The translations under genes and the position numbers were made by a program. The notes under the pieces are model-generated. The model searched no databases and had not been told where the DNA came from. It saw only the letters and a list, made by a program, of their open reading frames with translations. DNA of 64,000 nucleotides from Escherichia coli (GTDB lineage: Bacteria > Pseudomonadota > Gammaproteobacteria > Enterobacterales > Enterobacteriaceae): the NCBI RefSeq assembly GCF_003334815.1, contig NZ_QOWO01000016.1; one strand, given 5' to 3'. The stretch's first letter is position 1, and every line of letters starts with the position of its first letter. Shown here one piece after another: positions 1 through 64,000 of this stretch.

Positions 1-1060
1 GCTTACCGGGATGGGGGCGCGACGTCAGCCACTGATGTGGGCTATCACTACCGCCGGGTACAACATTGAGGGGCCGTGCTACGACAAACGGCGGGAAGTC
101 ATCGAGATGCTCAACGGCTCGGTGCCTAACGATGAACTGTTCGGGATCATCTATACCGTTGATGAAGGTGACGACTGGACCGACCCGCAGGTGCTGGAAA
201 AAGCCAATCCAAATATTGGCGTGTCGGTTTATCGCGAATTTTTGTTAAGTCAGCAGCAGCGTGCGAAAAATAACGCCCGTCTGGCAAACGTCTTTAAAAC
301 AAAACACCTCAATATCTGGGTGTCGGCGCGTTCGGCGTATTTCAACCTGGTGAGCTGGCAGAGCTGCGAGGATAAATCACTGACCCTTGAGCAGTTCGAG
401 GGGCAGCCGTGCATTCTGGCCTTTGACCTGGCGCGTAAGCTGGATATGAACAGCATGGCGCGACTTTATACCCGCGAGATTGACGGTAAAACGCATTACT
501 ACAGTGTGGCCCCGCGTTTCTGGGTACCGTATGACACGGTGTACAGCGTCGAGAAAAATGAAGATCGACGGACAGCCGAACGCTTTCAGAAATGGGTGGA
601 AATGGGCGTTCTGACCGTTACCGATGGTGCGGAGGTGGATTATCGCTACATCCTCGAGGAGGCCAAAGCGGCGAACAAAATCAGCCCGGTCAGTGAGTCA
701 CCCATCGACCCCTTCGGGGCGACCGGGTTGTCACATGACCTTGCTGATGAAGACCTGAACCCCATCACTATCATTCAGAACTACACCAACATGTCCGACC
801 CGATGAAAGAGCTGGAAGCGGCAATTGAATCGGGGCGCTTTCATCATGATGGCAATCCCATCATGACCTGGTGTATCGGCAACGTGGTCGGCAAAACCAT
901 TCCGGGTAACGATGATGTGGTGAAGCCCGTCAAAGAGCAGGCGGAAAACAAAATCGATGGTGCAGTTGCGCTGATTATGGCGGTTGGCAGAGCCATGCTG
1001 TACGAGAAAGAAGACACGCTGTCTGACCACATTGAGTCCTATGGGATCCGCTCGCTTTAA
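1..1060 (+). CDS. phage terminase large subunit, C-terminal part (5' end lies left of the window)
   Basis: Frame of ORF 11..1060 stays open to the window edge. It sits directly upstream of a portal/protease/capsid block. Sequence looks like Terminase_1-type large subunits (recollection). Confidence 0.8.
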
Positions 1061-1071
1061 CTGAGGTAATT

Positions 1072-1254
1072 ATGATCATGCTGATTCTCGCGCCTCTGGT
1101 GGGCGTGCTGGGGGCGCTTTTGCTGGCGTATGGTGCCTGGCTGATTTATCCCCCGGCGGGGTTTGTTGTTGCCGGGGCGTTGTGTCTGTTCTGGTCGTGG
1201 CTGGTGGCGCGATATCTCGACCGTACACAGCCGTCTTTCGGCGGAGGTAAATAG
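1072..1254 (+). CDS. small hydrophobic phage protein (two predicted TM helices), unknown function
   Basis: 60-aa ORF tightly packed between terminase stop and portal start (stop overlaps the portal ATG). Sequence is almost entirely hydrophobic ([23 protein letters not shown] / [16 protein letters not shown]). Confidence 0.5.
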
Positions 1255-2495
1255 TGTTCTTTTCGGGATTATTTCAACGAAAAAGTGACGCACCGATGAC
1301 CACGCCAGCAGAGCTGGCGGAGGCTATCGGGCTATCATATGACACCTATACCGGAAAGCAGATCAGCAGCCAGCGGGCCATGCGACTGACGGCGGTTTTT
1401 TCCTGCGTCAGGGTGCTGGCAGAGTCGGTCGGGATGTTGCCCTGCAATCTGTATCACCTGAACGGCAGCCTGAAACAGAGAGCCACCGGCGAACGTCTGC
1501 ATAAGCTGATCTCCACGCATCCCAATGGCTATATGACGCCGCAGGAGTTCTGGGAGCTGGTGGTCACCTGTCTGTGCCTGAGGGGAAACTTTTACGCCTA
1601 CAAAGTGAAAGCATTTGGCGAAGTGGCTGAACTGCTGCCCGTCGATCCCGGTTGTGTGGTACCGAAGCTTAACAGTAGCTGGGAGCCGGTCTATCAGGTC
1701 ACATTCCCGGACGGCTCCACGGATGTGCTGAGCCAGGAGGATATCTGGCATGTGCGCACGCTGACGCTGGACGGACTGGTGGGGCTGAATCCCGTCGCCT
1801 ATGCCCGCGAGGCAATATCGCTGGCGGCAGCGACTGAAGAGCACGGGGCCAGACTGTTCAGCAATGGTGCGGTGACGTCGGGTGTGTTGCGTACAGAGCA
1901 GACGCTGTCAGATCAGGCTTATGAGCGCCTGAAGAAAGATTTTGAGGAGCGTCACACCGGGCTTGGCAATGCTCACCGCCCGATGATCCTTGAGATGGGG
2001 CTGGACTGGAAGTCGATGGCGCTGAACGCCGAGGACAGCCAGTTCCTGGAAACCCGCAAGTTTCAGCTTGAAGAAATCTGTCGTCTGTTCCGGGTACCGT
2101 TGCACATGGTGCAGAACACCGATCGCGCCACCTTCAACAATATCGAAGAACTGGGGCTCGGATTTATCAACTATTCACTGGTGCCGTATCTGACCCGCAT
2201 CGAACAGCGGATCAACACCGGACTGGTACGAAAAAGTAAGCAGGGCGTTTATTACGCCAAATTTAACGCCGGGGCGTTACTGCGCGGGGATATGAAGTCC
2301 CGTTTTGAAGCCTACGCCACCGGGATTAACTGGGGAATTTACTCTCCCAATGACTGCCGCGACCTGGAAGATATGAATCCGCGTCCCGGTGGGGATGTCT
2401 ATCTCACACCGATGAACATGACCACGAAACCCTCCGATGGCAGTAAAGCCGGTAAGCAGAAGGATAACGCCAATGCAGACGAAACAACGTCTTGA
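1254..2495 (+). CDS. phage portal protein (HK97 family-like)
   Basis: 413-aa ORF between terminase and prohead protease. Size, position and motifs (e.g. ...EEICRLFRVPLHMV...) are typical of HK97-type portals. Confidence 0.88.
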   Translation: MFFSGLFQRKSDAPMTTPAELAEAIGLSYDTYTGKQISSQRAMRLTAVFSCVRVLAESVGMLPCNLYHLNGSLKQRATGERLHKLISTHPNGYMTPQEFWELVVTCLCLRGNFYAYKVKAFGEVAELLPVDPGCVVPKLNSSWEPVYQVTFPDGSTDVLSQEDIWHVRTLTLDGLVGLNPVAYAREAISLAAATEEHGARLFSNGAVTSGVLRTEQTLSDQAYERLKKDFEERHTGLGNAHRPMILEMGLDWKSMALNAEDSQFLETRKFQLEEICRLFRVPLHMVQNTDRATFNNIEELGLGFINYSLVPYLTRIEQRINTGLVRKSKQGVYYAKFNAGALLRGDMKSRFEAYATGINWGIYSPNDCRDLEDMNPRPGGDVYLTPMNMTTKPSDGSKAGKQKDNANADETTS

Positions 2496-3123
2496 TGTAC
2501 CGCTGAGTCTGAAATCTGTCAGTGACTCCGGTGAGTTTGAAGGGTATGGCTCCGTCTTTGGTGTAAAGGACAGCCACGATGATGTGGTGATGTCCGGGGC
2601 ATTTGCTGCTTCCCTGCGGGCGTGGAGTGACAGAAAAGCGTTACCTGCGCTGCTCTGGCAGCACCGCATGGATGAGCCCATCGGTGTTTACACCGAAATG
2701 AAGGAAGACGATGTCGGGCTTTACGTCAGGGGGCGGTTGCTCATTGATGATGATCCCCTGGCAAAACGCGCACATGCACACATGAAGGCCGGTTCGTTAA
2801 CCGGCCTTTCTATTGGGTACGTCCTGAAGGACTGGGAATACGACCGGACGAAAGAAGCCTTTCTGCTGAAAGAAATCGACCTCTGGGAAGTCAGTCTGGT
2901 GACGTTTCCGTCTAACGACGAGGCGCGGATCAGCGACGTCAAGAACGCGCTGGCCCGCGGGGAAATCCCCGAACAGAAAAAAATCGAAAGAGTCCTGCGT
3001 GATGTCGGACTCTCCCGTACCCAGGCCAAAGCATTCATGGCCGGGGGCTATAGCGCACTGTCCCTGCGCGACGCTGAGGATGTGGGCTCTGCACTGAATG
3101 CACTGAAAAATCTGAACTTCTAA
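2473..3123 (+). CDS. prohead maturation protease (HK97 family-like)
   Basis: ORF 2437..3123. The internal ATG at 2473 (MQTKQRLDVPL...) has AAGGA 8-9 nt upstream, so I prefer it. The GEFEGYGSVFGVKDSHDDVVMSGAF motif is typical of HK97 prohead proteases. Located between portal and capsid. Confidence 0.82.
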   Translation: MQTKQRLDVPLSLKSVSDSGEFEGYGSVFGVKDSHDDVVMSGAFAASLRAWSDRKALPALLWQHRMDEPIGVYTEMKEDDVGLYVRGRLLIDDDPLAKRAHAHMKAGSLTGLSIGYVLKDWEYDRTKEAFLLKEIDLWEVSLVTFPSNDEARISDVKNALARGEIPEQKKIERVLRDVGLSRTQAKAFMAGGYSALSLRDAEDVGSALNALKNLNF

Positions 3124-3137
3124 TCAGGAGAAATACG

Positions 3138-4343
3138 ATGGCGGTAGATATTAAAGATGTCGAACAGGTCGCGCAGGAGCTGCAGCAGAAGTTTGACGAC
3201 TTCAAAGCAAAGAACGACAAGCGCGTGGATGCGATTGAGCAGGAAAAAGGCAAGCTTGCCGGGCAGGTGGAAACCCTGAACGGGAAACTCAGCGAGCTGG
3301 AAAATCTCAAAAGCGATCTTGAAAAAGAGCTGCTTGAGCTGAAACGTCCGGCAGGTGGCGCGCAAAATAAACTGGCCACCGAGCATAAAGAAGCGTTTGT
3401 GGGCTTTTTGCGTAAAGGCCGTGAAGATGGTCTGCGCGATCTGGAGCGTAAGGCATTGCAGGTGGGCACCGATGAAGACGGTGGCTATGCCGTGCCGGAA
3501 GCGCTGGATCGCAACATTCTCACCCTGCTGAAAGATGAAGTGGTGATGCGCCAGGAAGCCACGGTGATCACCGTTGGCGGTTCCGACTACAAAAAACTGG
3601 TGAATCTGGGCGGCACGGCTTCCGGATGGGTGGGGGAAACGGATACGCGATCCCAGACTGCCACCTCCAGACTGGAGCTGATTGAACCTCTCATGGGGGA
3701 AATCTACGGCAACCCGCAGGCCACCCAGAAAATGCTGGACGATGCCTTCTTCAACGTGGAGGCCTGGATCAACAGCGAGCTGGCAACCGAATTTGCCGAA
3801 CAGGAAGAAATTGCCTTTACCTCAGGCGATGGCACCAAGAAGCCGAAAGGGTTCCTGGCGTATGAATCCACGGATGAAACCGATAAGGTCCGGGCGTTCG
3901 GCAAACTTCAGCATATTGTATCCGGCGAAGCGACTGCGGTGACCGCAGACGCCATTATCAAACTGATTTACACGCTGCGTAAGGCACACCGCACTGGCGC
4001 GAAGTTCATGATGAACAACAACAGCCTGTTTGCCATCCGTCTGCTGAAAGACACCGAGGGTAACTATCTGTGGCGTCCGGGGCTGGAACTGGGGCAGCCG
4101 TCCTCTCTGGCGGGTTACGGTATCGCTGAAAACGAACAGATGCCGGATATCGCCGCTGATGCGAAAGCCATTGCATTTGGTAACTTCAAACGGGGTTACA
4201 CCATCGTTGACCGTATCGGCACCCGCATTCTGCGTGACCCGTACACCAATAAACCGTTTGTCGGTTTTTATACCACCAAGCGCACCGGCGGGATGCTGGT
4301 CGATTCGCAGGCCATCAAACTGCTGAAGATTGCAGCGGCGTAA
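3138..4343 (+). CDS. major capsid protein (HK97 family-like) with N-terminal coiled-coil delta domain
   Basis: 401-aa ORF after the protease. The first ~100 aa are charged and coiled-coil-like, as in an HK97 scaffold/delta domain. GAGAAA SD-like sequence before the ATG. Confidence 0.9.
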   Translation: MAVDIKDVEQVAQELQQKFDDFKAKNDKRVDAIEQEKGKLAGQVETLNGKLSELENLKSDLEKELLELKRPAGGAQNKLATEHKEAFVGFLRKGREDGLRDLERKALQVGTDEDGGYAVPEALDRNILTLLKDEVVMRQEATVITVGGSDYKKLVNLGGTASGWVGETDTRSQTATSRLELIEPLMGEIYGNPQATQKMLDDAFFNVEAWINSELATEFAEQEEIAFTSGDGTKKPKGFLAYESTDETDKVRAFGKLQHIVSGEATAVTADAIIKLIYTLRKAHRTGAKFMMNNNSLFAIRLLKDTEGNYLWRPGLELGQPSSLAGYGIAENEQMPDIAADAKAIAFGNFKRGYTIVDRIGTRILRDPYTNKPFVGFYTTKRTGGMLVDSQAIKLLKIAAA

Positions 4344-4350
4344 TCATTCA

Positions 4351-4370
4351 GGGGCGCGGAACCGCGCCCC
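4351..4370 (+). terminator. GC-rich stem-loop just after the capsid gene (possible partial terminator or RNA stabiliser)
   Basis: GGGGCGCGG-AA-CCGCGCCCC is a perfect 9-bp stem 8 nt after the capsid stop. The downstream T-run is weak (CTGTTCTG). Confidence 0.35.
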
Positions 4371-4392
4371 CTGTTCTGACGGGTGAAGAATC

Positions 4393-4593
4393 ATGATCCT
4401 GAAACAAGATCTGAAATGGTCACCGGACGGTATGCGTGTTGAGGTCATTCGGGCCGGTGAGTATGACGACGGAGCGCTTCCTGCCCGGGTGCAGGAGATT
4501 GCACTTCAGGCCGGGTTAGCTGAGCGCGGAACCAGTGCAAAAAGCAGTAAAGCGGCAAAAGAGAAAAAAGCCACGACCAGTAAAGAGAGCTGA
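4393..4593 (+). CDS. hypothetical head-module protein (66 aa, Lys/Ser-rich C-terminal tail)
   Basis: ORF in the operon frame series between capsid and head-tail connector. I recognise no family. Confidence 0.5.
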   Translation: MILKQDLKWSPDGMRVEVIRAGEYDDGALPARVQEIALQAGLAERGTSAKSSKAAKEKKATTSKES

Positions 4594-4595
4594 GT

Positions 4596-4919
4596 ATGCT
4601 TCTGACAATGGAAGAGATTAAAGCCCAACTCCGGCTGGATGAGGATTTCGATGCTGATGACCGCCATCTGCAACTGCTGGCCTGTGCGGCGCAAAAGCGG
4701 ACGGAAACGTATCTGAACCGGAAGCTCTATGCACCGGATGAATCCATTCCGGACAGCGATCCGGACGGACTGCACCTGCCGGATGATATTCGTCTGGGGA
4801 TGCTGATGCTTATCAGCCATTTTTACGAAAACCGCTCGTCGGTTACGGAAGTGGAGAAACTCGACATGCCGCAGAGTTTTGGCTGGCTTGTCGGCCCGTA
4901 CAGGTACTTTCCGCAATGA
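4596..4919 (+). CDS. head-tail connector protein (gp6-like, Phage_connect_1-type)
   Basis: 107 aa. The N-terminus MEEIKAQLRLDEDFDADDRHLQLLACAAQKRTETYLNRKL fits the QLRID..D..L...I.AA..E.Y pattern of this family. Stop overlaps the next start. Confidence 0.72.
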   Translation: MLLTMEEIKAQLRLDEDFDADDRHLQLLACAAQKRTETYLNRKLYAPDESIPDSDPDGLHLPDDIRLGMLMLISHFYENRSSVTEVEKLDMPQSFGWLVGPYRYFPQ

Positions 4920-5326
4920 AAATTCGTCAGGCGCAGACCAGCGCAACCTACATTCTGCCGGACCCCGGTGAACTGAATAAACGCGTCCTGATCCGCCTGC
5001 GGGTGGATATGCCCGCGGATAACTTTGGCGTGGAGCCTCAATACCCGGTTACGTTCCGGACATGGGCGAAGGTTATCCAGACCAGTGCCACCACCTGGCA
5101 GGAAACCGCGCAGACAGGGGACGCCATCACCCATTACATCACCATTCGTTATCGCCGGGGGATCACCGCTGATTATGAGGTGGTCTGCGGTGACAGTGTG
5201 TACCGGGTGAAACGTCAGCGCGATCTGAACGGGGCGCGGCGCTTTCTGCTGCTGGAGTGTACGGAGCTGGGCGAATTTACGCAGAGTCACGGAGGCAGCA
5301 ATGGCGACTCCCTTTTTTCACGTTGA
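4916..5326 (+). CDS. head closure / head-tail adaptor protein
   Basis: 136-aa ORF with ATGA overlap to the upstream gene. Position and size fit SPP1 gp16/HK97 gp9-like head-tail joining proteins. Confidence 0.6.
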   Translation: MKIRQAQTSATYILPDPGELNKRVLIRLRVDMPADNFGVEPQYPVTFRTWAKVIQTSATTWQETAQTGDAITHYITIRYRRGITADYEVVCGDSVYRVKRQRDLNGARRFLLLECTELGEFTQSHGGSNGDSLFSR

Positions 5327-5798
5327 TGTTCAGCAGCCCGCGGAGATGCGCTTTAACCGCGCCCGTGTCCGGCGGGCGTTTGTCACGATTGGGCAGCGTC
5401 ATATGCGTGATGCCCGTCGGCTGGTGATGCGCCGTGCGCGGTCGGCACCAGGTGAAAACCCCGGTTATCAGACTGGACGCCTGGCTCGTTCGATTGGTTA
5501 CATGGTGCCGGGAGCCAGTAAAAAGCGAGCCGGTTTTATGACACGCATTGCCCCTAACCAGCGCAACGGGAGGGGGAACCGGATGATCTCTGGTGACTTC
5601 TATCCGGCGTTTCTGTTTTTTGGTGTCCGGGGAGGAGCAAAACGTCGTCGCAGTCATCATCGTGGTGCATCCGGTGGCAGCGGCTGGCGACTGGCTCCAC
5701 GTAATAACTTCATGGTGGAAACGCTTGAAAAGAACCGCAGCTGGACACGCTATTTTCTGGCGCGGGAATTGCGTAAATCACTGAAGCCGGAGCGATGA
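5301..5798 (+). CDS. HK97 gp10-like neck/tail-attachment protein
   Basis: 165-aa Arg-rich ORF. The ...NPGYQTGRLARSIGY... motif resembles the HK97 gp10 family TG.L..SI motif. Position is after the head closure gene. Confidence 0.5.
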   Translation: MATPFFHVDVQQPAEMRFNRARVRRAFVTIGQRHMRDARRLVMRRARSAPGENPGYQTGRLARSIGYMVPGASKKRAGFMTRIAPNQRNGRGNRMISGDFYPAFLFFGVRGGAKRRRSHHRGASGGSGWRLAPRNNFMVETLEKNRSWTRYFLARELRKSLKPER

Positions 5799-6364
5799 CG
5801 CAGATGAAACTGACGCCTGTTATTGCTGCGCTGCGTGCCCGCTGCCCGTATTTTGAAAACCGGGTGGCAGGTGCGGCACAGTTCAAAAATCTGCCGGAGG
5901 TCGGAAAGCTGAAACTCCCGGCGGCGTATGTGGTACCGGGTGATGACTCTCCTGGAGAAAACAAAAGCCAGACCGACTACTGGCAGGAGCTGAAAGAGGG
6001 CTTCTCCGTGGTTGTCATACTGAGTAACGGGCGTGATGAGCGCGGTCAGTTTGCCTCGTATGATGTGGTGGACGATGTCCGGCAGATGCTCTTTAAGGCC
6101 CTGCTGGGCTGGAACCCGGAAGCGTGCGGTAACCCGATTACCTATGACGGCGGCACGCTGCTGGATCTGAATCGTCATGAGCTGATTTATCAGTTCGATT
6201 TTTCGGTCATCAGCGAGCTGACCGAAGATGATACCCGCCAGCAGGATGATCTGAACAGTCTGGATGAACTGCAAACGCTGGCGATTGATGTTGATTATCT
6301 CGAGCCCGGTAACGGGCCTGACGGCGATATCGAACATCACACCGAAATAACCCTTCCTTCCTGA
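5795..6364 (+). CDS. Mu gp37-like virion protein (neck / tail terminator region)
   Basis: 189-aa ORF with ATGA overlap to the upstream gene, lying just before the sheath gene cluster. Assignment is by position and vague recollection only. Confidence 0.45.
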   Translation: MTQMKLTPVIAALRARCPYFENRVAGAAQFKNLPEVGKLKLPAAYVVPGDDSPGENKSQTDYWQELKEGFSVVVILSNGRDERGQFASYDVVDDVRQMLFKALLGWNPEACGNPITYDGGTLLDLNRHELIYQFDFSVISELTEDDTRQQDDLNSLDELQTLAIDVDYLEPGNGPDGDIEHHTEITLPS

Positions 6365-6372
6365 GGATCCTC

Positions 6373-6543
6373 ATGTTTGTCAAACCTGTTAAAGGGCGGT
6401 CAGTGCCTGACCCTGCCCGCGGCGACCTTTTGCCCGCCGAAGGGCGAAATGTTGACGAGAACAACTACTGGCTGCGCCGTGAAGCAGCGGGTGATATCCG
6501 GCGCGTGAATAAAAAGGTGAACACCGATGACGATAAGCTTTAA
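6373..6543 (+). CDS. small Mu-like protein upstream of sheath (DUF2635-like), not in the supplied ORF track (<60 aa)
   Basis: My translation gives ATG 6373 to TAA 6541-6543, product MFVKPVKGRSVPDPARGDLLPAEGRNVDENNYWLRREAAGDIRRVNKKVNTDDDKL (56 aa). GAGGA SD lies 4 nt upstream. The ORF overlaps the sheath start, and a protein of this type precedes sheath genes in Mu-like tails. Confidence 0.55.
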   Translation: MFVKPVKGRSVPDPARGDLLPAEGRNVDENNYWLRREAAGDIRRVNKKVNTDDDKL

Positions 6544-8023
6544 CTCCATTCCGTCGAATACGCTGGTTCCGCTGTTTTATGCGGAAATGGATAACCAGGC
6601 GGCGAATACTGCACAGGACAGCGGAGCATCGCTGCTGATTGGTCATGCCAGTAACGGTGCAGAGATTGTTGCCAACAGTCTGGTACTGATGCCGTCGGCA
6701 GACTATGCACGCCAGATTTGTGGTGCGGGAAGTCAGCTGGCGCGTATGGTCGAGGCTTATCGCCAGACTGACCCGTTTGGCGAGCTGTATGTGATTGCCG
6801 TTCCTGAATCCACGGGCGCGGCGGCAACGGTTACGCTGACGGTGACCGGGGCGGCAACCGAAACCGGCACGGTGAATGTGTATGTGGGACGTACCCGCGT
6901 GCAGGCACCGGTGACTAACGGCGATAACGTCACGATGATTGCCAGCAGTATCCAGGATGCCATCAATGCCGTTCCGACCCTGCCGTTTACGGCTTCATCT
7001 TCGGCAGGCGTGGTCACACTGACCGCGCGTCATAAGGGGCTTTGCGGGAATGAAATTCCTGTCAGCCTCAATTACTACGGCTTTGGTGGGGGCGAAGTGC
7101 TGCCAGCGGGCGTACAGATTGCCGTGGCGACGGGTACCGCCGGAACGGGTGCTCCGGTTCTCACCGGCGCGGTGGCTGCAATGGCGGATGAGCCGTTTGA
7201 TTATATCGGCCTGCCGTTCAACGACACGGCCTCCGTTAACACGCTGGTGACCGAGATGAACGATACCAGCGGTCGCTGGAGCTATGCGCGTCAGCTGTAT
7301 GGTCATGTGTATACGGCAAAGATCGGCACGCTGTCAGAACTGGTGACCGCAGGTGACCAGTTTAACCAGCAGCACATTACCCTGGCGGGATACGAAAAAG
7401 AGACCCAGACGCCTGCCGACGAGCTGGTGGCAAGCCGTACCGCCCGCGCAGCGGTGTTTATTCGCAACGATCCGGCACGTCCCACGCAGACCGGTGAGCT
7501 GGTGGGTATGCTGCCTGCGCCGAAGGGGAAACGGTTCACGATGACCGAGCAGCAGACCCTGCTGTCTCATGGCGTGGCAACGGCGTATGTCGAAAGCGGG
7601 GTGCTGCGCATTCAGCGTGATGTCACCACGTACAGGAAAAACGCTTACGGTGTTGCGGATAACAGCTACCTCGACAGCGAGACGCTGCATACCAGCGCGT
7701 ATGTGCTGCGCAAACTGAAATCCGTCATTACCAGTAAGTACGGGCGTCACAAGCTTGCCAGCGACGGTACCCGCTTTGGCCCCGGTCAGGCGATTGTCAC
7801 ACCGGCGGTGATCAAAGGGGAACTGCTGGCAACCTACCGTCAGCTTGAGCGTGCGGGGATCGTGGAAAACTACGAACTGTTTAAGCAGTACCTGGTTGTG
7901 GAGCGTGATGCCAGCGATCCGAACCGCCTGAACACGCTGTTCCCGCCTGACTATGTTAACCAGTTGCGTGTCTTTGCCGTGGTTAACCAGTTCCGTCTTC
8001 AGTATTCAGAGGAGTCTGCATAA
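6527..8023 (+). CDS. contractile tail sheath protein (Mu gpL-like)
   Basis: 498-aa ORF followed by tube, chaperone and tape-measure genes in the canonical order for contractile tails. Confidence 0.85.
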   Translation: MTISFNSIPSNTLVPLFYAEMDNQAANTAQDSGASLLIGHASNGAEIVANSLVLMPSADYARQICGAGSQLARMVEAYRQTDPFGELYVIAVPESTGAAATVTLTVTGAATETGTVNVYVGRTRVQAPVTNGDNVTMIASSIQDAINAVPTLPFTASSSAGVVTLTARHKGLCGNEIPVSLNYYGFGGGEVLPAGVQIAVATGTAGTGAPVLTGAVAAMADEPFDYIGLPFNDTASVNTLVTEMNDTSGRWSYARQLYGHVYTAKIGTLSELVTAGDQFNQQHITLAGYEKETQTPADELVASRTARAAVFIRNDPARPTQTGELVGMLPAPKGKRFTMTEQQTLLSHGVATAYVESGVLRIQRDVTTYRKNAYGVADNSYLDSETLHTSAYVLRKLKSVITSKYGRHKLASDGTRFGPGQAIVTPAVIKGELLATYRQLERAGIVENYELFKQYLVVERDASDPNRLNTLFPPDYVNQLRVFAVVNQFRLQYSEESA

Positions 8024-8379
8024 TGGCCCGTATCGGGGGAACCTGTTATTTCAAAATTGACGGTCAGCAGCTATCGCTGACCGGCGGCATTGAGGTGCCC
8101 ATGAACAGGACGGTCAATGATGACATCATCGGCCTGGACGGTTCAGTGGACCGCAAGGAAACTCACCGTGCGCCTTATGTCAAAGGGACCTTCAAGGTGC
8201 CGAAGAATTTTCCGGTGAGCAAAATCACCTCGTCTGATGAGATGACCATCACTGCCGAGCTGGCGAACGGTCAGGTCTATGTACTGTCGTCCGCCTGGCT
8301 GCACGGCGAAGCGAACCATAATGCCGAAGAAGGTACGGTTGATCTTGAGTTCCACGGTGAAGAAGGGGATTACCAGTAA
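8023..8379 (+). CDS. tail tube protein (Mu gpM-like)
   Basis: 118-aa ORF whose start overlaps the sheath stop (TAATG). Canonical position and size. Confidence 0.8.
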   Translation: MARIGGTCYFKIDGQQLSLTGGIEVPMNRTVNDDIIGLDGSVDRKETHRAPYVKGTFKVPKNFPVSKITSSDEMTITAELANGQVYVLSSAWLHGEANHNAEEGTVDLEFHGEEGDYQ

Positions 8380-8648
8380 TGAAAGAGCTTGAGTTAAAGA
8401 AACCGATTACTGCTCATGGCGAGACACTCTCCGTACTGGAGTTTGATGAACCCACCGGGAAGGACGTCCGCGAGCTGGGGTATCCCTACCAGATGAATCA
8501 GGATGAGTCAGTCAGACTTCTGGCGCATGTGGTGTCGAAATACATTGTGCGGCTGGCGAAAGTGCCGCAAAGCTCTGTCGACCAGATGTCTCCGGCAGAC
8601 CTGAATGCAGCGGCGTGGCTTGTGGCCGGTTTTTTCCTCCAGGCCTGA
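8379..8648 (+). CDS. tail assembly chaperone (short, zero-frame product)
   Basis: 89-aa ORF between tube and tape measure. Carries the slippery heptamer T TTT TTC near its 3' end. Confidence 0.75.
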   Translation: MKELELKKPITAHGETLSVLEFDEPTGKDVRELGYPYQMNQDESVRLLAHVVSKYIVRLAKVPQSSVDQMSPADLNAAAWLVAGFFLQA

Positions 8649-8797
8649 CGGCTGAATACCTCACTGATCGCTTCTTTGACTGCGCCAGCTACTGGCGCAT
8701 TAATCCTTTCGAATTGCTGAATATGCCGATCAGTGAAATTCCCTTGCTGGTCAGTCAGGCAAACAGGATAGAGCAGGAGAAACGCACACATGGCTGA
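8379..8797 (+). CDS. tail assembly chaperone, long product made by programmed -1 frameshift at 8630-8636
   Basis: The -1 frame (ORF track 8615..8797) is open from the slippery site to 8797. Predicted fusion is ...AAWLVAGFF/PPGLTAEYLTDRFF...EQEKRTHG, ending 8 nt inside the tape-measure gene. Analogous to lambda G/GT and P2 E/E'. Confidence 0.6.
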
Positions 8798-10625
8798 ATT
8801 TGAGCTTAAGGCGTTGATCACCGGTGTCGACAGGCTTTCTCCCGCGCTGTCGAAAATGCAAAAGAAAATCCGGGGATTTAAACGCCAGGCGGAAGAAGCG
8901 TCACAGGGGGGGCTGGCGCTTGGTGGCGGACTGGCAGCGGGTCTGACGCTTTCCCTGAAATCTTATGCCGATCAGGAAAACGCTGCCACCGGGCTGAAAG
9001 TCGCCATGATGGATGCGAACGGCGAGGTTGGAAAGCGCTTTCAGGACATCAATAAACTGGCTATTGGCCTGGGTAACCAGCTACCCGGTACAACGGCTGA
9101 TTTCCAGAACATGATGCAGATGCTGGTGCGTCAGGGGATCCCGGCAGAAAACATTCTTGGCGGTGTGGGTAAAGCGACAGCTTATCTTGCGGTACAACTG
9201 AAAAAAACACCGGAAGCGGCTGCCGAGTTTGCCGCAAAGATGCAGGATGCTACCGGAACGGCGTCAGAAGACATGATGGGGCTGTTCGACACAATTCAGA
9301 AGGCGTTTTATCTGGGCGTTGACGATACCAACATGTTGTCCTTCTTCACTAAAACCAGCTCTGTTCTGAAGATGGTGAACAAGGACGGTCTTCAGGCTGC
9401 ACAGAGCCTTGCCCCCATCAGCGTCATGATGGATCAGATGGGGATGAACGGGGAGTCGGCAGGTAACGCCCTGCGAAAAGTTATCCAGTCCGGATTAAGC
9501 GTTAAGAAAATCAGGGACGTCAATAAAATCATGGCCCGCCAGAAACTCGGGGTACAGCTCGATTTTACTGACGGCAAAGGGAGTTTTGGCGGTCTTGATA
9601 ACATGTTCAGGCAACTGGCAAAGCTGCGAAAACTGACCGACGTTAAACGAACTGGTGTACTTAAGGCAATATTTGGTGATGATGCTGAAACCCTTCAGGT
9701 GGTCAATGCGCTGATCGATAAAGGAAAGGATGGTTACGATCAGATCCAGCAGAAGATGAATAAACAGGCCAGCCTGAATAAACGTGTTCAGGCACAGCTT
9801 GGTACGCTGTCCAACCTGTGGGAGGCAATGACGGGGACCGCAACTAACGGTCTTGCAGCTATTGGCGGCGCATTTTCTGGTGACGCTAAAAATATCACGC
9901 AATGGCTGGGGGAGTTGGGGGAAAAATTCACGAAGTTTGCGGATGAAAATCCCCGGGTTATTCGCGGCGTCGTCGGGCTTGCTGCCGGTCTTGCGATTCT
10001 GAAACTGGGATTGATGGGCGTGGGCGGTGCCATCAGTATTGTCAGCAGGATCATGTCGATGACGCCGATTGGCATGATTGCGACGGCGATAGCCCTGGCT
10101 GCGGGATTAATTATCACTAACTGGGATGTTGTCGGACCTTATTTCAAGAAGCTCTGGGAAACCATTGGTCCTTATTTTGAGGCTGGCTGGGAACTCCTTA
10201 AGAAAGTTTTTGCCTGGTCGCCGCTGGGGATGGTGATCAATAACTGGGGGCCGGTTGTTAAGTGGTTTCAGGATATGTGGGACAAGCTGAAGCCAATTAT
10301 TGAGTGGTTTACCGACAGTTCCGGTGACACGGTCGATGCCATTAACTCTGCGCAGTGGGGCGCGGGTGCTTATGATGCTTATGGGACGGGAATACCGGCG
10401 CGGGGATACACACCTTATCCGGCGGTAGAGCCGGCTCAGTCAAACAACGCCTCCGATGCCACAGGCCCGAATCCCTTCATGATCAACAAAGCTTCTGCGC
10501 CAAAAGTTGATGGTGAGATCAAGGTCTCTTTTGTGAATTCGCCTCCGGGTATGCGGGTTATGGAAACGCGATCCAGCGGTTTTGATGTCAGCCATGATGT
10601 TGGCTATACGCGCTTTGGCAGGTAA
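8790..10625 (+). CDS. tail tape measure protein
   Basis: 611-aa ORF after the chaperone pair. Gly/Ala-rich hydrophobic central segments and an ...LPGTTADFQNMMQMLVRQG... core are typical of tape-measure proteins. Confidence 0.88.
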   Translation: MAEFELKALITGVDRLSPALSKMQKKIRGFKRQAEEASQGGLALGGGLAAGLTLSLKSYADQENAATGLKVAMMDANGEVGKRFQDINKLAIGLGNQLPGTTADFQNMMQMLVRQGIPAENILGGVGKATAYLAVQLKKTPEAAAEFAAKMQDATGTASEDMMGLFDTIQKAFYLGVDDTNMLSFFTKTSSVLKMVNKDGLQAAQSLAPISVMMDQMGMNGESAGNALRKVIQSGLSVKKIRDVNKIMARQKLGVQLDFTDGKGSFGGLDNMFRQLAKLRKLTDVKRTGVLKAIFGDDAETLQVVNALIDKGKDGYDQIQQKMNKQASLNKRVQAQLGTLSNLWEAMTGTATNGLAAIGGAFSGDAKNITQWLGELGEKFTKFADENPRVIRGVVGLAAGLAILKLGLMGVGGAISIVSRIMSMTPIGMIATAIALAAGLIITNWDVVGPYFKKLWETIGPYFEAGWELLKKVFAWSPLGMVINNWGPVVKWFQDMWDKLKPIIEWFTDSSGDTVDAINSAQWGAGAYDAYGTGIPARGYTPYPAVEPAQSNNASDATGPNPFMINKASAPKVDGEIKVSFVNSPPGMRVMETRSSGFDVSHDVGYTRFGR

Positions 10626-10649
10626 TGAAAAATTAATCTGTTAATGAGT

Positions 10650-10670
10650 CCCACTCCGGTGGGATTTTTT
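10650..10670 (+). terminator. short hairpin plus T-run between tape measure and gpN-like gene (possible attenuator)
   Basis: CCCAC-TCCG-GTGGG followed by ATTTTTT. The stem is only 5 bp. Confidence 0.3.
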
Positions 10671-10685
10671 ATGTACGGAGTTTAT

Positions 10686-12014
10686 ATGACGTGGAAAGAC
10701 AGACTTCAGGACGCGTCATTTCGCGGTGTGCCGTTTAAGGTTGAAGAAGAAAGTGCGGGAACCGGTCGCCGTGTGGAAACACATGAATACCCGAACCGCG
10801 ACAAACCCTATACCGAAGACCTGGGGAAAATCACTTTCCGCCCGTCCATCACGGCTTATGTGGTGGGAGATGACTGTTTTGACCAGCGCGATCGCCTGAT
10901 TGACGCGCTGAATAAACCCGGTCCCGGCACGCTTGTCCATCCGACATACGGTGAGCTGAAAGTCTGTGTTGACGGGGAAGTTCGGGTCAGCACATCGAAA
11001 AGTGAAGGACGTATTGTCCGCTTTGACCTGAAGTTTGTCGAAGCGGGAGAACTCTCTTACCCCACATCAGGTGCGGCGACGGCGCAGACGCTGATGTCAT
11101 CCTGTTCTGCACTGGATGACTGCATCAGTGACAGTTTCAGTAGTTTCAGTATCGATGGCGTGGCAGATTTTGTGCAGAACGACGTCGTCGGTAATGCCAG
11201 CACAATGCTTGGGTATGTTTCTGATGCGATGAAAGTGGTGGATTCTGCCGTATCGGATGCCGCCAGGCTGTTGCAGGGGGATATCTCGGTACTTCTGCCG
11301 CCGCCATCGTCAGGCAAAAATTTCGTTGAGCAGGTGCAGAAAATGTGGCGTACCGGGAAACGCCTTTATGGTAACGCCAGCGACCTGGTCACCATGATCA
11401 AAACGCTTTCCGGTGTCAGCCTCGGCAGCGATCTGCAACCGCGCGGCGTCTGGAAAACGGACAGTAAAACCACCGCCACGGCTACGCAGCAGCGTAACGT
11501 GGTTGCCAGCACCCTTCGTACGACCGCAATCAGCGAAGCGGCGTATGCCGTCACCCGATTGCCTGCGCCAACAACTTCCGCGGTGATGCAGAATGCCGCA
11601 GTGGGGCAGGCAACAACACCTGCGCAGAGCACTGGCTGGCCTTCCGTCACGCATCCGGCACTGAACAATGCACCGGCGGTGAAAAACACAGTTGACCTGC
11701 CGACGTGGGAAGAACTGACTGACATTCGCGACACACTGAATACGGCAATTGATAAGGAGTTGTCCCGTACAACCAGTGATGCGCTGTTTCTGGCGCTGCG
11801 CCGGGTGAAAGCAGATCTGAATGCGGATATCAACACGCGCCTTGAACAGTCTGCACGGATCATTCAGCGCACGCCGGATGAGGTTTTACCCGCGCTGGTG
11901 CTGGCGGCGACCTGGTTTGATAACGCGGCGCGTGACGCGGACATTATCCGGCGTAATGCCATTACGCATCCCGGCTTTGTGCCGGTGATCCCTCTGAAGG
12001 TGCCAGTGCAATGA
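10686..12014 (+). CDS. Mu gpN-like DNA circularisation / tail protein
   Basis: ORF 10644..12014. I prefer ATG 10686 (GGAG SD 6 nt upstream). The N-terminus MTWKDRLQDASFRGVPFKVEEESAGTGRRVETHEYPNRDKPYTEDLG matches the conserved Mu N N-terminal domain pattern. Confidence 0.82.
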   Translation: MTWKDRLQDASFRGVPFKVEEESAGTGRRVETHEYPNRDKPYTEDLGKITFRPSITAYVVGDDCFDQRDRLIDALNKPGPGTLVHPTYGELKVCVDGEVRVSTSKSEGRIVRFDLKFVEAGELSYPTSGAATAQTLMSSCSALDDCISDSFSSFSIDGVADFVQNDVVGNASTMLGYVSDAMKVVDSAVSDAARLLQGDISVLLPPPSSGKNFVEQVQKMWRTGKRLYGNASDLVTMIKTLSGVSLGSDLQPRGVWKTDSKTTATATQQRNVVASTLRTTAISEAAYAVTRLPAPTTSAVMQNAAVGQATTPAQSTGWPSVTHPALNNAPAVKNTVDLPTWEELTDIRDTLNTAIDKELSRTTSDALFLALRRVKADLNADINTRLEQSARIIQRTPDEVLPALVLAATWFDNAARDADIIRRNAITHPGFVPVIPLKVPVQ

Positions 12015-13090
12015 ACGATAACGTCACGCTACGGGTAAATGGCCGGGAGTGGAATGGCTGGACATCGGTGCGCATCGGTGCCGGTATTGAACGGCTGGCG
12101 CGGGATTTCAGTGTGGAGATCACTCGCCAGTGGCCGGGAGATGAGGGTATCACCACGCTTCAGCCGCGCATTAAAAACGGTTCAAAAGTGGAAGTGCTGA
12201 TTGGTGATGAGCTGGTGATCACCGGCTGGGTGGAGGCGACGCCCGTTCGGTACGATGCCCGTTCGGTCAGCACCGGTATTGCCGGACGCAGTCTGACGGC
12301 TGACCTGATTGACTGTGCAGCCGAACCGACACAGTTTAACGGACGCTCGCTGGTGCAGATTGCGCAGGCGCTTGCTGCGCCTTTCGGTATTGAGGTGGTG
12401 AACAGCGGTGCGCCGTCGGGTGTTATTCCTGATGTTCAGCCTGATCACGGTGAAACGGTGATTGAGGTAATCAACAAAATACTCGGTCAGCAGCAGGCGC
12501 TGGCTTACGACGACCCGCACGGCAGGCTGGTGATTGGCGGTATTGGCTCAACGCGGGCACATACCGCGCTGGTACTTGGGGAAAACATCCTTTCCTGTGA
12601 TACGGAGAAGAGTATCCGGGAGCGGTTTTCTGTTTACCAGGTGGCGGGGCAGCGTGCCGGAAACGACGATGATTTCGGTGAGGCCACCACCACCGCGCTG
12701 CGGGCCCGCACAGAGGACGCATTTATTGCCCGTTACCGTCCGATGTATATCAGGCAGACAGGGCAGGCTACGGGGGCAGGCTGTATTGCGCGTGCTGACT
12801 TTGAAGCCCGGCAACGGGCGGCGCGGACGGATGAAACCACCTATGTGGTGCAGGGCTGGCGACAGGGTAACGGTACGCTGTGGCAACCCAACCAGCGGGT
12901 GATTGTCTTTGATCCGGTCTGTGGTTTTGACAATACCGAACTGCTTGTTTCGGAAGTCACGTTTACTCAGGACCAGAACGGCACCCTGACGGAAATCCGT
13001 GTCGGCCCGCCTGATGCTTATCTGCCTGAACCTGAAGCCCCCGGCGCGCGGAAAAAGAAAAAAGCCAGAGTACAGGAGGACCCGTTCTGA
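12011..13090 (+). CDS. baseplate hub protein (Mu gpP / gp44-like)
   Basis: 359-aa ORF with ATGA overlap to the gpN-like gene. Order N-P-V-gp46-J-gp48 follows the Mu baseplate module. Confidence 0.78.
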   Translation: MNDNVTLRVNGREWNGWTSVRIGAGIERLARDFSVEITRQWPGDEGITTLQPRIKNGSKVEVLIGDELVITGWVEATPVRYDARSVSTGIAGRSLTADLIDCAAEPTQFNGRSLVQIAQALAAPFGIEVVNSGAPSGVIPDVQPDHGETVIEVINKILGQQQALAYDDPHGRLVIGGIGSTRAHTALVLGENILSCDTEKSIRERFSVYQVAGQRAGNDDDFGEATTTALRARTEDAFIARYRPMYIRQTGQATGAGCIARADFEARQRAARTDETTYVVQGWRQGNGTLWQPNQRVIVFDPVCGFDNTELLVSEVTFTQDQNGTLTEIRVGPPDAYLPEPEAPGARKKKKARVQEDPF

Positions 13091-13638
13091 TGAGGACGAT
13101 TGAAGCCATGCAGCGACAACTTCTCGGCCTGATTGGGCGGGCAGTGGTGAAAAGCATCAGTGCCGCCACGAAATGTCAGACCGTGGATGTGTCCCTGATT
13201 GCCGGTGAACCCAAAGCCGGGGTTGAACATCTTGAACCCTACGGTTTTACCGCAAGGGCAAACAGCGGTGCGGAAGCGGTGGTGTTGTTTCCGGATGGCG
13301 ACCGTTCTCATGCGGTGGTTGTTACGGTGTCGGACCGGCGCTACCGCCTGAAAGGGCTGCAGACGGGTGAGGTGGCTGTCTATGACGATCAGGGGCAGTC
13401 TGTGACGCTGACCCGGGAGGGGATCGTGGTGGACGGTGCAGGTAAAACGATCACGTTTCGCAATGCGCCCAGAGCACGTTTTGAAATGGACCTGGAAGTG
13501 ACCGGACAGGTGAAAGACCTGTGCGACTCCGGCGGCACCACCATGTCAGCGATGCGGCTTGCCTATAACGGCCATTGTCACAGAGAGAACGGTCAGGGCA
13601 GTAACACCGACAAACCGGATAAAGCGATGGAGGCATGA
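13090..13638 (+). CDS. baseplate assembly protein V / central spike (Mu gp45-like)
   Basis: 182 aa. The pattern ...VEHLEPYGFTARANSGAEAVVLFPDGDRSHAVVV... is typical of gpV-type OB-fold spikes. Confidence 0.8.
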   Translation: MRTIEAMQRQLLGLIGRAVVKSISAATKCQTVDVSLIAGEPKAGVEHLEPYGFTARANSGAEAVVLFPDGDRSHAVVVTVSDRRYRLKGLQTGEVAVYDDQGQSVTLTREGIVVDGAGKTITFRNAPRARFEMDLEVTGQVKDLCDSGGTTMSAMRLAYNGHCHRENGQGSNTDKPDKAMEA

Positions 13639-14063
13639 TGGAACTGTGGCTGACGGTGAACGGTAAACGCACCTGCGCCAGCGCACCGCTGGATCCGCTG
13701 ACCCGCGCCGTGGTGATTTCCCTGTTTACCTGGCGGCGGGCGGAGCCTGATGACAATGCCGACGTCCCGATGGGATGGTGGGGGGATACCTGGCCTGCGG
13801 TACAGAATGACCGTTACGGCTCCCGGCTGTGGCTGCTTCAGCGCGGCAAACTGACCAATCAGCTGGTGCAGACGGTAAGGGGGTATATCCGCGAATGCCT
13901 GCAATGGATGATTGATGACGGTGTGGTGTCCCGTATTGATCTGGATATCCGCCGCACCGGGATTAATGAACTGGGTAACAGTATCACTCTCTGGCGTCGT
14001 GACGGACCGGTAATGATTTCTTTTGATGATCTGTGGAGTGCGATAACGCATGGCGGACAGTGA
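13635..14063 (+). CDS. baseplate protein (Mu gp46-like / gpW-like)
   Basis: 142-aa ORF with overlapping start and stop, positioned between the V-like and J-like genes. Confidence 0.68.
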   Translation: MMELWLTVNGKRTCASAPLDPLTRAVVISLFTWRRAEPDDNADVPMGWWGDTWPAVQNDRYGSRLWLLQRGKLTNQLVQTVRGYIRECLQWMIDDGVVSRIDLDIRRTGINELGNSITLWRRDGPVMISFDDLWSAITHGGQ

Positions 14064-15108
14064 ATTTCAGCGCCCGACGCTGGCAGAAAATATCAGTATG
14101 CTCCGTAACGATTTATTCGCCAGGCTGGACGTCAGCGACACGCTCCGGCGCATGGATGAAGACGTGCGGGCAAAGGTGTATGCGGCGGCGCTGCATACGG
14201 TTTACGGTTACATCGATTATCTGGCAATGAACATGCTGCCTGACCTGTGCGATGAGTCCTGGCTGGCGCGACATGCTGCGATGAAACGGTGTCCGCGCAA
14301 GGGGGCCACGTCTGCCAGCGGGTATATGCGCTGGGAAGGTGTCAGCGATGGCCTGAAGGTGACCGCCGGGAGTGTTATTCAGCGCGATGACCTGGTTCAG
14401 TACACGGCAACTTCTGATGCAACCAGCTCAGGTGGAGTCCTGCGCGTGCCGATCGCCTGCTCAACTGCAGGCGCGGTCGGTAACGCTGACGACGGTACGG
14501 CATTAATCCTGGTCACGCCGGTGAATGGTCTGCCGTCTTCCGGTGTGGCAGATACCCTGACTGGCGGATTCGATACTGAAGATCTGGAAACGTGGCGCGC
14601 CCGCGTCATTGAGCGGTATTACTGGACGCCGCAGGGCGGGGCTGACGGGGACTATGTCGTCTGGGCTAAAGAAGTGCCCGGCATTACCCGCGCATGGACA
14701 TACCGTCACTGGATGGGAACGGGGACTGTCGGTGTGATGATTGCCGGCAGTGACCTGATTAATCCCATTCCGGAAGAATCAACGGAAACGGCGGCAAGAC
14801 AACATATCGGGCCACTGGCCCCGGTGGCAGGCTCTGATTTGTATGTGTTCAGGCCGGCGGCGCATACGGTGGATTTTCATATCCGCGTGACGCCGGACAC
14901 ACCAGAAATACGGGCTGCCATTACCGCGGAGTTGCGTTCGTTCCTGCTGCGTGATGGTTATCCGCAGGGAGAACTGAAGGTATCGCGTATCAGTGAGGCG
15001 ATTTCCGGTGCGAACGGGGAATACAGCCATCAGTTGCTTGCACCGGCGGACAATATCTCCATTGCAAAAAATGAACTGGCGGTTCTGGGGACGATTTCAT
15101 GGACGTGA
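14050..15108 (+). CDS. baseplate wedge protein (gpJ / Mu gp47-like)
   Basis: 352-aa ORF in the canonical position. Size fits the Baseplate_J family. Confidence 0.82.
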
Positions 15109-15683
15109 CAAACGATGATTACATCCGTCTGTTGTCGGCACTGCTGCCGCCCGGTCCGGCGTGGTCAGCCAGCGATCCGGCGATTGCCGGTACGGCACCG
15201 TCATTAACCCGTGTTCATCAGCGTGCGGATGCCCTGATGCGGGAGCTGGATCCGCGCACCACCACCGAACTGATAAACCGCTGGGAGCGTCTGTGCGGCC
15301 TGCCGGATGAATGTATTCCTACAGGGACACAGACCCTTCGCCAGCGCCAGCAACGGCTGGATGCGAAGGTTAACCTGTCGGGTGGCATCAACGAGGATTT
15401 TTATCTTGCACAGCTTGCTGCCCTGGGCAGACCAGATGCTACCATCACGCGATACGACAAAAGCACGTTCACCTGCTCATCGGCCTGTACTGACGCGGTG
15501 AATGCGCCGGAATGGCGGTATTACTGGCAGATCAACATGCCAGCCGCCACCAACACCACCTGGATGACATGTGGCGATCCCTGTGATTCCGCACTGCGTA
15601 TCTGGGGCGACACCGTTGTCGAATGTGTGCTTAACAAACTCTGCCCGTCGCATACCTACGTAATTTTTAAATATCCGGAGTAA
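15099..15683 (+). CDS. baseplate/tail protein YmfQ-like (Mu gp48, DUF2313)
   Basis: 194 aa, the same length and position as e14 YmfQ, directly upstream of the fibre gene. Confidence 0.78.
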
Positions 15684-15686
15684 TCC

Positions 15687-16367
15687 ATGCATCGTATAGA
15701 CACGAAAACCGCGCAGAAGGATAAGTTCGGCGCGGGTAAGAACGGTTTTACCCGTGGTAACCCCCAGACTGGCACGCCTGCCACCGATCTGGATGATGAC
15801 TACTTTGATATGTTGCAGGAAGAACTCTGCAGCGTGGTGGAGGCATCCGGTGCCAGCCTGGAGAAGGCGCGGCACGACCAGTTGCTTACCGCGCTTCGTG
15901 CGCTGCTGTTAAGCCGCAAGAATCCGTTTGGCGATATCAAATCGGATGGCACGGTGAAAACGGCTCTCGAAAACCTTGGTTTGGGAGAAGCGGCAACGAG
16001 GAACGTCGGAACGGATACCGGGCAAGTACCAGATATGAGTAGTTTTACAACGGGGTACTCTGGAGCAGCAGACTGGCCGAATAGTAAATCTGGATGGAGT
16101 AAGGGGCCGGATGGGGTAATTACACAATGGGGTATTTTCGGTTTCCCCGTTGGACAGACAGGGACGAATGTTGTTTTCCCGCTACCTTTCCCCGCGCGGG
16201 TCGAATCAATTACACTGACAATGGCAGATATCCAGGAGTCTCTGCTTTCTCCAGCAACCATGCCTGCTTATGGAGTTAACTCAACTGGTACTTCAAGAAC
16301 GGGTTTTACAGCCCGTATGTCAGGCGCCGGTGGGTTTAATCTTTGCTATATAGCGAAAGGGAGATAA
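15687..16367 (+). CDS. tail fibre protein: constant N-terminal part fused to currently expressed variable C-terminus (StfP/YcfK-like)
   Basis: 226-aa ORF that crosses the left invertase crossover site at 15964-15989 (...ALENLGLGE|AATRNVG...). Confidence 0.8.
15964..15989. promoter_or_regulatory. left crossover site for the Pin-family invertase (pix/gix/hix-type 26-mer)
   Basis: CTCTCGAAAACCTTGGTTTGGGAGAA. Its reverse complement TTCTCCCAAACC-AA-GGTTTTCGAGAG shares the first 14 nt and the central AA with the site at 17857-17882, in inverted orientation. Confidence 0.7.
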
Positions 16368-16371
16368 CAGA

Positions 16372-16815
16372 ATGAATAAAGTTAAAAGTGTTTACAGCCC
16401 GTCCGAAAATGCAATCTACAACGCAGCGCTATATGAAAGTTATATCAAGGAGGGGACATGGCCGCAGGATGGTATTGAAATCAGCGATGAGGATGCTGTC
16501 AGATTTAATGGGGGAAATAAGCCAACAGGAAAAATGCTGGGAATGGTTTCAGGGACCCTTGCATGGGTTGATGAGCCGCCGCTTTCACCAGAACAGAAAA
16601 TATCAGATGCAGAAAACATGAAAGCCACATTTCGTGCAAAAGCTGACAGTGAAATATCCTGGCGTCAGGATGCTGTTGATGCTGGTATCGCAACTGATGA
16701 AGAAACTTCAACTCTCACCCAATGGAAGAAATACCGTGTGCTGCTGATGCGTGTTGATACTTCAACAGCACCCGATATTGAATGGCCTACGCCTCCGGCA
16801 GTCCAGGCCAGATGA
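16372..16815 (+). CDS. tail fibre assembly protein (for the currently expressed fibre variant)
   Basis: 147-aa ORF 4 nt after the fibre stop. The C-terminus ...WKKYRVLLMRVDTSTAPDIEWPTPP is the conserved Tfa chaperone tail. Confidence 0.8.
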   Translation: MNKVKSVYSPSENAIYNAALYESYIKEGTWPQDGIEISDEDAVRFNGGNKPTGKMLGMVSGTLAWVDEPPLSPEQKISDAENMKATFRAKADSEISWRQDAVDAGIATDEETSTLTQWKKYRVLLMRVDTSTAPDIEWPTPPAVQAR

Positions 16816-17389
16816 CGTCCGGCGCTGTGCTGGTATCTGTTGCCGTCACCGCGTCAATGTAATCCAGCACGGCGTTAAGTCGGGTTGTTTCTGCCGGCGT
16901 CAACTTCCGTCCGGCCTGTAATTTCAACTGAATCAGACTGATGGAAGCCATTGCAGCATCAATCAGATACTGGCGCTGTGCTTCTGCCGCTTCTACTGCG
17001 GCGCTATGCTGTGCCTCAGTATCCGTCACCCATTTCTCACCATCCCATTTATCGTATGGCGTTAATGGGGCGATAGTGGTTGTATTATCAGGGTAATCAC
17101 CCGGAGCTGTGATTTCTTTGGCGTCTCCCGTTTCGGTGCTATAGACAATTTCACCACGATGGTCTGACACATATTCCCATGATTTTAAATCCATAGAACG
17201 GCAGATAGCATAACCCGCCTTATATGTGCCAGGTTCATCCAGACAGGAATATGCAGGGATACCGACACCAATGGCAAGATATTCATTTGAAGTAGAAATA
17301 TATTCCCGAGTTTTACCATCATAGTTATAGACGGTAATATTCCCCGCCTTCGTGGCAATAAGCTCGCTATTTAATACGGCGTTATCCAT
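16787..17389 (-). CDS. tfaE: tail fibre assembly protein TfaE-like (silent orientation)
   Basis: 200 aa, near-identical as I recall to K-12 e14 TfaE (MDNAVLNSELIA.KAGNITVYNYDG.TREYISTSNEYLA...). Convergent with the other tfa gene, overlapping it by 29 nt. Confidence 0.88.
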   Translation of the reverse strand: MDNAVLNSELIATKAGNITVYNYDGKTREYISTSNEYLAIGVGIPAYSCLDEPGTYKAGYAICRSMDLKSWEYVSDHRGEIVYSTETGDAKEITAPGDYPDNTTTIAPLTPYDKWDGEKWVTDTEAQHSAAVEAAEAQRQYLIDAAMASISLIQLKLQAGRKLTPAETTRLNAVLDYIDAVTATDTSTAPDVIWPGLPEA

Positions 17390-17882
17390 TATGCAGCCCT
17401 CACGATATAGTTAAATGCAATATTTCGTGGACGGGTTTCACTCCCGCCAGTATTACCGATACTCCCTCGTGAATGAAGTGTCGGTGATGGGATCAGACTC
17501 CCTCCTGTATTTGTGGCATCAAGTCCCCGTCCTTGTGTGTATGTCTTTTTGAAAATCGTAGCCAGTTCCCATTCATCTTTTGTGTCGTAACCATCATTGG
17601 CAACAACAATATGGCGGTGTTTTTCCAGCATCCCTGTCTGAATGCTCAATAAAACACGTCCTGCATCAATACCGCGCCCGTCATCCCAGCCACGAATAAA
17701 CTCACCACGTAAATCAGGCAATTTATTTGTCGGATAAGCCTTTGCCAGTTCCGGGTATTCTTCAGCAGAAAAAGCCGCACCGTTGCATTTCAGCCAGCCT
17801 GTTGGCGGTGTGGCTGAAGGCCATGGAACAGGCACACCAACAGGTAATGCAGAGCCTTCTCCCAAACCAACGTTTATGAAAA
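17389..17882 (-). CDS. stfE: promoterless alternative tail-fibre C-terminal cassette (StfE-like, collar-type receptor-binding domain)
   Basis: The open frame enters from the right crossover site (...GLGE|GSALPVGVPVPWPSATPPTGWLKCNGAAFSAEEYPELAKAY...PDLRGEFIRGWDDGRGID...ETRPRNIAFNYIVRAA). The MMPFARYF... start in the track lies outside the segment and is not a real N-terminus. Confidence 0.78.
17857..17882. promoter_or_regulatory. right crossover site for the Pin-family invertase
   Basis: TTCTCCCAAACC-AA-CGTTTATGAAAA: two imperfect 12-bp half-sites around a central AA, matching the architecture of Din-family sites. Confidence 0.7.
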
Positions 17883-17936
17883 TGCAGAAATAACGAGCAA
17901 ATGGCATCATTCCTGCTTTTGTCAGGGAGATCTACT

Positions 17937-18491
17937 ATGCTTATTGGCTATGTACGTGTGTCAACAAATGACCAGAACACAGATCTACAACGTAATGCGC
18001 TGAACTGTGCAGGATGCGAGCTGATTTTTGAAGACAAGATAAGCGGTACAAAGTCCGAAAGGCCGGGACTGAAAAAACTGCTCAGGACATTATCGGCAGG
18101 TGACACTCTGGTTGTCTGGAAGCTGGATCGGCTGGGGCGTAGTATGCGGCATCTGGTCATTCTGGTTGAGGAGTTGCGCGAACGTGGCGTTAATTTTCGC
18201 AGCCTGACGGATGCTATTGATACCAGCACACCGATGGGGCGTTTTTTCTTTCATGTGATGGGTGCCCTGGCTGAAATGGAACGAGAACTGATTGTTGAAC
18301 GAACAAAAGCTGGACTGGAAGCTGCTCGCGCACAGGGACGAATTGGGGGACGTCGTCCCAAACTTACACCAGAACAATGGGCGCAGGCCGGGCGATTAAT
18401 TGCATCAGGCGTTCCTCGCCAGAAGGTGGCGATCATCTATGATGTTGGTGTATCGACACTGTATAAGAAGTTTCCGGTCGGAGATAAATGA
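17937..18491 (+). CDS. pin: serine DNA invertase (Pin/Gin/Cin/Hin family)
   Basis: MLIGYVRVSTNDQNTDLQRNAL... contains the catalytic Ser motif, with a C-terminal HTH. Near-identical to e14 PinE as I recall. I prefer ATG 17937 (GGGAGA SD) over the 17901 start in the track. Confidence 0.93.
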   Translation: MLIGYVRVSTNDQNTDLQRNALNCAGCELIFEDKISGTKSERPGLKKLLRTLSAGDTLVVWKLDRLGRSMRHLVILVEELRERGVNFRSLTDAIDTSTPMGRFFFHVMGALAEMERELIVERTKAGLEAARAQGRIGGRRPKLTPEQWAQAGRLIASGVPRQKVAIIYDVGVSTLYKKFPVGDK

Positions 18492-18590
18492 AACCGCAGG
18501 CTCGTCGTATGCAAGAAAGTGCTGCGGCTGGCTGGTTAACTTCCGATAGTGAGAGTATTGAATGATTTCCAGTCGTTATCGATTTTACGT
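18489..18590. repeat. 102-bp direct repeat, copy R1 (abuts the pin stop codon)
   Basis: TGAAACCGCAGGCTCGTCGTATGCAAGAAAGTGCTGCGG...GATTTTACGT. About 95/102 identical to 21774-21875 by hand alignment. Confidence 0.85.
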
Positions 18591-18785
18591 ATTTTTTGCA
18601 TGAGATGATTTGAACGCCCTAGCACCAACCGTTCATGATTGCACGCCACTGTCTCTAGAACTGCTATGAGCATGAAGCCGCTGTTCAAACTAAGAATTTA
18701 TATGGCACTAACAGAAAAAATGTTACATATATGTTGAGCTTTAACGCAACATAGACATGTTCTATAGTTTGTGTCTCACCACCAG

Positions 18786-18814
18786 TTGAAAAAAAACGAA
18801 AATAGATTAACAAT
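18786..18814 (+). promoter_or_regulatory. candidate sigma70 promoter of the AT-rich cassette
   Basis: TTGAAA (18786-18791), 17-nt spacer, AACAAT (18809-18814), ~35 nt upstream of ATG 18850. In AT-rich DNA such matches arise easily. Confidence 0.3.
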
Positions 18815-18849
18815 GTTCAGAAGAAACCTTCATAATAGAAGAGGTATAA

Positions 18850-19104
18850 ATGGGTAAGATTATTCGGTGGATGCTTTTTTTTGTCGGATTATTTTCCGTT
18901 GCATATTCAATATATAAATATCAACAATCTCCGCAGAGTTTATTTTACATAATCGGTGCTATAGGAACACTTTTATCTGCTACATGTGGTTTACTTGAGA
19001 TAAAAAGCAAGAAATCGAATGGCAGTATAACTGCTGGCGACAACTCAAATATCGTTGTCATTAATGGTTCAGAAAACACATCAAAAATAAAAAATAGAGG
19101 GTGA
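18850..19104 (+). CDS. small two-TM membrane protein with polar GDNSN-motif tail (unknown function)
   Basis: 84-aa ORF with GAAGAGG SD 6 nt upstream. Hydrophobic helices at about residues 6-22 and 31-50. Very AT-rich codon usage. Its stop overlaps the next gene's start region. Confidence 0.65.
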   Translation: MGKIIRWMLFFVGLFSVAYSIYKYQQSPQSLFYIIGAIGTLLSATCGLLEIKSKKSNGSITAGDNSNIVVINGSENTSKIKNRG

Positions 19105-19106
19105 TT

Positions 19107-20042
19107 ATGTTTGATAAAGAGGTTAACTTAGGAGACAACTCAAACGTAGTAAAAACAGAAGGGAATAACAACACAACAATAATAAATAATTTTGATGAGA
19201 AGTTTATAGGTCACGTTGTAAGATCCATGCTTTATGAAAGTATGCCTTCCTTTCAAGAAGAAGCTAGAAAAAAGATAATTGCGTCAACTGATGAATACAT
19301 TAGAGAGCTAATATCTGAGTTAGTAATTCAAAAAACAGATGCAGATACATTAAACCAAAAACTATCAACGCCTGACGTTCAATACTCTCTTTTTGAATCA
19401 GCTAAATGTTTTGCAAAAAATCCAGAAAGAACAGCAAAATCAACTCTGTTAAATTTAGTTGTAAAAAAAATAAATGAATTGGATGGAGATCATGAAGAGC
19501 TTTCCTCTATCGATCTGGCAATAAACGTCGCTACAAAACTTAGCGTAAAGCAAATAAGGTATATATCTTTAATATACTATATTAAAGATATTGTAAAAAT
19601 ATCACAAGATAGTGCCGGCGCTTATTGCATAATAGATCCTTCAAAAGATACAACAGAAGAAGTTGACGATTTCTTTTTATTCCCAAATGATATAAAAAGG
19701 AACAAGCAGGATGTTTATGATCTTTATATCGATCTATATAACAATCAAATGGATGTTGTATTTAAAGATGAAGAGATTGGCCCAGTTGATTATAGTATGC
19801 TTATAGCATTGGGTTGTATCATTCAACCTGCATTCCCTCAGCGAACATTTGTACAAAATGTAAAGAAAAGAACAGGATTAGATTTAAACGACAGCGAACA
19901 AAAATTAAAGCTATCGACATTCATTGAGAAAATAGAAAAAGCTATAGAGATAGATTCTGTCGATTATATAGTATTAACTACGGTTGGTAGACAAATAGCT
20001 AACGCCTATATATCAACAAGAATGAGATTAGTTAACTTATAA
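19107..20042 (+). CDS. hypothetical soluble protein (~311 aa) with N-terminal GDNSN-motif; possible LPO_1073/Vpar_1526-like family (unverified recollection)
   Basis: Long ORF (track 19101..20042, GTG). I prefer ATG 19107 with AGAGGG SD 6 nt upstream. No TM segment. Followed by a strong terminator. Confidence 0.75.
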   Translation: MFDKEVNLGDNSNVVKTEGNNNTTIINNFDEKFIGHVVRSMLYESMPSFQEEARKKIIASTDEYIRELISELVIQKTDADTLNQKLSTPDVQYSLFESAKCFAKNPERTAKSTLLNLVVKKINELDGDHEELSSIDLAINVATKLSVKQIRYISLIYYIKDIVKISQDSAGAYCIIDPSKDTTEEVDDFFLFPNDIKRNKQDVYDLYIDLYNNQMDVVFKDEEIGPVDYSMLIALGCIIQPAFPQRTFVQNVKKRTGLDLNDSEQKLKLSTFIEKIEKAIEIDSVDYIVLTTVGRQIANAYISTRMRLVNL

Positions 20043-20063
20043 ATATCTCATATTTCTTCATCC

Positions 20064-20100
20064 AAGGTGGTGGCTTCATCATCCACCGCCTTCTTTTCTG
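20064..20100 (+). terminator. rho-independent terminator of the AT-rich cassette
   Basis: AAGGTGGTGG-cttcatcat-CCACCGCCTT (10-bp stem with one G-U pair) followed by CTTTTCTG, 22 nt after the stop codon. Confidence 0.6.
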
Positions 20101-20103
20101 CTC

Positions 20104-20250
20104 TTAAGAGTAGTGAACAAACCACTCGTCAGCAAACTCCCAAGTATCTTTCAGAGTCTCCTGAACAAAAGCCTTAGCAGAATCCTTATCTGCGGTGTAC
20201 GTAACAGGAAAATCATCGCTATGGTAGCTTTGACGCTCACCCCCATACCA
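20104..20250 (-). pseudogene. truncated DinI-like gene remnant (C-terminal ~45 codons, no start)
   Basis: Minus-strand translation is ...[37 protein letters not shown], which parallels the C-terminus of the intact gene at 21881-22129 (...[33 protein letters not shown]). There is no in-frame ATG, and an upstream in-frame stop lies at 20266-20268. Confidence 0.7.
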
Positions 20251-20401
20251 TAAAATATCAAGAGATTACGACTCATTTCCCCATGACTCTTCACCAACCA
20301 ACAGTTCTATCAACATAAGATGTAAACTCATAAACTAAGCAAGATAAAAAAATTAACAGAATTTTGTTGATTTCATGTCTGTGGAGTGTTAACTTAAAAT
20401 G

Positions 20402-20423
20402 AGACCTGAAGTACTGAAGGTCT
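20402..20423. promoter_or_regulatory. 22-bp imperfect dyad in the 5' leader of the XRE gene (candidate operator)
   Basis: AGACCTGAAGTACTGAAGGTCT has 18/22 positions dyad-symmetric around AGTACT. It lies 22 nt upstream of ATG 20446. Confidence 0.35.
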
Positions 20424-20445
20424 TTGACACACTGGAGAAGCAACT

Positions 20446-20805
20446 ATGTTAACGCCGTTTGGTAAGACAGTAAGAAAAATGCGCATAGACTTGGGGCTTA
20501 CGCTTAAAAGCATGGCTGAGGCTATGGGCATGACCTCGTCTTATCTTTCAGCGATCGAAACTGGTAAAAGGGCGGTCACTAAGCCCGTGCTTGATAGCAT
20601 CATTAGCTATTTTAATGCGGATGAAAAACAAAAAGAAAAGCTTATCAGTGCAGCTCGTGACTCTCAGCAGTCAGTAGAGATCAGCTTGTCAGGTAAGAAT
20701 GGCCACGCTCGTGAAGTCGCAATTGCGTTCGCTCGTAGTTTTGATGAATTAAATGAAGAAGACTTCCGTAATTTACGACAGATTTTGAATCGAAAACAGC
20801 AGTAG
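20446..20805 (+). CDS. XRE-family helix-turn-helix transcriptional regulator
   Basis: 119 aa. The N-terminus FGKTVRKMRIDLGLTLKSMAEAMGMTSSYLSAIETGKRAVT is a classic Cro/C1 HTH. GGAGAAG SD upstream. Confidence 0.85.
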   Translation: MLTPFGKTVRKMRIDLGLTLKSMAEAMGMTSSYLSAIETGKRAVTKPVLDSIISYFNADEKQKEKLISAARDSQQSVEISLSGKNGHAREVAIAFARSFDELNEEDFRNLRQILNRKQQ

Positions 20806-20813
20806 GAGGCGGC

Positions 20814-21335
20814 TTGAGCGGACAAGATTATCGTGTACCTCCGCAGAATCGTGAATCAATACGTTCTATCGTCACATCTCTGCGGAGCGCATTTGGTATT
20901 ACTGGGCTTAAATTCCCTGTAATGGAGGTAATTGAGTTCGCATTGCCTCAGTTGATCCCGGATTTTGAGTTCCACATTGGTGGCATGAAAGAAATGGGAG
21001 AAACGCATGGTCTTACGTACCCACAGGAACATTTATTGATTCTGCGCGAAGACATTTACGAAGGCGCTTTGAATGGGGTAGGGCGAGATAGGATGACTGC
21101 CGCGCATGAATTGGGTCATCTTCTTATGCACAGGAACATCGCATTTGCTCGTTCTGCCCCAGGGGTAAAAATCCGCCCTTTTGAGAGTAGTGAATGGCAA
21201 GCTAAATGTTTTAGTGGTGAGTTATTAGTGCCGGCTATGCATGTCAGTATTTTAAAAGGTATGACGGCTGAGGATGTTGCTAAGGCATGCGGAGTTTCAT
21301 TAGTGGCAGCGCGTTATCAGCTAGACAGAATGTAA
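20814..21335 (+). CDS. ImmA/IrrE-family zinc metallopeptidase (COG2856-type, HEXXH)
   Basis: 173 aa. Contains ...MTAAHELGHLLMH... (HEXXH) plus a downstream E (FSGELLVP). TTG start at 20814 with AGGAGG at 20804-20809, which overlaps the XRE stop and implies coupling. Confidence 0.82.
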   Translation: MSGQDYRVPPQNRESIRSIVTSLRSAFGITGLKFPVMEVIEFALPQLIPDFEFHIGGMKEMGETHGLTYPQEHLLILREDIYEGALNGVGRDRMTAAHELGHLLMHRNIAFARSAPGVKIRPFESSEWQAKCFSGELLVPAMHVSILKGMTAEDVAKACGVSLVAARYQLDRM

Positions 21336-21492
21336 AAACCCCTTGCTTGGCGCCAACCAGTGCAAGGGGCTTTAGGTGATGAATCCAAGAGGCATCACCA
21401 CCGTGAACAGCTTCGATAGACAGCCTGAAATTAACACCTTCAGGGAAGATGTTCAAGGGAAAAATCTCTCTTGGTAAGGAGGTGTTTTATGA

Positions 21493-21642
21493 ATGGGTTT
21501 GAAATCAATTGCTTCAAAAGCGGCGCCCAAAGGGTTCCGTTGGGTTTTCTGCCGTTACCGCAAGGTGCGTGGGAAATCAAAAAAAGTCCTTGATGCTCAT
21601 GATTACGGGTACGAGGCGTGGGCATTTTTAGTGCGCTGCTAA
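21493..21642 (+). CDS. untracked small basic protein (49 aa), unknown function
   Basis: My translation: MGLKSIASKAAPKGFRWVFCRYRKVRGKSKKVLDAHDYGYEAWAFLVRC* (12 K/R vs 3 D/E). AAGGAGG at 21476-21482. Stop is 13 nt before a strong terminator. An alternative ATG at 21489 gives a 34-aa ORF in another frame. Confidence 0.45.
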   Translation: MGLKSIASKAAPKGFRWVFCRYRKVRGKSKKVLDAHDYGYEAWAFLVRC

Positions 21643-21654
21643 GGGTTAGTATTT

Positions 21655-21678
21655 AAGGCACCTGCGGGTGCCTTTTTT
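21655..21678 (+). terminator. rho-independent terminator
   Basis: AAGGCACC-tgcg-GGTGCCTT followed by TTTTT. Confidence 0.72.
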
Positions 21679-21773
21679 GTATCCTCTGACCCGATTGGTG
21701 TCTTGCTGAGCCTGATAACTACCAATTTTTGTTATTACTATTCTACTATCGCTCAATCATGATTGGCGGGAGT

Positions 21774-21875
21774 TGAAACCGCAGGCACGTCGTATGCAAG
21801 AACGTGCTGCGGCTGGCTGGTGAACTTCCGATAGTGCGAGTATTGAATGATTTCCAGCCGTTACAGATTTTACGT
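21774..21875. repeat. 102-bp direct repeat, copy R2 (ends 5 nt before the DinI-like gene stop)
   Basis: TGAAACCGCAGGCACGTCGTATGCAAGAACGTGCTGCGG...GATTTTACGT. See R1. Confidence 0.85.
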
Positions 21876-21880
21876 GCTAA

Positions 21881-22129
21881 TTAGTGAACAAACCACTCGT
21901 CAGCAGACTCCCAGGTATCTTTCAGAGTTTCCTGAACAAAAGTTTTAGCTGAATCTTTATCGGCGGTGCGCGTAACAGAAAGGCCATCGTTGCTGGTGGC
22001 TTTTACGATCACCTCTACATCGTCATAACGCTTACTGATGCGTCGAGTTAATTCTTCCTTTAACGCATCCACAGCACCGTTTGGCATTTTAGTCATTTTC
22101 TCTTTAGCTATGCAGATCTCAATACGCAT
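21881..22129 (-). CDS. DinI-family DNA-damage-inducible protein (prophage-encoded)
   Basis: 82 aa, [11 protein letters not shown]...[16 protein letters not shown]. Same length class and C-terminal motif as E. coli DinI. Two LexA boxes lie immediately upstream. Confidence 0.88.
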
Positions 22130-22142
22130 AAAAATCCCTCTA

Positions 22143-22162
22143 CACTGTGTTTGTATACAGTG
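22143..22162. promoter_or_regulatory. LexA (SOS) box 1
   Basis: CACTGTGTTTGTATACAGTG fits CTGT-N8-ACAG. It lies 14 nt upstream of the DinI-like start codon. Confidence 0.72.
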
Positions 22163-22170
22163 TTATTTTT

Positions 22171-22190
22171 AACTGTATAAATAAACAGTG
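22171..22190. promoter_or_regulatory. LexA (SOS) box 2
   Basis: AACTGTATAAATAAACAGTG fits CTGT-N8-ACAG. It lies 8 nt from box 1. Confidence 0.72.
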
Positions 22191-22348
22191 TCAATGGAAC
22201 AAAGATTGCTGCATGTACAAATGTTCTTTGGCTACAAATACACCTACTGATCATGTTCTGCTATGCTCTGATACCTCCAAAATGTACAATCAGCGGCATG
22301 AATTTTTCTTTGTACATATGATTGTACATAATTAAAGAGACAACAATT

Positions 22349-23935
22349 ATGACAAGCCTTTTGGCCGCAGAGGTAGCGAAAAGAAGAACCTTTGCAATTA
22401 TTTCTCACCCGGACGCCGGTAAAACTACCATCACCGAGAAGGTGCTGCTGTTCGGACAGGCCATTCAGACCGCCGGTACAGTAAAAGGCCGTGGCTCTAA
22501 CCAGCACGCTAAGTCGGACTGGATGGAGATGGAAAAGCAGCGTGGGATCTCCATTACCACGTCTGTGATGCAGTTTCCGTATCACGACTGCCTGGTTAAC
22601 CTGCTCGACACCCCGGGGCACGAAGACTTCTCGGAAGATACCTATCGTACCCTGACGGCGGTGGACTGCTGCCTGATGGTTATCGACGCTGCAAAAGGTG
22701 TTGAAGATCGTACCCGCAAGCTGATGGAAGTTACCCGTCTGCGCGACACGCCGATCCTCACCTTTATGAACAAACTTGACCGTGATATCCGCGACCCGAT
22801 GGAGCTGCTCGATGAAGTTGAGAACGAGCTGAAAATCGGCTGTGCACCGATCACCTGGCCGATTGGCTGCGGCAAGCTGTTTAAAGGCGTTTACCACCTT
22901 TATAAAGATGAAACCTATCTCTATCAGAGCGGTAAAGGCCACACCATTCAGGAAGTCCGCATTGTTAAAGGGCTGAATAACCCGGATCTCGACGCTGCGG
23001 TTGGTGAAGATCTGGCGCAGCAGCTGCGTGATGAACTGGAGCTGGTGAAAGGCGCGTCTAACGAGTTCGACAAAGAATTGTTCCTTGCGGGCGAAATCAC
23101 TCCGGTATTCTTCGGTACTGCGCTGGGTAACTTCGGCGTTGATCATATGCTGGATGGCCTGGTGGAGTGGGCACCTGCGCCGATGCCGCGTCAGACTGAT
23201 ACCCGTACTGTAGAAGCGAGCGAAGACAAATTTACCGGCTTCGTATTTAAAATTCAGGCCAACATGGACCCGAAACACCGTGACCGCGTGGCGTTTATGC
23301 GCGTGGTATCCGGTAAATATGAAAAAGGCATGAAGCTGCGCCAGGTGCGCACTGCGAAAGATGTGGTGATCTCCGACGCGCTGACCTTTATGGCGGGCGA
23401 CCGTTCGCACGTTGAAGAAGCGTATCCGGGCGATATCCTCGGCCTGCATAACCACGGCACTATTCAGATCGGCGACACCTTTACCCAGGGTGAGATGATG
23501 AAGTTCACTGGTATTCCGAACTTCGCGCCGGAACTGTTCCGTCGTATCCGCCTGAAAGATCCGCTGAAGCAAAAACAGCTGCTCAAAGGGCTGGTACAGC
23601 TTTCCGAAGAGGGCGCGGTGCAGGTGTTCCGTCCGATCTCCAACAACGACCTGATCGTTGGTGCAGTTGGTGTGCTGCAGTTTGATGTGGTGGTATCGCG
23701 CCTGAAGAGCGAATACAACGTTGAAGCAGTGTATGAGTCAGTCAACGTTGCCACTGCCCGCTGGGTAGAATGTGCGGACGCGAAGAAATTCGAAGAGTTC
23801 AAGCGTAAGAACGAAAGCCAACTGGCGCTTGATGGCGGCGATAACCTCGCTTACATCGCTACCAGCATGGTAAACCTGCGCCTGGCGCAGGAACGTTATC
23901 CGGACGTTCAGTTCCACCAGACCCGCGAGCATTAA
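22349..23935 (+). CDS. prfC: peptide chain release factor 3 (RF3), with altered extreme N-terminus
   Basis: From residue ~9 onward ([20 protein letters not shown]...) it matches K-12 PrfC as I recall. I prefer ATG 22349 ([13 protein letters not shown]...), giving 528 aa. Confidence 0.93.
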
Positions 23936-23945
23936 TTCTTGCCTC

Positions 23946-23971
23946 CAGGGCGCGGTAGCCGCTGCGCCCTG
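23946..23971 (+). terminator. stem-loop after prfC (candidate terminator)
   Basis: CAGGGCGC-ggtagccgct-GCGCCCTG, 10 nt after the stop. The T-run is poor. Confidence 0.4.
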
Positions 23972-24327
23972 TCAATTTCCCTTCCTTATTAGCCGCTTAC
24001 GGAATGTTCTTAAAACATTCACTTTTGCTTATGTTTTAGCTGATATCCCGAGCGGTTTCAAAATTGTGATCTATATTTAACAAAGTAATGACATTTCTGA
24101 CGGCGTTAAATACCGTTCAATGCGTAGATATCAGTATCTAAAGCCGTCGATTGTCATTCTACCGATATTAATAACTGATTCAGAGGCTGTAATGGTCGTT
24201 ATTCATCACCCATCGCTTTTGTGATGGCGGCCATTGACTTCTGTAGAGGGTGAAGTCTCTCCCTATTCAGCAATGCAACCTCGTGTTGCCAGGCTCAAAT
24301 TATGAGCAAACATACAGGAATAAATCG

Positions 24328-24933
24328 ATGACTATGACAAGACTGAAGATTTCGAAAACTCTGCTGGCTGTAATGTTGACCTCTGCCGTCGCGACCGGCT
24401 CTGCCTACGCGGAAAACAACGCGCAGACTACCAATGAAAGCGCAGGGCAAAAAGTCGATAGCTCTATGAATAAAGTCGGTAATTTCATGGATGACAGCGC
24501 CATCACCGCGAAAGTGAAGGCGGCCCTGGTGGATCATGACAACATCAAGAGCACCGATATCTCTGTCAAAACCGATCAAAAAGTCGTGACCCTGAGCGGT
24601 TTCGTTGAAAGCCAGGCTCAGGCCGAAGAGGCAGTGAAAGTGGCCAAAGGCGTTGAAGGCGTGACCTCTGTCAGCGACAAACTGCACGTTCGCGACGCTA
24701 AAGAAGGCTCTGTGAAGGGCTACGCGGGTGACACCGCCACCACCAGTGAAATCAAAGCCAAACTGCTGGCGGACGATATCGTTCCTTCACGTAAAGTGAA
24801 AGTTGAAACCACCGATGGTGTGGTTCAGCTCTCCGGTACCGTAGATTCTCAGGCACAAAGTGACCGTGCTGAAAGTATCGCCAAAGCGGTAGATGGTGTG
24901 AAAAGCGTTAAAAATGATCTGAAAACTAAGTAA
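24328..24933 (+). CDS. osmY: periplasmic osmotically inducible protein OsmY (two BON domains)
   Basis: [28 protein letters not shown] signal peptide; 201 aa matching K-12 OsmY. The track start at 24250 is an upstream extension. Confidence 0.95.
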
Positions 24934-25059
24934 TTCGTCGTAATTCGTCCTCCCGAACTTTGTCGGGAGGCGCGATGTGCACCACACTAAAAATATCGCA
25001 TTGAGTGATTTTCACGCTCATATCAAGCGGTGACATTAACTATGGTAAAGGAGACGCTT

Positions 25060-25221
25060 ATGTTTCGTTGGGGCATCATATTTCTGGTTATCGCGTTAAT
25101 CGCCGCCGCACTTGGGTTTGGTGGTCTGGCCGGTACCGCTGCAGGCGCAGCTAAAATTGTCTTTGTCGTCGGGATTATTCTGTTCCTGGTGAGTTTGTTC
25201 ATGGGCCGAAAACGACCCTAG
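25060..25221 (+). CDS. ytjA: small membrane protein YtjA (UPF0391)
   Basis: [53 protein letters not shown], 53 aa, with AAGGAG SD. Confidence 0.85.
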
Positions 25222-25250
25222 ATTTCAGACCATTAAGAAAATTTTATCCA

Positions 25251-25278
25251 AAGCCAGTCCAGCGGACTGGCTTTTGTG
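25251..25278 (+). terminator. terminator after ytjA
   Basis: AGCCAGTCC-agc-GGACTGGCT followed by TTTGTGGTTTT. Confidence 0.6.
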
Positions 25279-25342
25279 GTTTTAGCGAATAATAAATTGC
25301 GTTACTTTGTCATTCTTTCACAACAAAAACAGGAAGGCAGAG

Positions 25343-26416
25343 GTGGGGCAGCGAATACCTGTAACGCTTGGTAATATTGCGCCGTTGTCGCTAAGGCCGT
25401 TCCAGCCTGGACGAATAGCTCTGGTGTGCGAAGGCGGCGGACAGCGTGGAATTTTCACGGCTGGCGTGCTGGATGAGTTTATGCGCGCGCAGTTTAATCC
25501 TTTCGATCTTTATCTCGGCACATCTGCCGGGGCGCAGAACCTCTCGGCGTTTATCTGCAATCAGCCCGGTTACGCGCGCAAAGTCATCATGCGCTATACC
25601 ACAAAACGCGAATTTTTCGATCCATTGCGCTTTGTCCGTGGAGGAAATCTTATCGATCTCGACTGGCTGGTGGAGGCCACTGCAAGCCAGATGCCGTTGC
25701 AAATGGATACCGCCGCGCGGTTGTTTGACAGCGGCAAATCGTTTTATATGTGCGCCTGTCGTCAGGATGACTACGCGCCGAATTACTTTTTACCAACCAA
25801 ACAAAACTGGCTGGATGTGATTCGCGCCTCCAGTGCGATACCTGGCTTTTATCGTAGCGGAGTGTCGCTGGAAGGCATTAACTACCTGGATGGCGGGATC
25901 AGTGATGCGATTCCGGTTAAAGAGGCGGCAAGGCAGGGTGCTAAAACGTTGGTCGTCATTCGCACTGTGCCGTCACAAATGTACTACACGCCGCAGTGGT
26001 TCAAACGCATGGAACGCTGGCTGGGTGACAGTAGCCTGCAGCCGCTGGTCAATCTGGTGCAGCATCATGAAACCAGCTATCGTGACATTCAGCAATTTAT
26101 TGAGAAACCACCGGGCAAGCTGCGGATATTCGAAATTTATCCACCGAAGCCATTACATAGTATCGCGCTTGGCAGTCGGATTCCGGCGCTGCGTGAAGAC
26201 TATAAACTTGGGCGTTTATGCGGTCGTTATTTCCTCGCCACGGTTGGCAAGCTATTAACTGAAAAAGCGCCGCTTACCCGCCATCTGGTGCCAGTGGTGA
26301 CGCCGGAATCGATTGTCATTCCGCCTGCGCCAGTCGCCAACGATACGCTGGTTGCCGAAGTGATTGACGCTCCGCAGGCGAACGACCCGACATTTAACAA
26401 TGAGGATCTGGCTTGA
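25343..26416 (+). CDS. yjjU: patatin-like phospholipase family protein YjjU
   Basis: GTG start gives 357 aa. Contains the GGGQRG and GTSAG patatin motifs. Matches K-12 YjjU. Confidence 0.9.
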   Translation: MGQRIPVTLGNIAPLSLRPFQPGRIALVCEGGGQRGIFTAGVLDEFMRAQFNPFDLYLGTSAGAQNLSAFICNQPGYARKVIMRYTTKREFFDPLRFVRGGNLIDLDWLVEATASQMPLQMDTAARLFDSGKSFYMCACRQDDYAPNYFLPTKQNWLDVIRASSAIPGFYRSGVSLEGINYLDGGISDAIPVKEAARQGAKTLVVIRTVPSQMYYTPQWFKRMERWLGDSSLQPLVNLVQHHETSYRDIQQFIEKPPGKLRIFEIYPPKPLHSIALGSRIPALREDYKLGRLCGRYFLATVGKLLTEKAPLTRHLVPVVTPESIVIPPAPVANDTLVAEVIDAPQANDPTFNNEDLA

Positions 26417-27195
26417 TTTGCCGTTTTATCGACACCCACTGCCATTTTGATTTCCCGCCGTTTAGTGGCGATGAAGAGGCCAGCCTGCAACGCGCGGCAC
26501 AAGCGGGCGTAGGCAAGATCATTGTTCCGGCGACAGAGGCGGAAAATTTTGCCCGTGTGCAGGCGTTAGCGGAAAAATATCAACCGCTGTATGCCGCATT
26601 GGGCTTGCATCCTGGTATGTTGGAAAAACATAGCGATGTGTCTCTTGATCAGCTACAGCAGGCGCTGGAAAGGCGTCCGGCGAAGGTGGTGGCGGTGGGG
26701 GAGATCGGTCTGGATCTCTTCGGCGACGATCCGCAATTTGAGAGGCAGCAGTGGTTACTCGACGAACAACTGAAACTGGCGAAACGCTACGATCTGCCGG
26801 TGATCCTGCATTCACGGCGCACACACGACAAATTGGCGATGCATCTTAAACGCCACGATTTATCGCGCACTGGCGTGGTTCACGGTTTTTCCGGCAGCCT
26901 GCAACAGGCCGAGCGGTTTGTACAGTTGGGCTACAAAATCGGCGTAGGCGGTACTATCACCTATCCACGCGCCAGTAAAACCCGCGATGTCATCGCAAAA
27001 TTACCGCTGGCATCGTTGTTGCTGGAAACCGACGCGCCGGATATGCCGCTCAACGGCTTTCAGGGGCAGCCTAACCGCCCGGAACAGGCTGCACGGGTGT
27101 TTGACGTGCTTTGCGAGTTGCGCCCGGAACCAGAAGATGAGATTGCCGAAGTGTTGCTTAATAATACGTATGCGGTGTTTAGCGTTCGTGGGTAG
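26413..27195 (+). CDS. yjjV: TatD-family metal-dependent hydrolase YjjV
   Basis: MICRFIDTHCHFDF... (TatD HxH motif). The TTG start overlaps the yjjU stop. Confidence 0.9.
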   Translation: MICRFIDTHCHFDFPPFSGDEEASLQRAAQAGVGKIIVPATEAENFARVQALAEKYQPLYAALGLHPGMLEKHSDVSLDQLQQALERRPAKVVAVGEIGLDLFGDDPQFERQQWLLDEQLKLAKRYDLPVILHSRRTHDKLAMHLKRHDLSRTGVVHGFSGSLQQAERFVQLGYKIGVGGTITYPRASKTRDVIAKLPLASLLLETDAPDMPLNGFQGQPNRPEQAARVFDVLCELRPEPEDEIAEVLLNNTYAVFSVRG

Positions 27196-27608
27196 TTTAC
27201 CCTTCGTAGGCAGCATCCGGCAGTCGGCGCATAATGCCTGATGCGACGCTTGTCGCGTCTTATCATGCCTACAGGTTTGTGCCGAACCGTAGGCCGGATA
27301 AGGCGTTCACGCCGCATCCGGCAGTTGGCGCACAATGCCTGATGCGACGCTTGACGCGTCTTATCATGCCTACAAGTCTGTGCCGAACCGTAGGCCGGAT
27401 AAGGCGTTCAGGCCGCATCCGGCAGTTGGCGCACAATGCCTGATGCGACGCTGACGCGTCTTATCATGCCTACAAGTCTGTGCCGAACCGTAGGCCGGAT
27501 AAGGCGTTCACGCCGCATCCGGCAGTCGGCGCATAATGCCTGATGCGACGCTTGTCGCGTCTTATCATGCCTACAAGTCTGTGCCGAACCGTAGGCCGTA
27601 TCCGGCAT
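27196..27608. repeat. BIME/REP cluster: four tandem ~100-101-bp units of paired REP sequences
   Basis: GCCTGATGCGACGCT...GTAGGCCGGATAAGGCGTTCACGCCGCATCCGGCA units begin at 27236, 27337, 27438 and 27538. Confidence 0.9.
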
Positions 27609-27609
27609 G

Positions 27610-28473
27610 TCACAAATAGAGCGCCGGAAATATCAACCGGCTCACCCCGCGCACCTTTAACGCATCAGCCAACGGCTCAACGTCTTCCGGCGTGGCGCTC
27701 GCCCAGCTTTGCGCCTCGCCATACACGCCGTGGGCATGAAACGCATTCAGGCGAACCGGAACATCGCCAAGTCTCTTGATAAACGTCGCCAGCTCATCGA
27801 TGTGATGCAAATAATCCACCTGGTCTGGAATTACCAGCAAACGCAGTTCCGCCAGCTTACCGCGCTCTGCCAGCAAACAGATGCTGCGCTTAATCTGCTG
27901 ATTATCGCGTCCGGTTAATTGCTGATGACATTCGCTCCCCCACGCTTTGAGATCGAGCATTGCGCCGTCGCACACCGGGAGTAATTTTTCCCAGCCGGTT
28001 TCGCTCAACATACCGTTACTGTCCACCAGGCAGGTGAGGTGGCGCAGTTGCGGATCGTTTTTGATAGCAGTAAACAGCGCCACTACAAACGGCAGTTGGG
28101 TCGTGGCTTCGCCGCCGCTTACCGTTATCCCTTCAATAAACAGCACCGCTTTGCGGACATGGCTAAGCACTTCGTCCACGCTCATGGATTGCGCCATTGG
28201 CGTGGCATGTTGCGGACACATCTTCAGGCAGGTATCACACTGCTCGCAGACCACAGCGTTCCACAGCACTTTGCCGTCAACAATCTGCAACGCCTGATGC
28301 GGACACTGTGGCACGCACTCTCCGCAATCATTGCAGCGTCCCATCGTCCACGGATTGTGACAGTTTTTGCAGCGCAGATTGCAGCCCTGCAAAAACAGAG
28401 CCAGACGACTGCCTGGCCCGTCAACGCAGGAGAAGGGGATAATCTTACTGACTAAAGCGCATCTGCTGTTCAT
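27610..28473 (-). CDS. yjjW: glycyl-radical enzyme activating protein (radical SAM) YjjW
   Basis: 287 aa. Contains [12 protein letters not shown] (CxxxCxxC) plus ferredoxin-like Cys clusters. Confidence 0.92.
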
Positions 28474-29995
28474 GGCTTATCACGCGCGGCTGGCGTTCCA
28501 GAATACGAGTGTTGCGTGCGGCTTCTTCGCCCAGCCAGGTGGTGTTGGTGCGTGAACCTTCGGCGCGATATTTTTCTAAGTCCGACAAACGTACCATATA
28601 ACCGGTAACGCGAACCAGATCGTTACCGCTGACATTGGCGGTAAATTCACGCATTCCGGCTTTAAAGGCACCGAGGCAAAGCTGTACCAGTGCCTGCGGG
28701 TTACGTTTGATGGTTTCGTCGAGCGTCAGAATGTCGCTGATGCCGGAATAATAATAAGCATGATGCGGGGCGACAGTTTGCAGATGGGTGATCGGATCTG
28801 GCTCATCGCCATACGGCAAACGCGCGCCCGGCGTGGTGCCAATATCGGAACTGATCCCCGACTGTGCGTGTAACATGGCGCGTTTTTGCCAGCCATATTT
28901 CACGGGGGTATTGGCGACAAACTCCGCCAGTTGCGCGCTGATGCGATAACCCACTTCATTTGCGGCGGCTTCTTTACCGTAGCGCGCGGCAATCCCTTCT
29001 TTCTCACACAGCAAGTTAACCGCTTCCGCCAGCCCATACATGCCAAACATTGGCACAAAACGTTCAGGGTTAATCAGCCCTTCTTTCACCAGGAAGCTAT
29101 TCTCAAAGAAGTGTGATTGTTGATAGAGGAATTCACACCGCGCATCGATGATGGCGATCTGCTGCTGGCAGTAGTGCGGTAGAGTGCGCGTAAAGAAGTC
29201 ATCCAGCGATTCGCTGCGCTCGGCAATGGCTTTCAGGTTAAGGCGTACCAGCGTGCTGCCACCACCCGCCAGCGGCAGTGAGTTGTAACAGCTCACAATC
29301 CCGTAGCCCCCTTTTGTGAAAATTTTATCATGCACCGGACCGTTGGCGATGTGCGGTTTGCTACATTCACAGATGTTCTTCGCCACTTCCAGCAGCAGGT
29401 CATCAGGGGTGATTTCAGGATCGTAGATAAAGGTCAGGTTCGGTGAAACCTGCTTCAACGCTGCGTCTGCACGTAAGATCGCGCGGGTAATGGGCGAATC
29501 AGACGGGCCGATATTGGCGTGCATAAAGGCGTCTGGCAGGGTTCTGTCGAGGTAACGCCAGAAACGTTTTATTCGAACATCGATCTCGTCTTGTGTTAGA
29601 ATTCTAACATACGGTTGCAACAACGCATCCAGTTGCCCCAGGTAGACCGGCATCGATGTGACCGACGGTACGTGGTGGTAAAGAATGGTCAGCAGAGAGA
29701 GTGCGTCATCAAGATCTTTCGCGCCTTCCAGCTCCAGCCATTCGGAACCGTTCGCCAGAAAACGGGCGTAATCGGGTAAGACATAGCGCGGTTTGTACGG
29801 CGCATGACCTTCAAACATATCGCAGATTACACCTTCATCCAGCGCGCGGCGGGCTTCGGCAGGCAGCTGTGGGTAAGGCAGATTGTTTTCTGCTTCCAGT
29901 GCCAGAAAATGGCGCTTCTGCTCCGGGCTAAGCACTGGGCTGGTGACAATTTGCTGGCAACGTTGTTGCAGTGCATTTTCATGAGAAGTGGACAT
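28445..29995 (-). CDS. yjjI: YjjI (DUF3029; putative glycine-radical enzyme partner of YjjW)
   Basis: [17 protein letters not shown]... gives 516 aa from ATG 29995. The track ORF extends further upstream to 30124. Overlaps the yjjW start by 29 nt. Confidence 0.9.
29594..29609. promoter_or_regulatory. DeoR operator (deoP1 region)
   Basis: Perfect 16-bp palindrome TGTTAGAATTCTAACA, the known DeoR operator sequence. It lies 600 bp upstream of the second copy, consistent with the known ~600-bp deoP1-deoP2 spacing. Confidence 0.75.
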
Positions 29996-30193
29996 CTTCT
30001 GTTCCTTTTTATGCCGAAGGTGATGCGCCATTGTAAGAAGTTTCGTGATGTTCACTTTGATCCTGATGCGTTTGCCACCACTGACGCATTCATTTGAAAG
30101 TGAATTATTTGAACCAGATCGCATTACAGTAATGCAATTTTGTAAGTAGATTTCCTTAATTGTGATGTATATCGAAGTGTGTTGCGGAGTCGA

Positions 30194-30209
30194 TGTTAGA
30201 ATACTAACA
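30194..30209. promoter_or_regulatory. DeoR operator (deoP2 region)
   Basis: TGTTAGAATACTAACA, 45 nt upstream of the deoC ATG. Confidence 0.75.
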
Positions 30210-30253
30210 AACTCGCAAGGTGAATTTTATTGGCGACAAGCCAGGAGAATGAA

Positions 30254-31033
30254 ATGACTGATCTGAAAGCAAGCAGCCTGCGTGCACTGAAATTGATGGA
30301 CCTGACCACCCTGAATGACGACGATACCGACGAGAAAGTGATCGCCCTGTGTCATCAGGCCAAAACTCCGGTCGGTAATACCGCCGCTATCTGTATCTAT
30401 CCTCGCTTTATCCCGATTGCTCGCAAAACGCTGAAAGAGCAGGGCACCCCGGAAATCCGTATCGCTACGGTAACCAACTTCCCACACGGTAACGACGATA
30501 TCGAAATCGCGCTGGCCGAAACTCGCGCGGCAATCGCCTACGGTGCCGATGAAGTTGATGTGGTGTTCCCGTACCGTGCACTGATGGCGGGTAACGAGCA
30601 GGTTGGTTTTGATCTGGTGAAAGCCTGTAAAGAGGCTTGCGCAGCAGCGAACGTACTGCTGAAAGTGATTATTGAAACCGGCGAACTGAAAGACGAAGCG
30701 CTGATCCGTAAAGCGTCTGAAATATCCATCAAAGCGGGTGCTGATTTCATCAAAACCTCTACCGGTAAAGTAGCAGTGAACGCGACGCCGGAAAGCGCGC
30801 GCATCATGATGGAAGTGATCCGTGATATGGGCGTAGAGAAAACCGTTGGTTTCAAACCGGCGGGCGGCGTGCGTACTGCGGAAGATGCGCAGAAATATCT
30901 TGCCATCGCAGATGAACTGTTCGGTGCTGACTGGGCTGATGCGCGTCATTACCGCTTTGGTGCTTCCAGCCTGCTGGCAAGCCTGCTGAAAGCTCTGGGC
31001 CACGGCGACGGTAAGAGCGCCAGCAGCTACTAA
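30254..31033 (+). CDS. deoC: deoxyribose-phosphate aldolase
   Basis: [29 protein letters not shown]..., 259 aa, matches K-12 DeoC. Confidence 0.96.
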
Positions 31034-31054
31034 GCTGCCTTTTGCCAGAGGGTG

Positions 31055-31140
31055 GATGCCGGATGCGGCGGAACGCCTTATCCGGCCTACGGGTCGAGTG
31101 CCGTGTAGGCCTTGTATGATGCGTCAGCATCGCATCAGGC
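31055..31140. repeat. REP pair (BIME) between deoC and deoA
   Basis: GCCGGATGCGGCG...CTTATCCGGCCTAC and GTAGGCC...GCATCAGGC motifs. Confidence 0.8.
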
Positions 31141-31199
31141 AATAACAACATCCGCCATCTGGCAACAACGCCTTCAAACTTATTCCACGGGAGGTTACC

Positions 31200-32522
31200 T
31201 TGTTTCTCGCACAAGAAATTATTCGTAAAAAACGTGATGGTCATGCGCTGAGCGATGAAGAAATTCGCTTCTTTATCAACGGCATTCGCGACAACACTAT
31301 CTCCGAAGGGCAGATTGCCGCCCTCGCGATGACCATTTTCTTCCACGATATGACAATGCCGGAGCGTGTCTCGCTGACGATGGCGATGCGAGATTCAGGA
31401 ACCGTTCTCGACTGGAAAAGCCTGCATCTGAATGGCCCGATTGTTGATAAACACTCGACCGGCGGCGTCGGCGATGTGACTTCGCTGATGTTGGGGCCAA
31501 TGGTCGCTGCCTGCGGCGGCTATATTCCGATGATCTCCGGTCGCGGCCTCGGCCATACTGGTGGTACGCTCGACAAACTGGAATCCATCCCTGGCTTCGA
31601 CATCTTCCCAGATGACAACCGTTTCCGCGAAATTATTAAAGACGTCGGCGTGGCGATTATTGGCCAGACCAGTTCACTGGCTCCGGCGGATAAACGTTTC
31701 TATGCGACCCGCGATATTACCGCAACCGTGGATTCCATCCCGCTGATCACTGCCTCGATCCTGGCGAAGAAACTGGCGGAAGGTCTGGATGCACTGGTGA
31801 TGGACGTGAAAGTCGGTAGCGGTGCATTTATGCCGACCTACGAACTCTCTGAAGCCCTTGCCGAAGCGATTGTTGGCGTGGCTAACGGCGCTGGCGTGCG
31901 CACCACCGCGCTACTCACCGACATGAATCAGGTGCTGGCCTCCAGTGCCGGTAACGCGGTTGAAGTACGTGAAGCGGTGCAGTTCCTGACAGGTGAGTAC
32001 CGTAACCCGCGTCTGTTTGATGTCACGATGGCGTTGTGTGTGGAGATGCTTACCTCCGGCAAACTGGCGAAAGATGACGCCGAAGCGCGCGCGAAATTGC
32101 AGGCGGTACTGGACAACGGTAAAGCGGCAGAAGTCTTTGGTCGTATGGTAGCGGCACAAAAAGGCCCGACCGACTTCGTTGAGAACTACGCGAAGTATCT
32201 GCCGACAGCGATGCTGACGAAAGCAGTCTATGCTGATACCGAAGGTTTTGTCAGTGATATGGATACCCGCGCGCTGGGAATGGCAGTGGTTGCAATGGGC
32301 GGCGGTCGCCGTCAGGCATCTGACACCATCGATTACAGCGTCGGCTTTACTGATATGGCGCGTTTGGGTGACCAGGTAGACGGTCAGCGTCCGCTGGCGG
32401 TTATCCACGCGAAAGACGAAAACAGCTGGCAGGAAGCGGCGAAAGCGGTGAAAGCGGCAATTAAACTTGCCGATAAAGCACCGGAAAGCACACCAACTGT
32501 CTATCGCCGTATCAGCGAATAA
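31200..32522 (+). CDS. deoA: thymidine phosphorylase
   Basis: TTG start; (M)[27 protein letters not shown]..., 440 aa. Confidence 0.96.
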
Positions 32523-32552
32523 CGGTATACTGATCTGATCATTTAAATTTGA

Positions 32553-33797
<1,245 letters not shown>

Positions 33798-33853
33798 TGG
33801 ATTTGGGCGGAGCAGTGACTCCGCCTTTAATATGTCACAAAAAGGATAAAATG

Positions 33854-34573
33854 ATGGCTACTCCACACATTAATGCAGAAATGGGCGATTTCGCTGACGT
33901 AGTTTTGATGCCAGGCGACCCGCTGCGTGCGAAGTATATTGCTGAAACTTTCCTTGAAGATGCCCGTGAAGTGAACAACGTTCGCGGTATGCTGGGTTTC
34001 ACCGGTACTTACAAAGGCCGCAAAATTTCTGTAATGGGCCACGGTATGGGTATCCCGTCCTGCTCCATCTACACTAAAGAACTGATCACCGATTTCGGCG
34101 TGAAGAAAATCATTCGCGTTGGTTCCTGTGGTGCAGTTCTGCCGCACGTAAAACTGCGTGACGTAGTGATTGGTATGGGTGCCTGCACCGATTCCAAAGT
34201 TAACCGCATCCGTTTTAAAGACCATGACTTTGCAGCTATCGCTGACTTCGACATGGTGCGTAACGCGGTAGATGCAGCTAAAGCACTGGGCATTGATGCT
34301 CGCGTTGGTAACCTGTTCTCCGCTGACCTGTTCTACTCTCCGGACGGCGAAATGTTCGACGTGATGGAAAAATACGGCATCCTCGGCGTGGAAATGGAAG
34401 CAGCTGGTATCTACGGCGTCGCTGCAGAATTCGGCGCGAAAGCCCTGACCATCTGCACCGTATCTGACCATATCCGCACGCACGAGCAGACCACTGCCGC
34501 TGAGCGTCAGACTACCTTCAACGACATGATCAAAATCGCACTGGAATCCGTTCTGCTGGGCGATAAAGAGTAA
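33854..34573 (+). CDS. deoD: purine nucleoside phosphorylase
   Basis: [30 protein letters not shown]..., 239 aa. The track ORF begins upstream at 33797. Confidence 0.96.
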
Positions 34574-34605
34574 TTGTGTTTCGCTGAAAGGCGATTGTCG
34601 TGTGA

Positions 34606-34635
34606 AGCCGGAGCGGGAGACCGCTCCGGCTTTTT
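34606..34635 (+). terminator. deo operon terminator
   Basis: AGCCGGAGCGG-gaga-CCGCTCCGGCT followed by TTTT. Confidence 0.8.
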
Positions 34636-34739
34636 AGCATCTATTCATTTTTCTCTCCAGCTTGAATATTTTCGCTATACTTTTCAGTGAAATGTGTTAA
34701 TAAATCTATTCAAGTATCTATTCACGAATCTATTCATTA

Positions 34740-36071
34740 ATGAGCGAACTGACCGATCTTTTACTGCAAGGGCCGCGTTCTGCCCCGGAATTGCGCCAGC
34801 GTCTGGCAATCAGTCAGGCGACGTTCTCACGTCTTGTTGCCAGAGAAGATCGGGTGATTCGCTTTGGCAAAGCACGGGCAACGCGATATGCACTGCTGCG
34901 TCCTTATCGCGGAATTGAACGTATTCCCGTCTGGCGGGTGGACGATGCCGGAAAGGCGCATAAATTCGCCGACATCCAGTTGTGCTGGCCGCAGGGAAGT
35001 TGTCTGGTCACAGGCGGAAAGGGCGACGAACAGTGGTTTGATGGTTTGCCCTGGTATTTGACCGATCTCCGACCACAGGGGTTTTTGGGGCGCGCGTGGG
35101 GCAGAAATTTAGCCGGACAACTGAATCTGACTGAAGATATACGTCTCTGGCAGGAAGAAGATGTGCTCTACGCCCTGACCGTATTTAACGGTGAATATAC
35201 CGGGGGCTGGCTGGTCGGGGAGAGGAATTATCAGCGATGGATTACTGCACCACGCCCTGCGGCAATTCCTCTGGATCAAAAACTCACCCGTTACGAACAA
35301 CTGGCGCATGATGCACTGGCAGGAGAAATTGTGGGTTCTTCTGCGGGCGGCGAGCAGCCAAAATTTACCTGCTATGTACAAACGCCGTCAGGCAATAAAC
35401 ATGTGTTGGTGAAATTCACCGTGCCACAGCAAACCGCGGTCAGCCAACGTTGGGGTGACCTGCTAATTGCTGAATCTATTGCCGCGCAAATCCTGTGCGA
35501 CGGTGGGATCCACGCCATCGAGTCAACGGTGCTTGTAACAAGTAACAGGCAGGTATTCCTTGAAGCGCAACGCTTTGACTGTAAAGGTAACGATGGTCGC
35601 TTGCCCATTGTGTCGCTGGAGGCGGTGCAGAGTGAGTTTATCTCTTCTCCGGGATCGTGGCCGGAGGCAATGCGCCGTTTGTGTGAGCAACAATTTGTCA
35701 CTCACCAGAGCGTGGCGCAAACAGAAGTGATCTGGGCGTTTGGGCGACTTATCGCCAACAGCGATATGCACGCAGGCAATTTATCATTTTATTTATCTGA
35801 ACCACCATTTGCGCTGACGCCCGTCTACGACATGCTGCCGATGGCCTATGCACCAAACAGCGCCGGAATGCTGCGTGATGCTGCCATTGAGGTGAAGTTT
35901 GATCTTAACGTCAGTAAAAGCGCATGGTTAACGGCGATCCCGCTGGCGCAGCAGTTCTGGCAAATGGTCGCTGGAGATCCGCGTATCAGCGAGGCGTTTC
36001 GCCACATTGCGCAGGAAATGCCGGAAAAAATCCGGCAAATCGAAGGGAAAGTTGCCCGCATGGGCGGGTAA
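34740..36071 (+). CDS. yjjJ: HipA-family Ser/Thr kinase with N-terminal HTH (YjjJ/HipH)
   Basis: 443 aa. N-terminal winged-HTH-like segment. The C-terminus carries HipA-like motifs (GGEQPKF, SDMHAGNLSF). Confidence 0.9.
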   Translation: MSELTDLLLQGPRSAPELRQRLAISQATFSRLVAREDRVIRFGKARATRYALLRPYRGIERIPVWRVDDAGKAHKFADIQLCWPQGSCLVTGGKGDEQWFDGLPWYLTDLRPQGFLGRAWGRNLAGQLNLTEDIRLWQEEDVLYALTVFNGEYTGGWLVGERNYQRWITAPRPAAIPLDQKLTRYEQLAHDALAGEIVGSSAGGEQPKFTCYVQTPSGNKHVLVKFTVPQQTAVSQRWGDLLIAESIAAQILCDGGIHAIESTVLVTSNRQVFLEAQRFDCKGNDGRLPIVSLEAVQSEFISSPGSWPEAMRRLCEQQFVTHQSVAQTEVIWAFGRLIANSDMHAGNLSFYLSEPPFALTPVYDMLPMAYAPNSAGMLRDAAIEVKFDLNVSKSAWLTAIPLAQQFWQMVAGDPRISEAFRHIAQEMPEKIRQIEGKVARMGG

Positions 36072-37088
36072 CTACCGTACCGCTCCCGCTATCCACGCCG
36101 ACAACTCCCGTAGCTCTTTTTCCTGTTCAGGGAAGTCAACCAACAGCGCTTCACACTCTTGTTGCAGCATGTCAGCGCGGTATAGGCAGCCTTGCAGTCG
36201 TCCGGCGAGAGCTTCCAGAGGTGCGGGGTTGAGGCTATCGGTAAACACCTGGGTGCGGGTGATATGGCCTTTTTCGACGTCGAAATGCAGTTCTACGCCG
36301 CCCCAGGTAAAGCGTTCATCCAGCAGATGCGAAAACGCCGGAGCCTGACCGAAGTTCCATTCCCAGCTACTCTGGCGGGCAAAGGTTTCGGCAAAGTTCG
36401 GCAAGTCTGGCGTTTTGTCCGGTGAGATGATTTCCGCTTCTGTGCGCTCGCCATAATGTGCGAAAAAGGTTTCGGATATGGCCTCGCAAACCTGCTCATG
36501 GGTAATTCCCGGCAGCAATTCGGTCAGATTGGTCACGCGGGAACGTACCGACGTAATGCCTTTCGCCGCCAGTTTCTTTTTATCCGGGTTGAGATAGTTT
36601 GCCAGGCGGCTAAGGTCGGCATTGAGTAGCAAGGTGCCGTGGTGGAAGCCACGATCTTTGGTTTCGCGATAGGCCGAGCCTGAGACTTTACGGTCGCCTT
36701 CGGCGGTTTTCACCACCAAATCGTTACGTCCGGACGCTTCGGCGCTGACACCGAGCGCGTTCAGTGCATTGAGCACAATTGAGGTGGAGATCGTTTTATC
36801 GTATTCCGGCTTGCCAGCCATGAAGGTAAAACAGGTATTGCCGAGATCGTGGAACACCGCGCCGCCACCGCTACTGCGCCGCGCCAGGCGGACGTTATCT
36901 TCTTCCATCCGCCGGGTATTACACTCTTTCCACGGGTTCTGCGCGCGACCAATCACCACGGTGTCAGCATTGCGCCAGAGAAACAAAACGCGCTGCGTGG
37001 CGGGCATCTGGCGAAAAATACACTCCTCCACCGCCAGGTTAAACCACGGATCGTAAGAGTCAGAGATGAGCAGGCGTAATGTGGACAT
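36072..37088 (-). CDS. lplA: lipoate-protein ligase A
   Basis: [25 protein letters not shown]..., 338 aa. Confidence 0.96.
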
Positions 37089-37115
37089 AACGATTTCCTT
37101 TCTTGTAGTAATGGG

Positions 37116-37760
37116 TCACTCTTTTTTCTCGCTTTCTTCCTCTTCCGGCACCGGTTTGCTGGCGGTTAACAGGAAGGGGGATTGCTGCCAGCGGGTGCGT
37201 TTACCCTGTAGCAGCGTGCGGGTCAGCACTACGCCGATTGCCAGCGAGAGCAACAACATCAGGCGTAAAATGTTAGTGGTGTTATCCACCTGTTGAGCTT
37301 CGGTGGCGAGCGTATGGGTGTCGAGCGTCAGGCGCAGATAGCCAAGCGGACCATTTTTCCCTGCAATGGGTTCGACAATCTGCTGGTTAAAATAGCCGCC
37401 CGCTTTTTTACCGTCGAGCGCCAGCCGGTCACGCACTTCGACGCTTTCGCCAGAACGGGCGATAAGATCGCCTTGTTCGTCATACACGCCCGCGTCGAGG
37501 ATGCGGCTTTCATCCGTTAACTGATCGAGGATCGCCTGAATACGTTTTTCATCCGGCGAGTCGGTACGCATCAGCGGCGCAACGTTCAGCGTCACCTGCC
37601 GCGCCAGGGTGCGGGCCAGTTCTTCCAGCTGCGGATTACGCTGTCGCTGGTGGTTTTGACTAAACCATGATGCCCCCTGCATCAGCGCCACTAACAAGGC
37701 AAGACAGAACAGGACAATCACTGCCCGATGCAGCCGGAATTTCAGTTTTGTGCGAGCCAT
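37116..37760 (-). CDS. ytjB: inner-membrane protein YtjB (Smp)
   Basis: 214 aa with one N-terminal and one C-terminal hydrophobic helix. Divergent from serB, as in K-12. Confidence 0.9.
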   Translation of the reverse strand: MARTKLKFRLHRAVIVLFCLALLVALMQGASWFSQNHQRQRNPQLEELARTLARQVTLNVAPLMRTDSPDEKRIQAILDQLTDESRILDAGVYDEQGDLIARSGESVEVRDRLALDGKKAGGYFNQQIVEPIAGKNGPLGYLRLTLDTHTLATEAQQVDNTTNILRLMLLLSLAIGVVLTRTLLQGKRTRWQQSPFLLTASKPVPEEEESEKKE

Positions 37761-37865
37761 CTTCCACCCTTTGAAAATTTGAGACTTAATGTTGCCAGAA
37801 GCAATGGATACAAGGTAGCCTCATGCGTTATTTTCCCTGCTTCGAACGATTTTACAGGAGCCTTA

Positions 37866-48924: not shown

Positions 48925-49614
48925 ATGCAACGGGAAACGGTCTGGTTAGTGGAAGATGAGCAAGGGATAGCCGACACGCTGGTCTACATGTTGCAGCAGG
49001 AAGGTTTTGCCGTCGAGGTCTTTGAGCGAGGTTTGCCGGTGCTGGATAAAGCTCGCCAGCAGGTTCCCGACGTCATGATTCTCGACGTTGGTTTGCCTGA
49101 TATCAGTGGCTTTGAATTGTGCCGCCAGTTACTGGCGCTCCATCCGGCGTTACCTGTACTGTTCCTGACGGCCCGAAGTGAAGAGGTCGATCGCCTGCTT
49201 GGGCTGGAAATTGGCGCTGACGACTATGTGGCTAAACCGTTTTCACCCCGCGAAGTGTGCGCCAGGGTGCGCACCTTACTGCGTCGGGTGAAGAAGTTCT
49301 CGACGCCGTCTCCCGTCATCCGTATTGGTCATTTTGAATTGAATGAACCCGCGGCGCAGATCAGCTGGTTTGACACGCCATTAACGCTGACGCGGTATGA
49401 GTTTTTATTGCTGAAGACGTTACTCAAGTCGCCAGGCCGCGTCTGGTCCCGCCAGCAACTAATGGATAGCGTGTGGGAAGATGCGCAGGACACCTACGAT
49501 CGCACCGTCGATACCCACATTAAAACGCTGCGTGCCAAGCTGCGCGCCATCAACCCCGATCTTTCACCGATTAATACTCATCGCGGCATGGGATATAGCC
49601 TGAGGGGCTTGTAA
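48925..49614 (+). CDS. creB: two-component response regulator CreB (OmpR family)
   Basis: 229 aa with a receiver domain (D at ...MILDVGLPD...) and a winged-helix C-terminus. Confidence 0.95.
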   Translation: MQRETVWLVEDEQGIADTLVYMLQQEGFAVEVFERGLPVLDKARQQVPDVMILDVGLPDISGFELCRQLLALHPALPVLFLTARSEEVDRLLGLEIGADDYVAKPFSPREVCARVRTLLRRVKKFSTPSPVIRIGHFELNEPAAQISWFDTPLTLTRYEFLLLKTLLKSPGRVWSRQQLMDSVWEDAQDTYDRTVDTHIKTLRAKLRAINPDLSPINTHRGMGYSLRGL

Positions 49615-51038
49615 TGCATATCGGCATGCGGTTGCTGCTGGGCTATTTTTTACTGGTGGCGGTGGCGGCCTGGTTCGTACTGGCTATTTTTGTCAAAGAA
49701 GTTAAACCGGGCGTGCGAAGAGCAACGGAGGGGACGTTGATCGACACGGCAACGTTACTGGCGGAGCTGGCGCGTCCCGATTTGCTCTCTGGGGACCCAA
49801 CGCATGGGCAACTGGCGCAGGCGTTTAATCAGCTACAACATCGCCCGTTTCGCGCCAATATTGGTGGCATTAACAAAGTGCGCAATGAATATCATGTCTA
49901 TATGACCGATGCGCAGGGCAAAGTATTGTTCGATTCGGCAAATAAAGCCGTTGGACAGGATTATTCGCGCTGGAATGACGTCTGGCTAACGTTGCGTGGT
50001 CAGTATGGTGCGCGTAGCACGTTGCAAAATCCTGCCGATCCCGAAAGTTCGGTGATGTATGTTGCCGCGCCGATTATGGACGGCTCGCGGCTTATTGGCG
50101 TTTTGAGCGTAGGCAAACCGAACGCGGCGATGGCTCCGGTCATTAAACGCAGCGAGCGGCGAATTTTATGGGCCAGCGCCATTTTGTTGGGGATCGCACT
50201 GGTGATTGGCGCAGGCATGGTTTGGTGGATCAACCGCTCCATTGCCCGGCTCACTCGCTATGCTGATTCCGTCACTGACAATAAGCCCGTTCCTCTTCCC
50301 GATCTCGGTAGTAGCGAACTGCGTAAACTCGCGCAGGCGCTGGAAAGTATGCGCGTGAAGCTGGAAGGGAAAAACTATATTGAGCAGTATGTTTATGCGT
50401 TAACCCATGAGCTAAAAAGCCCACTGGCGGCGATTCGTGGCGCGGCGGAAATTTTACGCGAAGGTCCGCCGCCGGAAGTGGTGGCTCGTTTTACCGACAA
50501 CATTCTGACGCAAAATGCGCGAATGCAGGCACTGGTGGAAACGTTACTACGCCAGGCAAGACTGGAGAATCGTCAGGAAGTCGTTTTGACTGCTGTTGAT
50601 GTGGCGGCATTATTCCGCCGCGTCAGCGAAGCGCGCACCGTGCAGTTGGCAGAAAAAAACATCACTCTACATGTTACGCCCACCGAGGTTAATGTTGCTG
50701 CTGAACCGGCGTTACTGGATCAGGCGCTGGGGAATTTACTGGATAACGCCATCGATTTTACCCCCGAGAGCGGTCGTATAACGCTAAGCGCCGAAGTGGA
50801 TCAGGAACACGTCACGCTTAAGGTGCTGGATACCGGTAGTGGTATTCCTGACTACGCGCTGTCACGCATTTTTGAACGCTTTTACTCTTTGCCGCGTGCA
50901 AATGGGCAAAAAAGCAGCGGTCTGGGGTTGGCGTTCGTCAGTGAGGTCGCCCGTTTGTTTAACGGCGAAGTCACGCTGCGCAACGTGCAGGAAGGTGGCG
51001 TGCTGGCCTCGCTACGACTTCACCGTCACTTCACATAG
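49614..51038 (+). CDS. creC: sensor histidine kinase CreC
   Basis: 474 aa with two TM segments, an H-box (LTHELKSPL) and an ATPase domain. The start overlaps the creB stop. Confidence 0.95.
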   Translation: MHIGMRLLLGYFLLVAVAAWFVLAIFVKEVKPGVRRATEGTLIDTATLLAELARPDLLSGDPTHGQLAQAFNQLQHRPFRANIGGINKVRNEYHVYMTDAQGKVLFDSANKAVGQDYSRWNDVWLTLRGQYGARSTLQNPADPESSVMYVAAPIMDGSRLIGVLSVGKPNAAMAPVIKRSERRILWASAILLGIALVIGAGMVWWINRSIARLTRYADSVTDNKPVPLPDLGSSELRKLAQALESMRVKLEGKNYIEQYVYALTHELKSPLAAIRGAAEILREGPPPEVVARFTDNILTQNARMQALVETLLRQARLENRQEVVLTAVDVAALFRRVSEARTVQLAEKNITLHVTPTEVNVAAEPALLDQALGNLLDNAIDFTPESGRITLSAEVDQEHVTLKVLDTGSGIPDYALSRIFERFYSLPRANGQKSSGLGLAFVSEVARLFNGEVTLRNVQEGGVLASLRLHRHFT

Positions 51039-51095
51039 CTTCAAATTCTTCCCACATAGCCTTCGTATCCTGCTGCCATTGCAAAGGAGAAGACT

Positions 51096-52448
51096 ATGTT
51101 GAAATCCCCCCTGTTCTGGAAAATGACCACCTTGTTTGGTGCAGTATTGCTGTTGTTGATTCCGATAATGCTGATTCGGCAAGTGATTGTCGAACGTGCC
51201 GATTACCGTAGCGATGTGGAAGATGCGATTCGCCAAAGTACCAGCGGGCCGCAAAAACTCGTTGGGCCGCTTATCGCTATTCCTGTGACCGAGCTTTATA
51301 CGGTGCAGGAAGAGGATAAAACCGTGGAGCGGAAACGAAGTTTTATCCATTTTTGGTTACCTGAGTCATTGATGGTTGATGGCAATCAGAACGTGGAAGA
51401 ACGCAAGATAGGGATTTATACCGGTCAGGTCTGGCACAGTGATTTAACGCTAAAAGCCGATTTCGATGTTTCGCGTCTTAGCGAGCTCAACGCGCCAAAT
51501 ATCATCTTAGGCAAGCCCTTTATTGTGATTAGCGTCGGGGATGCGCGTGGTATTGGTGTGGTGAAAGCGCCTGAAGTTAACGGAACGGCGCTGACCATTG
51601 AACCCGGTACCGGGTTAGAGCAAGGCGGGCAGGGCGTGCATATCCCTTTACCCGAAGGGGACTGGCGCAAGCAGAACCTGCAGCTGAATATGGCACTGAA
51701 TTTAAGCGGTACCGGCGATCTTTCTGTGGTGCCTGCCGGGCGTAATAGCGAAATGACCTTAACCAGCAACTGGCCGCATCCCAGTTTTTTAGGTGATTTT
51801 CTACCAGCCAAACGGGAAGTTAGCGAGTCAGGTTTTCAGGCGCAATGGCAAAGCAGCTGGTTTGCTAATAATCTCGGTGAGCGTTTTGCTTCAGGCAATG
51901 ATACCGGCTGGGAAAACTTCCCCGCGTTTAGCGTCGCAGTGACGACGCCAGCAGATCAATACCAATTAACTGACCGGGCGACTAAGTATGCCATTCTGCT
52001 GATTGCGCTGACTTTTATGGCGTTCTTTGTTTTTGAAACGCTCACCGCGCAACGCTTACACCCAATGCAATATTTGCTGGTGGGGCTTTCATTGGTGATG
52101 TTTTATTTGCTCTTGCTGGCGCTTTCTGAACATACCGGTTTTACCGTGGCATGGATAATCGCCAGTCTGATTGGGGCGTTAATGAACGGTATTTATTTGC
52201 AGGCGGTATTGAAAGGCTGGCGCAACAGCATGTTGTTTACCCTCGCGCTGTTGTTGCTGGATGGTGTGATGTGGGGACTGCTCAACTCTGCCGATAGCGC
52301 GCTGTTGTTGGGAACCAGTGTGCTGGTGGTGGCGCTGGCCGGCATGATGTTTGTGACTCGTAATATCGACTGGTATGCGTTTTCACTGCCGAAAATGAAA
52401 GCCAGTAAAGAAGTTACAATGGACGATCAATTACGTATCTGGAAATAA
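51096..52448 (+). CDS. creD: inner membrane protein CreD
   Basis: 450 aa with multiple C-terminal TM helices. Last gene of the cre operon. Confidence 0.94.
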   Translation: MLKSPLFWKMTTLFGAVLLLLIPIMLIRQVIVERADYRSDVEDAIRQSTSGPQKLVGPLIAIPVTELYTVQEEDKTVERKRSFIHFWLPESLMVDGNQNVEERKIGIYTGQVWHSDLTLKADFDVSRLSELNAPNIILGKPFIVISVGDARGIGVVKAPEVNGTALTIEPGTGLEQGGQGVHIPLPEGDWRKQNLQLNMALNLSGTGDLSVVPAGRNSEMTLTSNWPHPSFLGDFLPAKREVSESGFQAQWQSSWFANNLGERFASGNDTGWENFPAFSVAVTTPADQYQLTDRATKYAILLIALTFMAFFVFETLTAQRLHPMQYLLVGLSLVMFYLLLLALSEHTGFTVAWIIASLIGALMNGIYLQAVLKGWRNSMLFTLALLLLDGVMWGLLNSADSALLLGTSVLVVALAGMMFVTRNIDWYAFSLPKMKASKEVTMDDQLRIWK

Positions 52449-52459
52449 GGTTGAAAAAT

Positions 52460-52490
52460 AAAAACGGCGCTAAAAAGCGCCATTTTTTTT
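52460..52490. terminator. bidirectional terminator between creD and arcA
   Basis: AAAAACGGCGC-taaaaa-GCGCCATTTTTTTT, with A-run and T-run flanks serving convergent genes. Confidence 0.75.
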
Positions 52491-52507
52491 GACGGTGGTA
52501 ACGCCGA

Positions 52508-53224
52508 TTAATCTTCCAGATCACCGCAGAAGCGATAACCTTCACCGTGGATGGTGGCGATGATTTCCGGCGTATCCGGCGTAGATTCGAAATGTTTACG
52601 AATACGGCGGATCGTCACGTCTACAGTACGGTCGTGTGGTTTCAGCTCACGGCCGGTCATTTTCTTCAGCAGTTCAGCACGGGACTGAATTTTGCCTGGG
52701 TTTTCACAGAAGTGAAGCATGGCGCGGAACTCGCTGCGCGGCAGCTTGTACTGCTCGCCATCAGGGCCGATCAACGAACGGCTGTTGATGTCCAGTTCCC
52801 AACCATTGAACTTGTAGCTTTCAACGCTACGACGTTCTTCGCTGACAGTACCCAGATTCATGGTACGGGACAGCAGGTTGCGTGCACGAATCGTCAGTTC
52901 ACGCGGGTTGAACGGTTTGGTGATGTAGTCATCTGCACCGATTTCGAGGCCGAGAATTTTATCGACTTCGTTGTCACGGCCAGTCAGGAACATCAACGCA
53001 ACATTCGCCTGCTCGCGCAGTTCACGCGCTAACAGAAGACCGTTCTTACCCGGCAGATTGATATCCATGATCACCAGGTTGATGTCATATTCAGAGAGGA
53101 TCTGATGCATTTCCGCGCCATCTGTCGCTTCGAAAACATCATAGCCTTCCGCTTCGAAAATACTTTTCAACGTGTTGCGTGTTACCAACTCGTCTTCAAC
53201 GATAAGAATGTGCGGGGTCTGCAT
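52508..53224 (-). CDS. arcA: aerobic respiration control response regulator ArcA
   Basis: [62 protein letters not shown]..., 238 aa. Confidence 0.97.
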
Positions 53225-53319
53225 GTTTGCTACCTAAATTGCCAACTAAATCGAAACAGGAAGTACAAAAGTCCCTGACCTGCCTGATGCATGCTGCAAA
53301 TTAACATGATCGGCGTAAC

Positions 53320-53460
53320 ATGACTAAAGTACGTAATTGCGTTCTTGATGCACTTTCCATCAACGTCAACAACATCATTAGCTTGGTCGTGGGTACTTTC
53401 CCTCAGGACCCGACAGTGTCAAAAACGGCTGTCATCCTAACCATTTTAACAGCAACATAA
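53320..53460 (+). CDS. yjjY: small protein YjjY (46 aa), not in the ORF track
   Basis: My translation: MTKVRNCVLDALSINVNNIISLVVGTFPQDPTVSKTAVILTILTAT*. It matches the K-12 yjjY annotation as I recall. Whether it is functional is unknown. Confidence 0.6.
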   Translation: MTKVRNCVLDALSINVNNIISLVVGTFPQDPTVSKTAVILTILTAT

Positions 53461-53859
53461 CAGGCTAAGAGGGGCCGGACACCCAATAAAACTACGCTTC
53501 GTTGACATATATCAAGTTCAATTGTAGCACGTTAACAGTTTGATGAAATCATCGTATCTAAATGCTAGCTTTCGTCACATTATTTTAATAATCCAACTAG
53601 TTGCATCATACAACTAATAAACGTGGTGAATCCAATTGTCGAGATTTATTTTTTATAAAATTATCCTAAGTAAACAGAAGGATATGTAGCATTTTTTAAC
53701 AATTCAACCGTTAGTACAGTCAGGAAATAGTTTAGCCTTTTTTAAGCTAAGTAAAGGGCTTTTTCTGCGACTTACGTTAAGGATTTGTAAATTCGCACCG
53801 CGTAATAAGTTGACAGTGATCACCCTGTTCGCGGTCATTTGGTCAAGAAGAGTGGCAAT

Positions 53860-54546
53860 ATGCGTATAACGATTATTCTGGTCGCACCCGCCAGAGCAGA
53901 AAATATTGGGGCAGCGGCGCGGGCAATGAAAACGATGGGGTTTAGCGAACTGCGGATTGTCGATAGTCAGGCACATCTGGAGCCAGCCACTCGCTGGGTC
54001 GCACATGGATCTGGTGATATTATTGATAATATTAAAGTTTTCCCGACACTGGTTGAATCGTTACACGATGTCGATTTCACTGTCGCCACCACTGCGCGCA
54101 GTCGGGCGAAATATCATTACTACGCCACGCCAGTTGAACTGGTGCCGCTGTTAGAGGAAAAATCTTCATGGATGAGCCATGCCGCGCTGGTGTTTGGTCG
54201 CGAAGATTCCGGGTTGACTAACGAAGAGTTAGCGTTGGCTGACGTTCTTACTGGTGTGCCGATGGTGGCGGATTATCCTTCGCTCAATCTGGGGCAGGCA
54301 GTGATGGTCTATTGCTATCAATTAGCAACATTAATACAACAACCGACGAAAAGTGACACAACGGCAGACCAACATCAACTGCAAGCTTTACGCGAACGAG
54401 TCATGGCATTGCTGACGACTCTGGCAGTGGCAGATGACATAAAACTGGTCGACTGGTTACAGCAACGCCTGGGGCTTTTAGAGCAACGAGACACGGCAAT
54501 GTTGCACCGTTTGCTGCATGATATTGAAAAAAATATCACCAAATAA
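53860..54546 (+). CDS. yjtD: SpoU/TrmH-family RNA methyltransferase YjtD (LasT)
   Basis: MRITIILVAPARAENIGAAARAMKTMGFSELRIV..., 228 aa. The track ORF starts 21 nt upstream. Confidence 0.93.
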   Translation: MRITIILVAPARAENIGAAARAMKTMGFSELRIVDSQAHLEPATRWVAHGSGDIIDNIKVFPTLVESLHDVDFTVATTARSRAKYHYYATPVELVPLLEEKSSWMSHAALVFGREDSGLTNEELALADVLTGVPMVADYPSLNLGQAVMVYCYQLATLIQQPTKSDTTADQHQLQALRERVMALLTTLAVADDIKLVDWLQQRLGLLEQRDTAMLHRLLHDIEKNITK

Positions 54547-54756
54547 AAAACGCCTTAGTAAGTATTTTTCAGCTTTTCATTCTGACTGCAATGGGCAATA
54601 TGTCTCTGTGTGGATTAAAAAAAGAGTCTCTGACAGCAGCTTCTGAACTGGTTACCTGCCGTGAGTAAATTAAAATTTTATTGACTTAGGTCACTAAATA
54701 CTTTAACCAATATAGGCATAGCGCACAGACAGATAAAAATTACAGAGTACACAACA

Positions 54757-54825
<69 letters not shown>

Positions 54826-54847
54826 CGCGTACAGGAAACACAGAAAA

Positions 54848-54880
54848 AAGCCCGCACCTGACAGTGCGGGCTTTTTTTTT
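54848..54880 (+). terminator. thr attenuator terminator
   Basis: AAGCCCGCAC-ctgaca-GTGCGGGCTT followed by T8, between thrL and thrA. Confidence 0.92.
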
Positions 54881-54906
54881 CGACCAAAGGTAACGAGGTA
54901 ACAACC

Positions 54907-57369
54907 ATGCGAGTGTTGAAGTTCGGCGGTACATCAGTGGCAAATGCAGAACGTTTTCTGCGGGTTGCCGATATTCTGGAAAGCAATGCCAGGCAGGGGC
55001 AGGTGGCCACCGTCCTCTCTGCCCCCGCCAAAATCACCAACCACCTGGTGGCGATGATTGAAAAAACCATTAGCGGCCAGGATGCTTTACCCAATATCAG
55101 CGATGCCGAACGTATTTTTGCCGAACTTTTGACGGGACTCGCCGCCGCCCAGCCGGGATTCCCGCTGGCGCAATTGAAAACTTTCGTCGACCAGGAATTT
55201 GCCCAAATAAAACATGTCCTGCATGGCATTAGTTTGTTAGGGCAGTGCCCGGATAGCATTAACGCTGCGCTGATTTGCCGTGGCGAGAAAATGTCGATCG
55301 CCATTATGGCCGGCGTGTTAGAAGCGCGTGGTCACAACGTTACCGTTATCGATCCGGTCGAAAAACTACTGGCAGTGGGGCATTACCTCGAATCTACCGT
55401 CGATATTGCTGAGTCCACCCGCCGTATTGCGGCAAGTCGTATTCCGGCTGATCACATGGTGCTGATGGCAGGCTTCACCGCCGGTAATGAAAAAGGCGAA
55501 CTGGTGGTACTTGGACGCAACGGTTCCGACTACTCCGCGGCGGTGCTGGCTGCCTGTTTACGCGCCGATTGTTGCGAGATTTGGACGGACGTTGACGGGG
55601 TCTATACCTGCGACCCGCGTCAGGTGCCCGATGCGAGGTTGTTGAAGTCGATGTCCTACCAGGAAGCGATGGAGCTTTCCTACTTCGGCGCTAAAGTTCT
55701 TCACCCCCGCACCATTACCCCCATCGCCCAGTTCCAGATCCCTTGCCTGATTAAAAATACCGGAAATCCTCAAGCACCAGGTACGCTCATTGGTGCCAGT
55801 CGTGATGAAGACGAATTACCGGTCAAGGGCATTTCCAATCTGAATAACATGGCAATGTTCAGCGTTTCCGGCCCGGGGATGAAAGGAATGGTCGGCATGG
55901 CGGCGCGCGTCTTTGCCGCGATGTCACGCGCCCGTATTTCCGTGGTGCTGATTACGCAATCATCTTCCGAATACAGTATCAGTTTCTGCGTTCCGCAAAG
56001 CGACTGTGTGCGGGCTGAACGGGCAATGCAGGAAGAGTTCTACCTGGAACTGAAAGAAGGCTTACTGGAGCCGCTGGCGGTGACGGAACGGCTGGCCATT
56101 ATCTCGGTGGTAGGTGATGGTATGCGTACCTTGCGTGGGATCTCGGCGAAATTCTTTGCCGCGCTGGCCCGCGCCAATATCAACATTGTCGCTATTGCTC
56201 AGGGATCTTCTGAACGCTCAATCTCTGTCGTGGTAAATAACGATGATGCGACCACTGGCGTGCGCGTTACTCATCAGATGCTGTTCAATACCGATCAGGT
56301 TATCGAAGTGTTTGTGATTGGCGTCGGTGGCGTTGGCGGTGCGCTGCTGGAGCAACTGAAGCGTCAACAAAGCTGGCTGAAGAATAAACATATCGACTTA
56401 CGTGTCTGCGGTGTTGCCAACTCGAAGGCACTGCTCACCAATGTGCATGGCCTAAATCTGGAAAACTGGCAGGAAGAACTGGCGCAAGCCAAAGAGCCGT
56501 TTAATCTCGGGCGCTTAATTCGCCTCGTGAAAGAATATCATCTGCTGAACCCGGTCATTGTTGACTGCACCTCCAGCCAGGCAGTGGCGGATCAATATGC
56601 CGACTTCCTGCGCGAAGGTTTCCACGTTGTCACGCCGAACAAAAAGGCCAACACCTCGTCGATGGATTACTACCATCTGTTGCGTCATGCGGCGGAAAAA
56701 TCGCGGCGGAAATTCCTCTATGACACCAACGTTGGGGCTGGATTACCGGTTATTGAAAACCTGCAAAATCTGCTCAATGCTGGTGATGAATTGATGAAGT
56801 TCTCCGGCATTCTTTCAGGATCGCTTTCTTATATCTTCGGCAAGTTAGACGAAGGCATGAGTTTCTCCGAGGCGACCACGCTGGCACGGGAAATGGGTTA
56901 TACCGAACCGGATCCGCGAGATGATCTTTCTGGTATGGATGTGGCGCGTAAACTATTGATTCTCTCCCGTGAAACGGGACGTGAACTGGAGCTGGCGGAT
57001 ATTGAAATTGAACCTGTGCTGCCCGCAGAGTTTAACGCCGAGGGTGATGTTGCCGCTTTTATGGCGAATCTGTCACAGCTCGACGATCGCTTTGCCGCGC
57101 GCGTGGCGAAGGCCCGTGATGAAGGAAAAGTTTTGCGCTATGTTGGCAATATTGATGAAGATGGCGTCTGTCGCGTGAAGATTGCCGAAGTGGATGGTAA
57201 TGATCCGCTGTTCAAAGTGAAAAATGGCGAAAACGCCCTGGCCTTCTATAGCCACTATTATCAGCCGCTGCCGTTGGTGCTGCGCGGATATGGTGCGGGC
57301 AATGACGTTACCGCTGCTGGTGTCTTTGCCGATCTGCTGCGTACCCTCTCATGGAAGTTAGGAGTCTGA
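54907..57369 (+). CDS. thrA: bifunctional aspartokinase I / homoserine dehydrogenase I
   Basis: [53 protein letters not shown]..., 820 aa. Confidence 0.98.
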
Positions 57370-57370
57370 C

Positions 57371-58303
57371 ATGGTTAAAGTTTATGCCCCGGCTTCCAGT
57401 GCCAATATGAGCGTCGGGTTTGATGTGCTCGGGGCGGCGGTGACACCCGTTGATGGTGCATTGCTCGGAGATGTAGTTACGGTTGAGGCGGCAGAGATAT
57501 TCAGTCTCAACAACCTCGGGCGCTTTGCCGATAAGCTGCCGTCAGAACCACGGGAAAATATCGTTTATCAGTGCTGGGAGCGTTTTTGCCAGGAGCTTGG
57601 CAAGCAAATTCCAGTGGCGATGACTCTGGAAAAGAATATGCCGATCGGTTCGGGCTTAGGCTCCAGCGCCTGTTCGGTGGTCGCGGCGCTGATGGCGATG
57701 AATGAACACTGCGGCAAGCCGCTTAATGACACTCGTTTGCTGGCTTTGATGGGCGAGCTGGAAGGACGTATCTCCGGCAGCATTCATTACGACAACGTGG
57801 CACCGTGTTTTCTAGGTGGTATGCAGTTGATGATCGAAGAAAACGACATCATCAGCCAGCAAGTGCCTGGGTTTGATGAGTGGCTGTGGGTGCTGGCGTA
57901 TCCGGGGATTAAAGTCTCGACGGCAGAAGCCCGGGCTATTTTACCGGCGCAGTATCGCCGCCAGGATTGCATTGCGCACGGGCGACATCTGGCAGGCTTC
58001 ATTCACGCCTGCTATTCCCGTCAGCCTGAGCTTGCCGCGAAGCTGATGAAAGATGTTATCGCTGAACCCTACCGTGAACGATTACTGCCAGGCTTCCGGC
58101 AGGCGCGGCAGGCGGTCGCGGAAATCGGCGCGGTAGCGAGCGGTATCTCCGGCTCCGGCCCGACCTTGTTCGCTCTGTGTGACAAGCCGGATACCGCCCA
58201 GCGCGTTGCCGACTGGTTGGGTAAGAACTACCTGCAAAATCAGGAAGGTTTTGTTCATATTTGCCGGCTGGATACGGCGGGCGCACGAGTACTGGAAAAC
58301 TAA
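57371..58303 (+). CDS. thrB: homoserine kinase
   Basis: [29 protein letters not shown]..., 310 aa. Confidence 0.98.
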
Positions 58304-59590
58304 ATGAAACTCTACAATCTGAAAGATCACAACGAGCAGGTCAGCTTTGCGCAAGCCGTAACCCAGGGGTTGGGCAAAAATCAGGGGCTGTTTTTTCCGC
58401 ATGACCTGCCGGAATTCAGCCTGACTGAAATTGATGAGATGCTGAAGCTGGATTTTGTCACCCGCAGTGCGAAGATCCTCTCGGCGTTTATTGGTGATGA
58501 AATCCCGCAGGAAATCCTGGAAGAGCGCGTGCGCGCGGCGTTTGCCTTCCCGGCTCCGGTCGCCAATGTTGAAAGCGATGTCGGTTGTCTGGAATTGTTC
58601 CACGGGCCAACGCTGGCATTTAAAGATTTCGGCGGTCGCTTTATGGCACAAATGCTGACCCATATTGCGGGTGATAAGCCAGTGACCATTCTGACCGCGA
58701 CCTCCGGTGATACCGGAGCGGCAGTGGCTCATGCTTTCTACGGTTTGCCGAATGTGAAAGTGGTTATCCTCTATCCACGAGGCAAAATCAGTCCACTGCA
58801 AGAAAAACTGTTCTGTACATTGGGCGGCAATATCGAAACTGTTGCCATCGACGGCGATTTCGATGCCTGTCAGGCGCTGGTGAAGCAGGCGTTTGATGAT
58901 GAAGAACTGAAAGTGGCGCTGGGGTTAAACTCAGCTAACTCGATTAACATCAGCCGTTTGCTGGCGCAGATTTGCTACTACTTTGAAGCTGTTGCGCAGC
59001 TGCCGCAGGAGGCGCGCAACCAGCTGGTTGTTTCGGTACCAAGCGGAAACTTCGGCGATTTGACGGCGGGTCTGCTGGCGAAGTCACTCGGTCTGCCGGT
59101 GAAACGTTTTATTGCTGCGACCAACGTGAACGATACCGTGCCACGTTTCCTGCACGACGGTCAGTGGTCCCCCAAAGCGACTCAGGCGACGTTATCCAAC
59201 GCGATGGACGTGAGTCAGCCGAACAACTGGCCGCGTGTGGAAGAGTTGTTCCGCCGCAAAATCTGGCAACTGAAAGAGCTGGGTTATGCAGCCGTGGATG
59301 ATGAAACCACGCAACAGACAATGCGTGAGTTAAAAGAACTGGGCTACACCTCGGAGCCGCACGCTGCCGTAGCGTATCGTGCGCTGCGTGACCAGTTGAA
59401 TCCAGGCGAATATGGCTTGTTCCTCGGCACCGCGCATCCGGCGAAATTTAAAGAGAGCGTGGAAGCGATTCTCGGTGAAACGTTGGATCTGCCAAAAGAG
59501 CTGGCAGAACGTGCTGATTTACCCTTGCTTTCACATAATCTGCCCGCCGATTTTGCTGCGTTGCGTAAATTGATGATGAATCATCAGTAA
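58304..59590 (+). CDS. thrC: threonine synthase
   Basis: MKLYNLKDHNEQVSFAQAVTQGLGKNQGLFFPHDLPEF..., 428 aa. Confidence 0.98.
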   Translation: MKLYNLKDHNEQVSFAQAVTQGLGKNQGLFFPHDLPEFSLTEIDEMLKLDFVTRSAKILSAFIGDEIPQEILEERVRAAFAFPAPVANVESDVGCLELFHGPTLAFKDFGGRFMAQMLTHIAGDKPVTILTATSGDTGAAVAHAFYGLPNVKVVILYPRGKISPLQEKLFCTLGGNIETVAIDGDFDACQALVKQAFDDEELKVALGLNSANSINISRLLAQICYYFEAVAQLPQEARNQLVVSVPSGNFGDLTAGLLAKSLGLPVKRFIAATNVNDTVPRFLHDGQWSPKATQATLSNAMDVSQPNNWPRVEELFRRKIWQLKELGYAAVDDETTQQTMRELKELGYTSEPHAAVAYRALRDQLNPGEYGLFLGTAHPAKFKESVEAILGETLDLPKELAERADLPLLSHNLPADFAALRKLMMNHQ

Positions 59591-59611
59591 CATCTATTCA
59601 TTATCTCAATC

Positions 59612-59647
59612 AGGCCGGGTTTGCTTTTATGCAGCCCGGCTTTTTTG
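59612..59647 (+). terminator. thr operon terminator
   Basis: GGCCGGG-tttgcttttatgca-GCCCGGC followed by TTTTTT. Confidence 0.8.
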
Positions 59648-59803
59648 TGAAGAAAATATGGAGAGAAACGACAGGGAAAAAGGAGAAATTCTCAATAAAT
59701 GCGGTAACTTAGAGATTAGGATTGCGGAGAATAACAACCGCCGTTCTCATCGCGTAATCTCCGGATATCGACCCATAACGGGCAATGATAAAAGGAGTAA
59801 CCT

Positions 59804-60100
59804 GTGAAAAAGATGCAATCTATCGTACTCGCACTTTCCCTGGTTCTGGTCGCTCCCATGGCAGCGCAGGCTGCGGAAATTACGTTAGTCCCGTCAGTAA
59901 AATTACAGATAGGCGATCGTGATAATCGCGGTTATTACTGGGATGGCGGTCACTGGCGCGACCACGGCTGGTGGAAACAACATTATGAATGGCGAGGCAA
60001 TCGCTGGCACCCACACGGACCGCCGCCACCGCCGCGTCACCATAAGAAAGCTCATCATGATCATCACGGCGGTCATGGTCCAGGCAAACATCACCGCTAA
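59804..60100 (+). CDS. yaaX: secreted His/Trp/Gly-rich protein YaaX (DUF2502)
   Basis: GTG start; [23 protein letters not shown] signal peptide. 98 aa. Confidence 0.88.
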
Positions 60101-60107
60101 ATGACAA

Positions 60108-60245
60108 ATGCCGGGTAACAATCCGGCATTCAGCGCCTGATGCGACGCTGGCGCGTCTTATCAGGCCTACGTGAATTCTGCAATATATTGAATCTGCATG
60201 CTTTTGTAGGCCGGATAAGGCGTTCACGCCGCATCCGGCATTGAC
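60108..60245. repeat. REP/BIME elements between yaaX and yaaA
   Basis: GCCTGATGCGACGCTGGCGCGTCTTATCAGGCCTAC and GTAGGCCGGATAAGGCGTTCACGCCGCATCCGGCA. Confidence 0.8.
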
Positions 60246-60252
60246 TGCAAAC

Positions 60253-61029
60253 TTAACGCTGCTCGTAGCGTTTAAACACCAGTTCGCCATTGCTGGAGGA
60301 AGCTTCATCAAAGAAGTAACCTTCGCTATTAAAACCAGTCAGTTGCTCTGGTTTGGTCAGCCGATTTTCAATAATAAAACGACTCATCAGACCGCGTGCT
60401 TTCTTAGCGTAGAAGCTGATTATCTTAAATTTGCCGTTCTTCTCATCGAGGAACACCGGCTTGATAATCTCGGCATTCAATTTCTTCGGCTTCACCGATT
60501 TAAAATACTCATCTGACGCCAGATTAATCACCACATTATCGCCTTGTGCTGCGAGCGCCTCGTTCAGCTTGTTGGTGATGATATCTCCCCAGAATTGATA
60601 CAGATCTTTCCCTCGGGCATTCTCAAGACGGATCCCCATTTCCAGACGATAAGGCTGCATTAAATCGAGCGGGCGCAGTACGCCATACAAGCCGGAAAGC
60701 ATTCGCAAATGCTGTTGGGCAAAATCGAAATCGTCTTCGCTGAAGGTTTCGGCCTGCAAGCCGGTGTAGACATCACCTTTAAACGCCAGAATCGCCTGGC
60801 GGGCATTCTCCGGCGTGAAATCTGGCTGCCAGTCATGAAAGCGAGCGGCGTTGATACCCGCCAGTTTGTCGCTGATGCGCATCAGCGTGCTAATCTGCGG
60901 AGGCGTCAGTTTCCGCGCTTCATGGATCAACTGCTGGGAATTGTCTAACAGCTCCGGCAGCGTATAGCGCGTGGTGGTCAACGGGCTTTGGTAATCAAGC
61001 GTTTTCGCAGGTGAAATAAGAATCAGCAT
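60253..61029 (-). CDS. yaaA: peroxide stress resistance protein YaaA (DUF328)
   Basis: [35 protein letters not shown]..., 258 aa. Confidence 0.95.
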
Positions 61030-61098
61030 ATCCAGTCCTTGCAGGAAATTTATGCCGACTTTAGCAAAAAAAGAGAATGAGTTGATCGATAGTTGTGA

Positions 61099-62529
61099 TT
61101 ACTCCTGCGAAACATCATCCCACGCGTCCGGAGAAAGCTGGCGGCCGATATCCGGATAACGCAACGGATCAAACACCGGGCGCACGCCGAGTTTACGCTG
61201 GCGTAGATAATCACTGGCAATGGTATGAACCACAGGCGAGAGCAGTAAAATGGCGGTCAAATTGGTAATAGCCATGCAGGCCATTATGATATCTGCCAGT
61301 TGCCACATCAGCGGAAGACTTAGCAAGGTGCCGCCGATGACCGTTGCGAAGGTGCAGATCCGCAAACACCAGATCGCTTTAGGGTTGTTCAGGCGTAAAA
61401 AGAAGAGATTGTTTTCGGCGTAAATGTAGTTGGCAACGATGGAGCTGAAGGCAAACAGAATAACCACGAGGGTAACAAACTCAGCACCCCAGGAACCCAT
61501 TAGCACCCGCATCGCCTTCTGGATAAGCTGAATACCTTCCAGCGGCATGTAGGTTGTGCCGTTACCCGCCAGTAATATCAGCATGGCGCTTGCCGTACAG
61601 ATGACCAGGGTGTCGATAAAAATGCCAATCATCTGGACAATCCCTTGCGCTGCCGGATGCGGAGGCCAGGACGCCGCTGCCGCTGCCGCGTTTGGCGTCG
61701 ACCCCATTCCCGCCTCATTGGAAAACATACTGCGCTGAAAACCGTTAGTAATCGCCTGGCTTAAGGTATATCCCGCCGCGCCGCCTGCCGCTTCCTGCCA
61801 GCCAAAAGCACTCTCAAAAATAGACCAAATGACGTGGGGAAGTTGCCCGATATTCATTACGCAAATCACCAGGCTGGTCAGTACCCAGATTATCGCCATC
61901 AACGGGACAAACCCCTGCATGAGCCGGGCGACGCCATGAAGACCGCGAGTGATCACCAGCAGAGCAAAGACAGCGAGAATAATACCTGTCACCAGCGGGG
62001 GAAAATCAAAAGAAAAACTCAGGGCTCGCGCAACGGCGTTCGCCTGAATTCCGCTGAAAATTATGCCGTAGGCGATGAGCAAAAAGACGGCGAACAGAAC
62101 GCCCATCCAGCGCATCCCCAGCCCGCGCGCCATATACCATGCCGGTCCGCCACGAAACTGCCCATTGGCATCACGTTCTTTATAAAGCTGTGCGAGGGAA
62201 CATTCGGCAAACGAGGTCGCCATGCCGATAAACGCGGCAACCCACATCCAGAAGACGGCTCCAGGTCCACCGGCGGTAATTGCCAGCGCAACGCCGGCCA
62301 GGTTGCCGCTACCCACGCGCGCCGCAAGACTGGTACACAATGACTGAAATGAGGTTAAACCGCCTGGCTGTGGATGAATGCTATTTTTAAGACTTTTGCC
62401 AAACTGGCGGATGTAGCGAAACTGCACAAATCCGGTGCGAAAAGTGAACCAACAACCTGCGCCGAAGAGCAGGTAAATCATTACCGATCCCCAAAGGACG
62501 CTGTTAATAAAGGAGAAAAAATCTGGCAT
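61099..62529 (-). CDS. yaaJ: alanine/glycine:sodium symporter family transporter YaaJ
   Basis: 476-aa polytopic membrane protein, MPDFFSFINSVLWGSVMIYLLFGAGCWFTFRTGF... Confidence 0.95.
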   Translation of the reverse strand: MPDFFSFINSVLWGSVMIYLLFGAGCWFTFRTGFVQFRYIRQFGKSLKNSIHPQPGGLTSFQSLCTSLAARVGSGNLAGVALAITAGGPGAVFWMWVAAFIGMATSFAECSLAQLYKERDANGQFRGGPAWYMARGLGMRWMGVLFAVFLLIAYGIIFSGIQANAVARALSFSFDFPPLVTGIILAVFALLVITRGLHGVARLMQGFVPLMAIIWVLTSLVICVMNIGQLPHVIWSIFESAFGWQEAAGGAAGYTLSQAITNGFQRSMFSNEAGMGSTPNAAAAAASWPPHPAAQGIVQMIGIFIDTLVICTASAMLILLAGNGTTYMPLEGIQLIQKAMRVLMGSWGAEFVTLVVILFAFSSIVANYIYAENNLFFLRLNNPKAIWCLRICTFATVIGGTLLSLPLMWQLADIIMACMAITNLTAILLLSPVVHTIASDYLRQRKLGVRPVFDPLRYPDIGRQLSPDAWDDVSQE

Positions 62530-62807
62530 GCATATCCCTCTTATTGCCGGTCGCGATGACTTTCCTGTGTAAACGTTACCAATTGTTTAAGAAGTATATA
62601 CGCTACGAGGTACTTGATAACTTCTGCGTAGCATACATGAGGTTTTGTATAAAAATGGCGGGCGATATCAACGCAGTGTCAGAAATCCGAAACAGTCTCG
62701 CCTGGCGATAACCGTCTTGTCGGCGGTTGCGCTGACGTTGCGTCGTGATATCATCAGGGCAGACCGGTTACATCCCCCTAACAAGCTGTTTAAAGAGAAA
62801 TACTATC

Positions 62808-63761
62808 ATGACGGACAAATTGACCTCCCTTCGTCAGTACACCACCGTAGTGGCCGACACTGGGGACATCGCGGCAATGAAGCTGTATCAACCGCAGGAT
62901 GCCACAACCAACCCTTCTCTCATTCTTAACGCAGCGCAGATTCCGGAATACCGTAAGTTGATTGATGATGCTGTCGCCTGGGCGAAACAGCAGAGCAACG
63001 ATCGCGCGCAGCAGATCGTGGACGCGACCGACAAACTGGCAGTAAATATTGGTCTGGAAATCCTGAAACTGGTTCCGGGCCGTATCTCAACTGAAGTTGA
63101 TGCGCGTCTTTCCTATGACACCGAAGCGTCAATTGCGAAAGCAAAACGCCTGATCAAACTCTACAACGATGCTGGTATTAGCAACGATCGTATTCTGATC
63201 AAACTGGCTTCTACCTGGCAGGGTATCCGTGCTGCAGAACAGCTGGAAAAAGAAGGCATCAACTGTAACCTGACCCTGCTGTTCTCCTTCGCTCAGGCTC
63301 GTGCTTGTGCGGAAGCGGGCGTGTTCCTGATCTCGCCGTTTGTTGGCCGTATTCTTGACTGGTACAAAGCGAATACCGATAAGAAAGAGTACGCTCCGGC
63401 AGAAGATCCGGGCGTGGTTTCTGTATCTGAAATCTACCAGTACTACAAAGAGCACGGTTATGAAACCGTGGTTATGGGCGCAAGCTTCCGTAACATCGGC
63501 GAAATTCTGGAACTGGCAGGCTGCGACCGTCTTACCATCGCACCTACACTGCTGAAAGAGCTGGCTGAGAGCGAAGGGGCTATCGAACGTAAACTGTCTT
63601 ACACCGGCGAAGTGAAAGCGCGTCCGGCGCGTATCACTGAGTCCGAGTTCCTGTGGCAGCACAACCAGGATCCAATGGCAGTAGATAAACTGGCGGAAGG
63701 TATCCGTAAGTTTGCTATTGACCAGGAAAAACTGGAAAAAATGATCGGCGATCTGCTGTAA
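62808..63761 (+). CDS. talB: transaldolase B
   Basis: [44 protein letters not shown]..., 317 aa. The track ORF starts 63 nt upstream. Confidence 0.97.
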
Positions 63762-63875
63762 TCATTCTTAGCGTGACCGGGAAGTCGGTCACGCTACCTC
63801 TTCTGAAGCCTGTCTGTCACTCCCTTCGCAGTGTATCATTCTGTTTAACGAGACTGTTTAAACGGAAAAATCTTG

Positions 63876-64000
63876 ATGAATACTTTACGTATTGGCTTAG
63901 TTTCCATCTCTGATCGCGCATCCAGCGGCGTTTATCAGGATAAAGGCATCCCTGCGCTGGAAGAATGGCTGACATCGGCGCTAACCACGCCGTTTGAACT
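63876..64000 (+). CDS. mog: molybdopterin adenylyltransferase Mog, N-terminal part (runs off the window)
   Basis: My translation from ATG 63876: MNTLRIGLVSISDRASSGVYQDKGIPALEEWLTSALTTPFE... Confidence 0.9.
   Translation, partial: MNTLRIGLVSISDRASSGVYQDKGIPALEEWLTSALTTPFE

Follow-up and report, generated by a model that had tools for sequence, protein, structure and literature searches.

An accessory slot holding two joined cassettes at the prfC-side end of a lambdoid Escherichia coli prophage

Introduction

The moron concept is reportedly due to Juhala et al. 2000 and Hendrix et al., and the term "exchangeable effector loci" is said to have been used for EHEC prophages by Tobe et al. 2006. 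Defence hotspots of the P2 and P4 type consist of conserved flanking genes around highly variable cargo that is enriched in anti-phage genes (PMC9122126; Vassallo et al. 2022, PMC9519451).

The DNA studied here is a stretch of 64,000 nucleotides from E. coli (GCF_003334815.1 NZ_QOWO01000016.1), referred to as the window, which contains a lambdoid-organised prophage inserted next to prfC. The final 3.6 kb of the prophage are a genuine gene-swapping slot that holds two joined accessory cassettes, cargo A and cargo B. Unlike P2 and P4, the prophage has a lambdoid gene order with a Mu/e14-like baseplate and an invertible tail fibre, and the flanks of its slot are pin or tfa on one side and a repeat called R together with dinI on the other. 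The reading that we favour, with a probability of roughly 0.8, is that this is a lambdoid accessory slot in which cassettes are swapped by homologous recombination through short conserved flanks, and that its double load arose by a crossover in dinI.

Architecture of the slot

The coordinates of the features are given in Table 1. Upstream of the slot lie genes for Baseplate J, YmfQ, the invertible tail fibre and pin, and downstream lie dinI and then the host gene prfC, which begins at 22349, so the right edge of the slot is the prophage end. This is the position in which lambdoid accessory hotspots are found, from the tail-fibre, tfa or invertase genes to the prophage end or att. The preliminary description had given the order as pin, R1, an operon of two genes (84 aa and 311/313 aa), a dinI remnant, XRE, ImmA, a 49-aa ORF, R2 and dinI, and this order is correct. 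The pin gene is 100% identical to the pinE of one related locus (L001), and the intact dinI is 100% identical to the copy in another (L002). The first base of R1 is the T of the TGA (18489-18491) that ends pin. The last base of R2 is 21875 and dinI has its stop codon at 21881-21883, which confirms the 5-nt gap noted earlier. Two LexA-box-like palindromes (22143-22162 and 22171-22190) overlap the dinI promoter, and in phi80 annotated LexA sites adjoin dinL.

Table 1. Features of the slot and its borders (positions are those of the window).
Feature	Position	Strand	Remarks
pin-type serine DNA invertase	17937-18491	+	left conserved anchor; Pfam Resolvase 8.7e-52 and HTH_7
R1	18489-18590		lambda-type copy of the conserved R module; lambda b-region homology runs on rightward to ~18675
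Cargo A cassette	18674-20108	+	promoter region, 84-aa gene, 311-aa gene, terminator hairpin
84-aa protein gene	18850-19104	+	two predicted membrane segments; within cargo A
311-aa protein gene	19107-20042	+	Vpar_1526/LPO_1073 family; NCBIfam NF045477, 3.3e-24
Cargo A terminator hairpin (predicted)	20064-20092	+	within cargo A
dinI remnant	20104-20250	-	truncated copy (3' end) of another, divergent dinI allele; forms the left edge of the cargo B unit
Interval containing the stacking crossover	20114-20134		21-nt identity block in the dinI 3' end, TGAACAAACCACTCGTCAGCA
Cargo B cassette	20251-21773	+	XRE, ImmA/IrrE, 49-aa ORF, terminator
XRE-family repressor	20446-20805	+	Pfam HTH_31/HTH_3; HTH_31 9.1e-11
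ImmA/IrrE M78 metalloprotease	20814-21335	+	Pfam Peptidase_M78 5.1e-09; HELGH motif visible
49-aa basic ORF	21493-21642	+	phrog_33859, 1.5e-26
Cargo B intrinsic terminator (predicted)	21655-21674	+	within cargo B
R2	21774-21875		dinI-type copy of the R module; on the minus strand the 3' flank of dinI, ending in a hairpin and then UUUCA
Intact DinI-like gene, 82 aa	21881-22129	-	right conserved anchor; Pfam DinI 1.2e-19; phrog_189 4.4e-31
dinI promoter	22143-22194	-	TTGACA-18-AAAAAT; overlapped by the LexA-box-like palindromes

The region had been described as heterogeneous in composition, and it is. The GC content is 29-36% at 18550-20050, which corresponds to cargo A, and 40-48% at 20350-21850, compared with 45-54% in the phage genes adjacent to cargo A. 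Promoter-like sites (18807-18836) and two terminators are predicted in the cargo, so that the units combine a deviant composition with putative signals of their own, as is typical of lambdoid cargo.

R1 and R2 are 93% identical over 102 nt, with the 7 mismatches that had been estimated by hand. A 31-nt core of R occurs in the window at R1 and R2 only, and shuffled sequences are expected to give 0 matches. Positions 18494-18638 match lambda 24162-24306 at 84%, and by eye the aligned similarity to lambda-type flanks persists beyond this on the right. The truncated dinI 3' end reported between the cargo units is also present. A repeat comparison matched 20111-20218 with 21882-21989 in the intact gene (108 nt, 87%), and BLAST aligned 20111-20241 with intact dinI at 84.8% over 132 nt. 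The remnant is 99.3% identical to that of L002 and 95% identical to that of a third relative, L006. In five more cassette-carrying loci, a stretch homologous to dinI adjoins the XRE gene on its left.

Variation of the slot in related prophages

The comparison set comprised 87 related loci, and the spacing between R and dinI was counted over 80 IMG/VR loci. An ancestral pin-R-dinI junction free of cargo had been proposed, and three loci (L003, L035 and L055) have exactly this arrangement, with a single R and 106 nt from pin to dinI. The check suggested at the time, whether R is present once when cargo is absent, found about 45 of the 87 loci empty, with pin or tfa followed by one R and dinI. 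The commonest state of the slot is a tfa-R-dinI junction, which is equivalent to pin-R-dinI. It had also been supposed that different phages received different cargo, and the 1.5 kb left of dinI do fall into 42 sequence clusters across the 87 loci. Content that varies together with empty states is what is expected of a lambdoid accessory hotspot.

The cargo of related loci includes the defence systems PD-T4-3 (2.4e-140), RT_UG17 with RTasSLATT, PD-T7-1-like (2.8e-69) and AbiTii (4e-37); the RT_UG17 match corresponds to a DRT-UG17 reverse transcriptase with SLATT (RT with SLATT_5). The recurrence of validated systems in these loci is the mark of an anti-phage defence hotspot in the P2/P4 sense. 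Other loci carry the effectors NleG and an IpaH-like NEL E3 ligase, an O-antigen-type acyltransferase (Acyl_transf_3), DUF4145 or an SDH Clp-fold protease. The description of this prophage end as a defence hotspot is therefore right in that known defence systems recur there, but virulence effectors and surface-modification genes stand beside them, and the slot is a general lambdoid accessory region, not a defence-only hotspot.

The R module

R is a sharply bounded non-coding module of about 100 nt found in lambdoid coliphages and is not a private junction scar. Of 5,426 E. coli genomes, 5,409 contain it, with 19,053 copies in all, and it is present in 211 phage records, among them HK97, lambda and Stx phages; phi80 emerged as a carrier from a peptide search. 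Lambda has R at 24162-24256 in the b region and a partial copy of the R hairpin just after tfa. The borders of R are sharp and many different neighbours are found on either side. A core of about 60 nt is almost invariant across copies with unrelated neighbours, the left ends vary (positions 1, 2, 3, 6, 11, 34 and 38), and R lies 5 nt past the dinI stop in 78 of the 80 IMG/VR loci. R is not specific to the junction in this prophage. No paper describing R as a module was found in the literature searched.

R is sometimes annotated by PGAP as a "capsid protein" pseudogene. A protein-coding gene or remnant was rejected: the variable columns are spread 13:11:11 over the codon positions, the ratio of synonymous to non-synonymous changes is 14:26 in frame and 12:23 in the next frame, and stop codons are present in R1, L055 and the K-12 copy. 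No phage record with R has a long CDS over it.

R probably acts as 3'UTR and intrinsic terminator for leftward transcripts, those of dinI and of other leftward morons, and would also supply portable homology. The terminator-like helix has 6 double-change cells compared with 1.7 +/- 1.2 in shuffles, and none of 500 shuffles scored as high. Its stem has 11 pairs, three of them with double changes. In most copies a U-run follows the hairpin on the minus (dinI) strand; copies adjacent to tfa have a run of five U, while R1 and R2 have only UUUCA. The hairpin was not called by a simple terminator scan because its loop of 9-11 nt is above the limit of the scanner. R1 lies upstream of the rightward cassette and so cannot be the terminator of that cassette.

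It is possible, though unlikely, that R is primarily a functional RNA under selection, either a sib-like retroregulatory or processing site or an sRNA from the 3'UTR of the SOS-induced dinI mRNA, with its use as homology being incidental. This would account for the near invariance of the core among unrelated neighbours, the sharp borders on both sides, the compensatory changes in the hairpin and the fixed distance to dinI. R also adjoins the annotated sib site in HK97, and its first 40 nt weakly resemble the hairpin at the 3' end of CssrB, an sRNA family of Shigella. However, CssrB scored 23 bits against a gathering score of 76 and no Rfam family reached threshold, folding of single sequences was no better than that of shuffles (z +0.3 to -1.8), and helices 1 and 2 are invariant and hence offer no covariation. 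R copies share ~87-97% identity, which does not exceed the 94-100% seen in the dinI coding sequence next to them, and the publications on prophage sRNAs that were consulted concern other loci.

R has also been labelled as an attachment site. The GenBank record of HK633 names its R copy (20680-20760) attP, with a note that likens it to the non-coding region between ykgJ and yagV of E. coli MG1655, and K-12 does have an R copy between ykgJ and ecpE. Direct repeats around a segment look like attL and attR, and sharp borders would fit an att site as well. It is nevertheless quite improbable that the 3.3-kb segment from R1 to R2 is an element which an integrase inserted by working on R. The segment contains no integrase, and the two R copies are 7% diverged and of different types, one with the lambda-type extension and one followed by dinI. 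HK97 and lambda have their attP cores mapped to other places, at distances from R of 187 nt and 3.5 kb, respectively. The ykgJ-ecpE interval is uninterrupted in 4,951 of 5,426 genomes, a split locus is absent among the sampled rows, and the K-12 copy runs into a decayed dinI, which makes it a prophage fossil and not a clean attB. The variable left ends also argue against an att site. On these observations R does not show the marks of an attachment site, which would be inserted prophages with recombinant half-sites beside a cognate integrase.

The two cassettes

Cargo A is 89.5% identical over 1438 nt to a cassette located after the primase gene of P4-like satellites. Its proteins gave no match in PADLOC or Pfam searches, and an AF2 model (pLDDT 82) had no match among solved folds. 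Since it also occupies the post-primase slot of these satellites, cargo A is taken as a candidate defence cassette.

CapH/CapP, which are CBASS regulators, and ImmR/ImmA are pairs of an XRE repressor and an M78 metalloprotease that respond to DNA damage, with cleavage of the repressor and control over an effector operon next to them, and RmrA of RosmerTA is a related, fused form of the pair. Cargo B has the same gene order, an XRE HTH gene followed by a Peptidase_M78/ImmA gene with a HEXXH motif. PADLOC returned capH (3.6e-10), capP (4.9e-11) and many RmrA matches, all of them domain-level scores and of regulator type only. Unlike CapH/CapP, the pair has no CBASS or other known effector operon next to it in the window, where only the 49-aa basic ORF lies downstream. 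L002 and L006 carry the cassette at 99.8% and 98.9% identity, and in other genomes it adjoins varied defence-like genes. The dinI remnant plus cargo B also occurs as a separate unit in many unrelated contexts. The functions assigned to cassettes A and B are putative.

Origin of the stacked arrangement

The left half of the slot corresponds to L001, a relative that carries cargo A only (pin 100%, R1 100%, cargo A 99.9%), and the right half to L002, which carries cargo B (99.3-100% over the remnant, cargo B, R2, dinI and the dinI-prfC spacer). Up to 20134 the window and L001 are identical, with all 82 positions from 20053 matching, and from 20114 on every position agrees with the L002 remnant. 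The crossover therefore lies within 21 identical nucleotides. The same stacked arrangement is present in two other assemblies, at the prfC site in one (99.0%) and at a different chromosomal site in the other (95%), so it is not an artefact.

The preliminary description had proposed that the two units were stacked by homologous recombination through R and dinI. The dinI flank was used, but R was not used in the mapped crossover, and the case for R as a recombination substrate is thus circumstantial. Duplicated R copies do flank cargo in lambda, L006, L066, L113 and L115. If exchange were driven by homology alone, the borders of R would be expected to be less sharp, a hint of selection on R itself. 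Phage Rad52-like recombinases are able to join short homologies that are about 12% diverged between lambda and prophages (PMC3945230).

The favoured history, a lambdoid slot loaded twice by a dinI crossover, would run as follows. The slot is bounded on the left by pin or tfa and on the right by the R module and an SOS-controlled dinI-like gene, and self-contained cassettes with their own promoter and terminator may be traded through it among phages, resident prophages and P4-like satellites. A cargo B unit, consisting of the dinI 3' remnant, the XRE-ImmA-49aa genes and R, would have existed elsewhere beforehand. At one and the same prfC site, an L001-like prophage (pin, R, cargo A, dinI) would then have met an L002-like prophage with cargo B, and a crossover inside the identical bases at the dinI 3' end would have joined them. 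The parents named here are surmised from present-day relatives. The pathway of recombination is likewise presumed; tandem lysogeny followed by deletion, or a cross between an infecting phage and a resident prophage, would be plausible routes. A local tandem duplication of an R-dinI unit, with diverging copies and later insertion of cargo, is hardly credible: the order R, dinI 3' end, R, dinI superficially resembles a duplicated unit, but each half has its own present-day counterpart, at 99-100% identity, and the two halves are 7% (R) and ~15% (dinI) apart, the remnant with cargo B stands alone in many unrelated contexts, and only R1 bears the lambda-type extension.

Comparison with known systems

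The slot is of a known kind, the accessory region that lambda-like phages have at their tail-fibre end, and is a clear and well-resolved example of it. Like the lambda b region and the moron loci, it has the tail-fibre, tfa or invertase genes on one side and the attachment-site end on the other, and its content is non-essential and compositionally foreign. Like morons, the cargo would form self-contained units with their own promoter, gene and terminator, and in related loci the slot houses NleG and IpaH-type effectors. In lambda, R and the partial R hairpin after tfa frame ea47. The right border here is the SOS-regulated dinI-like gene with R close behind its stop, where HK97 instead has sib and attP. 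A further difference from the lambda b region is that the stacking crossover can be located here to within 21 nt.

The slot resembles the P2/P4 hotspots in that PD-T4-3, DRT-UG17, PD-T7-1-like and AbiTii occur in related loci and that cargo A is shared with P4-like satellites, and it differs from them in also bearing virulence effectors and an O-antigen-type acyltransferase. The e14 prophage, with mcrA, and phage Mu, with mom at its gin end, had been named as carrying the equivalent slot. The pinE of e14 is 92% identical to the window pin, and an accessory gene, mcrA, follows the invertase at the prophage end, so that part of the comparison is sound. The equivalence does not extend to the flanks, since in e14 neither R nor dinI follows pinE, the homology ends at the pin stop codon and mcrA comes directly next.

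The prophage end and its repeats

The first 22.2 kb of the window are the right part of a prophage with genes for head, tail, baseplate J and YmfQ, an invertible tail-fibre segment and a pin-type invertase, and the prophage border adjoins the host gene prfC. Between the invertase gene and an intact dinI-like gene lies a slot that holds two units, cargo A (GC 29-36%) and cargo B (GC 40-48%). The preliminary description had claimed that this slot is framed by two copies of a repeat of about 100 nt, designated R, and that a truncated dinI 3' end, the dinI remnant, separates the two units. The repeats, the remnant and the order were all confirmed. A repeat search aligned R1 with R2 over 102 nt at 93% identity, and the remnant (20111-20218) with intact dinI (21882-21989) over 108 nt at 87%; by BLAST the latter pair gave 84.8% over 132 nt. 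A 31-nt R core has two sites in the window, R1 and R2 alone, with 0 expected by chance.

Features of the prophage-end slot and its borders (window positions)
Feature	Position	Strand	Details
pin-type invertase gene	17937-18491	+	
R1	18489-18590		starts at the pin stop codon
Cargo A	18674-20108		84-aa gene (membrane protein), 311-aa gene
Asn-rich motif, 84-aa C-terminus	19036-19049		ITAGDNSNIVVINGSENTS
Asn-rich motif, 311-aa N-terminus	19131-19144		VNLGDNSNVVKTEGNNNTT
dinI remnant	20104-20250	-	truncated 3' end of a second dinI allele
Switch block	20114-20134		21 nt of the dinI 3' end, TGAACAAACCACTCGTCAGCA
Cargo B	20251-21773		XRE repressor, ImmA/IrrE M78 protease, 49-aa basic ORF (phrog_33859), strong terminator
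Overlapping starts in cargo B	21489-21642		AAGGAGG site, then ATG 21489 (34-aa frame) and ATG 21493 (49-aa frame)
STnc130 terminator match	21646-21758	-	30 bits (gathering score 55)
CssrB 3' hairpin match	21748-21811	+	23 bits (vs 76); spans the R hairpin
R2	21774-21875		ends 5 nt ahead of the dinI stop codon
Intact dinI-like gene	21881-22129	-	
Chi site in dinI	21992-21999	+	perfect, GCTGGTGG
LexA-type palindromes	22143-22162, 22171-22190		CTGT-N8-ACAG
TTGACA of dinI promoter	22194-22189		

Variability of the slot and stacking of its cargo

It had also been proposed that the slot is variable and that recombination stacked its contents. This interpretation, refined in some points, is supported by empty states in related loci, by the diversity of the flanking sequence and by a switch between two parental types. 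The entire 4.5-kb arrangement (at least 80% coverage) is present in 0 of 5,426 complete E. coli genomes; its component parts are widespread. The distance of 5 nt from the dinI stop codon to R was found in 78 of 80 viral contigs whose DinI is at least 98% identical to that of the window. Of 87 loci overall, about 45 are in an 'empty' state with tfa or pin, a single R and dinI (gap 106-191 nt), and the 1.5-kb sequence on the left of dinI forms 42 clusters across the 87 loci.

Gene order in six related loci
Locus	Order
L001	pin, R, cargo A, dinI, prfC
L002	DRT reverse transcriptase with SLATT (IS1-disrupted), dinI remnant, XRE-ImmA, R, dinI, prfC
L003	pin, R, dinI, int, dusA; cargo-free, 103 nt from stop codon to stop codon
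L004	pin, DUF4145, R, dinI
L005	truncated pin, S24 remnant, SDH Clp-fold protease, R, dinI
L006	R, dinI remnant, XRE-ImmA-49aa, R, further genes

The cargo of related loci includes NleG effectors, an IpaH-like LRR-NEL E3 ligase, an Acyl_transf_3 protein and a reverse transcriptase with SLATT_5. PADLOC matches in these slots are PD-T4-3 (a GIY-YIG protein, 2.4e-140), RT_UG17 with RTasSLATT, a PD-T7-1-like protein and AbiTii. Because defence, virulence and surface-modification genes are mixed, the slot is a general accessory hotspot and not one for defence alone. The validated defence gene PD-T4-3 (seen in L113 and L115, at about 4540-5700, and in L108 and L110) often stands between a partial copy of the R hairpin after pin and a full R. 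That full R is followed by a dinI remnant and an XRE-ImmA unit, and therefore three cassettes in a row are possible.

The window is a chimera of L001-type and L002-type sequence. In BLAST, pin and R1 matched L001 at 100% identity and cargo A at 99.9%. The match to L002 was 99.3-100% for the dinI remnant, cargo B, R2, dinI and the dinI-prfC spacer, a spacer that has only 93.6% identity to L001. Compared base by base, the window equals L001 at every base from 20053 to 20134, with the first difference at 20135, and equals the L002 remnant at all bases from 20114 onward, with a difference at 20113. Since L001 identity ends where it does and L002 identity has by then begun, the exchange is placed within the 21-nt switch block. 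Both inferred parents are located at prfC. The simplest route would be a crossover that joined the dinI gene of a phage like L001 to the remnant of dinI in a prophage like L002; it could have followed tandem lysogeny with a later deletion or the infection of a cell by a phage that crossed with the resident prophage. Phage Rad52-like recombinases are known to recombine short homologies of about 12% divergence efficiently, as between lambda and defective prophages (PMC3945230). Two further assemblies contain the stacked arrangement, which is therefore no assembly artefact: in one it lies at prfC (99.0% over 9 kb), in the other elsewhere in the chromosome (95% over 5.1 kb).

A role for Chi in the exchange was also considered. 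A perfect Chi site is located inside intact dinI and the remnant has none, and RecBCD coming from the prfC side would be activated just to the right of the slot. The window has 12 Chi sites, all of them on the plus strand and at ordinary density, and a special role for Chi-driven recombination was set aside on these grounds.

Distribution and nature of R

R is not peculiar to this junction but is an abundant discrete module. It was found at 19,053 places in 5,409 of the 5,426 E. coli genomes (median per genome, 3) and in 211 phage records. Of 185,579 species-representative genomes, only those of Escherichia and Shigella contain an exact match to a 27-nt core. The borders of R are sharp, with at least 8 different left neighbours and at least 6 different right neighbours, and in a cross-species sample of 10 genomic copies only 4 have dinI after them. 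In HK97, R has tfa on one side and the annotated sib site and attP on the other; in phi80 it stands between the tail-fibre gene and dinL. Lambda has one copy in the b region (24162-24256) and a partial copy of the hairpin immediately after tfa, and thus ea47 is framed by R sequences, like PD-T4-3 in L113 and L115. R1 and the next 48 nt (18494-18638) are 84% identical to lambda 24162-24306, and the printed flanks suggest that this likeness goes on to about 18675. In K-12 an R copy of 88.7% identity runs into a decayed dinI 3' end between ykgJ and ecpE (L009:3001-3300; about 304.2-304.5 kb of NC_000913). This locus is an unannotated prophage-end fossil in nearly all E. coli genomes, where PGAP also calls a tail-fibre-assembly remnant in some lineages.

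We read R as a module that probably serves dinI, and other morons transcribed leftward, as 3'UTR and leftward terminator, because it is non-coding and, on the dinI strand, ends in a hairpin with compensatory changes and a U-run. The hairpin has 11 pairs, 3 of them with compensatory changes, and gave 6 double-change cells compared with 1.7 +/- 1.2 in shuffles (0 of 500 shuffles as high). Five consecutive U follow it in copies of the commonest kind, UUUCA in R1 and R2. Single-sequence folding of R on both strands was no better than for shuffles. No Rfam family reaches threshold on R; a scan of 17800-22500 returned sub-threshold matches only, to the CssrB 3' hairpin and the STnc130 terminator. 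The former suggests, on sequence likeness, that CssrB in Shigella may be a transcript that ends at an R copy. The conservation of R is also read as supplying homology for recombination.

A more specific role is possible. R could be an RNA element linked to the SOS-induced transcript of dinI, retroregulatory like sib or acting in the 3'UTR, or a recognition site that channels cassette exchange; if R were such a selected module, its near-invariant 60-nt core and sharp borders would be explained. That R has a selected role dedicated to lambdoid coliphages, as RNA or as exchange site, and that cargo A is separately a new anti-phage system is a combination that we consider unlikely. A coding function could be taken from the 'capsid protein' pseudogene that PGAP sometimes annotates at R and from the ORF that is open in many copies. 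It was rejected because the variable columns are spread over the codon positions as 13:11:11, without periodicity, and several copies contain stop codons; no long CDS over R is annotated in phage records. The HK633 GenBank record labels its own R copy attP owing to its likeness with the ykgJ-ecpE copy, and an att site was rejected since the ykgJ-ecpE locus is intact in 4,951 of the 5,426 genomes and the attP cores of lambda and HK97 have been mapped elsewhere; R is also not one of the known prophage sRNAs Pas, HnrS and svsR, which are at different loci.

The two cargo units and dinI

Two hydrophobic segments were read from the sequence of the 84-aa protein of cargo A. The 311-aa protein belongs to NCBIfam LPO_1073/Vpar_1526 (3.3e-24), a rare family with 17 database clusters for which a literature search gave nothing useful. 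Its AlphaFold model is confident (pLDDT 82), and no informative neighbour of the model was found among solved structures. The 84-aa protein at its C-terminus and the 311-aa protein at its N-terminus have a GDNSN(I/V)V motif in common, within an Asn-rich stretch. This motif may serve in interaction or strand exchange. The model shows the first 27 residues of the 311-aa protein as disordered. A cassette with 89.5% identity to the whole of cargo A follows the Pox_D5 primase gene in P4-like satellites with Psu and Ogr/Delta genes; cargo A therefore moves between satellite and lambdoid-prophage slots. The satellite cassette (L092:5566-7003; Atlantibacter and Citrobacter) lies directly after the primase gene and is followed by RhuM, HicB and SymE genes. 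The position after the primase gene is reported to be the P4 defence hotspot (Rousset et al. 2022), which makes cargo A a reasonable anti-phage candidate. If cargo A were a new anti-phage system, it would be one common to P4-like satellites and lambdoid prophages.

The XRE/ImmA pair of cargo B is CapH/CapP-like (PADLOC). In every locus checked the dinI remnant stands to its left, and its right-hand neighbours are variable. Most probably cargo B is a regulatory pair that responds to damage, and in this window it would control the small ORF at most. Of the two overlapping frames at its end, the 49-aa frame matches phrog_33859 and is annotated by PGAP in relatives. Intact dinI has a good promoter, and since two LexA-type palindromes overlap it, prophage dinI is probably under double LexA control.

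Significance and comparison with known systems

The locus is a base-resolved case of temperate phages piling up accessory and defence genes. Cassettes can swap or stack among phages, prophage remnants and satellites by way of short conserved flanks, namely a non-coding module of 100 nt and the 3' end of dinI. With pin or tfa, R and dinI as anchors, cargo can be mined from thousands of E. coli prophages, and two candidate cassettes are directly assayable, the membrane protein with the Vpar_1526-family protein and XRE-ImmA with the 49-aa ORF. R itself is a very abundant, uncatalogued element; no description of it was found in the searched literature, outside which one may exist. As the general principle is already established, the value lies in a resource and a mechanistic illustration rather than in a new concept.

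The slot exemplifies an accessory region long known from the tail-fibre end of lambdoid phages, which includes the lambda b region, morons and effector loci; a search for 'exchangeable effector loci' gave nothing useful in the literature covered. Its functional counterparts are the defence hotspots of P2 and P4 (PMC9122126, PMC9519451). In e14 of K-12 (L118:2186-3680) pin homology ends at the stop codon and mcrA is directly next. The classic e14 example lacks R and dinI, and thus it represents a different state of the slot and was rejected as a model for it. To these known systems the analysis adds the recognition of R as a discrete and abundant module, its fixed union with dinI, a crossover placed within 21 nt and the link of cargo A to P4-like satellites.

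Follow-up and report, generated by a model that had tools for sequence, protein, structure and literature searches.

The question raised by this locus is what an AT-rich pair of genes carried by an Escherichia coli prophage does, and how the two encoded proteins may act together. Over positions 18786-20100 of the window, by which we mean the whole 64,000-nucleotide stretch of DNA analysed, GC content is 31.6%, compared with 52.5% for the window as a whole and 54.8% for positions 1-18500, and the count of 16 G+C among the 60 nucleotides at 19141-19200 given by an earlier, sequence-only reading proved exact when repeated. That reading took the unit for an undescribed anti-phage system. The translations of the two genes are identical to RefSeq products WP_075861856.1 and WP_087894771.1, the first of which has been named ECOR03 PD-T2-1A, with PD-T2-1B as its partner, by Nagy, Gersabeck, Conte and Whiteley (bioRxiv 10.1101/2025.07.02.662641 = PMC12236752). 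Because the accession of B is printed in that preprint with a digit missing (WP_08789477.1), B is identified by way of its adjacent gene together with the exact match of A. Judged by these protein matches, the two-gene unit is almost certainly PD-T2-1; the proteins are identical to those of ECOR03, the two-gene operon is the same, and the genes show no differences. PD-T2-1 is already in the literature as a defence system, and the unit is not "undescribed", having been reported by Nagy et al. in 2025 (bioRxiv 10.1101/2025.07.02.662641); the defensive role proposed from sequence, for its part, has been demonstrated experimentally with identical proteins in the same preprint.

PD-T2-1 was discovered by transposon mapping in ECOR03, where 28 of 48 insertions suppressing the toxicity of T7 gp17 fell within its operon, and it was validated in MG1655, in which the operon alone, with its native promoter, protects against T2 and T6 by more than 100-fold (bioRxiv 10.1101/2025.07.02.662641). 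Protection is about 10-fold against T4 and T5 and absent against T7, and T7 gp17, T2 gp37, gp34 and gp12 each arrest growth only when the operon is present (bioRxiv 10.1101/2025.07.02.662641). The authors found the sequences uninformative and without homology and proposed no mechanism, and their AlphaFold3 predictions for A, B and gp17 gave ipTM values of 0.5 or less in any combination (bioRxiv 10.1101/2025.07.02.662641). Neither "motif" nor "amyloid" is used in the text of the preprint (bioRxiv 10.1101/2025.07.02.662641), and our literature search found no further mention of PD-T2-1 beyond it. What is new here, where the preprint left the mechanism open, is a shared, co-varying motif in the two proteins.

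The architecture of the operon is compact. PD-T2-1A (18850-19104, plus strand) is an 84-residue membrane protein with hydrophobic segments at about residues 4-22 and 31-49, followed, as had been claimed for it, by an Asn/Ser-rich tail, which is also rich in Gly; we count two hydrophobic segments where the preprint predicts one transmembrane segment (bioRxiv 10.1101/2025.07.02.662641). PD-T2-1B (19107-20042, plus strand) is a soluble protein of the LPO_1073/Vpar_1526 family, equally free of transmembrane segments on our analysis and on the sequence-only reading, and is 311 residues long when counted from its ATG; an alternative, in-frame GTG at 19101 would give 313 residues. Both start codons are identical in the RefSeq annotation of four E. 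coli genomes. The stop codon of A (TGA, 19102-19104) and the ATG of B at 19107 are separated by a 2-nt gap, in keeping with the proposed coupling of the two genes, and GAGG-type sequences upstream of both starts bear out the Shine-Dalgarno assignments.

The transcription signals at the two ends of the operon differ in how clearly they stand out. Upstream, a candidate sigma-70 promoter region (18786-18836, plus strand), defined by consensus matches alone, comprises TTGAAA-17-AACAAT at 18786-18814, which scores 9 of 12, and an overlapping TTAACA-18-CATAAT at 18807-18836, which scores 10 of 12. Promoter-like sites around the operon are not enriched (7, against 7.6 +/- 2.7 in shuffled sequences). 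The promoter put forward earlier is therefore present as a 9/12 match, but such matches are no commoner than in shuffles; TTGAAA-17-AACAAT is a plausible promoter for PD-T2-1 that sequence alone is insufficient to establish, and the preprint gives native-promoter function and no promoter map (bioRxiv 10.1101/2025.07.02.662641). Downstream, an intrinsic terminator (20064-20100, plus strand) lies between gene B and a convergent dinI-like remnant. Its hairpin (20064-20092) has a 10-bp stem that includes one G-U pair and a 9-nt loop, and is followed by the U-rich tract CUUCUUUUCU. A 76-nt stretch folds at -21.5 kcal/mol (z = -5.8), with none of 200 shuffles folding equally well, so that the description of this terminator as strong holds; a pattern scan missed it because its loop limit was 8 nt. 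In four genomes containing the unit, the end of the dinI-like gene falls at the position equivalent to the terminator.

The most informative feature of the A/B pair is the motif that its two proteins share. About 23 residues at the C-terminus of A and about 25 at the N-terminus of B are versions of the same Gly/Asn/Gln-rich sequence: residues G58-I80 of A, encoded at 19021-19089 on the plus strand (GSITAGDNSNIVVINGSENTSKI), align in register with the head of B, of which residues K4-I26, encoded at 19116-19184 on the same strand, read KEVNLGDNSNVVKTEGNNNTTII. Within the motif region 11 of 18 positions are identical between the two proteins of the window, and the DNA carries a 14-nt direct repeat at 19036-19049 and 19131-19144, 95 nt apart. 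MAFFT likewise placed A tails onto B heads in the alignment. The sequence-only reading had noted the GDNSN-type head of the second protein and overlooked the same motif at the end of the first. In B, residues G9, T17, G19 and N22 are invariant among 10 homologues, down to 35% identity, and nearly all members of the LPO_1073/Vpar_1526 family start with a version of the motif, for which KDKQSQKVGDNSNAIQAGGDVNIT is the family consensus. In the motif, G (3.1-fold), Q (2.6-fold) and N (2.1-fold) are enriched, and L, P and aromatic residues are depleted. This bias is broadly the one described for bacterial amyloid signalling motifs (bioRxiv 10.1101/2020.01.06.895854). Lysine is not depleted, and the enterobacterial variant has Lys and Glu within its predicted strands. 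AlphaFold2 (AF2) predicts the motif to be disordered in the monomer.

Both the pairing of the genes and the resemblance of their motifs extend well beyond E. coli. We examined neighbourhoods from a Logan assembly, a Pantoea plasmid, a Vibrio genome, Methylobacter, a Metabacillus MAG, a P2-type element of E. coli and 63 metagenome loci, with Enterobacterales among the sources; the search for loci drew two from a genome-collection scan, one from a viral scan and none from phage records. The family-wide alignment was too diverse to serve for locus finding. Of the 67 loci that could be evaluated, 64 have, upstream of the family gene and on the same strand, a gene whose small membrane-protein product bears the motif in its tail, a result that establishes the synteny on which the earlier proposal of a two-gene system had been made to depend. 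The upstream proteins have about 61-116 residues and one or two hydrophobic segments, and the gap between the genes runs from -35 to +16 nt in the 54 pairs meeting strict criteria.

Tails and heads also vary together. Among 23 non-redundant pairs, the mean tail-versus-head alignment score is 49.0 for cognate partners, 34.3 for non-cognate partners and 21.3 +/- 5 for residue-shuffled tails, and none of 20,000 permutations of partners reached the observed sum of cognate scores. Cognate pairs have 9.5 of 25 positions in common and non-cognate pairs 6.7. Examples of cognate tails and heads are SQNIQVNGN with SQNIQINGN, LQAGRDI with IQAGRDI and IQVGRD with LQVGGD, and in the pair borne by the P2-type element of E. 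coli (L020) the head motif of the B protein is FSDKQKQQIGNNSYAIQAGNNVNV. Gene conversion between two DNA repeats 95 nt apart could account for part of the maintained similarity between cognate partners. The shared and co-varying motif suggests how A and B may signal to one another.

The remainder of B can be placed in a family, albeit one whose name, LPO_1073/Vpar_1526, conveys no function. B scores 85.9 bits against NF045477 (cut-off 45; E = 3.3e-24), in an alignment limited to B residues 39-163 and profile positions 12-132 of 257, and PF28206 (Vpar_1526) is precomputed on homologues of B of 34-90% identity. By these profile matches B is a member of the LPO_1073/Vpar_1526 family (NF045477, PF28206), as the sequence-only reading had suggested, and the score lies above the curated cut-off. 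The enterobacterial subfamily to which we refer here has a diverged C-terminal half. A profile search of 1.84 billion representatives recovered 673 clusters at E <= 0.001. The AF2 model of B has a mean pLDDT of 82.8; helices make up most of residues 30-311, along with a small sheet, and residues 1-26 have pLDDT below 50. For this fold of about 280 residues after the head we found no solved structural relative, and B gave no match to NTPase, TPR or PIN domains. PD-x-Q and other positions of B are invariant across the family. For A there was no Pfam or NCBIfam match above threshold, and PADLOC, PHROGs and a local copy of Pfam yielded nothing informative for either protein, the only hit being phrog_19542, which is annotated as function-unknown.

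Relatives in which the parts are joined or exchanged offer a further view of how the pair may be organised. Natural fusions occur in two forms, one in which a transmembrane segment is followed by two copies of the motif and the domain (P0011, P0141 and P0158), and one in which a single copy lies between the transmembrane segment and the domain (P0043 and P0075). In other relatives the Vpar_1526 domain follows a different head altogether: HNH-like in P0094 and P0168 (the profile matches of P0168 being weak), weakly matching an Mrr-like nuclease in P0105, and DUF4062 in P0152. Exchangeable heads on one domain are, on this comparison of sequences, the pattern expected of a sensor domain with interchangeable effectors. 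Because relatives swap heads on the Vpar_1526 domain, we read B as the probable sensor and A as the putative membrane effector.

Taken together, we favour a reading in which the unit is PD-T2-1, with B as its sensor, A as its effector at the membrane and the motif as the link between the two, and we give this proposal as a whole a probability of about 0.55. The globular domain of B would sense a tail-fibre signal, directly or by way of a host intermediate. A would be a membrane effector whose cytoplasmic C-terminal 23 or so residues bear the motif, and the motif shared by the two proteins would serve as the coupling device. Once B is activated and clustered, its disordered heads might join into a beta-sheet, or cross-beta-like, nucleus that recruits or templates the tails of A, so that the membrane helices of A cluster; the inner membrane would then be compromised, with growth arrest or abortive infection as the outcome. 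The components of this scheme differ in strength. Coupling of A and B through the motif is likely, given the alignments and the co-variation, while its being templated or amyloid-like, and not a fixed tether, is a tentative suggestion drawn by analogy, to which we assign somewhat less than even odds. We infer the sensor role of B and the effector role of A, and templating above all.

The main rival to templating is a fixed tether, in which the two copies of the motif pair in a lasting heteromeric beta-sheet, so that A holds B permanently at the membrane, and activation is a conformational change of the A-B complex already formed. Such a tether explains pairing and co-variation equally well, and the P0011, P0141 and P0158 fusions show that both copies can work in cis; fusions that keep both copies fit a fixed structural beta-unit as well as they fit templating. 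These fusions, the negative AlphaFold3 and AF2 results, the charged residues of the motif and possible gene conversion all speak against templating. The same predictions nevertheless weigh on the tether, since the preprint found no A-B contact with AlphaFold3 (bioRxiv 10.1101/2025.07.02.662641) and we found no motif contact in cis with AF2: in the AF2 model of the P0011 fusion the motifs do not pair, and residues 62-121 have pLDDT of 24-31, in what was a weak test, the MAFFT input having A tails aligned onto the B head motif. Relatives with one motif copy after the membrane segment (P0043 and P0075) also count against a tether, as does the character of the motif, which is rich in G, N and Q, poor in Pro and Leu and disordered in the monomer, as would suit assembly on demand. 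We regard the tether as rather unlikely overall.

Two other explanations would assign the proteins different roles. B could be a toxic effector, with an enzymatic or binding activity that has gone unrecognised, and A its anchor, regulator or antitoxin-like partner; PD-x-Q and the other family-invariant positions would fit this, and a fold with no solved relative leaves room for an activity. We consider it improbable, as no catalytic signature was found in B, in agreement with the sequence-only reading, nor any match in the local Pfam copy, PADLOC or structures, and the domain is found fused either to membrane segments or to ready-made effectors (HNH-like, weakly Mrr-like, DUF4062), as a sensor would be. 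The sequence-only reading had also entertained superinfection exclusion, which would have A block phage adsorption or DNA entry at the membrane with no intracellular sensing; a small membrane protein near prophage tail-fibre genes is a common layout for exclusion. This is very improbable and is not favoured because the trigger is made inside the cell: plasmid-encoded tail-fibre proteins arrest growth from within, and transposon insertions in the operon relieve the arrest (bioRxiv 10.1101/2025.07.02.662641). As for how such a trigger might act within the scheme we prefer, a profile of the motif run against all T7 reading frames ranked reverse-strand decoys at the top and found nothing in gp17, so that direct seeding or mimicry of the motif by the tail-fibre trigger is without sequence support in T7 gp17.

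By layout PD-T2-1 resembles an amyloid-signalling pair, an analogy that is closest with Bab/Agp of E. coli ECOR25, in which a small membrane-targeting protein and a large sensor have the BASS11 motif in common, beta-breaker mutations abolish defence and infection triggers sensor-dependent assembly (bioRxiv 10.1101/2024.11.07.622273). As in Bab/Agp, a gene for a small membrane protein lies directly 5' of a gene for a larger cytoplasmic protein, a short G/N/Q-rich motif lies C-terminally in the first protein and N-terminally in the second, the unit is cargo of a prophage or defence hotspot, and activation leads to growth arrest. Unlike its counterpart in Bab/Agp, PD-T2-1A has two hydrophobic helices and not a Bell-type helical domain, and its conserved residues appear to be spaced differently from the positions quoted for BASS11. 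The amyloid-like assembly of Bab/Agp may extend to PD-T2-1, where it is proposed by analogy.

There are also parallels with the Bell/NLR pairs that carry BASS1-10 (Dyrka et al., bioRxiv 10.1101/2020.01.06.895854) and with fungal HET-S/NWD2, namely adjacent collinear genes, an effector whose C-terminus and a receptor whose N-terminus carry a co-varying motif of about 20-25 residues, and a motif composition in which G, N and Q are enriched and P and L scarce. Judged by the features that define amyloid-signalling pairs, PD-T2-1 shows collinear adjacency (a 2-nt gap), a shared motif of at least 15 residues, cognate similarity and a G/N/Q-rich composition, and lacks the combination of a Bell/HeLo-type effector with an NLR (NB-ARC/NACHT) or TGP receptor. 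In contrast to Bell/NLR systems, it has neither an NB-ARC or NACHT NTPase nor a Bell or HeLo domain, and its family occurs in unicellular Gammaproteobacteria and other bacteria, whereas Bell/NLR pairs are found mainly in filamentous Actinobacteria and Cyanobacteria. As neither domain is present, PD-T2-1 falls outside both the Bell/NLR and the Bab/Agp families.

The motif makes the mechanism of PD-T2-1 directly testable. We would tentatively suggest, at odds below even and lower than those for the proposal as a whole, that a large class of two-gene systems has so far gone unrecognised and that PD-T2-1 is the first of them to have been tested. The class would number about 670 representative clusters at 50% identity, and in its members a sensor of the Vpar_1526 family would switch on a minimal membrane effector of one or two helices through the templated, amyloid-like assembly of a motif of 20-25 residues. 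If the motif is a templating switch, the very small number of amyloid-signalling systems in bacteria would gain a family of several hundred clusters, and templated assembly would supply the mechanism of PD-T2-1. Amyloid signalling would then reach past NLR/Bell and Bab/Agp pairs, taking in a sensor and an effector that are both new to it and bacteria that are mostly unicellular; at about 60-100 residues, the effector would rank with the simplest known. On the same condition, the relatives headed by HNH, Mrr or DUF4062 would identify Vpar_1526 as a phage-sensing domain that can be moved between systems, perhaps one that responds to tail-fibre assembly.

The genomic setting of PD-T2-1 is that of prophage cargo. 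On its 5' side are Mu-type tail genes (DNA circularization protein, baseplate, tail fibre and tail-fibre assembly) and a pinE-type invertase gene at 17901-18491, and on its 3' side a dinI-like gene and prfC. The operon is thus cargo of a Mu-type-tail prophage, in a slot between the pinE invertase and the dinI-like gene adjoining prfC, and its earlier description as a self-contained two-gene anti-phage unit directly after a pinE-type invertase is accurate. The unit is present in 4 of 5426 complete E. coli genomes, at 99.9% identity, and in these four dinI and prfC follow the operon directly. The window copy differs in its surroundings, with an additional 1.7-kb module between the operon and dinI/prfC that consists of a dinI remnant, an HTH gene and an ImmA/IrrE peptidase gene and is absent from the four complete genomes. 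The HTH/ImmA pair of this module, at 20446-21335, resembles capH/capP, the HTH repressor and M78 protease genes that control some defence operons, and matches PADLOC models (3.6e-10 and 4.9e-11). A regulatory role of the HTH/ImmA pair in PD-T2-1 is not favoured, the pair being absent in the four genomes and the operon alone sufficing in MG1655.

The HTH/ImmA pair and the dinI remnant also occur together behind other cargo. Strain 510016 has, in the slot taken here by PD-T2-1, an RT_UG17 (DRT-class) reverse transcriptase and a SLATT gene disrupted by IS1; next come the dinI remnant and HTH/ImmA pair known from the window, and then dinI and prfC. The related pair in the P2-type element of E. coli occupies a different position, between replication gene A/dinI and the portal gene, and lies beside three genes with full-length matches to PADLOC models Hp1-3.

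The prophage position occupied by PD-T2-1 behaves as an exchangeable slot for defence cargo, because in E. coli 510016 the module of dinI remnant and HTH/ImmA genes that follows PD-T2-1 in the window has different cargo upstream of it. In that strain (locus L085, NZ_CP025851.1, 1962-4638) the equivalent slot is filled by an RT_UG17 (DRT-class) reverse transcriptase together with a SLATT-domain gene that is interrupted by IS1. In the window, this additional module separates PD-T2-1 from prfC and begins with the C-terminal part of a dinI-like gene (20110-20232, minus strand; sharing 73% identity with the intact gene across 40 aa), followed on the plus strand by an HTH gene (20446-20805) and an ImmA/IrrE M78 peptidase gene (20814-21335), both with capH/capP-like PADLOC matches. 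The intact dinI-like gene (21881-22129, minus strand) is the last element before prfC. The dinI remnant/HTH/ImmA module is absent from all four complete genomes with PD-T2-1 and is present in 13 genomes other than these carriers.

Variation is also seen beside the invertase, where the adjoining tail-fibre/tail-fibre-assembly segment has reversed gene order and orientation in locus L001 versus locus L002 (5039-7208), the two genomes being otherwise collinear. The window diverges from L001 exactly at this segment, left of about 17856. This arrangement is consistent with a host-range segment flipped by Pin-mediated inversion.

The membrane partners of the family may be of more than one form. PD-T2-1A is described as having one predicted transmembrane domain (Nagy et al., bioRxiv 10.1101/2025.07.02.662641); by hydropathy, the protein encoded at 18850-19104 has two segments of about 19 residues each, as do 39 of the 54 partner proteins in strict-criteria pairs. 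Single-helix partners (locus L009, 1588-1773; loci L070 and L077; P0071 and P0141) have in common a conserved N-terminal stretch, W-I/L-x-x-N-K/R-E-W-I/V-F-S-G-I/V-G, which spans a Firmicute MAG and metagenome loci. Because of this conservation, the single-helix partners suggest a membrane module distinct from the two-helix type of the window.

In some Vpar_1526-domain proteins the N-terminal domain is HNH-like, weakly Mrr-like or DUF4062, in place of a separate membrane partner (P0094, P0133, P0156, P0168, P0105 and P0152). P0094 retains a motif-like stretch, TQTGNNSTINVYNG, between its HNH-like head and the Vpar_1526 domain, and the heads of P0133 and P0156 can be read as HNH only through their sequence similarity to P0094. 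At a decayed family gene on a Pantoea vagans plasmid (L019, NZ_CP014128.2, 2143-2826), unrelated sequence stands where the N-terminal motif would be, and there is no partner gene. At locus L044 (976-1500), the membrane-protein gene is about 300 nt upstream of the family gene, and the interval contains degenerate copies of a B head and an A tail, a picture resembling duplication and later decay of the motif region. At locus L020 (NZ_CP148400.1, 1690-5858), a divergent PD-T2-1-like pair (81 and 285 aa) is part of a P2-type element, with replication gene A/dinI on one side and the portal gene on the other, and three genes adjoining the pair give full-length matches to the PADLOC models Hp1, Hp2 and Hp3.

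Follow-up and report, generated by a model that had tools for sequence, protein, structure and literature searches.

A motif shared by a small membrane protein and its Vpar_1526-family neighbour in a mobile two-gene cassette of Escherichia coli, a probable new anti-phage module

The window, that is, the whole stretch of 64,000 nucleotides of Escherichia coli DNA that was analysed (assembly GCF_003334815.1, contig NZ_QOWO01000016.1), contains a cassette of two genes on the same strand, of which the first encodes a predicted small membrane protein and the second a protein of the LPO_1073/Vpar_1526 family. The peculiarity of the pair is that the C-terminus of the first protein and the N-terminus of the second carry two versions of one motif. 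The features of the cassette are listed in Table 1.

Table 1. Positions in the window, strand and description of the features of the two-gene cassette
Feature	Position	Strand	Description
Promoter-like site TTAACA-18-CATAAT	18807-18836	+	5' of gene 1; 10/12 consensus matches
Shine-Dalgarno AGAGG of gene 1	18840-18844	+	Read from the sequence
Gene 1	18850-19104	+	ORF, 84 aa
Gene 1 product			Predicted small membrane protein: two hydrophobic helices, cytoplasmic Lys-rich linker, then C-terminal motif (hydropathy and AF2 of a fused homologue)
Motif copy 1, GDNSNIVVINGSENTSKIKN	19036-19095	+	Residues 63-82 (G63-N82), C-terminus of gene 1 product
Gene junction	19096-19109	+	AGAGGG (gene 2 Shine-Dalgarno), TGA 19102-19104, 2-nt spacer, ATG 19107
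Gene 2	19107-20042	+	311 aa, ATG at 19107, LPO_1073/Vpar_1526 family
Motif copy 2, GDNSNVVKTEGNNNTTIINN	19131-19190	+	Residues 9-28 (G9-N28), N-terminus of gene 2 product
Terminator-like hairpin	20064-20099	+	10-bp GC-rich stem, then CUUUUCU; closes the two-gene cassette

The two genes lie in different reading frames, and the layout of their junction suggests translational coupling. Promoter-like sites are no more frequent in the region than in shuffled sequences, so the one upstream of gene 1 is weak evidence of a promoter; the hairpin behind gene 2 has a folding energy of -15.8 kcal/mol (z = -4.1 against shuffles). A programmed frameshift at A_AAA_AAT (19089-19095) that would fuse both genes, gene 2 being in the -1 frame, was considered and rejected because the -1 frame meets a TAG at 19095-19097, just 5' of the gene 2 start.

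Homologues of the gene 1 product that are likewise 84 aa long are 88-99% identical to it, and in the AF2 model of a fused homologue the two helices lie at residues 5-33 and 38-62. The protein has no match in Pfam, PADLOC or PHROG, and neither a Bell/HeLo domain nor an enzymatic death domain was found in it with Pfam, PADLOC, the RHIM model and hydropathy. The gene 2 product matches NF045477 with 85.9 bits (cutoff 45, E=3.3e-24), which places it in the LPO_1073/Vpar_1526 family; all its homologues have a precomputed match to PF28206, and its PHROG match is phrog_19542. Its N-terminal motif is disordered in the AF2 model, and behind it comes a globular domain of mainly helical structure (the mean pLDDT is 83 but stays below 50 in residues 1-25). 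Domains of the NTPase, TPR, WD or PIN type were not found in it, the Vpar_1526 family being its sole match, and the PADLOC and Pfam model searches gave nothing for either gene beyond that family. No solved structural relative of its fold was found. By analogy, the gene 2 product is regarded as a putative sensor.

The first-pass annotation of this DNA had reported the motif shared by the end of protein 1 and the start of protein 2, with copies starting 95 nt apart and an identical 11-nt DNA core (GACAACTCAAA), and its coordinates, the distance and the core were all confirmed; the motif strings that it gave were the right sequences, each preceded by one extra residue (A, L) that lies outside the coordinates. 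The two copies are identical at 11 of 21 positions, and the BLOSUM62 local alignment of the two tails scores 60, whereas composition-preserving shuffles of them score 27 on average (sd 5), and 0 of 20000 such shuffles reached 60. In homologues of the gene 2 product down to 34% identity, G9, T17, G19 and N22 of copy 2 are invariant and D10, N13, V15, T24 and I26 nearly so, and the motif ranks among the most conserved segments of the protein (homologues at 34-90% identity). Copy 1 is kept in divergent partners from the loci L003, L004 and L007 and aligns in register with the motif of the whole family.

The Vpar_1526 family is large (673 representatives at E<=1e-3, in hundreds of diverged clusters), and the recurrence of the pair was surveyed in a non-redundant set of 53 loci, which were drawn from Proteobacteria, Firmicutes, metagenomes and viral contigs, the last supplying eight loci; a scan of genome contigs yielded 2 loci only. 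Nearly every Vpar_1526-family gene in these loci has a same-strand gene for a protein of 60-115 aa directly 5' of it, with a spacing of -65 to +17 nt in 52 of the 53 loci, mostly within about 20 nt or overlapping. Virtually all of the upstream proteins have one or two membrane helices and a C-terminal tail that matches the partner's N-terminus; by hydropathy, one or two membrane segments are present in 52/53 upstream proteins and none in 50/53 Vpar proteins. All divergent homologues with genomic context, including one of 27% identity from a Metabacillus prophage, have the upstream small membrane gene ending in the motif. The motif family-wide can be written as Q.Q.vG..S.(G/A)IQAG(R/G)DVNI, with a shared core of 22 columns. 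The same tail is borne by two unrelated membrane modules, a 1-TM module ('EWVFSGIG') and a 2-TM module, a sign that it is a portable coupling device. Moreover, in some family members an HNH-like, Mrr-like or DUF4062 N-terminal domain replaces the membrane module, and the HNH-fused members retain one motif copy without a partner tail; such alternative N-terminal domains are as would be expected if one sensor domain could work with a variety of effectors.

In the literature searched, neither the N-terminal motif nor an obligatory small membrane partner is described for the LPO_1073/Vpar_1526 family, and the pairing was not found under LPO_1073/Vpar_1526, PF28206 or amyloid signalling combined with prophage or RHIM-like terms. 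The statement in the first-pass annotation that GDN-type repeats occur in conflict-system proteins found no confirmation in that literature; a related N-terminal motif is, however, general to the Vpar_1526 family.

Fused versions, whose existence the same annotation had raised, were found among the homologues (P0011/L002, L012, P0141 and P0158), and P0043 is also a single chain made of a membrane helix, motif(s) and the domain. Three of them, P0011, P0141 and P0158, are natural fusions retaining both motif copies, and such two-motif fusions are explained by a permanent structural joint no less well than by a switch. The L002 fusion is known from a single 1.6-kb contig and is taken as supportive only; an assembly artefact was rejected as its source, since the fusion is in frame, belongs clearly to another lineage (53% identity) and is accompanied by independent fused forms.

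The two motifs co-vary towards identity between cognate partners. The number of identical core cells is 505 between cognate partners and 345 in permuted pairings, and none of 5000 permutations reached 505. When each of 18 clades was represented once, cognate motifs shared 9.0 of 22 positions and non-cognate motifs 5.0 of 22, and the cognate value was reached by 0 of 7419 derangements. Where the core Q has changed, it has changed in both partners alike: L074 has S in its place, L076 has N, and the clade of the window has a hydrophobic or other residue. As for the codons, 229 of 519 identical residues in the family pairs use the same codon, where 225.5 are expected (z = 0.33), and in the window pair 7 of the 11 identical residues share a codon against 4.9 expected. 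Since synonymous codons have no excess identity, it is selection at the protein level and not gene conversion that keeps the match, and a recent duplication or gene conversion was rejected on the same test. The DNA identity of the two window copies (39/63) is within the prediction from codon usage, so the 11-nt core is a by-product of conserved residues in AT-rich codons and no sign of a recent DNA repeat. Taken together, the motif pair is real, significant, family-wide, under protein-level selection and co-varying between the partners. Among the explanations put forward at first, pairing of the soluble with the membrane protein by way of beta structure stands closest to this evidence, with family-wide pairing and co-variation in its favour. 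Co-variation towards identity is better accounted for by in-register beta stacking than by simple antiparallel strand addition.

The composition of the motifs was compared with that of BASS motifs, which are biased towards Q, N, G, V and I and depleted of K, P and L (Dyrka 2020). The motif core of the Vpar_1526 family contains Q 12.2%, G 12.1%, S 10%, N 9.9%, V 8.7% and I 8.1%, with P at 0.1% and L at 1.5%. These values follow the bias of BASS motifs, BASS1-10 included, in part: they agree with it for Q, N, G, V, I, P and L, whereas K makes up 6.4% and shows no depletion, and the window clade has no Q. In addition, the family shows a likeness to the RHIM, in which, as in BASS3 and the fungal PP motif, a tetrad I/V-Q-I/V-G is found (RIPK1 GIQIG, RIPK3 VQVG; PMC12575786), RHIM cores being of the type IQIG, VQVG or GIQIG (PMC12575786). 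Most clades of the family have a central G-(I/V/L)-Q-(A/V/I)-G followed by (R/G)-D/N, and the tetrad [IVL]Q[IVA]G, absent from 12285 globular residues, was counted in 28 of 53 tails and 21 of 53 heads. The window clade is unlike the RHIM, its motifs having no Q and having lost the G-phi-Q-phi-G core, with IVVIN at the corresponding place in gene 1 and VVKTEG in gene 2. The Pfam RHIM model (PF12721) has no match at E<=10 in the window protein and six relatives, and the window motifs, lacking the Q core, are not assigned to RHIM or BASS3. The RHIM likeness is to be read as the resemblance of a short pattern, from which homology is not implied.

The cassette is cargo of low GC content, 30-32% against 47-52% in the flanks, and of 5426 complete E. 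coli genomes, 4 contain it. Here it lies downstream of the pin invertase in a Mu-like prophage; elsewhere the same cassette is within a P4-like satellite, and a Vibrio homologue is inside an integrase/IS island. The two genes are tightly coupled and form one cassette that moves among cargo sites of prophages and satellites. Small serine recombinases have been described as marking defence loci (PMC13552941). Neither gene product matches a defence model in PADLOC-DB 2.0.0, where matches, to capH/capP-like models, were confined to the HTH and M78 genes nearby; megablast and tblastn searches against GenBank phages gave no matches, and no conserved third gene was found in the cassette.

Systems with which the pair can be compared are the bacterial amyloid signalling systems. 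One of the closest is Bab/Agp (BASS11) of E. coli ECOR25 (Ibarlosa et al., bioRxiv 10.1101/2024.11.07.622273), an experimentally validated two-gene abortive-infection module in a prophage hotspot, in which likewise a small membrane-targeting protein (109 aa in Bab/Agp) ends in a motif of about 20 residues that equals the N-terminal motif of the adjacent larger protein. Asn, Asp and Gly matter in the Bab/Agp motif, and its partners show congruent evolution as do those described here. However, the Bab/Agp effector is a soluble Bell-like helical domain, in place of which a hairpin of 1-2 TM is found here, and the few BASS11 positions that are published, I87-G88-S89-V90, Q92 and D99-N100, do not align with GDNSN..V..G. 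In its architecture, having neither a Bab (Babybell) effector nor a TGP receptor, the pair does not belong to BASS11.

In the BASS1-10 Bell/NLR pairs (10.1101/2020.01.06.895854) and the fungal HET-S/NWD2-type pairs, a motif of about 20-25 aa is at the C-terminus of the effector and the N-terminus of the receptor, as here, and the genes of BASS1-10 are collinear and in most cases overlap or lie within 10 bp of each other, with which the 2-nt spacer of the present pair agrees. The window thus shows both the matching terminal motifs and the collinear close genes of a BASS/FASS pair, and 'all-in-one' fusions of effector and receptor occur in BASS pairs as well as in the Vpar_1526 family. Gene 2 encodes neither an NLR receptor (NB-ARC/NACHT plus repeats) nor a TGP receptor. 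The gene 1 product, being membrane-directed, may be a functional analogue of Bell/HeLo effectors. As to distribution, BASS1-10 have been reported mainly in multicellular Actinobacteria and Cyanobacteria, whereas members of the Vpar_1526 family come from Enterobacteria, Vibrio, Firmicutes, phages and satellites.

From these comparisons, the gene pair is probably a new mobile anti-phage module, and the chances are judged about even that it is, more precisely, an amyloid-signalling-like (BASS-type) two-gene cargo module, where a sensor that is not an NLR would recruit or activate a minimal effector in the membrane. According to this BASS-type reading, the product of gene 1 would be a very small protein of the inner membrane that ends, on the cytoplasmic side, in the motif of about 20 residues, and the product of gene 2 would be a Vpar_1526-family protein of the cytosol, the presumed sensor, with the same motif in its first 28 or so residues. 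The motifs, unstructured in the monomers, would pair by in-register parallel beta stacking in an amyloid-signalling-like or RHIM-like fold. A trigger, most plausibly phage infection, would cause the sensor to self-associate, its N-terminal motifs would then template the tails of the membrane protein, and the clustering membrane hairpins would damage the membrane so that the cell aborts the infection. Direct binding between the motifs, their cross-beta or amyloid nature, the sensor role of gene 2, the effector role of gene 1 and the anti-phage function of the cassette are putative, the sensor role being assigned by analogy.

Several observations count against the BASS-type reading. Unlike NLRs, the sensor is without an NTPase or another recognisable oligomerisation domain. 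The membrane partner is probably inserted constitutively, while Bell and HeLo domains insert only on activation. In the window clade both the Q and the G-phi-Q-phi-G core are missing, and there is no depletion of Lys. There is no Pfam RHIM match (E<=10) and no PADLOC model for either protein. The natural fusions with two motif copies weigh on the same side, AF2 disorder of the kind predicted for the motifs (pLDDT of about 30-35 for both) is equally typical of any short linker, and co-variation towards identity would be seen as well if the two motifs competed for one site.

An alternative that is rather unlikely is constitutive anchoring. Here the two motifs would build a hetero-oligomeric beta structure, stable and without switching, that serves simply to hold the Vpar_1526 protein at the membrane, so that the gene pair would be a split membrane-anchored protein with its activity in the globular domain. 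The single-chain forms (P0011/L002, L012, P0043, P0141, P0158) and the hydrophobic helices already present in the membrane partner agree with it, and Vpar_1526 itself was found in membrane fractions of growing Veillonella parvula (PMC5491611). A plain tether, however, has no need of a Q/N/G-rich motif matching in register on both chains, and fusion, which is possible, is rare, 52 of the 53 surveyed loci being split. Moreover, AF2 gives no ordered structure for the two adjacent motifs of a natural fusion, and the tail common to unrelated 1-TM and 2-TM modules looks like a portable coupling device.

Competition for a pocket is improbable. In that case the gene 2 motif would autoinhibit in cis a groove of its own domain, for which the gene 1 tail would compete in trans, and two motifs competing for one site would likewise yield co-variation towards identity and protein-level selection. 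Against it, neither motif docks on the confidently modelled globular domain in the AF2 monomer models (57-62 sequences), in which both motifs have a pLDDT of 28-36. Such a composition and a G-phi-Q-phi-G core characterise motifs that stack on themselves, not linear docking peptides, and the HNH-fused members keep their single motif copy with no partner tail.

The shared recognition tag that had been proposed at first, by which both motifs would be bound by some further factor (a protease or chaperone of the host, or a phage protein, for instance) without contact between them, is very unlikely: both motifs are indeed terminal, exposed and predicted to be disordered, but the motif pairs change together between lineages and across phyla, the cassette has no conserved third gene, and a host-encoded reader would favour a fixed motif. 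That the similarity is a functionless relic of an internal duplication or gene splitting is scarcely credible, for of the original suggestion of a tandem-repeat remnant only the existence of two-copy fused forms stands, besides the 11-nt stretch identical in both copies, while the high conservation of the motif in gene 2, the persistence of the pair across phyla and the absence of excess synonymous identity mean that the copies are old yet kept matched.

A wider form of the BASS-type reading may tentatively be proposed, at less than even chances: the Vpar_1526/LPO_1073 proteins and their membrane partners would constitute a large unrecognised RHIM-like class of amyloid signalling that spans unicellular bacteria, prophages and satellites, and in which a sensor without an NTPase would template minimal peptides of 1-2 TM into assemblies that damage the membrane. 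If the BASS-type reading is true, a second and much more widespread bacterial amyloid-signalling architecture would stand beside the single validated case, Bab/Agp; if its wider form is true, cross-beta templating would be a common modular coupling device in phage defence, nuclease-fused variants included, and no longer peculiar to NLR or TGP systems and multicellular bacteria. The E. coli pair, of 84 + 311 aa, is a very small and tractable system for signalling to the membrane by a 20-residue motif, and the co-varying natural motif variants are a ready specificity set for swaps. Even under stable anchoring, the obligatory matched-motif joint would be a new mode of split-protein assembly, and if the BASS-type reading is true, the Vpar_1526 family, hitherto without an assigned function, would gain a working role.

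The window, part of an E. coli chromosome, holds the right end of a Mu-like prophage beside prfC; on the prophage side it carries genes for baseplate and tail fibres, an invertible tail-fibre segment and a Pin/Gin-type invertase. Immediately 3' of the invertase lies a cassette of two genes, for a small membrane protein (gene 1) and a protein of the LPO_1073/Vpar_1526 family (gene 2), with a GC content of 30-32% against 47-52% in the flanks. The genes are in different frames; gene 1 stops at 19102-19104 and gene 2 starts after a 2-nt spacer, with its Shine-Dalgarno sequence (AGAGGG) inside the last part of gene 1. An A-rich run at the 3' end of gene 1 (19081-19097) contains a slippery-looking heptamer, A_AAA_AAT; a -1 shift there meets TAG (19095-19097) at once and therefore cannot fuse gene 1 to gene 2. 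The HTH and M78 genes further 3' are an insertion separate from the cassette, because they are missing from four other complete E. coli genomes with the cassette, in which a DinI-like gene comes directly 3' of it.

Features of the cassette and its surroundings in the window
Feature	Position	Strand	Description
Invertible tail-fibre segment	16372-18491		alternative tail-fibre C-termini and assembly genes on opposite strands: 16372-16815 (+), 16787-17910 (-)
Pin/Gin-type serine invertase	17901-18491		Resolvase match, E=1e-51
Gene 1	18850-19104	+	84 aa; two hydrophobic helices, Lys-rich linker, tail ...SITAGDNSNIVVINGSENTSKIKNRG
Motif in gene 1 (tail)	19036-19095	+	C-terminus
Gene 2	19107-20042	+	ATG start; 311 aa; N-terminus MFDKEVNLGDNSNVVKTEGNNNTTIINNFDEKF...
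Motif in gene 2 (head)	19131-19190	+	N-terminus
Strong hairpin, then U-rich stretch	20064-20099		3' of gene 2
HTH gene	20446-20805	+	3' of cassette; best PADLOC match capH-/capP-like regulator
M78/IrrE-type metallopeptidase gene	20814-21335	+	after HTH gene; best PADLOC match capH-/capP-like regulator
DinI-like gene	21881-22129	-	phrog_189, E=4e-30; between prophage cargo region and prfC

The tail of the gene 1 product and the head of the gene 2 product share a motif of about 20 residues, for which the first-pass annotation had given coordinates, residue strings, a 95-nt offset and an 11-nt identical DNA core, all correct on re-checking. This similarity is a real and statistically solid feature: the local alignment score of the two proteins is 60, and none of 20000 shuffles (mean 27, sd 5), restricted to the two N/G/S-rich tails with composition preserved, reaches it. 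The two stretches of DNA agree at 39 of 63 bases, and 7 of the 11 amino acids in common have the same codon, where the codon usage of the two genes predicts 4.9; the 11-nt core thus follows from residue conservation combined with AT-rich codons.

Gene 2 matches NCBIfam NF045477 (LPO_1073/Vpar_1526 family, E=3.3e-24) and phrog_19542, a PHROG of unknown function, and its homologues carry precomputed Pfam PF28206. Gene 1 has no family match in Pfam, PADLOC, NCBIfam or PHROG, and neither product matched a PADLOC defence model. AlphaFold2 predicts residues 31-306 of gene 2 confidently (mean pLDDT 83) as a mainly helical globular part with a small sheet, while residues 1-25 reach only pLDDT 28-36. 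The fold is without a solved relative: Foldseek against the PDB gave no match below E = 0.8, and neither BFVD nor a PDB sequence search returned anything. In the literature searched, the motif, an obligatory membrane partner and a function are not described for this family.

When the motif was sought in homologues of both genes, it proved to be present in close and divergent relatives and throughout a wider survey. Both genes are kept in close homologues (82-99% identity) from Citrobacter, Atlantibacter, Providencia, Cronobacter and Kluyvera, and all three divergent gene 2 homologues with genomic context (34-43% identity) have an upstream two-helix gene of 82-95 aa, ending ...STGDNSSVVNISGNKNKASIKK, ...QAGNNAKIVHVQGNHNKTNIK and ...TSGENSTNIIVNGNKNKTKVKRGG. 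Few segments of gene 2 are as conserved as the motif, in which G9, T17, G19 and N22 are invariant. In addition, 1.84 billion representative proteins were searched with a profile, which recovered 673 family members at E<=1e-3, and a related motif stands at the start of most of the best 150 of them. Loci were fetched from metagenomes and viral contigs (76) and from one Metabacillus prophage, and 53 of them, non-redundant and with room upstream, were surveyed for pairing. Essentially every family gene is preceded by a same-strand gene of 60-115 aa, spaced -65 to +17 nt from it in 52 of the 53 loci, which encodes one or two membrane helices and a C-terminal tail matching the partner's N-terminus. 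The same kind of tail occurs on two unrelated membrane modules, a 2-TM type and a 1-TM 'N.EWVFSGIG' type. The shared core of 22 aligned columns is Q.Q.vG..S.(G/A)(I/V/Y)Q(A)G(R/G)D(V/I)N(I), of which the lineage of the window's own pair is a divergent variant with the Q-centred core lost. In a human gut metagenome clade (loci L063-L073 and L078), the upstream membrane protein of 61-77 aa ends ...VNQTFNVSGNHNTVVGIKNDKREK and its partner begins MCDNVNTTQNAQFGSHDNKFVSQENNYYG; the likeness is loose (score 22-24), so that either the motif pair is strongly diverged or the matching is lost.

Tails and heads from the same locus (cognate pairs) match better than others, with a mean score of 52.5 against 34.9 for non-cognate pairs, and have 505 identical core cells against 345 in permuted pairings, none of 5000 permutations reaching 505. 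With one locus per clade, taken to lessen pseudo-replication (18 clades, whose globular parts are <50% identical), the two partners of a cognate pair are alike at 9.0 of 22 positions against 5.0, which none of 7419 derangements reaches. The most conserved position changes from Q to S in both partners at locus L074 and from Q to N in both at L076; G becomes D in both at L064, both have 'AYQ' in the L026 clade, and Q is gone from both in the window clade. Recent duplication and gene conversion are ruled out as sources of the match, because synonymous sites have no excess identity (same codon at 229 of 519 identical residues, 225.5 expected, z = 0.33). The match is maintained by selection on the peptides. 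In-register parallel stacking predicts co-variation of this kind, in which both partners take the same residue at a given position; an antiparallel strand-addition interface would not obviously lead to it.

The survey for fused versions and variable copy number that the first-pass annotation had proposed found fusions with one or two motif copies. A single in-frame chain (P0011/L002) consists of a 2-TM module, motif 1, a linker, motif 2 and the domain; P0141 and P0158 join a membrane helix to two copies, and P0043 and L012 to one. In other members a different domain replaces the membrane module, namely an HNH-like domain with one motif copy kept between nuclease and Vpar_1526 domain (P0094, P0133, P0156) or, without the motif, DUF4062 (P0152, E=1.5e-8), an Mrr-like domain (P0105, weak match) or an HNH domain (P0168, weak HNH_3 match). 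These modular architectures suggest a sensing or regulatory role for the Vpar_1526 domain, to which different effectors can be coupled in turn.

By published criteria, bacterial amyloid signalling sequences (BASS) are motifs of about 25 residues that a membrane-targeting effector carries C-terminally and the receptor encoded next to it carries N-terminally. They are rich in Q, N, G, V and I and poor in K, P and L; the genes are collinear (57% of pairs <=10 bp apart, 42% overlapping), and 'all-in-one' architectures are also known (Dyrka et al. 2020). For the E. coli Bab/Agp system, experiments showed that a 20-residue motif of this sort passes the signal of phage infection on to a small protein directed to the membrane, leading to abortive infection (Ibarlosa et al. 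2024). The Vpar_1526 family pairs resemble BASS in position, spacing and most of the composition. About half of the family members have a tetrad of RHIM type, [IVL]Q[IVA]G, in many cases within G-phi-Q-phi-G, which occurs nowhere in 12285 residues of their globular parts; published RHIM cores are IQIG, VQVG and GIQIG (PMC12575786). The Pfam RHIM model gave no match. However, the receptor is neither an NLR nor a TGP protein, nor is the effector a Bell domain. By analogy the module probably works like a BASS pair, but because of these partner identities it is not filed under any described BASS family, and its amyloid nature is putative.

The reading preferred here, to which we give about even chances, is that the motifs of the Vpar_1526 sensor template the tails of the membrane peptide and the membrane is compromised. 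The cytosolic protein would sense a trigger and self-associate, its disordered N-terminal motifs would build a cross-beta template recruiting the matching cytoplasmic tails, and the clustered hairpins would compromise the membrane. The main rival, possible although we lean against it, is a constitutive matched-motif joint that merely anchors the soluble protein to the membrane; it is favoured by the natural fused forms and by Vpar_1526 itself, the family's name-giver, which was seen in whole-cell, outer-membrane and surface-exposed fractions of Veillonella parvula (PMC5491611, Table 1), data that fit association with the membrane, or perhaps assemblies insoluble in detergent. In a minor alternative the two motifs compete for a pocket of the globular domain; AlphaFold2 does not place the motifs docked on it, which speaks against this. 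Also minor is a third factor reading both motifs, the shared recognition tag of the first-pass annotation; here the co-variation is lineage-specific and no third gene is conserved, which weighs against it. The tandem-repeat remnant likewise proposed there, if taken as a neutral leftover, is contradicted by the conservation of the motif, the codon test and the co-variation across 18 clades.

The cassette is sporadic, being found in 4 of 5426 complete E. coli genomes, in all cases 3' of the pin invertase; small serine recombinases have been published as defence-locus markers (PMC13552941). It moves between cargo sites of different mobile elements, because the same 84-aa and 311-aa genes (90% identity) are also found in a P4-like satellite of Atlantibacter and Citrobacter (L087-L094, e.g. 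L087 3286-8858), with Psu, Ogr/Delta and a Pox_D5 (alpha-)primase fragment upstream, RhuM, HicB and SymE downstream, and a UvrD-like helicase and a 263-aa gene nearby. A Vibrio homologue has an integrase/NERD gene on one side and IS elements with a group II intron on the other, and eight loci come from viral contigs. Furthermore, the P0005 group of E. coli genomes (55 member sequences) has a gene 2 allele in which one extra nucleotide, a G, follows window position 19225 (seen in L097 2613-3033 against window 18840-19260); it parts the N-terminal motif from the globular domain, the annotated start being Met41; the module may be inactivated in this lineage. Sporadic spread, mobile context and a frameshifted allele are typical of accessory conflict modules. 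The motif pair in the window opens onto a widespread, co-evolving two-gene architecture that resembles the known amyloid-signalling-type gene pairs.

Follow-up and report, generated by a model that had tools for sequence, protein, structure and literature searches.

Pairs of an XRE-type repressor and an M78 protease are abundant on mobile elements. In the ImmR/ImmA system of Bacillus subtilis, found on ICEBs1 and phage phi105, an XRE gene is followed by a gene for a single-domain M78 HEXXH protein of ~170 aa, and the two form one autoregulated operon on a mobile element. IrrE (PprI), the partner of DdrO in Deinococcus, is a three-domain, chromosomally encoded protease that regulates a DNA-repair regulon. 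CapH/CapP pairs, such as those of E. coli MS115-1 and Thauera, are portable regulators that accompany variable cargo in CBASS and other defence operons; they typically adjoin, and are divergent from, the operon they repress. CapP is composed of a peptidase, an HTH-like linker and, C-terminally, a GAF domain that forms a groove for ssDNA (10.1101/2022.04.27.489752; PMC13228613). CapP cleaves CapH upon ssDNA binding, and ImmA and IrrE act likewise (PMC13228613; 10.1101/2022.04.27.489752). A cysteine-switch loop is optional among CapPs and is carried by about one third of them.

We compared these systems with a locus in an E. coli prophage, contained in the 64-kb stretch of DNA that was analysed (hereafter the window). 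Here, xre (20446..20805; plus strand, like the other parts of the cassette below) encodes a 119-aa Cro/C1-type repressor that is CapH/ImmR-like and has a conserved C-terminal helical domain. Its product matched Pfam HTH_31 (9e-11) and HTH_3 (2e-10), as well as the PADLOC capH profile (3.6e-10), which covered residues 2-116 of 119. The xre stop codon (TAG, 20803-20805) is separated by 8 nt from the TTG start at 20814 of an immA-like gene for a 173-aa Zn metalloprotease of the M78 type (20814..21335), and the AGGAGG Shine-Dalgarno (SD) sequence of immA (20804-20809) overlaps that stop. The TTG start is supported by the family alignment of 31 sequences, since all but a few members have an MSG N-terminus. 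The ImmA-like protein matched Pfam Peptidase_M78 (PF06114; 5e-9, exceeding the gathering score) and PADLOC capP (5e-11), and H98, E99, H102 and E127 were invariant in the alignment of 31 homologues. Judged from its sequence, the HEXXH motif and the downstream Glu ligand place this protein in Peptidase M78 (ImmA/IrrE). Of the 244 loci retrieved, 163, from several phyla, have the same full-length XRE encoded immediately upstream of a member of this ImmA family; together with the 8-nt gap and the SD over the stop, this kept adjacency is of the ImmR/ImmA type. The original prediction, which had described a 119-aa XRE protein followed 8 nt later by a 173-aa protein with AAHELGHLLMH, was thus borne out in its positions, in the tight coupling (seen in the sequence, with the MSG start kept in the family) and in identifying the protease as ImmA-type and the XRE repressor as its cognate partner (by Pfam, PADLOC and the invariant catalytic residues).

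By layout, the pair is similar to ImmR/ImmA, and by analogy the protease would be expected to cleave the repressor upon stress. Unlike ImmR/ImmA, the pair here is not the master switch of its element; it occupies moron positions, and its apparent output is one mini-protein whose gene follows a structured leader. In the PDB, the ImmA-like protein was most similar in sequence to CapP (7t5t, 3e-14), in an alignment that covers only profile positions 81-171 and CapP residues 81-182, and IrrE was matched at 3e-4 (3dte). The catalytic residues have nearly equal numbering, with H98/E99/H102/E127 here corresponding to H97/E98/H101/E128 in CapP, and the full-length match to the capH profile suggests that the HTH protein, like CapH, carries a C-terminal dimerisation domain. 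In contrast to the three-domain build of CapP (291 aa), the 173-aa protein contains only the peptidase and a short HTH-like tail; without the GAF domain, the peptidase-GAF groove for ssDNA cannot exist. No Cys is present between H102 and E127 in its sequence, and hence the cysteine-switch loop is absent. Additionally, the cargo of CapH/CapP is divergent and is a multi-gene immune system, whereas here it is co-directional and is a 49-aa protein. With DdrO/IrrE the locus shares the M78 family (3dte, 3e-4) and presumably the logic of cleaving an XRE repressor, although the protease here has two domains and is encoded on a mobile cassette.

Upstream of xre, the likely XRE operator, as far as it can be read from the DNA, is the palindrome AAATTAAC-N8-GTTGATTT (20350..20373), which overlaps the -35 hexamer of a putative sigma-70 promoter (20367..20395). 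This promoter comprises TTGATT at 20367-20372, a 17-nt spacer and TGn-TAACTT with the -10 at 20390-20395, and transcription is predicted to start near 20402. A consensus promoter scan did not call this sigma-70 promoter; the same layout recurs upstream of xre in relatives. Of 122 distinct regions upstream of XRE genes, 60 contained the pattern T[CT]AAC-N5-10-GTTGA, an enrichment of ~18-fold over the 0.0275 occurrences expected per 220 nt; they belong to Gammaproteobacteria, Alphaproteobacteria, Clostridia and Synergistota. The loci that carry the palindrome also share a conserved XRE recognition helix. Elsewhere in the cargo region, the pattern is matched only at 19650, within the coding sequence of LPO_1073, and the pattern search of this region found no XRE operator adjoining the small gene described below.

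A 22-bp dyad at 20402..20423 had been proposed as an autoregulatory operator. The dyad is present, in an imperfect form with 9 of 11 positions complementary, and the operator role did not hold. Among nine relatives, the six outer pairs were 100% paired, three with changes on both sides, and G-U pairs were present, whereas the XRE helix-turn-helix was identical throughout. Covarying arms and G-U pairs beside an unchanged helix-turn-helix ruled out the operator, and the dyad behaves instead as an RNA stem-loop in the 5'-UTR, at the 5' end of the xre mRNA. At the same site in 44 non-redundant leaders, a hairpin was found with a mean z of -1.24. LexA control of xre was also rejected, as a scan of the 64-kb window revealed no CTGT-N8-ACAG LexA box near xre. 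The only two such boxes (22145-22160 and 22173-22188) are in the promoter of dinI (21881-22129, minus strand; Pfam DinI, 1e-19), which agrees with the predicted position of the pair beside an SOS-controlled dinI-like gene. Control of the AT-rich upstream operon, which had been considered as well, was not supported: an operator-like site is absent at the promoter of this LPO_1073 operon, and the two modules are found apart in other E. coli. The upstream operon is an independent cassette.

The pair had been described as stand-alone, but it travels with a third gene (21493..21642), which encodes a 49-aa basic, all-beta mini-protein (PHROG 33859). Of 131 related loci with at least 1.3 kb of upstream sequence, 106 had ImmA no more than 600 nt upstream of the small gene, in the same direction and with a spacing of roughly 120-185 nt (about 150). 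The suggestion that the small basic ORF downstream is cargo of the pair is strongly supported by this linkage. In about 19% of cases, the small gene is instead preceded by the gene for another protein (phrog_2602) or by a YjzC-like gene. A survey of the genes downstream of homologous pairs gave a mixed answer, with a recognisable homologue of the small protein in at least 15 of 33 XRE-ImmA loci of the family and different genes in the others. The 49-aa protein is probably what the XRE-ImmA pair controls.

The whole cassette shifts as one unit between unrelated E. coli prophage sites and was present in 13 of 5,426 complete E. coli genomes. It is closed by an intrinsic terminator (21655..21684; an 8-bp GC-rich stem, then TTTTTG), and homology to 89%-identical copies in other prophage contexts stops at ~21677. 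The cassette also occurs at moron positions of prophages and on plasmids of 4-9 kb. Among the sequenced phages searched, the single match was Escherichia phage Phi06_2987 S. The sites of the module are the prophage end or the nin region, and related phages that carry the module encode S24 cI, Cro and CII of their own. In particular, related Aeromonas lambdoid prophages with the module also encode their own S24-type cI, in line with the earlier proposal of a second switch. Given these carriers and the plasmid copies, the pair does not act as the master switch through which the element is induced or excised. Small plasmids of the ColE1 type carry the small gene, together with a similar leader, in an operon divergent from a distantly related pair, an HTH gene and the gene for a 254-aa M78 protein. 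This is the classical CapH/CapP layout and represents an independent capture.

The small protein matched phrog_33859 over its full length (1.5e-26), a PHROG family without annotated function. It showed no match in Pfam, NCBIfam or PADLOC, and no PDB sequence match, structural match or homologue of known function was detected. The gene is coding and under purifying selection: identity by codon position was 0.76 / 0.82 / 0.41, and synonymous changes outnumbered non-synonymous ones in frame (14977 vs 10401), as compared with 1922 vs 24433 out of frame. The AF2 model had a pLDDT of 89.7. In an exhaustive HMMER search, the protein was always free-standing, with 41-100 aa, and the few longer predictions seem to reflect wrongly placed starts or ORFs that were run together. 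Annotation pipelines often miss it. At a cut-off of 50% identity, the family splits into 101 clusters; the protein is conserved in lineages that range from Enterobacteria to Synergistota, and divergent forms are present in Clostridia. Copies carried by phages and plasmids from different orders share 70-80% identity, and unrelated phage types have the protein too; at a Vibrio locus, its identity was 78%, compared with 39% for XRE and 29% for ImmA. Such strong conservation of a basic, all-beta protein across phyla hints at binding to a universal cellular or nucleic-acid target, and the protein is the probable output or effector of the switch.

Directly 3' of the immA stop is a hairpin (21335..21373) with 12-nt arms that are 92% complementary and without a T-run. 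The terminator scan did not call it, and distant loci have a hairpin of different sequence at the same post-immA position. Possible roles are partial termination or stabilisation, and the hairpin could end most transcripts; the small gene might be driven by its own promoter. Between immA and the small gene is a structured leader RNA of ~125 nt (21366..21493), which contains the helices P1 (21375-21381 / 21393-21399), P2 (21401-21408 / 21451-21458), P2b (21411-21414 / 21445-21448) and P3 (21424-21429 / 21439-21444). A pseudoknot joins the P1 loop (CCAAGAG, 21385-21391) to CTCTTGG at 21468-21474. The SD of the small gene is TAAGGAGGTG (21475-21484), and GGTGTT in the SD region has its complement in the P3 loop (AACACC, 21433-21438). 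From these complementarities, the two hairpin loops are predicted to pair with the SD and the bases just 5' of it, which would bury the ribosome-binding site (RBS).

As evident from the alignments, this structure is conserved. The leader fold had a z of -3.25, and the covariance models R1 and R2 scored 134.8 and 123.8 bits on it; nearly all matches of these models end at the start of a small gene, including those in loci outside the training set. Across 48 sequences, 84.6% of the cells were paired, as against 56.2% in shuffled and at most 44% in slid controls, with pairing of 95.7% in P1, 81.8% in the pseudoknot and 92.8% in P2, and every pair showed compensatory changes. Three helices and the pseudoknot covary strongly, the P1 loop with the pre-SD segment and the anti-SD with the SD flank covary between lineages, and permutation tests supported both the pseudoknot and the anti-SD pairing. 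A cmscan of 20200-21800 (E<=10) gave no Rfam match overlapping the leader, and searches of the literature on the protein accession or on ImmA together with an RNA motif found nothing. Model R1 had no significant matches at loci with an alternative upstream partner; on manual reading, the leaders of these loci appear to be a related but distinct variant.

Three other explanations of the leader region were rejected. The dyad CCTGAA-N9-TTCAGG (21424-21444) is not a second operator, since its stems covary and its loop is conserved, and it is the RNA helix P3. The stretch 21440-21490, which had been proposed for EMSA as a site of protein binding, holds RNA helices of the leader instead. A leader peptide was dismissed because the ORF at 21379-21477 is not conserved in L005 or L039, and an alternative MFE hairpin, CAAGGGA/UCUCUUG, was not conserved beyond the enteric lineage in the aligned sequences. 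The CCTGAA-N9-TTCAGG dyad has a half-site in common with the 22-bp dyad upstream of xre.

The SOS-induced toxin mRNAs of the tisB, dinQ and hok type also sequester the RBS by long-range pairing in their own 5' leader. Their products are hydrophobic membrane peptides under antisense RNAs and LexA. In contrast, the small protein here is basic and looks soluble, no antisense RNA is evident, and control would fall, by analogy, to XRE/ImmA.

We favour, with a probability of about 0.5, an autorepressed switch that is derepressed by protease cleavage and has a translationally locked mini-protein effector as its output; in this best reading, XRE-ImmA is the input half of a portable three-part cassette of prophages and plasmids. 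In the lysogen, XRE dimers on the palindrome over the -35 would repress their own operon, xre-immA-(hairpin)-leader-small gene. A stress cue would activate the ImmA-like Zn protease, XRE would be cleaved, and the operon would be derepressed. Going by ImmR/ImmA, DdrO/IrrE and CapH/CapP, DNA damage or infection-derived ssDNA could be the cue; the trigger may differ, however, because the GAF domain and the cysteine switch, which CapP/IrrE use for sensing ssDNA, are both missing from the protease. Transcripts that read through the post-immA hairpin would bear the ~125-nt leader, in which the P1 loop would pair with the 7 nt just 5' of the SD and the P3 loop would mimic the anti-SD. From these pairings we infer that the RBS is locked, so that translation of the 49-aa protein would be gated a second time. 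Once made, the effector might arrest growth or block an infecting phage, which is a guess. A bolder extension is possible, and we offer it only tentatively: the leader would represent a novel kind of RBS-locking regulatory RNA, responsive to a ligand, a protein or processing; the mini-protein would be a new, universally portable effector that hits a core conserved machine and is held under two keys, a protease-cleaved repressor at the level of transcription and a double-pseudoknot lock at that of translation; and XRE/ImmA would be one of at least three interchangeable inputs.

RosmerTA systems (RmrT/RmrA; RipA/RipB of S. pneumoniae) also combine an HTH domain and a Zn-peptidase with a small or unknown toxin, and a defence or plasmid-maintenance role, as in RosmerTA, is plausible for the cassette. 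It is rather unlikely, in our estimate, that the locus is a split Rosmer-type toxin-antitoxin module, in which the mini-protein is the toxin and XRE and ImmA do the job of the fused RmrA/RipB, repressing the toxin, degrading it, or both, for addiction or abortive infection. The PADLOC RmrA models match both proteins only in parts, XRE by the N-terminal part and ImmA by the C-terminal part, and the NCBIfam 'spr1629 family repressor/antitoxin' matches ImmA. The toxins of Rosmer systems vary widely and lack a known fold; one of them, RipA, acts on the conserved sliding clamp (PMC12795458; 10.1101/2022.05.11.491447). The presence of the cassette on 4-9 kb plasmids and at moron positions would fit such a module, and a toxic product would suit a doubly locked RBS. 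The gene order, however, differs: in Rosmer systems, one operon holds the toxin gene followed by that of a single fused antitoxin, whereas here two separate regulator genes are followed by a hairpin, the 125-nt leader and then the small gene. Moreover, the 19% of small genes without an M78 partner would be toxins without an antitoxin.

Phage TF-smORF modules (Silpe et al. 2023, PMC10432266) likewise place an XRE-type regulator beside an unannotated ORF of ~50 codons that is the real output, and such modules are documented to inactivate cI (PMC10432266). By likeness to these, or to the far-end Tum and Gifsy antirepressors, the mini-protein would be an antirepressor or regulator that turns a resident or co-resident prophage lytic, with XRE/ImmA as a LexA-independent trigger. 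We regard this as improbable. The module does lie at the far prophage end beside the SOS-controlled dinI, ImmR/ImmA itself controls element induction, and in some viral contigs the small gene is near cI-like and KilA-N genes. But the TFs of TF-smORF modules activate a divergent smORF and have neither a protease nor a structured leader, and the known antirepressor smORFs are phage-specific and without homologues, whereas the small protein is co-directional with xre, falls into 101 clusters and is 70-80% identical across orders. The small gene is also present on 4.6-kb non-phage plasmids, and a simple antirepressor needs no structure-locked RBS.

Very unlikely, finally, is a purely positional linkage, with XRE-ImmA self-regulating or acting in trans as a decoy or immunity module against related phages and the small gene with its leader an independent moron, for although the hairpin separates immA from the leader, no operator is near the small gene, and each half is also found with other neighbours, the spacing and direction are conserved in 106 of 131 loci, the small gene is kept across phyla while the regulators fall to about 30% identity, and the distant HTH/M78 pair on plasmids is a second, independent association.

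The proposed switch with a locked mini-protein output is of interest at several levels. The pair itself is of a well-known kind; a three-part cassette with a putative RNA lock and a mini-protein is rare. For the XRE-M78 family, the pair described here offers a defined, testable candidate output, the 49-aa protein, and the leader is an undescribed, covariation-supported RNA structure that would bury the RBS. The operator and the leader would be reusable as ready parts where expression has to be stress-inducible and tightly off. Should the mini-protein be an effector that arrests growth or acts against phages, the locus would amount to an inducible defence or addiction cassette of very small size, and its product would be a new small-protein inhibitor of a conserved target.

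Comparison of the xre-immA region with related loci from other genomes, plasmids, metagenomes and viral contigs placed the pair in what appears to be an undescribed unit, composed of a conserved putative operator, xre-immA, a double-pseudoknot leader and a mini-protein of PHROG 33859. The sequence features listed in the original prediction were all found in the window, and the interpretation placed on them held in part. The XRE repressor (20446-20805) was confirmed to have 119 aa and matched Pfam HTH_31 (9e-11); immA (20814-21335) follows after 8 nt, with an AGGAGG motif that overlaps the TAG stop codon. The TTG start of immA is backed by an MSG N-terminus common to nearly all homologues, and the 173-aa M78 protease contains the HELGH motif, with H98, E99, H102 and E127 invariant.

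The ImmA profile identified CapP (7t5t, 3e-14) as the closest solved relative and IrrE as the second, and XRE aligned to the capH profile end to end. CapP and IrrE contain a peptidase, an HTH-like linker and a GAF domain and bind ssDNA between the peptidase and GAF domains, and some CapPs carry a cysteine switch (PMC13228613; 10.1101/2022.04.27.489752). In contrast, the window ImmA ends after the HTH-like segment, and its stretch from H102 to E127 lacks Cys. Because of these differences we place this ImmA-sized protein outside the CapP type, although it would probably work like CapP. PADLOC models of RmrA, the Rosmer antitoxin, matched both XRE and ImmA, each in part, and the two proteins could possibly be read as a split Rosmer; however, the gene order and the leader are unlike those of Rosmer and RipAB (PMC12795458). 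Taken by itself, the XRE-ImmA pair is a typical representative of a known kind.

The pair had been described as stand-alone, but we found that a third gene, encoding a 49-aa small protein (21493-21642), travels with it. An ImmA-anchored scan of one genome per species revealed full-length XRE directly 5' of ImmA in approximately 44 loci, which spanned Gammaproteobacteria, Clostridia, Spirochaetota, Planctomycetia, Synergistota and Eggerthella. The small protein was encoded roughly 140-225 nt 3' of ImmA in the proteobacterial and Synergistota members, and divergent versions, such as MWIFTAYITQKDGTRIYARDYGKRAFRIWV, followed the pair in Clostridia. Conservation was far higher in the small protein than in its regulators: at a Vibrio locus, the identity was 78% for the small protein, 29% for ImmA and 39% for XRE. 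Small-protein-anchored scans of metagenomes and IMG/VR placed the ImmA family directly upstream of the small gene at 121 of 158 loci (106 of the 131 that extended 1.3 kb or more upstream), and the remaining loci had a PHROG 2602 protein of ~180 aa upstream at equal spacing. When the genes downstream of homologous pairs were surveyed, as had been proposed, a recognisable small-protein homologue was present in at least 15 of the 33 full-length XRE-ImmA loci and other genes were present in the rest; the link between the two families is not universal.

The 49-aa ORF matched PHROG 33859 (1.5e-26) and is a real gene under purifying selection, as evident from the identities at the three codon positions (0.76, 0.82 and 0.41) and from the excess of synonymous over non-synonymous changes in frame (14977 vs 10401; about 1 to 13 in other frames). 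AlphaFold predicted, with confidence (pLDDT 89.7), a small all-beta fold for which no match was found in the PDB or BFVD, nor did any sequence relative have a known function. Exhaustive searching with HMMER returned 101 clusters, essentially all of free-standing proteins of 41-100 aa. The gene is often uncalled in public annotations; at loci L245 (8679-8828) and L250 (~8696), the leader model (134 and 110 bits) ended at the small-gene start of annotated relatives.

The spacer between immA and the small gene differs in sequence between distant taxa but retains its architecture. A covariance model (R1) was built from a 20-sequence seed (A4) and extended in a second round (R2). Nearly all matches ended at the small-gene start, apart from four weak or artefactual ones, and they included loci outside the training set (Aeromonas L250, Aliidiomarina L009, Acinetobacter plasmid L257, L123 and L223). 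Across 48 sequences, 84.6% of the cells were paired, compared with 56.2% after shuffling (0 of 500 as high) and at most 44% with partners slid; the covariation score was 0.574 vs 0.169 shuffled, and compensatory changes were observed in all 31 of 31 pairs. In particular, pairing reached 95.7% in helix P1, 92.8% in P2 and 81.8% in the pseudoknot, which joins the P1 loop (CCAAGAG, 21385-21391) to 7 nt just 5' of the Shine-Dalgarno (SD) sequence (CTCTTGG, 21468-21474). The P1 loop was the best complement of this pre-SD segment in most of 68 representatives (mean score 6.64 vs 5.72 +/- 0.13 with permuted targets). Additionally, an anti-SD-like segment 35-45 nt upstream, which is the P3 loop AACACC (21433-21438) in the window, is complementary to the SD and to the flank 3' of it and covaries with that flank (GGTGTT/AACACC, GGTGAC/GTCATTTCC, TGGAGGTGTG/CACACCTCCA; mean score 6.08 vs 5.17 shuffled). 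The small-gene SD is a full anti-SD complement, TAAGGAGGTG. On the simplest reading, the ribosome-binding site of the small gene would be locked by default. No Rfam family matched the leader, which is a candidate new RNA motif.

Upstream of xre, the palindrome T[CT]AAC-N5-10-GTTGA was present in 60 of 122 distinct loci, against an expectation of 0.0275 per 220 nt. The window copy, AAATTAAC-AGAATTTT-GTTGATTT (20350-20373), is a putative operator, and loci with the palindrome also conserve the XRE recognition helix, TSSYLSAIETGKR. A -35 element (TTGATT) lies inside its right arm, followed 17 nt on by TGn-TAACTT, and this layout predicts a transcription start near 20402. The 22-bp dyad previously proposed as the operator (20402-20423) is indeed present, with 9 of 11 positions matching, and begins at the predicted +1; the operator role did not stand, as its arms covary under an identical helix-turn-helix (AGACCT/AGGTCT, AGAGTC/GACTCT, GAGCCGAAA/TTTCGGC) with self-complementarity kept throughout. 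Its pairing was 100% in nine relatives, with both-side changes in 3 of 6 pairs and G-U pairs present, and a hairpin at this position was general (mean z = -1.24 in 44 leaders). These patterns are best explained if the dyad forms a 5'-terminal stem-loop in the mRNA. At some Clostridial loci, the second of the two dyads repeats the operator sequence and is possibly a second operator.

The small gene was also found on ColE1-type plasmids of 4.6-8.8 kb, behind a YjzC-like gene and a leader in a short operon divergent from a different HTH and 254-aa M78 pair, with a long perfect palindrome between them. This plasmid pair is related to the window pair at the motif level only, and its divergent layout is the classical CapH/CapP layout. 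In the 4.6-kb K. pneumoniae plasmid L255 (region 2185-4174), the unannotated mini-protein gene (3793-3924) shares its operon with a 60-aa YjzC-like gene and precedes a 59-aa membrane ORF, and a 52-nt perfect palindrome (~3320-3371) separates the operon from the HTH (97 aa) and M78 (254 aa) genes; the small ColE1-type E. coli plasmid pLST424C-10 (L256) has the same mini-protein gene layout. XRE/M78 pairs have thus captured the mini-protein twice independently, which argues that it is their regulated output and backs the earlier suggestion that the small basic ORF downstream is the cargo. The Acinetobacter plasmid pDETAB2 (L257, 3955-5150) carries the full XRE-ImmA-leader-mini-protein cassette; DUF6685 and ThiF-family genes adjoin the cassette on large Acinetobacter plasmids, and the plasmid matches comprised 15 from Acinetobacter and 5 from Legionella.

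In about a fifth of loci (L125, L131, L136, L140, L143, L151, L225-L227, L232-L235 and L238-L244), the PHROG 2602 protein replaces XRE-ImmA; it weakly resembles an integrase SAM-like domain and has no known function. The leader at these loci seems to be a distinct variant, with a conserved GGAAT...CCCAC / GTAGTGGATTCC and a bulge, not a hairpin loop, that pairs with the pre-SD segment. R1 did not detect these leaders or those of the small plasmids; read by eye only, both appear to work in a similar way, with a loop that pairs with the pre-SD segment.

The window comes from the E. coli chromosome, where a myovirus-type prophage, with baseplate J, YmfQ, invertible tail-fibre genes and the pinE invertase (17901-18491), ends against prfC (22322-23935) and osmY. 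The cargo flanked by pin and a DinI-family gene (21881-22129, - strand) consists of module A, an 84-aa membrane ORF and a 313-aa LPO_1073/Vpar_1526-family protein (18850-20042; NCBIfam 3e-24; no match in Pfam or PADLOC), and module B, the xre-immA-leader-small gene cassette. A truncated dinI remnant (20111-20218, - strand), which shares 87% identity with the 3' end of intact dinI, separates the modules; the whole cargo lies between the two copies of a direct repeat of 102 nt (18489-18590 and 21774-21875, 93%). These look like recombination scars, and the arrangement looks as if two prophage variants had recombined in tandem. Module A occurs alone in the same slot of strain E600003 (L002), and module B alone, 99.8% identical, in E. 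coli 510016 (L001); none of 5,426 complete E. coli genomes contained both (cover of at least 80%). Since the modules occur separately and never both in complete genomes, the slot is a hot-spot for cargo, with A and B as independent cassettes; the idea that the pair controls the AT-rich operon upstream, which is module A, was therefore not sustained. An IS1-disrupted reverse transcriptase and SLATT-domain system in L001 (3101-5777), directly upstream of the XRE-ImmA cassette and divergent from it, fits a defence-cargo hot-spot. The only two LexA boxes (CTGT-N8-ACAG) in the 64-kb window overlap the dinI promoter (22145-22160 and 22173-22188), in agreement with the predicted SOS-controlled neighbour, and none was found at xre; a terminator scan had called one of these boxes a terminator-like hairpin. 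Just 3' of the cassette terminator, on the opposite strand, 21646-21758 (- strand) gave a weak, sub-threshold Rfam match to the enterobacterial sRNA STnc130 (E = 0.04; 30.2 bits, where the gathering score is 55).

Module B is rare, being found in 13 of 5,426 complete E. coli genomes, each time as a three-gene unit. It lies in the nin region of Aeromonas lambdoid prophages, between a Bro-N gene and DUF968/Q, at the tail end in Klebsiella, with a P4-like element adjoining, and beside the integrase of another prophage in E. coli ECONIH4. Because its position varies and the Aeromonas carriers have their own S24 cI, Cro and CII, the module is a moron-type accessory cassette and not the lysis-lysogeny switch. 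The extreme cross-phylum conservation of the basic mini-protein, its two control layers and its occurrence on tiny plasmids would suit an effector with a conserved binding target whose leaky expression does harm. At Clostridial loci (L027, L032, L043; L018, L022, L023, L029, L041), the XRE-ImmA family is followed by other cargo, namely a very basic 39-57 aa ORF with a small CxxC...CxxC zinc-ribbon protein, or a ~220-270 aa protein (GCKDVFHAF...). That these pairs precede other cargo types suggests that XRE-ImmA is a general input module whose outputs are interchangeable.

Follow-up and report, generated by a model that had tools for sequence, protein, structure and literature searches.

Integration of a prophage into the 5' end of Escherichia coli prfC very probably leaves the gene with a phage-borne surrogate start

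We analysed a window of 64,000 nucleotides of Escherichia coli DNA in which the last genes of a prophage adjoin prfC, the gene for RF3. The prfC coding sequence occupies 22349-23935 on the plus strand and encodes 528 residues from an ATG at 22349, while the listed open reading frame takes a TTG farther upstream in the same frame (22322) as its start. The product has Pfam matches to GTP_EFTU and RF3_C. The features at and around the 5' end of the gene are as follows.

21655-21684, plus strand: intrinsic terminator-like hairpin (8-bp stem with five G-C pairs, then TTTTGTATCC, a T-run) that ends the plus-strand HTH/ImmA cargo operon
21881-22129, minus strand: DinI-family gene, the last phage gene before attR (PF06183, E 1.2e-19; DinI-like annotation in homologous lysogens and phages)
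22145-22188, no strand: two LexA boxes, CTGTGTTTGTATACAG (22145-22160) and CTGTATAAATAAACAG (22173-22188), overlapping the dinI promoter
22195-22348, plus strand: attP-derived AT-rich arm (about 98.5-99.2% identity to the attP region of PhiR63_1, 2H10 and cdtI)
22349-22396, plus strand: surrogate 5' end of prfC, phage-supplied, codons 1-16 (att alignment; mini-ORF in free-phage attP)
22397-22410, no strand: identity core ATTATTTCTCACCC, common to attB, attP, attL and attR, the crossover site
22411-23935, plus strand: rest of prfC (RF3), of host origin, second half of the P-loop motif through to the stop (alignment to prophage-free genomes; Pfam)

[quoted passage not shown] The altered frame is indeed present, with its start codon corrected by one base to 22349. 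The DNA 5' of this ATG contains the DinI gene and the two LexA boxes, and its G+C content is 32% (22130-22348) as opposed to 54% in the host part of prfC. K-R-R is written AAA AGA AGA at 22379-22387 (codons 11-13), and the two AGA triplets at codons 12 and 13 are the only AGA or AGG among the 31 arginine codons of the coding sequence, the remaining 29 being CGT or CGC. The N-terminus that had been given for K-12 PrfC also matches that of a K-12-derived genome.

The sequence between dinI and the ATG has the character of a phage arm. The motif CTGT-N8-ACAG occurs twice in the 64-kb window, both times within the same 44 bp, where it overlaps a minus-strand dinI promoter with 10 of 12 consensus positions (-35 TTGACA at 22194-22189, -10 AAAAAT at 22170-22165, spacer 18). 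The arm contains four (T)TGTACA repeats (22214-22220, 22283-22289, 22310-22316 and 22322-22328), and the motif recurs in the opposite arm beside int. Related integrases carry the Arm DNA-binding domain PF13356, and these candidate arm-type integrase sites are probably what the repeats represent. An Rfam search of 21400-22600 returned only sub-threshold matches (STnc130, CssrB-like), all outside the junction, and a known RNA family was rejected on these grounds as an explanation of the arm. The match to STnc130, an enterobacterial sRNA, covers 21646-21758 on the minus strand, just upstream of the dinI 3' end, and at 30 bits (E 0.03) falls short of the gathering score, which is 55.

To place the crossover, we aligned five att sequences: attB of K-12, attP of phage cdtI, attL and two attR. 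The results show a 14-bp identity core at 22397-22410, which corresponds to nt 52-65 of prfC in K-12 numbering and spans nt 46-65 in some phages. The sequence-only reading had expected the attB core within the first ~40-60 nt of the gene, close to the measured position. On its left side the core is limited by GCA in the phage versus GCC in the host, and on its right side attP and attL part from attB just past CACCC. All DNA to the left of the core is phage, and the core itself encodes I-I-S-H-P, the start of the RF3 P-loop. When compared with a K-12-derived locus, in which the order is rsmC-holD-rimI-yjjG-prfC-osmY, the window is unrelated 5' of the ATG and in codons 2-8, continues with a recoded block that specifies the same residues, and is identical from ATTATTTCTCACCC onward. 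One synonymous change from K-12 (AAG to AAA, in GGT AAA ACT at 22433) is located 23 nt beyond the right side of the core; as attP has no homology there, the change probably reflects polymorphism of the host rather than a phage origin.

The window itself ends short of attL and int, and both were read in close relatives, of which the best genome match is 98% identical over 93% of the prophage part. The closest full lysogen, GPEC620-622, has the gene order yjjG, a 69-nt prfC stub, int, e14-like early genes, P27-type terminase, contractile tail, pinE, dinI, hybrid prfC and osmY. Its attL consists of the native promoter, ATGACGTTG...GCCATTATTTCTCACCC and then caataattaa, so that a 24-codon stub ORF with the first 22 native codons of prfC and the core stands ahead of int. 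A second E. coli locus (L006) likewise has the native promoter, these 22 codons and the core next to a tyrosine integrase gene. In free phage cdtI, attP reads ATGACAAGCCTTTTGGCCGCAGAGGTAGCGAAAAGAAGAACCTTTGCAATTATTTCTCACCCcaataattaa, with the integrase gene ~225 nt downstream, and bears the surrogate start as a mini-ORF that ends in NN and a stop directly past the core.

The same arrangement is widespread. All 5426 complete E. coli genomes match 21650-22650 by megablast; 474 of them align through dinI, the junction and prfC, and most align only from ~22369 onward, within prfC. The 178-bp segment that joins the arm to the surrogate start (22215-22392) is present in 700 of the 5426 (13%, roughly one in eight), and in 30 of 30 records among the matches listed the arm match lies under an annotated prfC. 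The dinI-attP region is found at 96.6-99.2% identity in PhiR63_1, 2H10, cdtI and many Stx1a/Stx2c converting phages. In strain 510016, a prophage of the lambda-like siphovirus kind terminates in the same dinI-attR segment, indicating that the int-attP-dinI module is common to phages with different virion genes.

Two of these results speak directly to the integration that had been proposed from the sequence. Prophage-free strains (K-12 and most of the 5426 genomes) have another upstream region and another N-terminus, and attL of the closest lysogen holds a matching prfC-derived core together with the original 22 codons; both outcomes favour the integration model. The further proposal that the phage carries a surrogate 5' end which keeps prfC intact agrees with the mini-ORF of the free phage and with the full-length hybrid frame at attR.

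We therefore consider it very probable that 22130-22410 is the attR junction of a prfC-integrated temperate phage carrying a surrogate gene start. The phage combines e14-like early genes and a contractile tail with an int-attP-dinI module of the cdtI/Stx1 type. Its tyrosine integrase recombines attP and prfC through the 14-bp core, and attP brings an RBS-like sequence, an ATG and 16 codons immediately to the left of the core, including an AT-rich recoding of EVAKRRTFA. Integration thus creates a full-length hybrid prfC at attR and, as read in the relatives, leaves the gene's own promoter and RBS behind at attL together with its first 22 codons, in the stub before int.

The contributions of phage and host can be read off the junction. 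From the phage come the ATG, a weak SD-like AAGAG (22335-22339) that precedes it by nine bases, seven unrelated N-terminal codons and the recoded EVAKRRTFA block, and the host contributes prfC beginning with the I-I-S-H-P codons. The nine codons of the recoded block differ from those of the host at eight nucleotides, and all eight differences are synonymous, an outcome reached by none of 200,000 random placements of eight substitutions. Residues 1-8, which are replaced, belong to a stretch of RF3 that is free to vary among species, as seen in prfC stubs beside related integrases. The synonymous-only recoding is the strongest internal evidence in this analysis, and points to a translated surrogate segment under protein-level selection. 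Since the differences in the conserved block are all synonymous, and since the analogous SXT element is reported to supply a promoter and N-terminus, we infer that the hybrid prfC is translated and functional.

How the hybrid gene would be transcribed is a separate question. Between yjjG and prfC, the candidate for the native prfC promoter (TTGCCT-16-TAAAAT) has a score of 13.1 bits, which none of 300 shuffles equals, and it stays behind at attL. If prfC is expressed, its transcription must then start inside phage DNA. A sigma-70 consensus scan of the plus strand of the arm gave no promoter, and a PWM scan of the same strand over the 220 bp from dinI to the ATG gave nothing above chance. The best match, TTTTCT-17-CATAAT at 22304-22332, reaches 9.0 bits, as do 75% of shuffles, and would leave a transcript leader of ~10 nt; an extended -10-like TGcTATGCT ending at 22267 scores 6.9 bits. 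Naming a specific plus-strand sigma-70 promoter in the arm was for this reason rejected. Of the replacement promoter and N-terminus put forward in the sequence-only reading, the N-terminus stands, and the promoter is one that we infer, no sigma-70 match rising above chance; transcription would come from a weak or non-consensus promoter within the 220-bp phage arm.

The predicted RNA structure around the start codon adds to this picture. The fold of 22320-22400 is far more stable than those of shuffled sequences (z = -4.4), with a stem in which TTGTACATAATT (22322-22333) pairs with AATTATGACAA (22345-22355) across the prfC start codon. In transcripts that start upstream of 22322, the predicted hairpin would sequester the AUG. 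It may be a translational feature, or merely reflect inverted integrase- or protein-binding sites in the DNA.

These features speak against preserved function and bring up the explanation that the hybrid prfC is intact and yet silenced or strongly down-regulated. Integration would then amount to a knock-down that the cell tolerates, prfC being non-essential, and the surrogate start would be of little importance. The absence of a convincing promoter from the arm, the weak SD AAGAG, the tandem AGA at codons 12-13 and the AUG-sequestering hairpin predicted above all fit this explanation, and the terminator at 21655 would limit read-through towards prfC from the upstream cargo genes. Moreover, Ogura et al. 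2007 (PMC2323221) called the transcription and translation of the hybrid gene unknown and described prfC as non-essential, and expression was measurably lower after integration of an analogous element in dusA (PMC8409611). Against it, the eight-out-of-eight synonymous recoding would be difficult to account for in a segment that was not both translated and under selection, Gifsy-1 retains the same RBS-ATG-surrogate-core design for lepA, and the insertion is carried by 13% of complete E. coli genomes, including lineages in which an ancestral insertion has been inferred (PMC10132054). Reduced expression of the hybrid prfC is a live alternative; the knock-down explanation as a whole is in our judgement unlikely.

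A further explanation holds that the likeness between the phage and prfC 5' ends comes only from a need of the integrase for extended attP-attB DNA similarity at core-type sites. The arms do share GAGGT.GCGAA and AC.TTTGC beyond the 14-bp core, and next to the core there is an inverted repeat or hairpin in host and phage versions alike. However, third positions and both changeable positions of the arginine codons differ while the amino acids are kept, and an in-frame ATG, an SD-like sequence and seven unrelated N-terminal codons are needless for recombination. With residues conserved and DNA identity not, we rejected the idea that the surrogate is kept merely for DNA homology, and give it very little credence. 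Finally, the reading of the MTSLLAA start as a mere allelic variant of prfC independent of the prophage, which can draw only on the variation of RF3 N-termini between species, is refuted by the presence of that start within attP of free phage genomes, its co-occurrence with the phage arm and the displaced native start at attL, and its probability is negligible.

Several other features of the prophage were recorded along with the surrogate start. Two pairs of direct repeats, 18489-18590 with 21774-21875 (93%, the spacer downstream of pin) and 20111-20218 with 21882-21989 (87%, a dinI 3' remnant), indicate that the pin-dinI cargo slot has been duplicated or stacked into two blocks, 18850-20042 and 20446-21335. 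The first block holds two genes, for an 84-aa predicted membrane protein and for a 313-aa protein that has no Pfam match and is annotated 'LPO_1073/Vpar_1526 family' in a related genome; it is possibly a defence or exclusion module. The second, between the dinI remnant and dinI, is a repressor/antirepressor-like pair that consists of an Xre-type HTH gene and, after it, a gene for an ImmA/IrrE M78 metallopeptidase; the strong terminator at 21655 follows the pair. Other prfC lysogens have defence-type cargo in the slots beside dinI and int (510016, L002 15562-18238; GPEC620-622, L004 3895-5490), comprising a reverse transcriptase accompanied by a SLATT gene that IS1 interrupts, and an anti-phage dCTP deaminase. 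Each end of the prophage has the look of a hotspot for cargo.

Farther into the prophage, a Pin/Hin-type serine invertase gene (17901-18491; Resolvase and HTH_7) adjoins opposed tail-fibre and fibre-assembly genes at 16372-16815 (plus strand) and 16787-17910 (minus strand). Judged by this gene arrangement, 16372-18491 is an invertible host-range segment. Such segments are also present in e14, P1 and Mu.

The exchange of 5' ends may also bear on int. At attL of GPEC620-622 (L004 6881-7266, minus strand), the native promoter and the 24-codon stub ORF are followed by int with no predicted terminator between them, and in lysogens int may be read from the host prfC promoter.

Integrase relatives were surveyed in one genome per species, scanned with an alignment of integrase homologues. 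At 19 loci with integrases 47-99% identical, spread over 15 or more genera within the Gamma- and Betaproteobacteria (including Escherichia, Pantoea, Serratia, Pseudomonas, Halomonas and Variovorax), a prfC stub cut just past ...TFAIISH-CC lies 200-237 nt upstream of int. The integrases of related lysogens are 97-100% identical to that of cdtI. No cluster of integrase homologues bears an SXT label, and the link to SXT comes from the literature. At nine loci whose integrases are 40-46% identical to the prfC type (L035, L037-L040, L042, L046, L048 and L058; Klebsiella, Enterobacter, Kluyvera, Edwardsiella, Acinetobacter and others), we found instead a lepA stub, MKNIRNFSIIAH.., ~210-225 nt upstream of int. 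For Gifsy-1, the identity of the integrase to the prfC type is 46%, and the reconstructed attP of this prophage (L086 1-60 and 48440-48491) runs from an ATG through the surrogate lepA codons MKNIRNFSIIAHIDN and a stop, then ~205 nt to int. Among the integrase relatives with neither stub, none adjoins a tRNA gene, and no further target was recognised in the short ORFs upstream of them.

At the level of sequence, sister integrase groups thus cut homologous P-loop codons (F-x-I-I-x-H / x-D) in the paralogous GTPase genes prfC and lepA, with recoded surrogate starts in both. This suggests that att specificity shifted between paralogues along conserved G1-motif DNA. The joint reading, in which att specificity follows paralogues and integration swaps the regulatory inputs of int and RF3, is put forward tentatively, and we hold it to be doubtful. 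In the literature searched, no paper linking the prfC and lepA sites was found, and unpublished status cannot be claimed.

Replacement of the prfC N-terminus by a prophage is already known: it was described in 2007 by Ogura et al., and it is known for cdtI and for SXT/R391 ICEs. In EHEC O103, an Stx1 phage in prfC was found to change a short N-terminal region of RF3 and to deprive the gene of its own RBS and promoter (Ogura et al. 2007, PMC2323221). Stx1a and Stx2c phages occupy prfC in CC119 and O103:H2, and in later surveys prfC is a routine Stx-phage locus (PMC10132054). The integrase of a cdt1 phage clusters with IntSXT, both targeting prfC (Smyshlyaev et al. 2021, PMC8138268). The 5' end of prfC is also where SXT/R391 ICEs insert (PMC2786100, PMC3715440, PMC4755238), with Hochhut & Waldor 1999 given for SXT, as cited in PMC8409611, PMC2786100 and PMC3715440. 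The assignment of prfC to the integration sites of lambdoid and Stx-type prophages, stated in the sequence-only reading, is in line with this literature (PMC2323221, PMC10132054, PMC8138268).

The prophage studied here resembles the Stx1-O103 phage in locus and consequence, and its dinI-attP arm recurs in Stx1a/Stx2c phage records with 96.6% identity. It differs in its P27-type terminase, contractile tail, Pin-invertible fibres and e14-like early genes; the window is without stx, and only the int-attP-dinI module is common to it and the Stx phages. Phage cdtI (NC_009514), a CDT-I converting lambdoid phage described by Asakura et al. 2007, as cited in PMC8138268, has an attP region 98.5% identical to 21880-22395, with the same mini-ORF, core and dinI neighbour. 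Unlike our prophage, it is a lambda-like siphovirus and carries cdtABC in the cargo slot beside dinI, which here holds HTH/ImmA and the uncharacterised two-gene cargo. SXT/R391 elements enter the same end of the same target gene, and the literature links their integrase to that of the cdt1 phage in one cluster (PMC8138268), yet SXT is a conjugative element and not a phage. Gifsy-1 of Salmonella has the same design at lepA (RBS, ATG, surrogate codons, core, ~205 nt, int), with the cut in a paralogous P-loop and AGA for Arg, whereas its target (lepA/EF4), core sequence and arm repeats are different. IMEVchUSA3, one of the dusA IMEs, likewise integrates in the 5' end of its target and provides a new N-terminus, together with a new promoter shown by lacZ fusion (PMC8409611), but target and element type are unrelated.

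In icd, the elements e14 and phage 21 substitute the 3' end of the gene and leave its promoter and RBS untouched. As in prfC, they insert in a conserved coding gene, with a phage-borne substitute that keeps the frame intact, and our prophage shares e14-type genes (annotated ymfK/T/L/R/Q and pinE). In prfC, by contrast, it is the 5' end that is exchanged, along with every expression signal. The junction is not an e14-type icd integration: it lies in prfC, flanked by osmY and yjjG, and only non-integration genes are e14-like. The analogy to e14 and icd drawn from the sequence is consequently sound in principle and wrong as to the end of the gene, nearer precedents being SXT in prfC, Gifsy-1 in lepA and the IMEs in dusA.

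As prfC is a catalogued prophage and ICE site, the finding in itself adds little to the list of such sites. It bears on how the site is scored: Bobay et al. 2013, in a large survey, counted prfC among prophage-'disrupted' genes (PMC3603311), and the synonymous-only recoding argues for a preserved gene and suggests that this score is an over-call. The targeting of the prfC and lepA P-loops by sister integrases offers an example, modest in scope, of how integration specificity may evolve. The practical point concerns the level of RF3 in those E. coli genomes, about one in eight, that have such a prophage, Stx and CDT lysogens included. If the proposed reading is true, RF3 in these lysogens would depend on a weak phage arm with AGA-AGA and an AUG-sequestering hairpin, and int would stand behind the strong native prfC promoter. 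RF3 dosage, and hence termination fidelity, might then differ in 13% of E. coli genomes.
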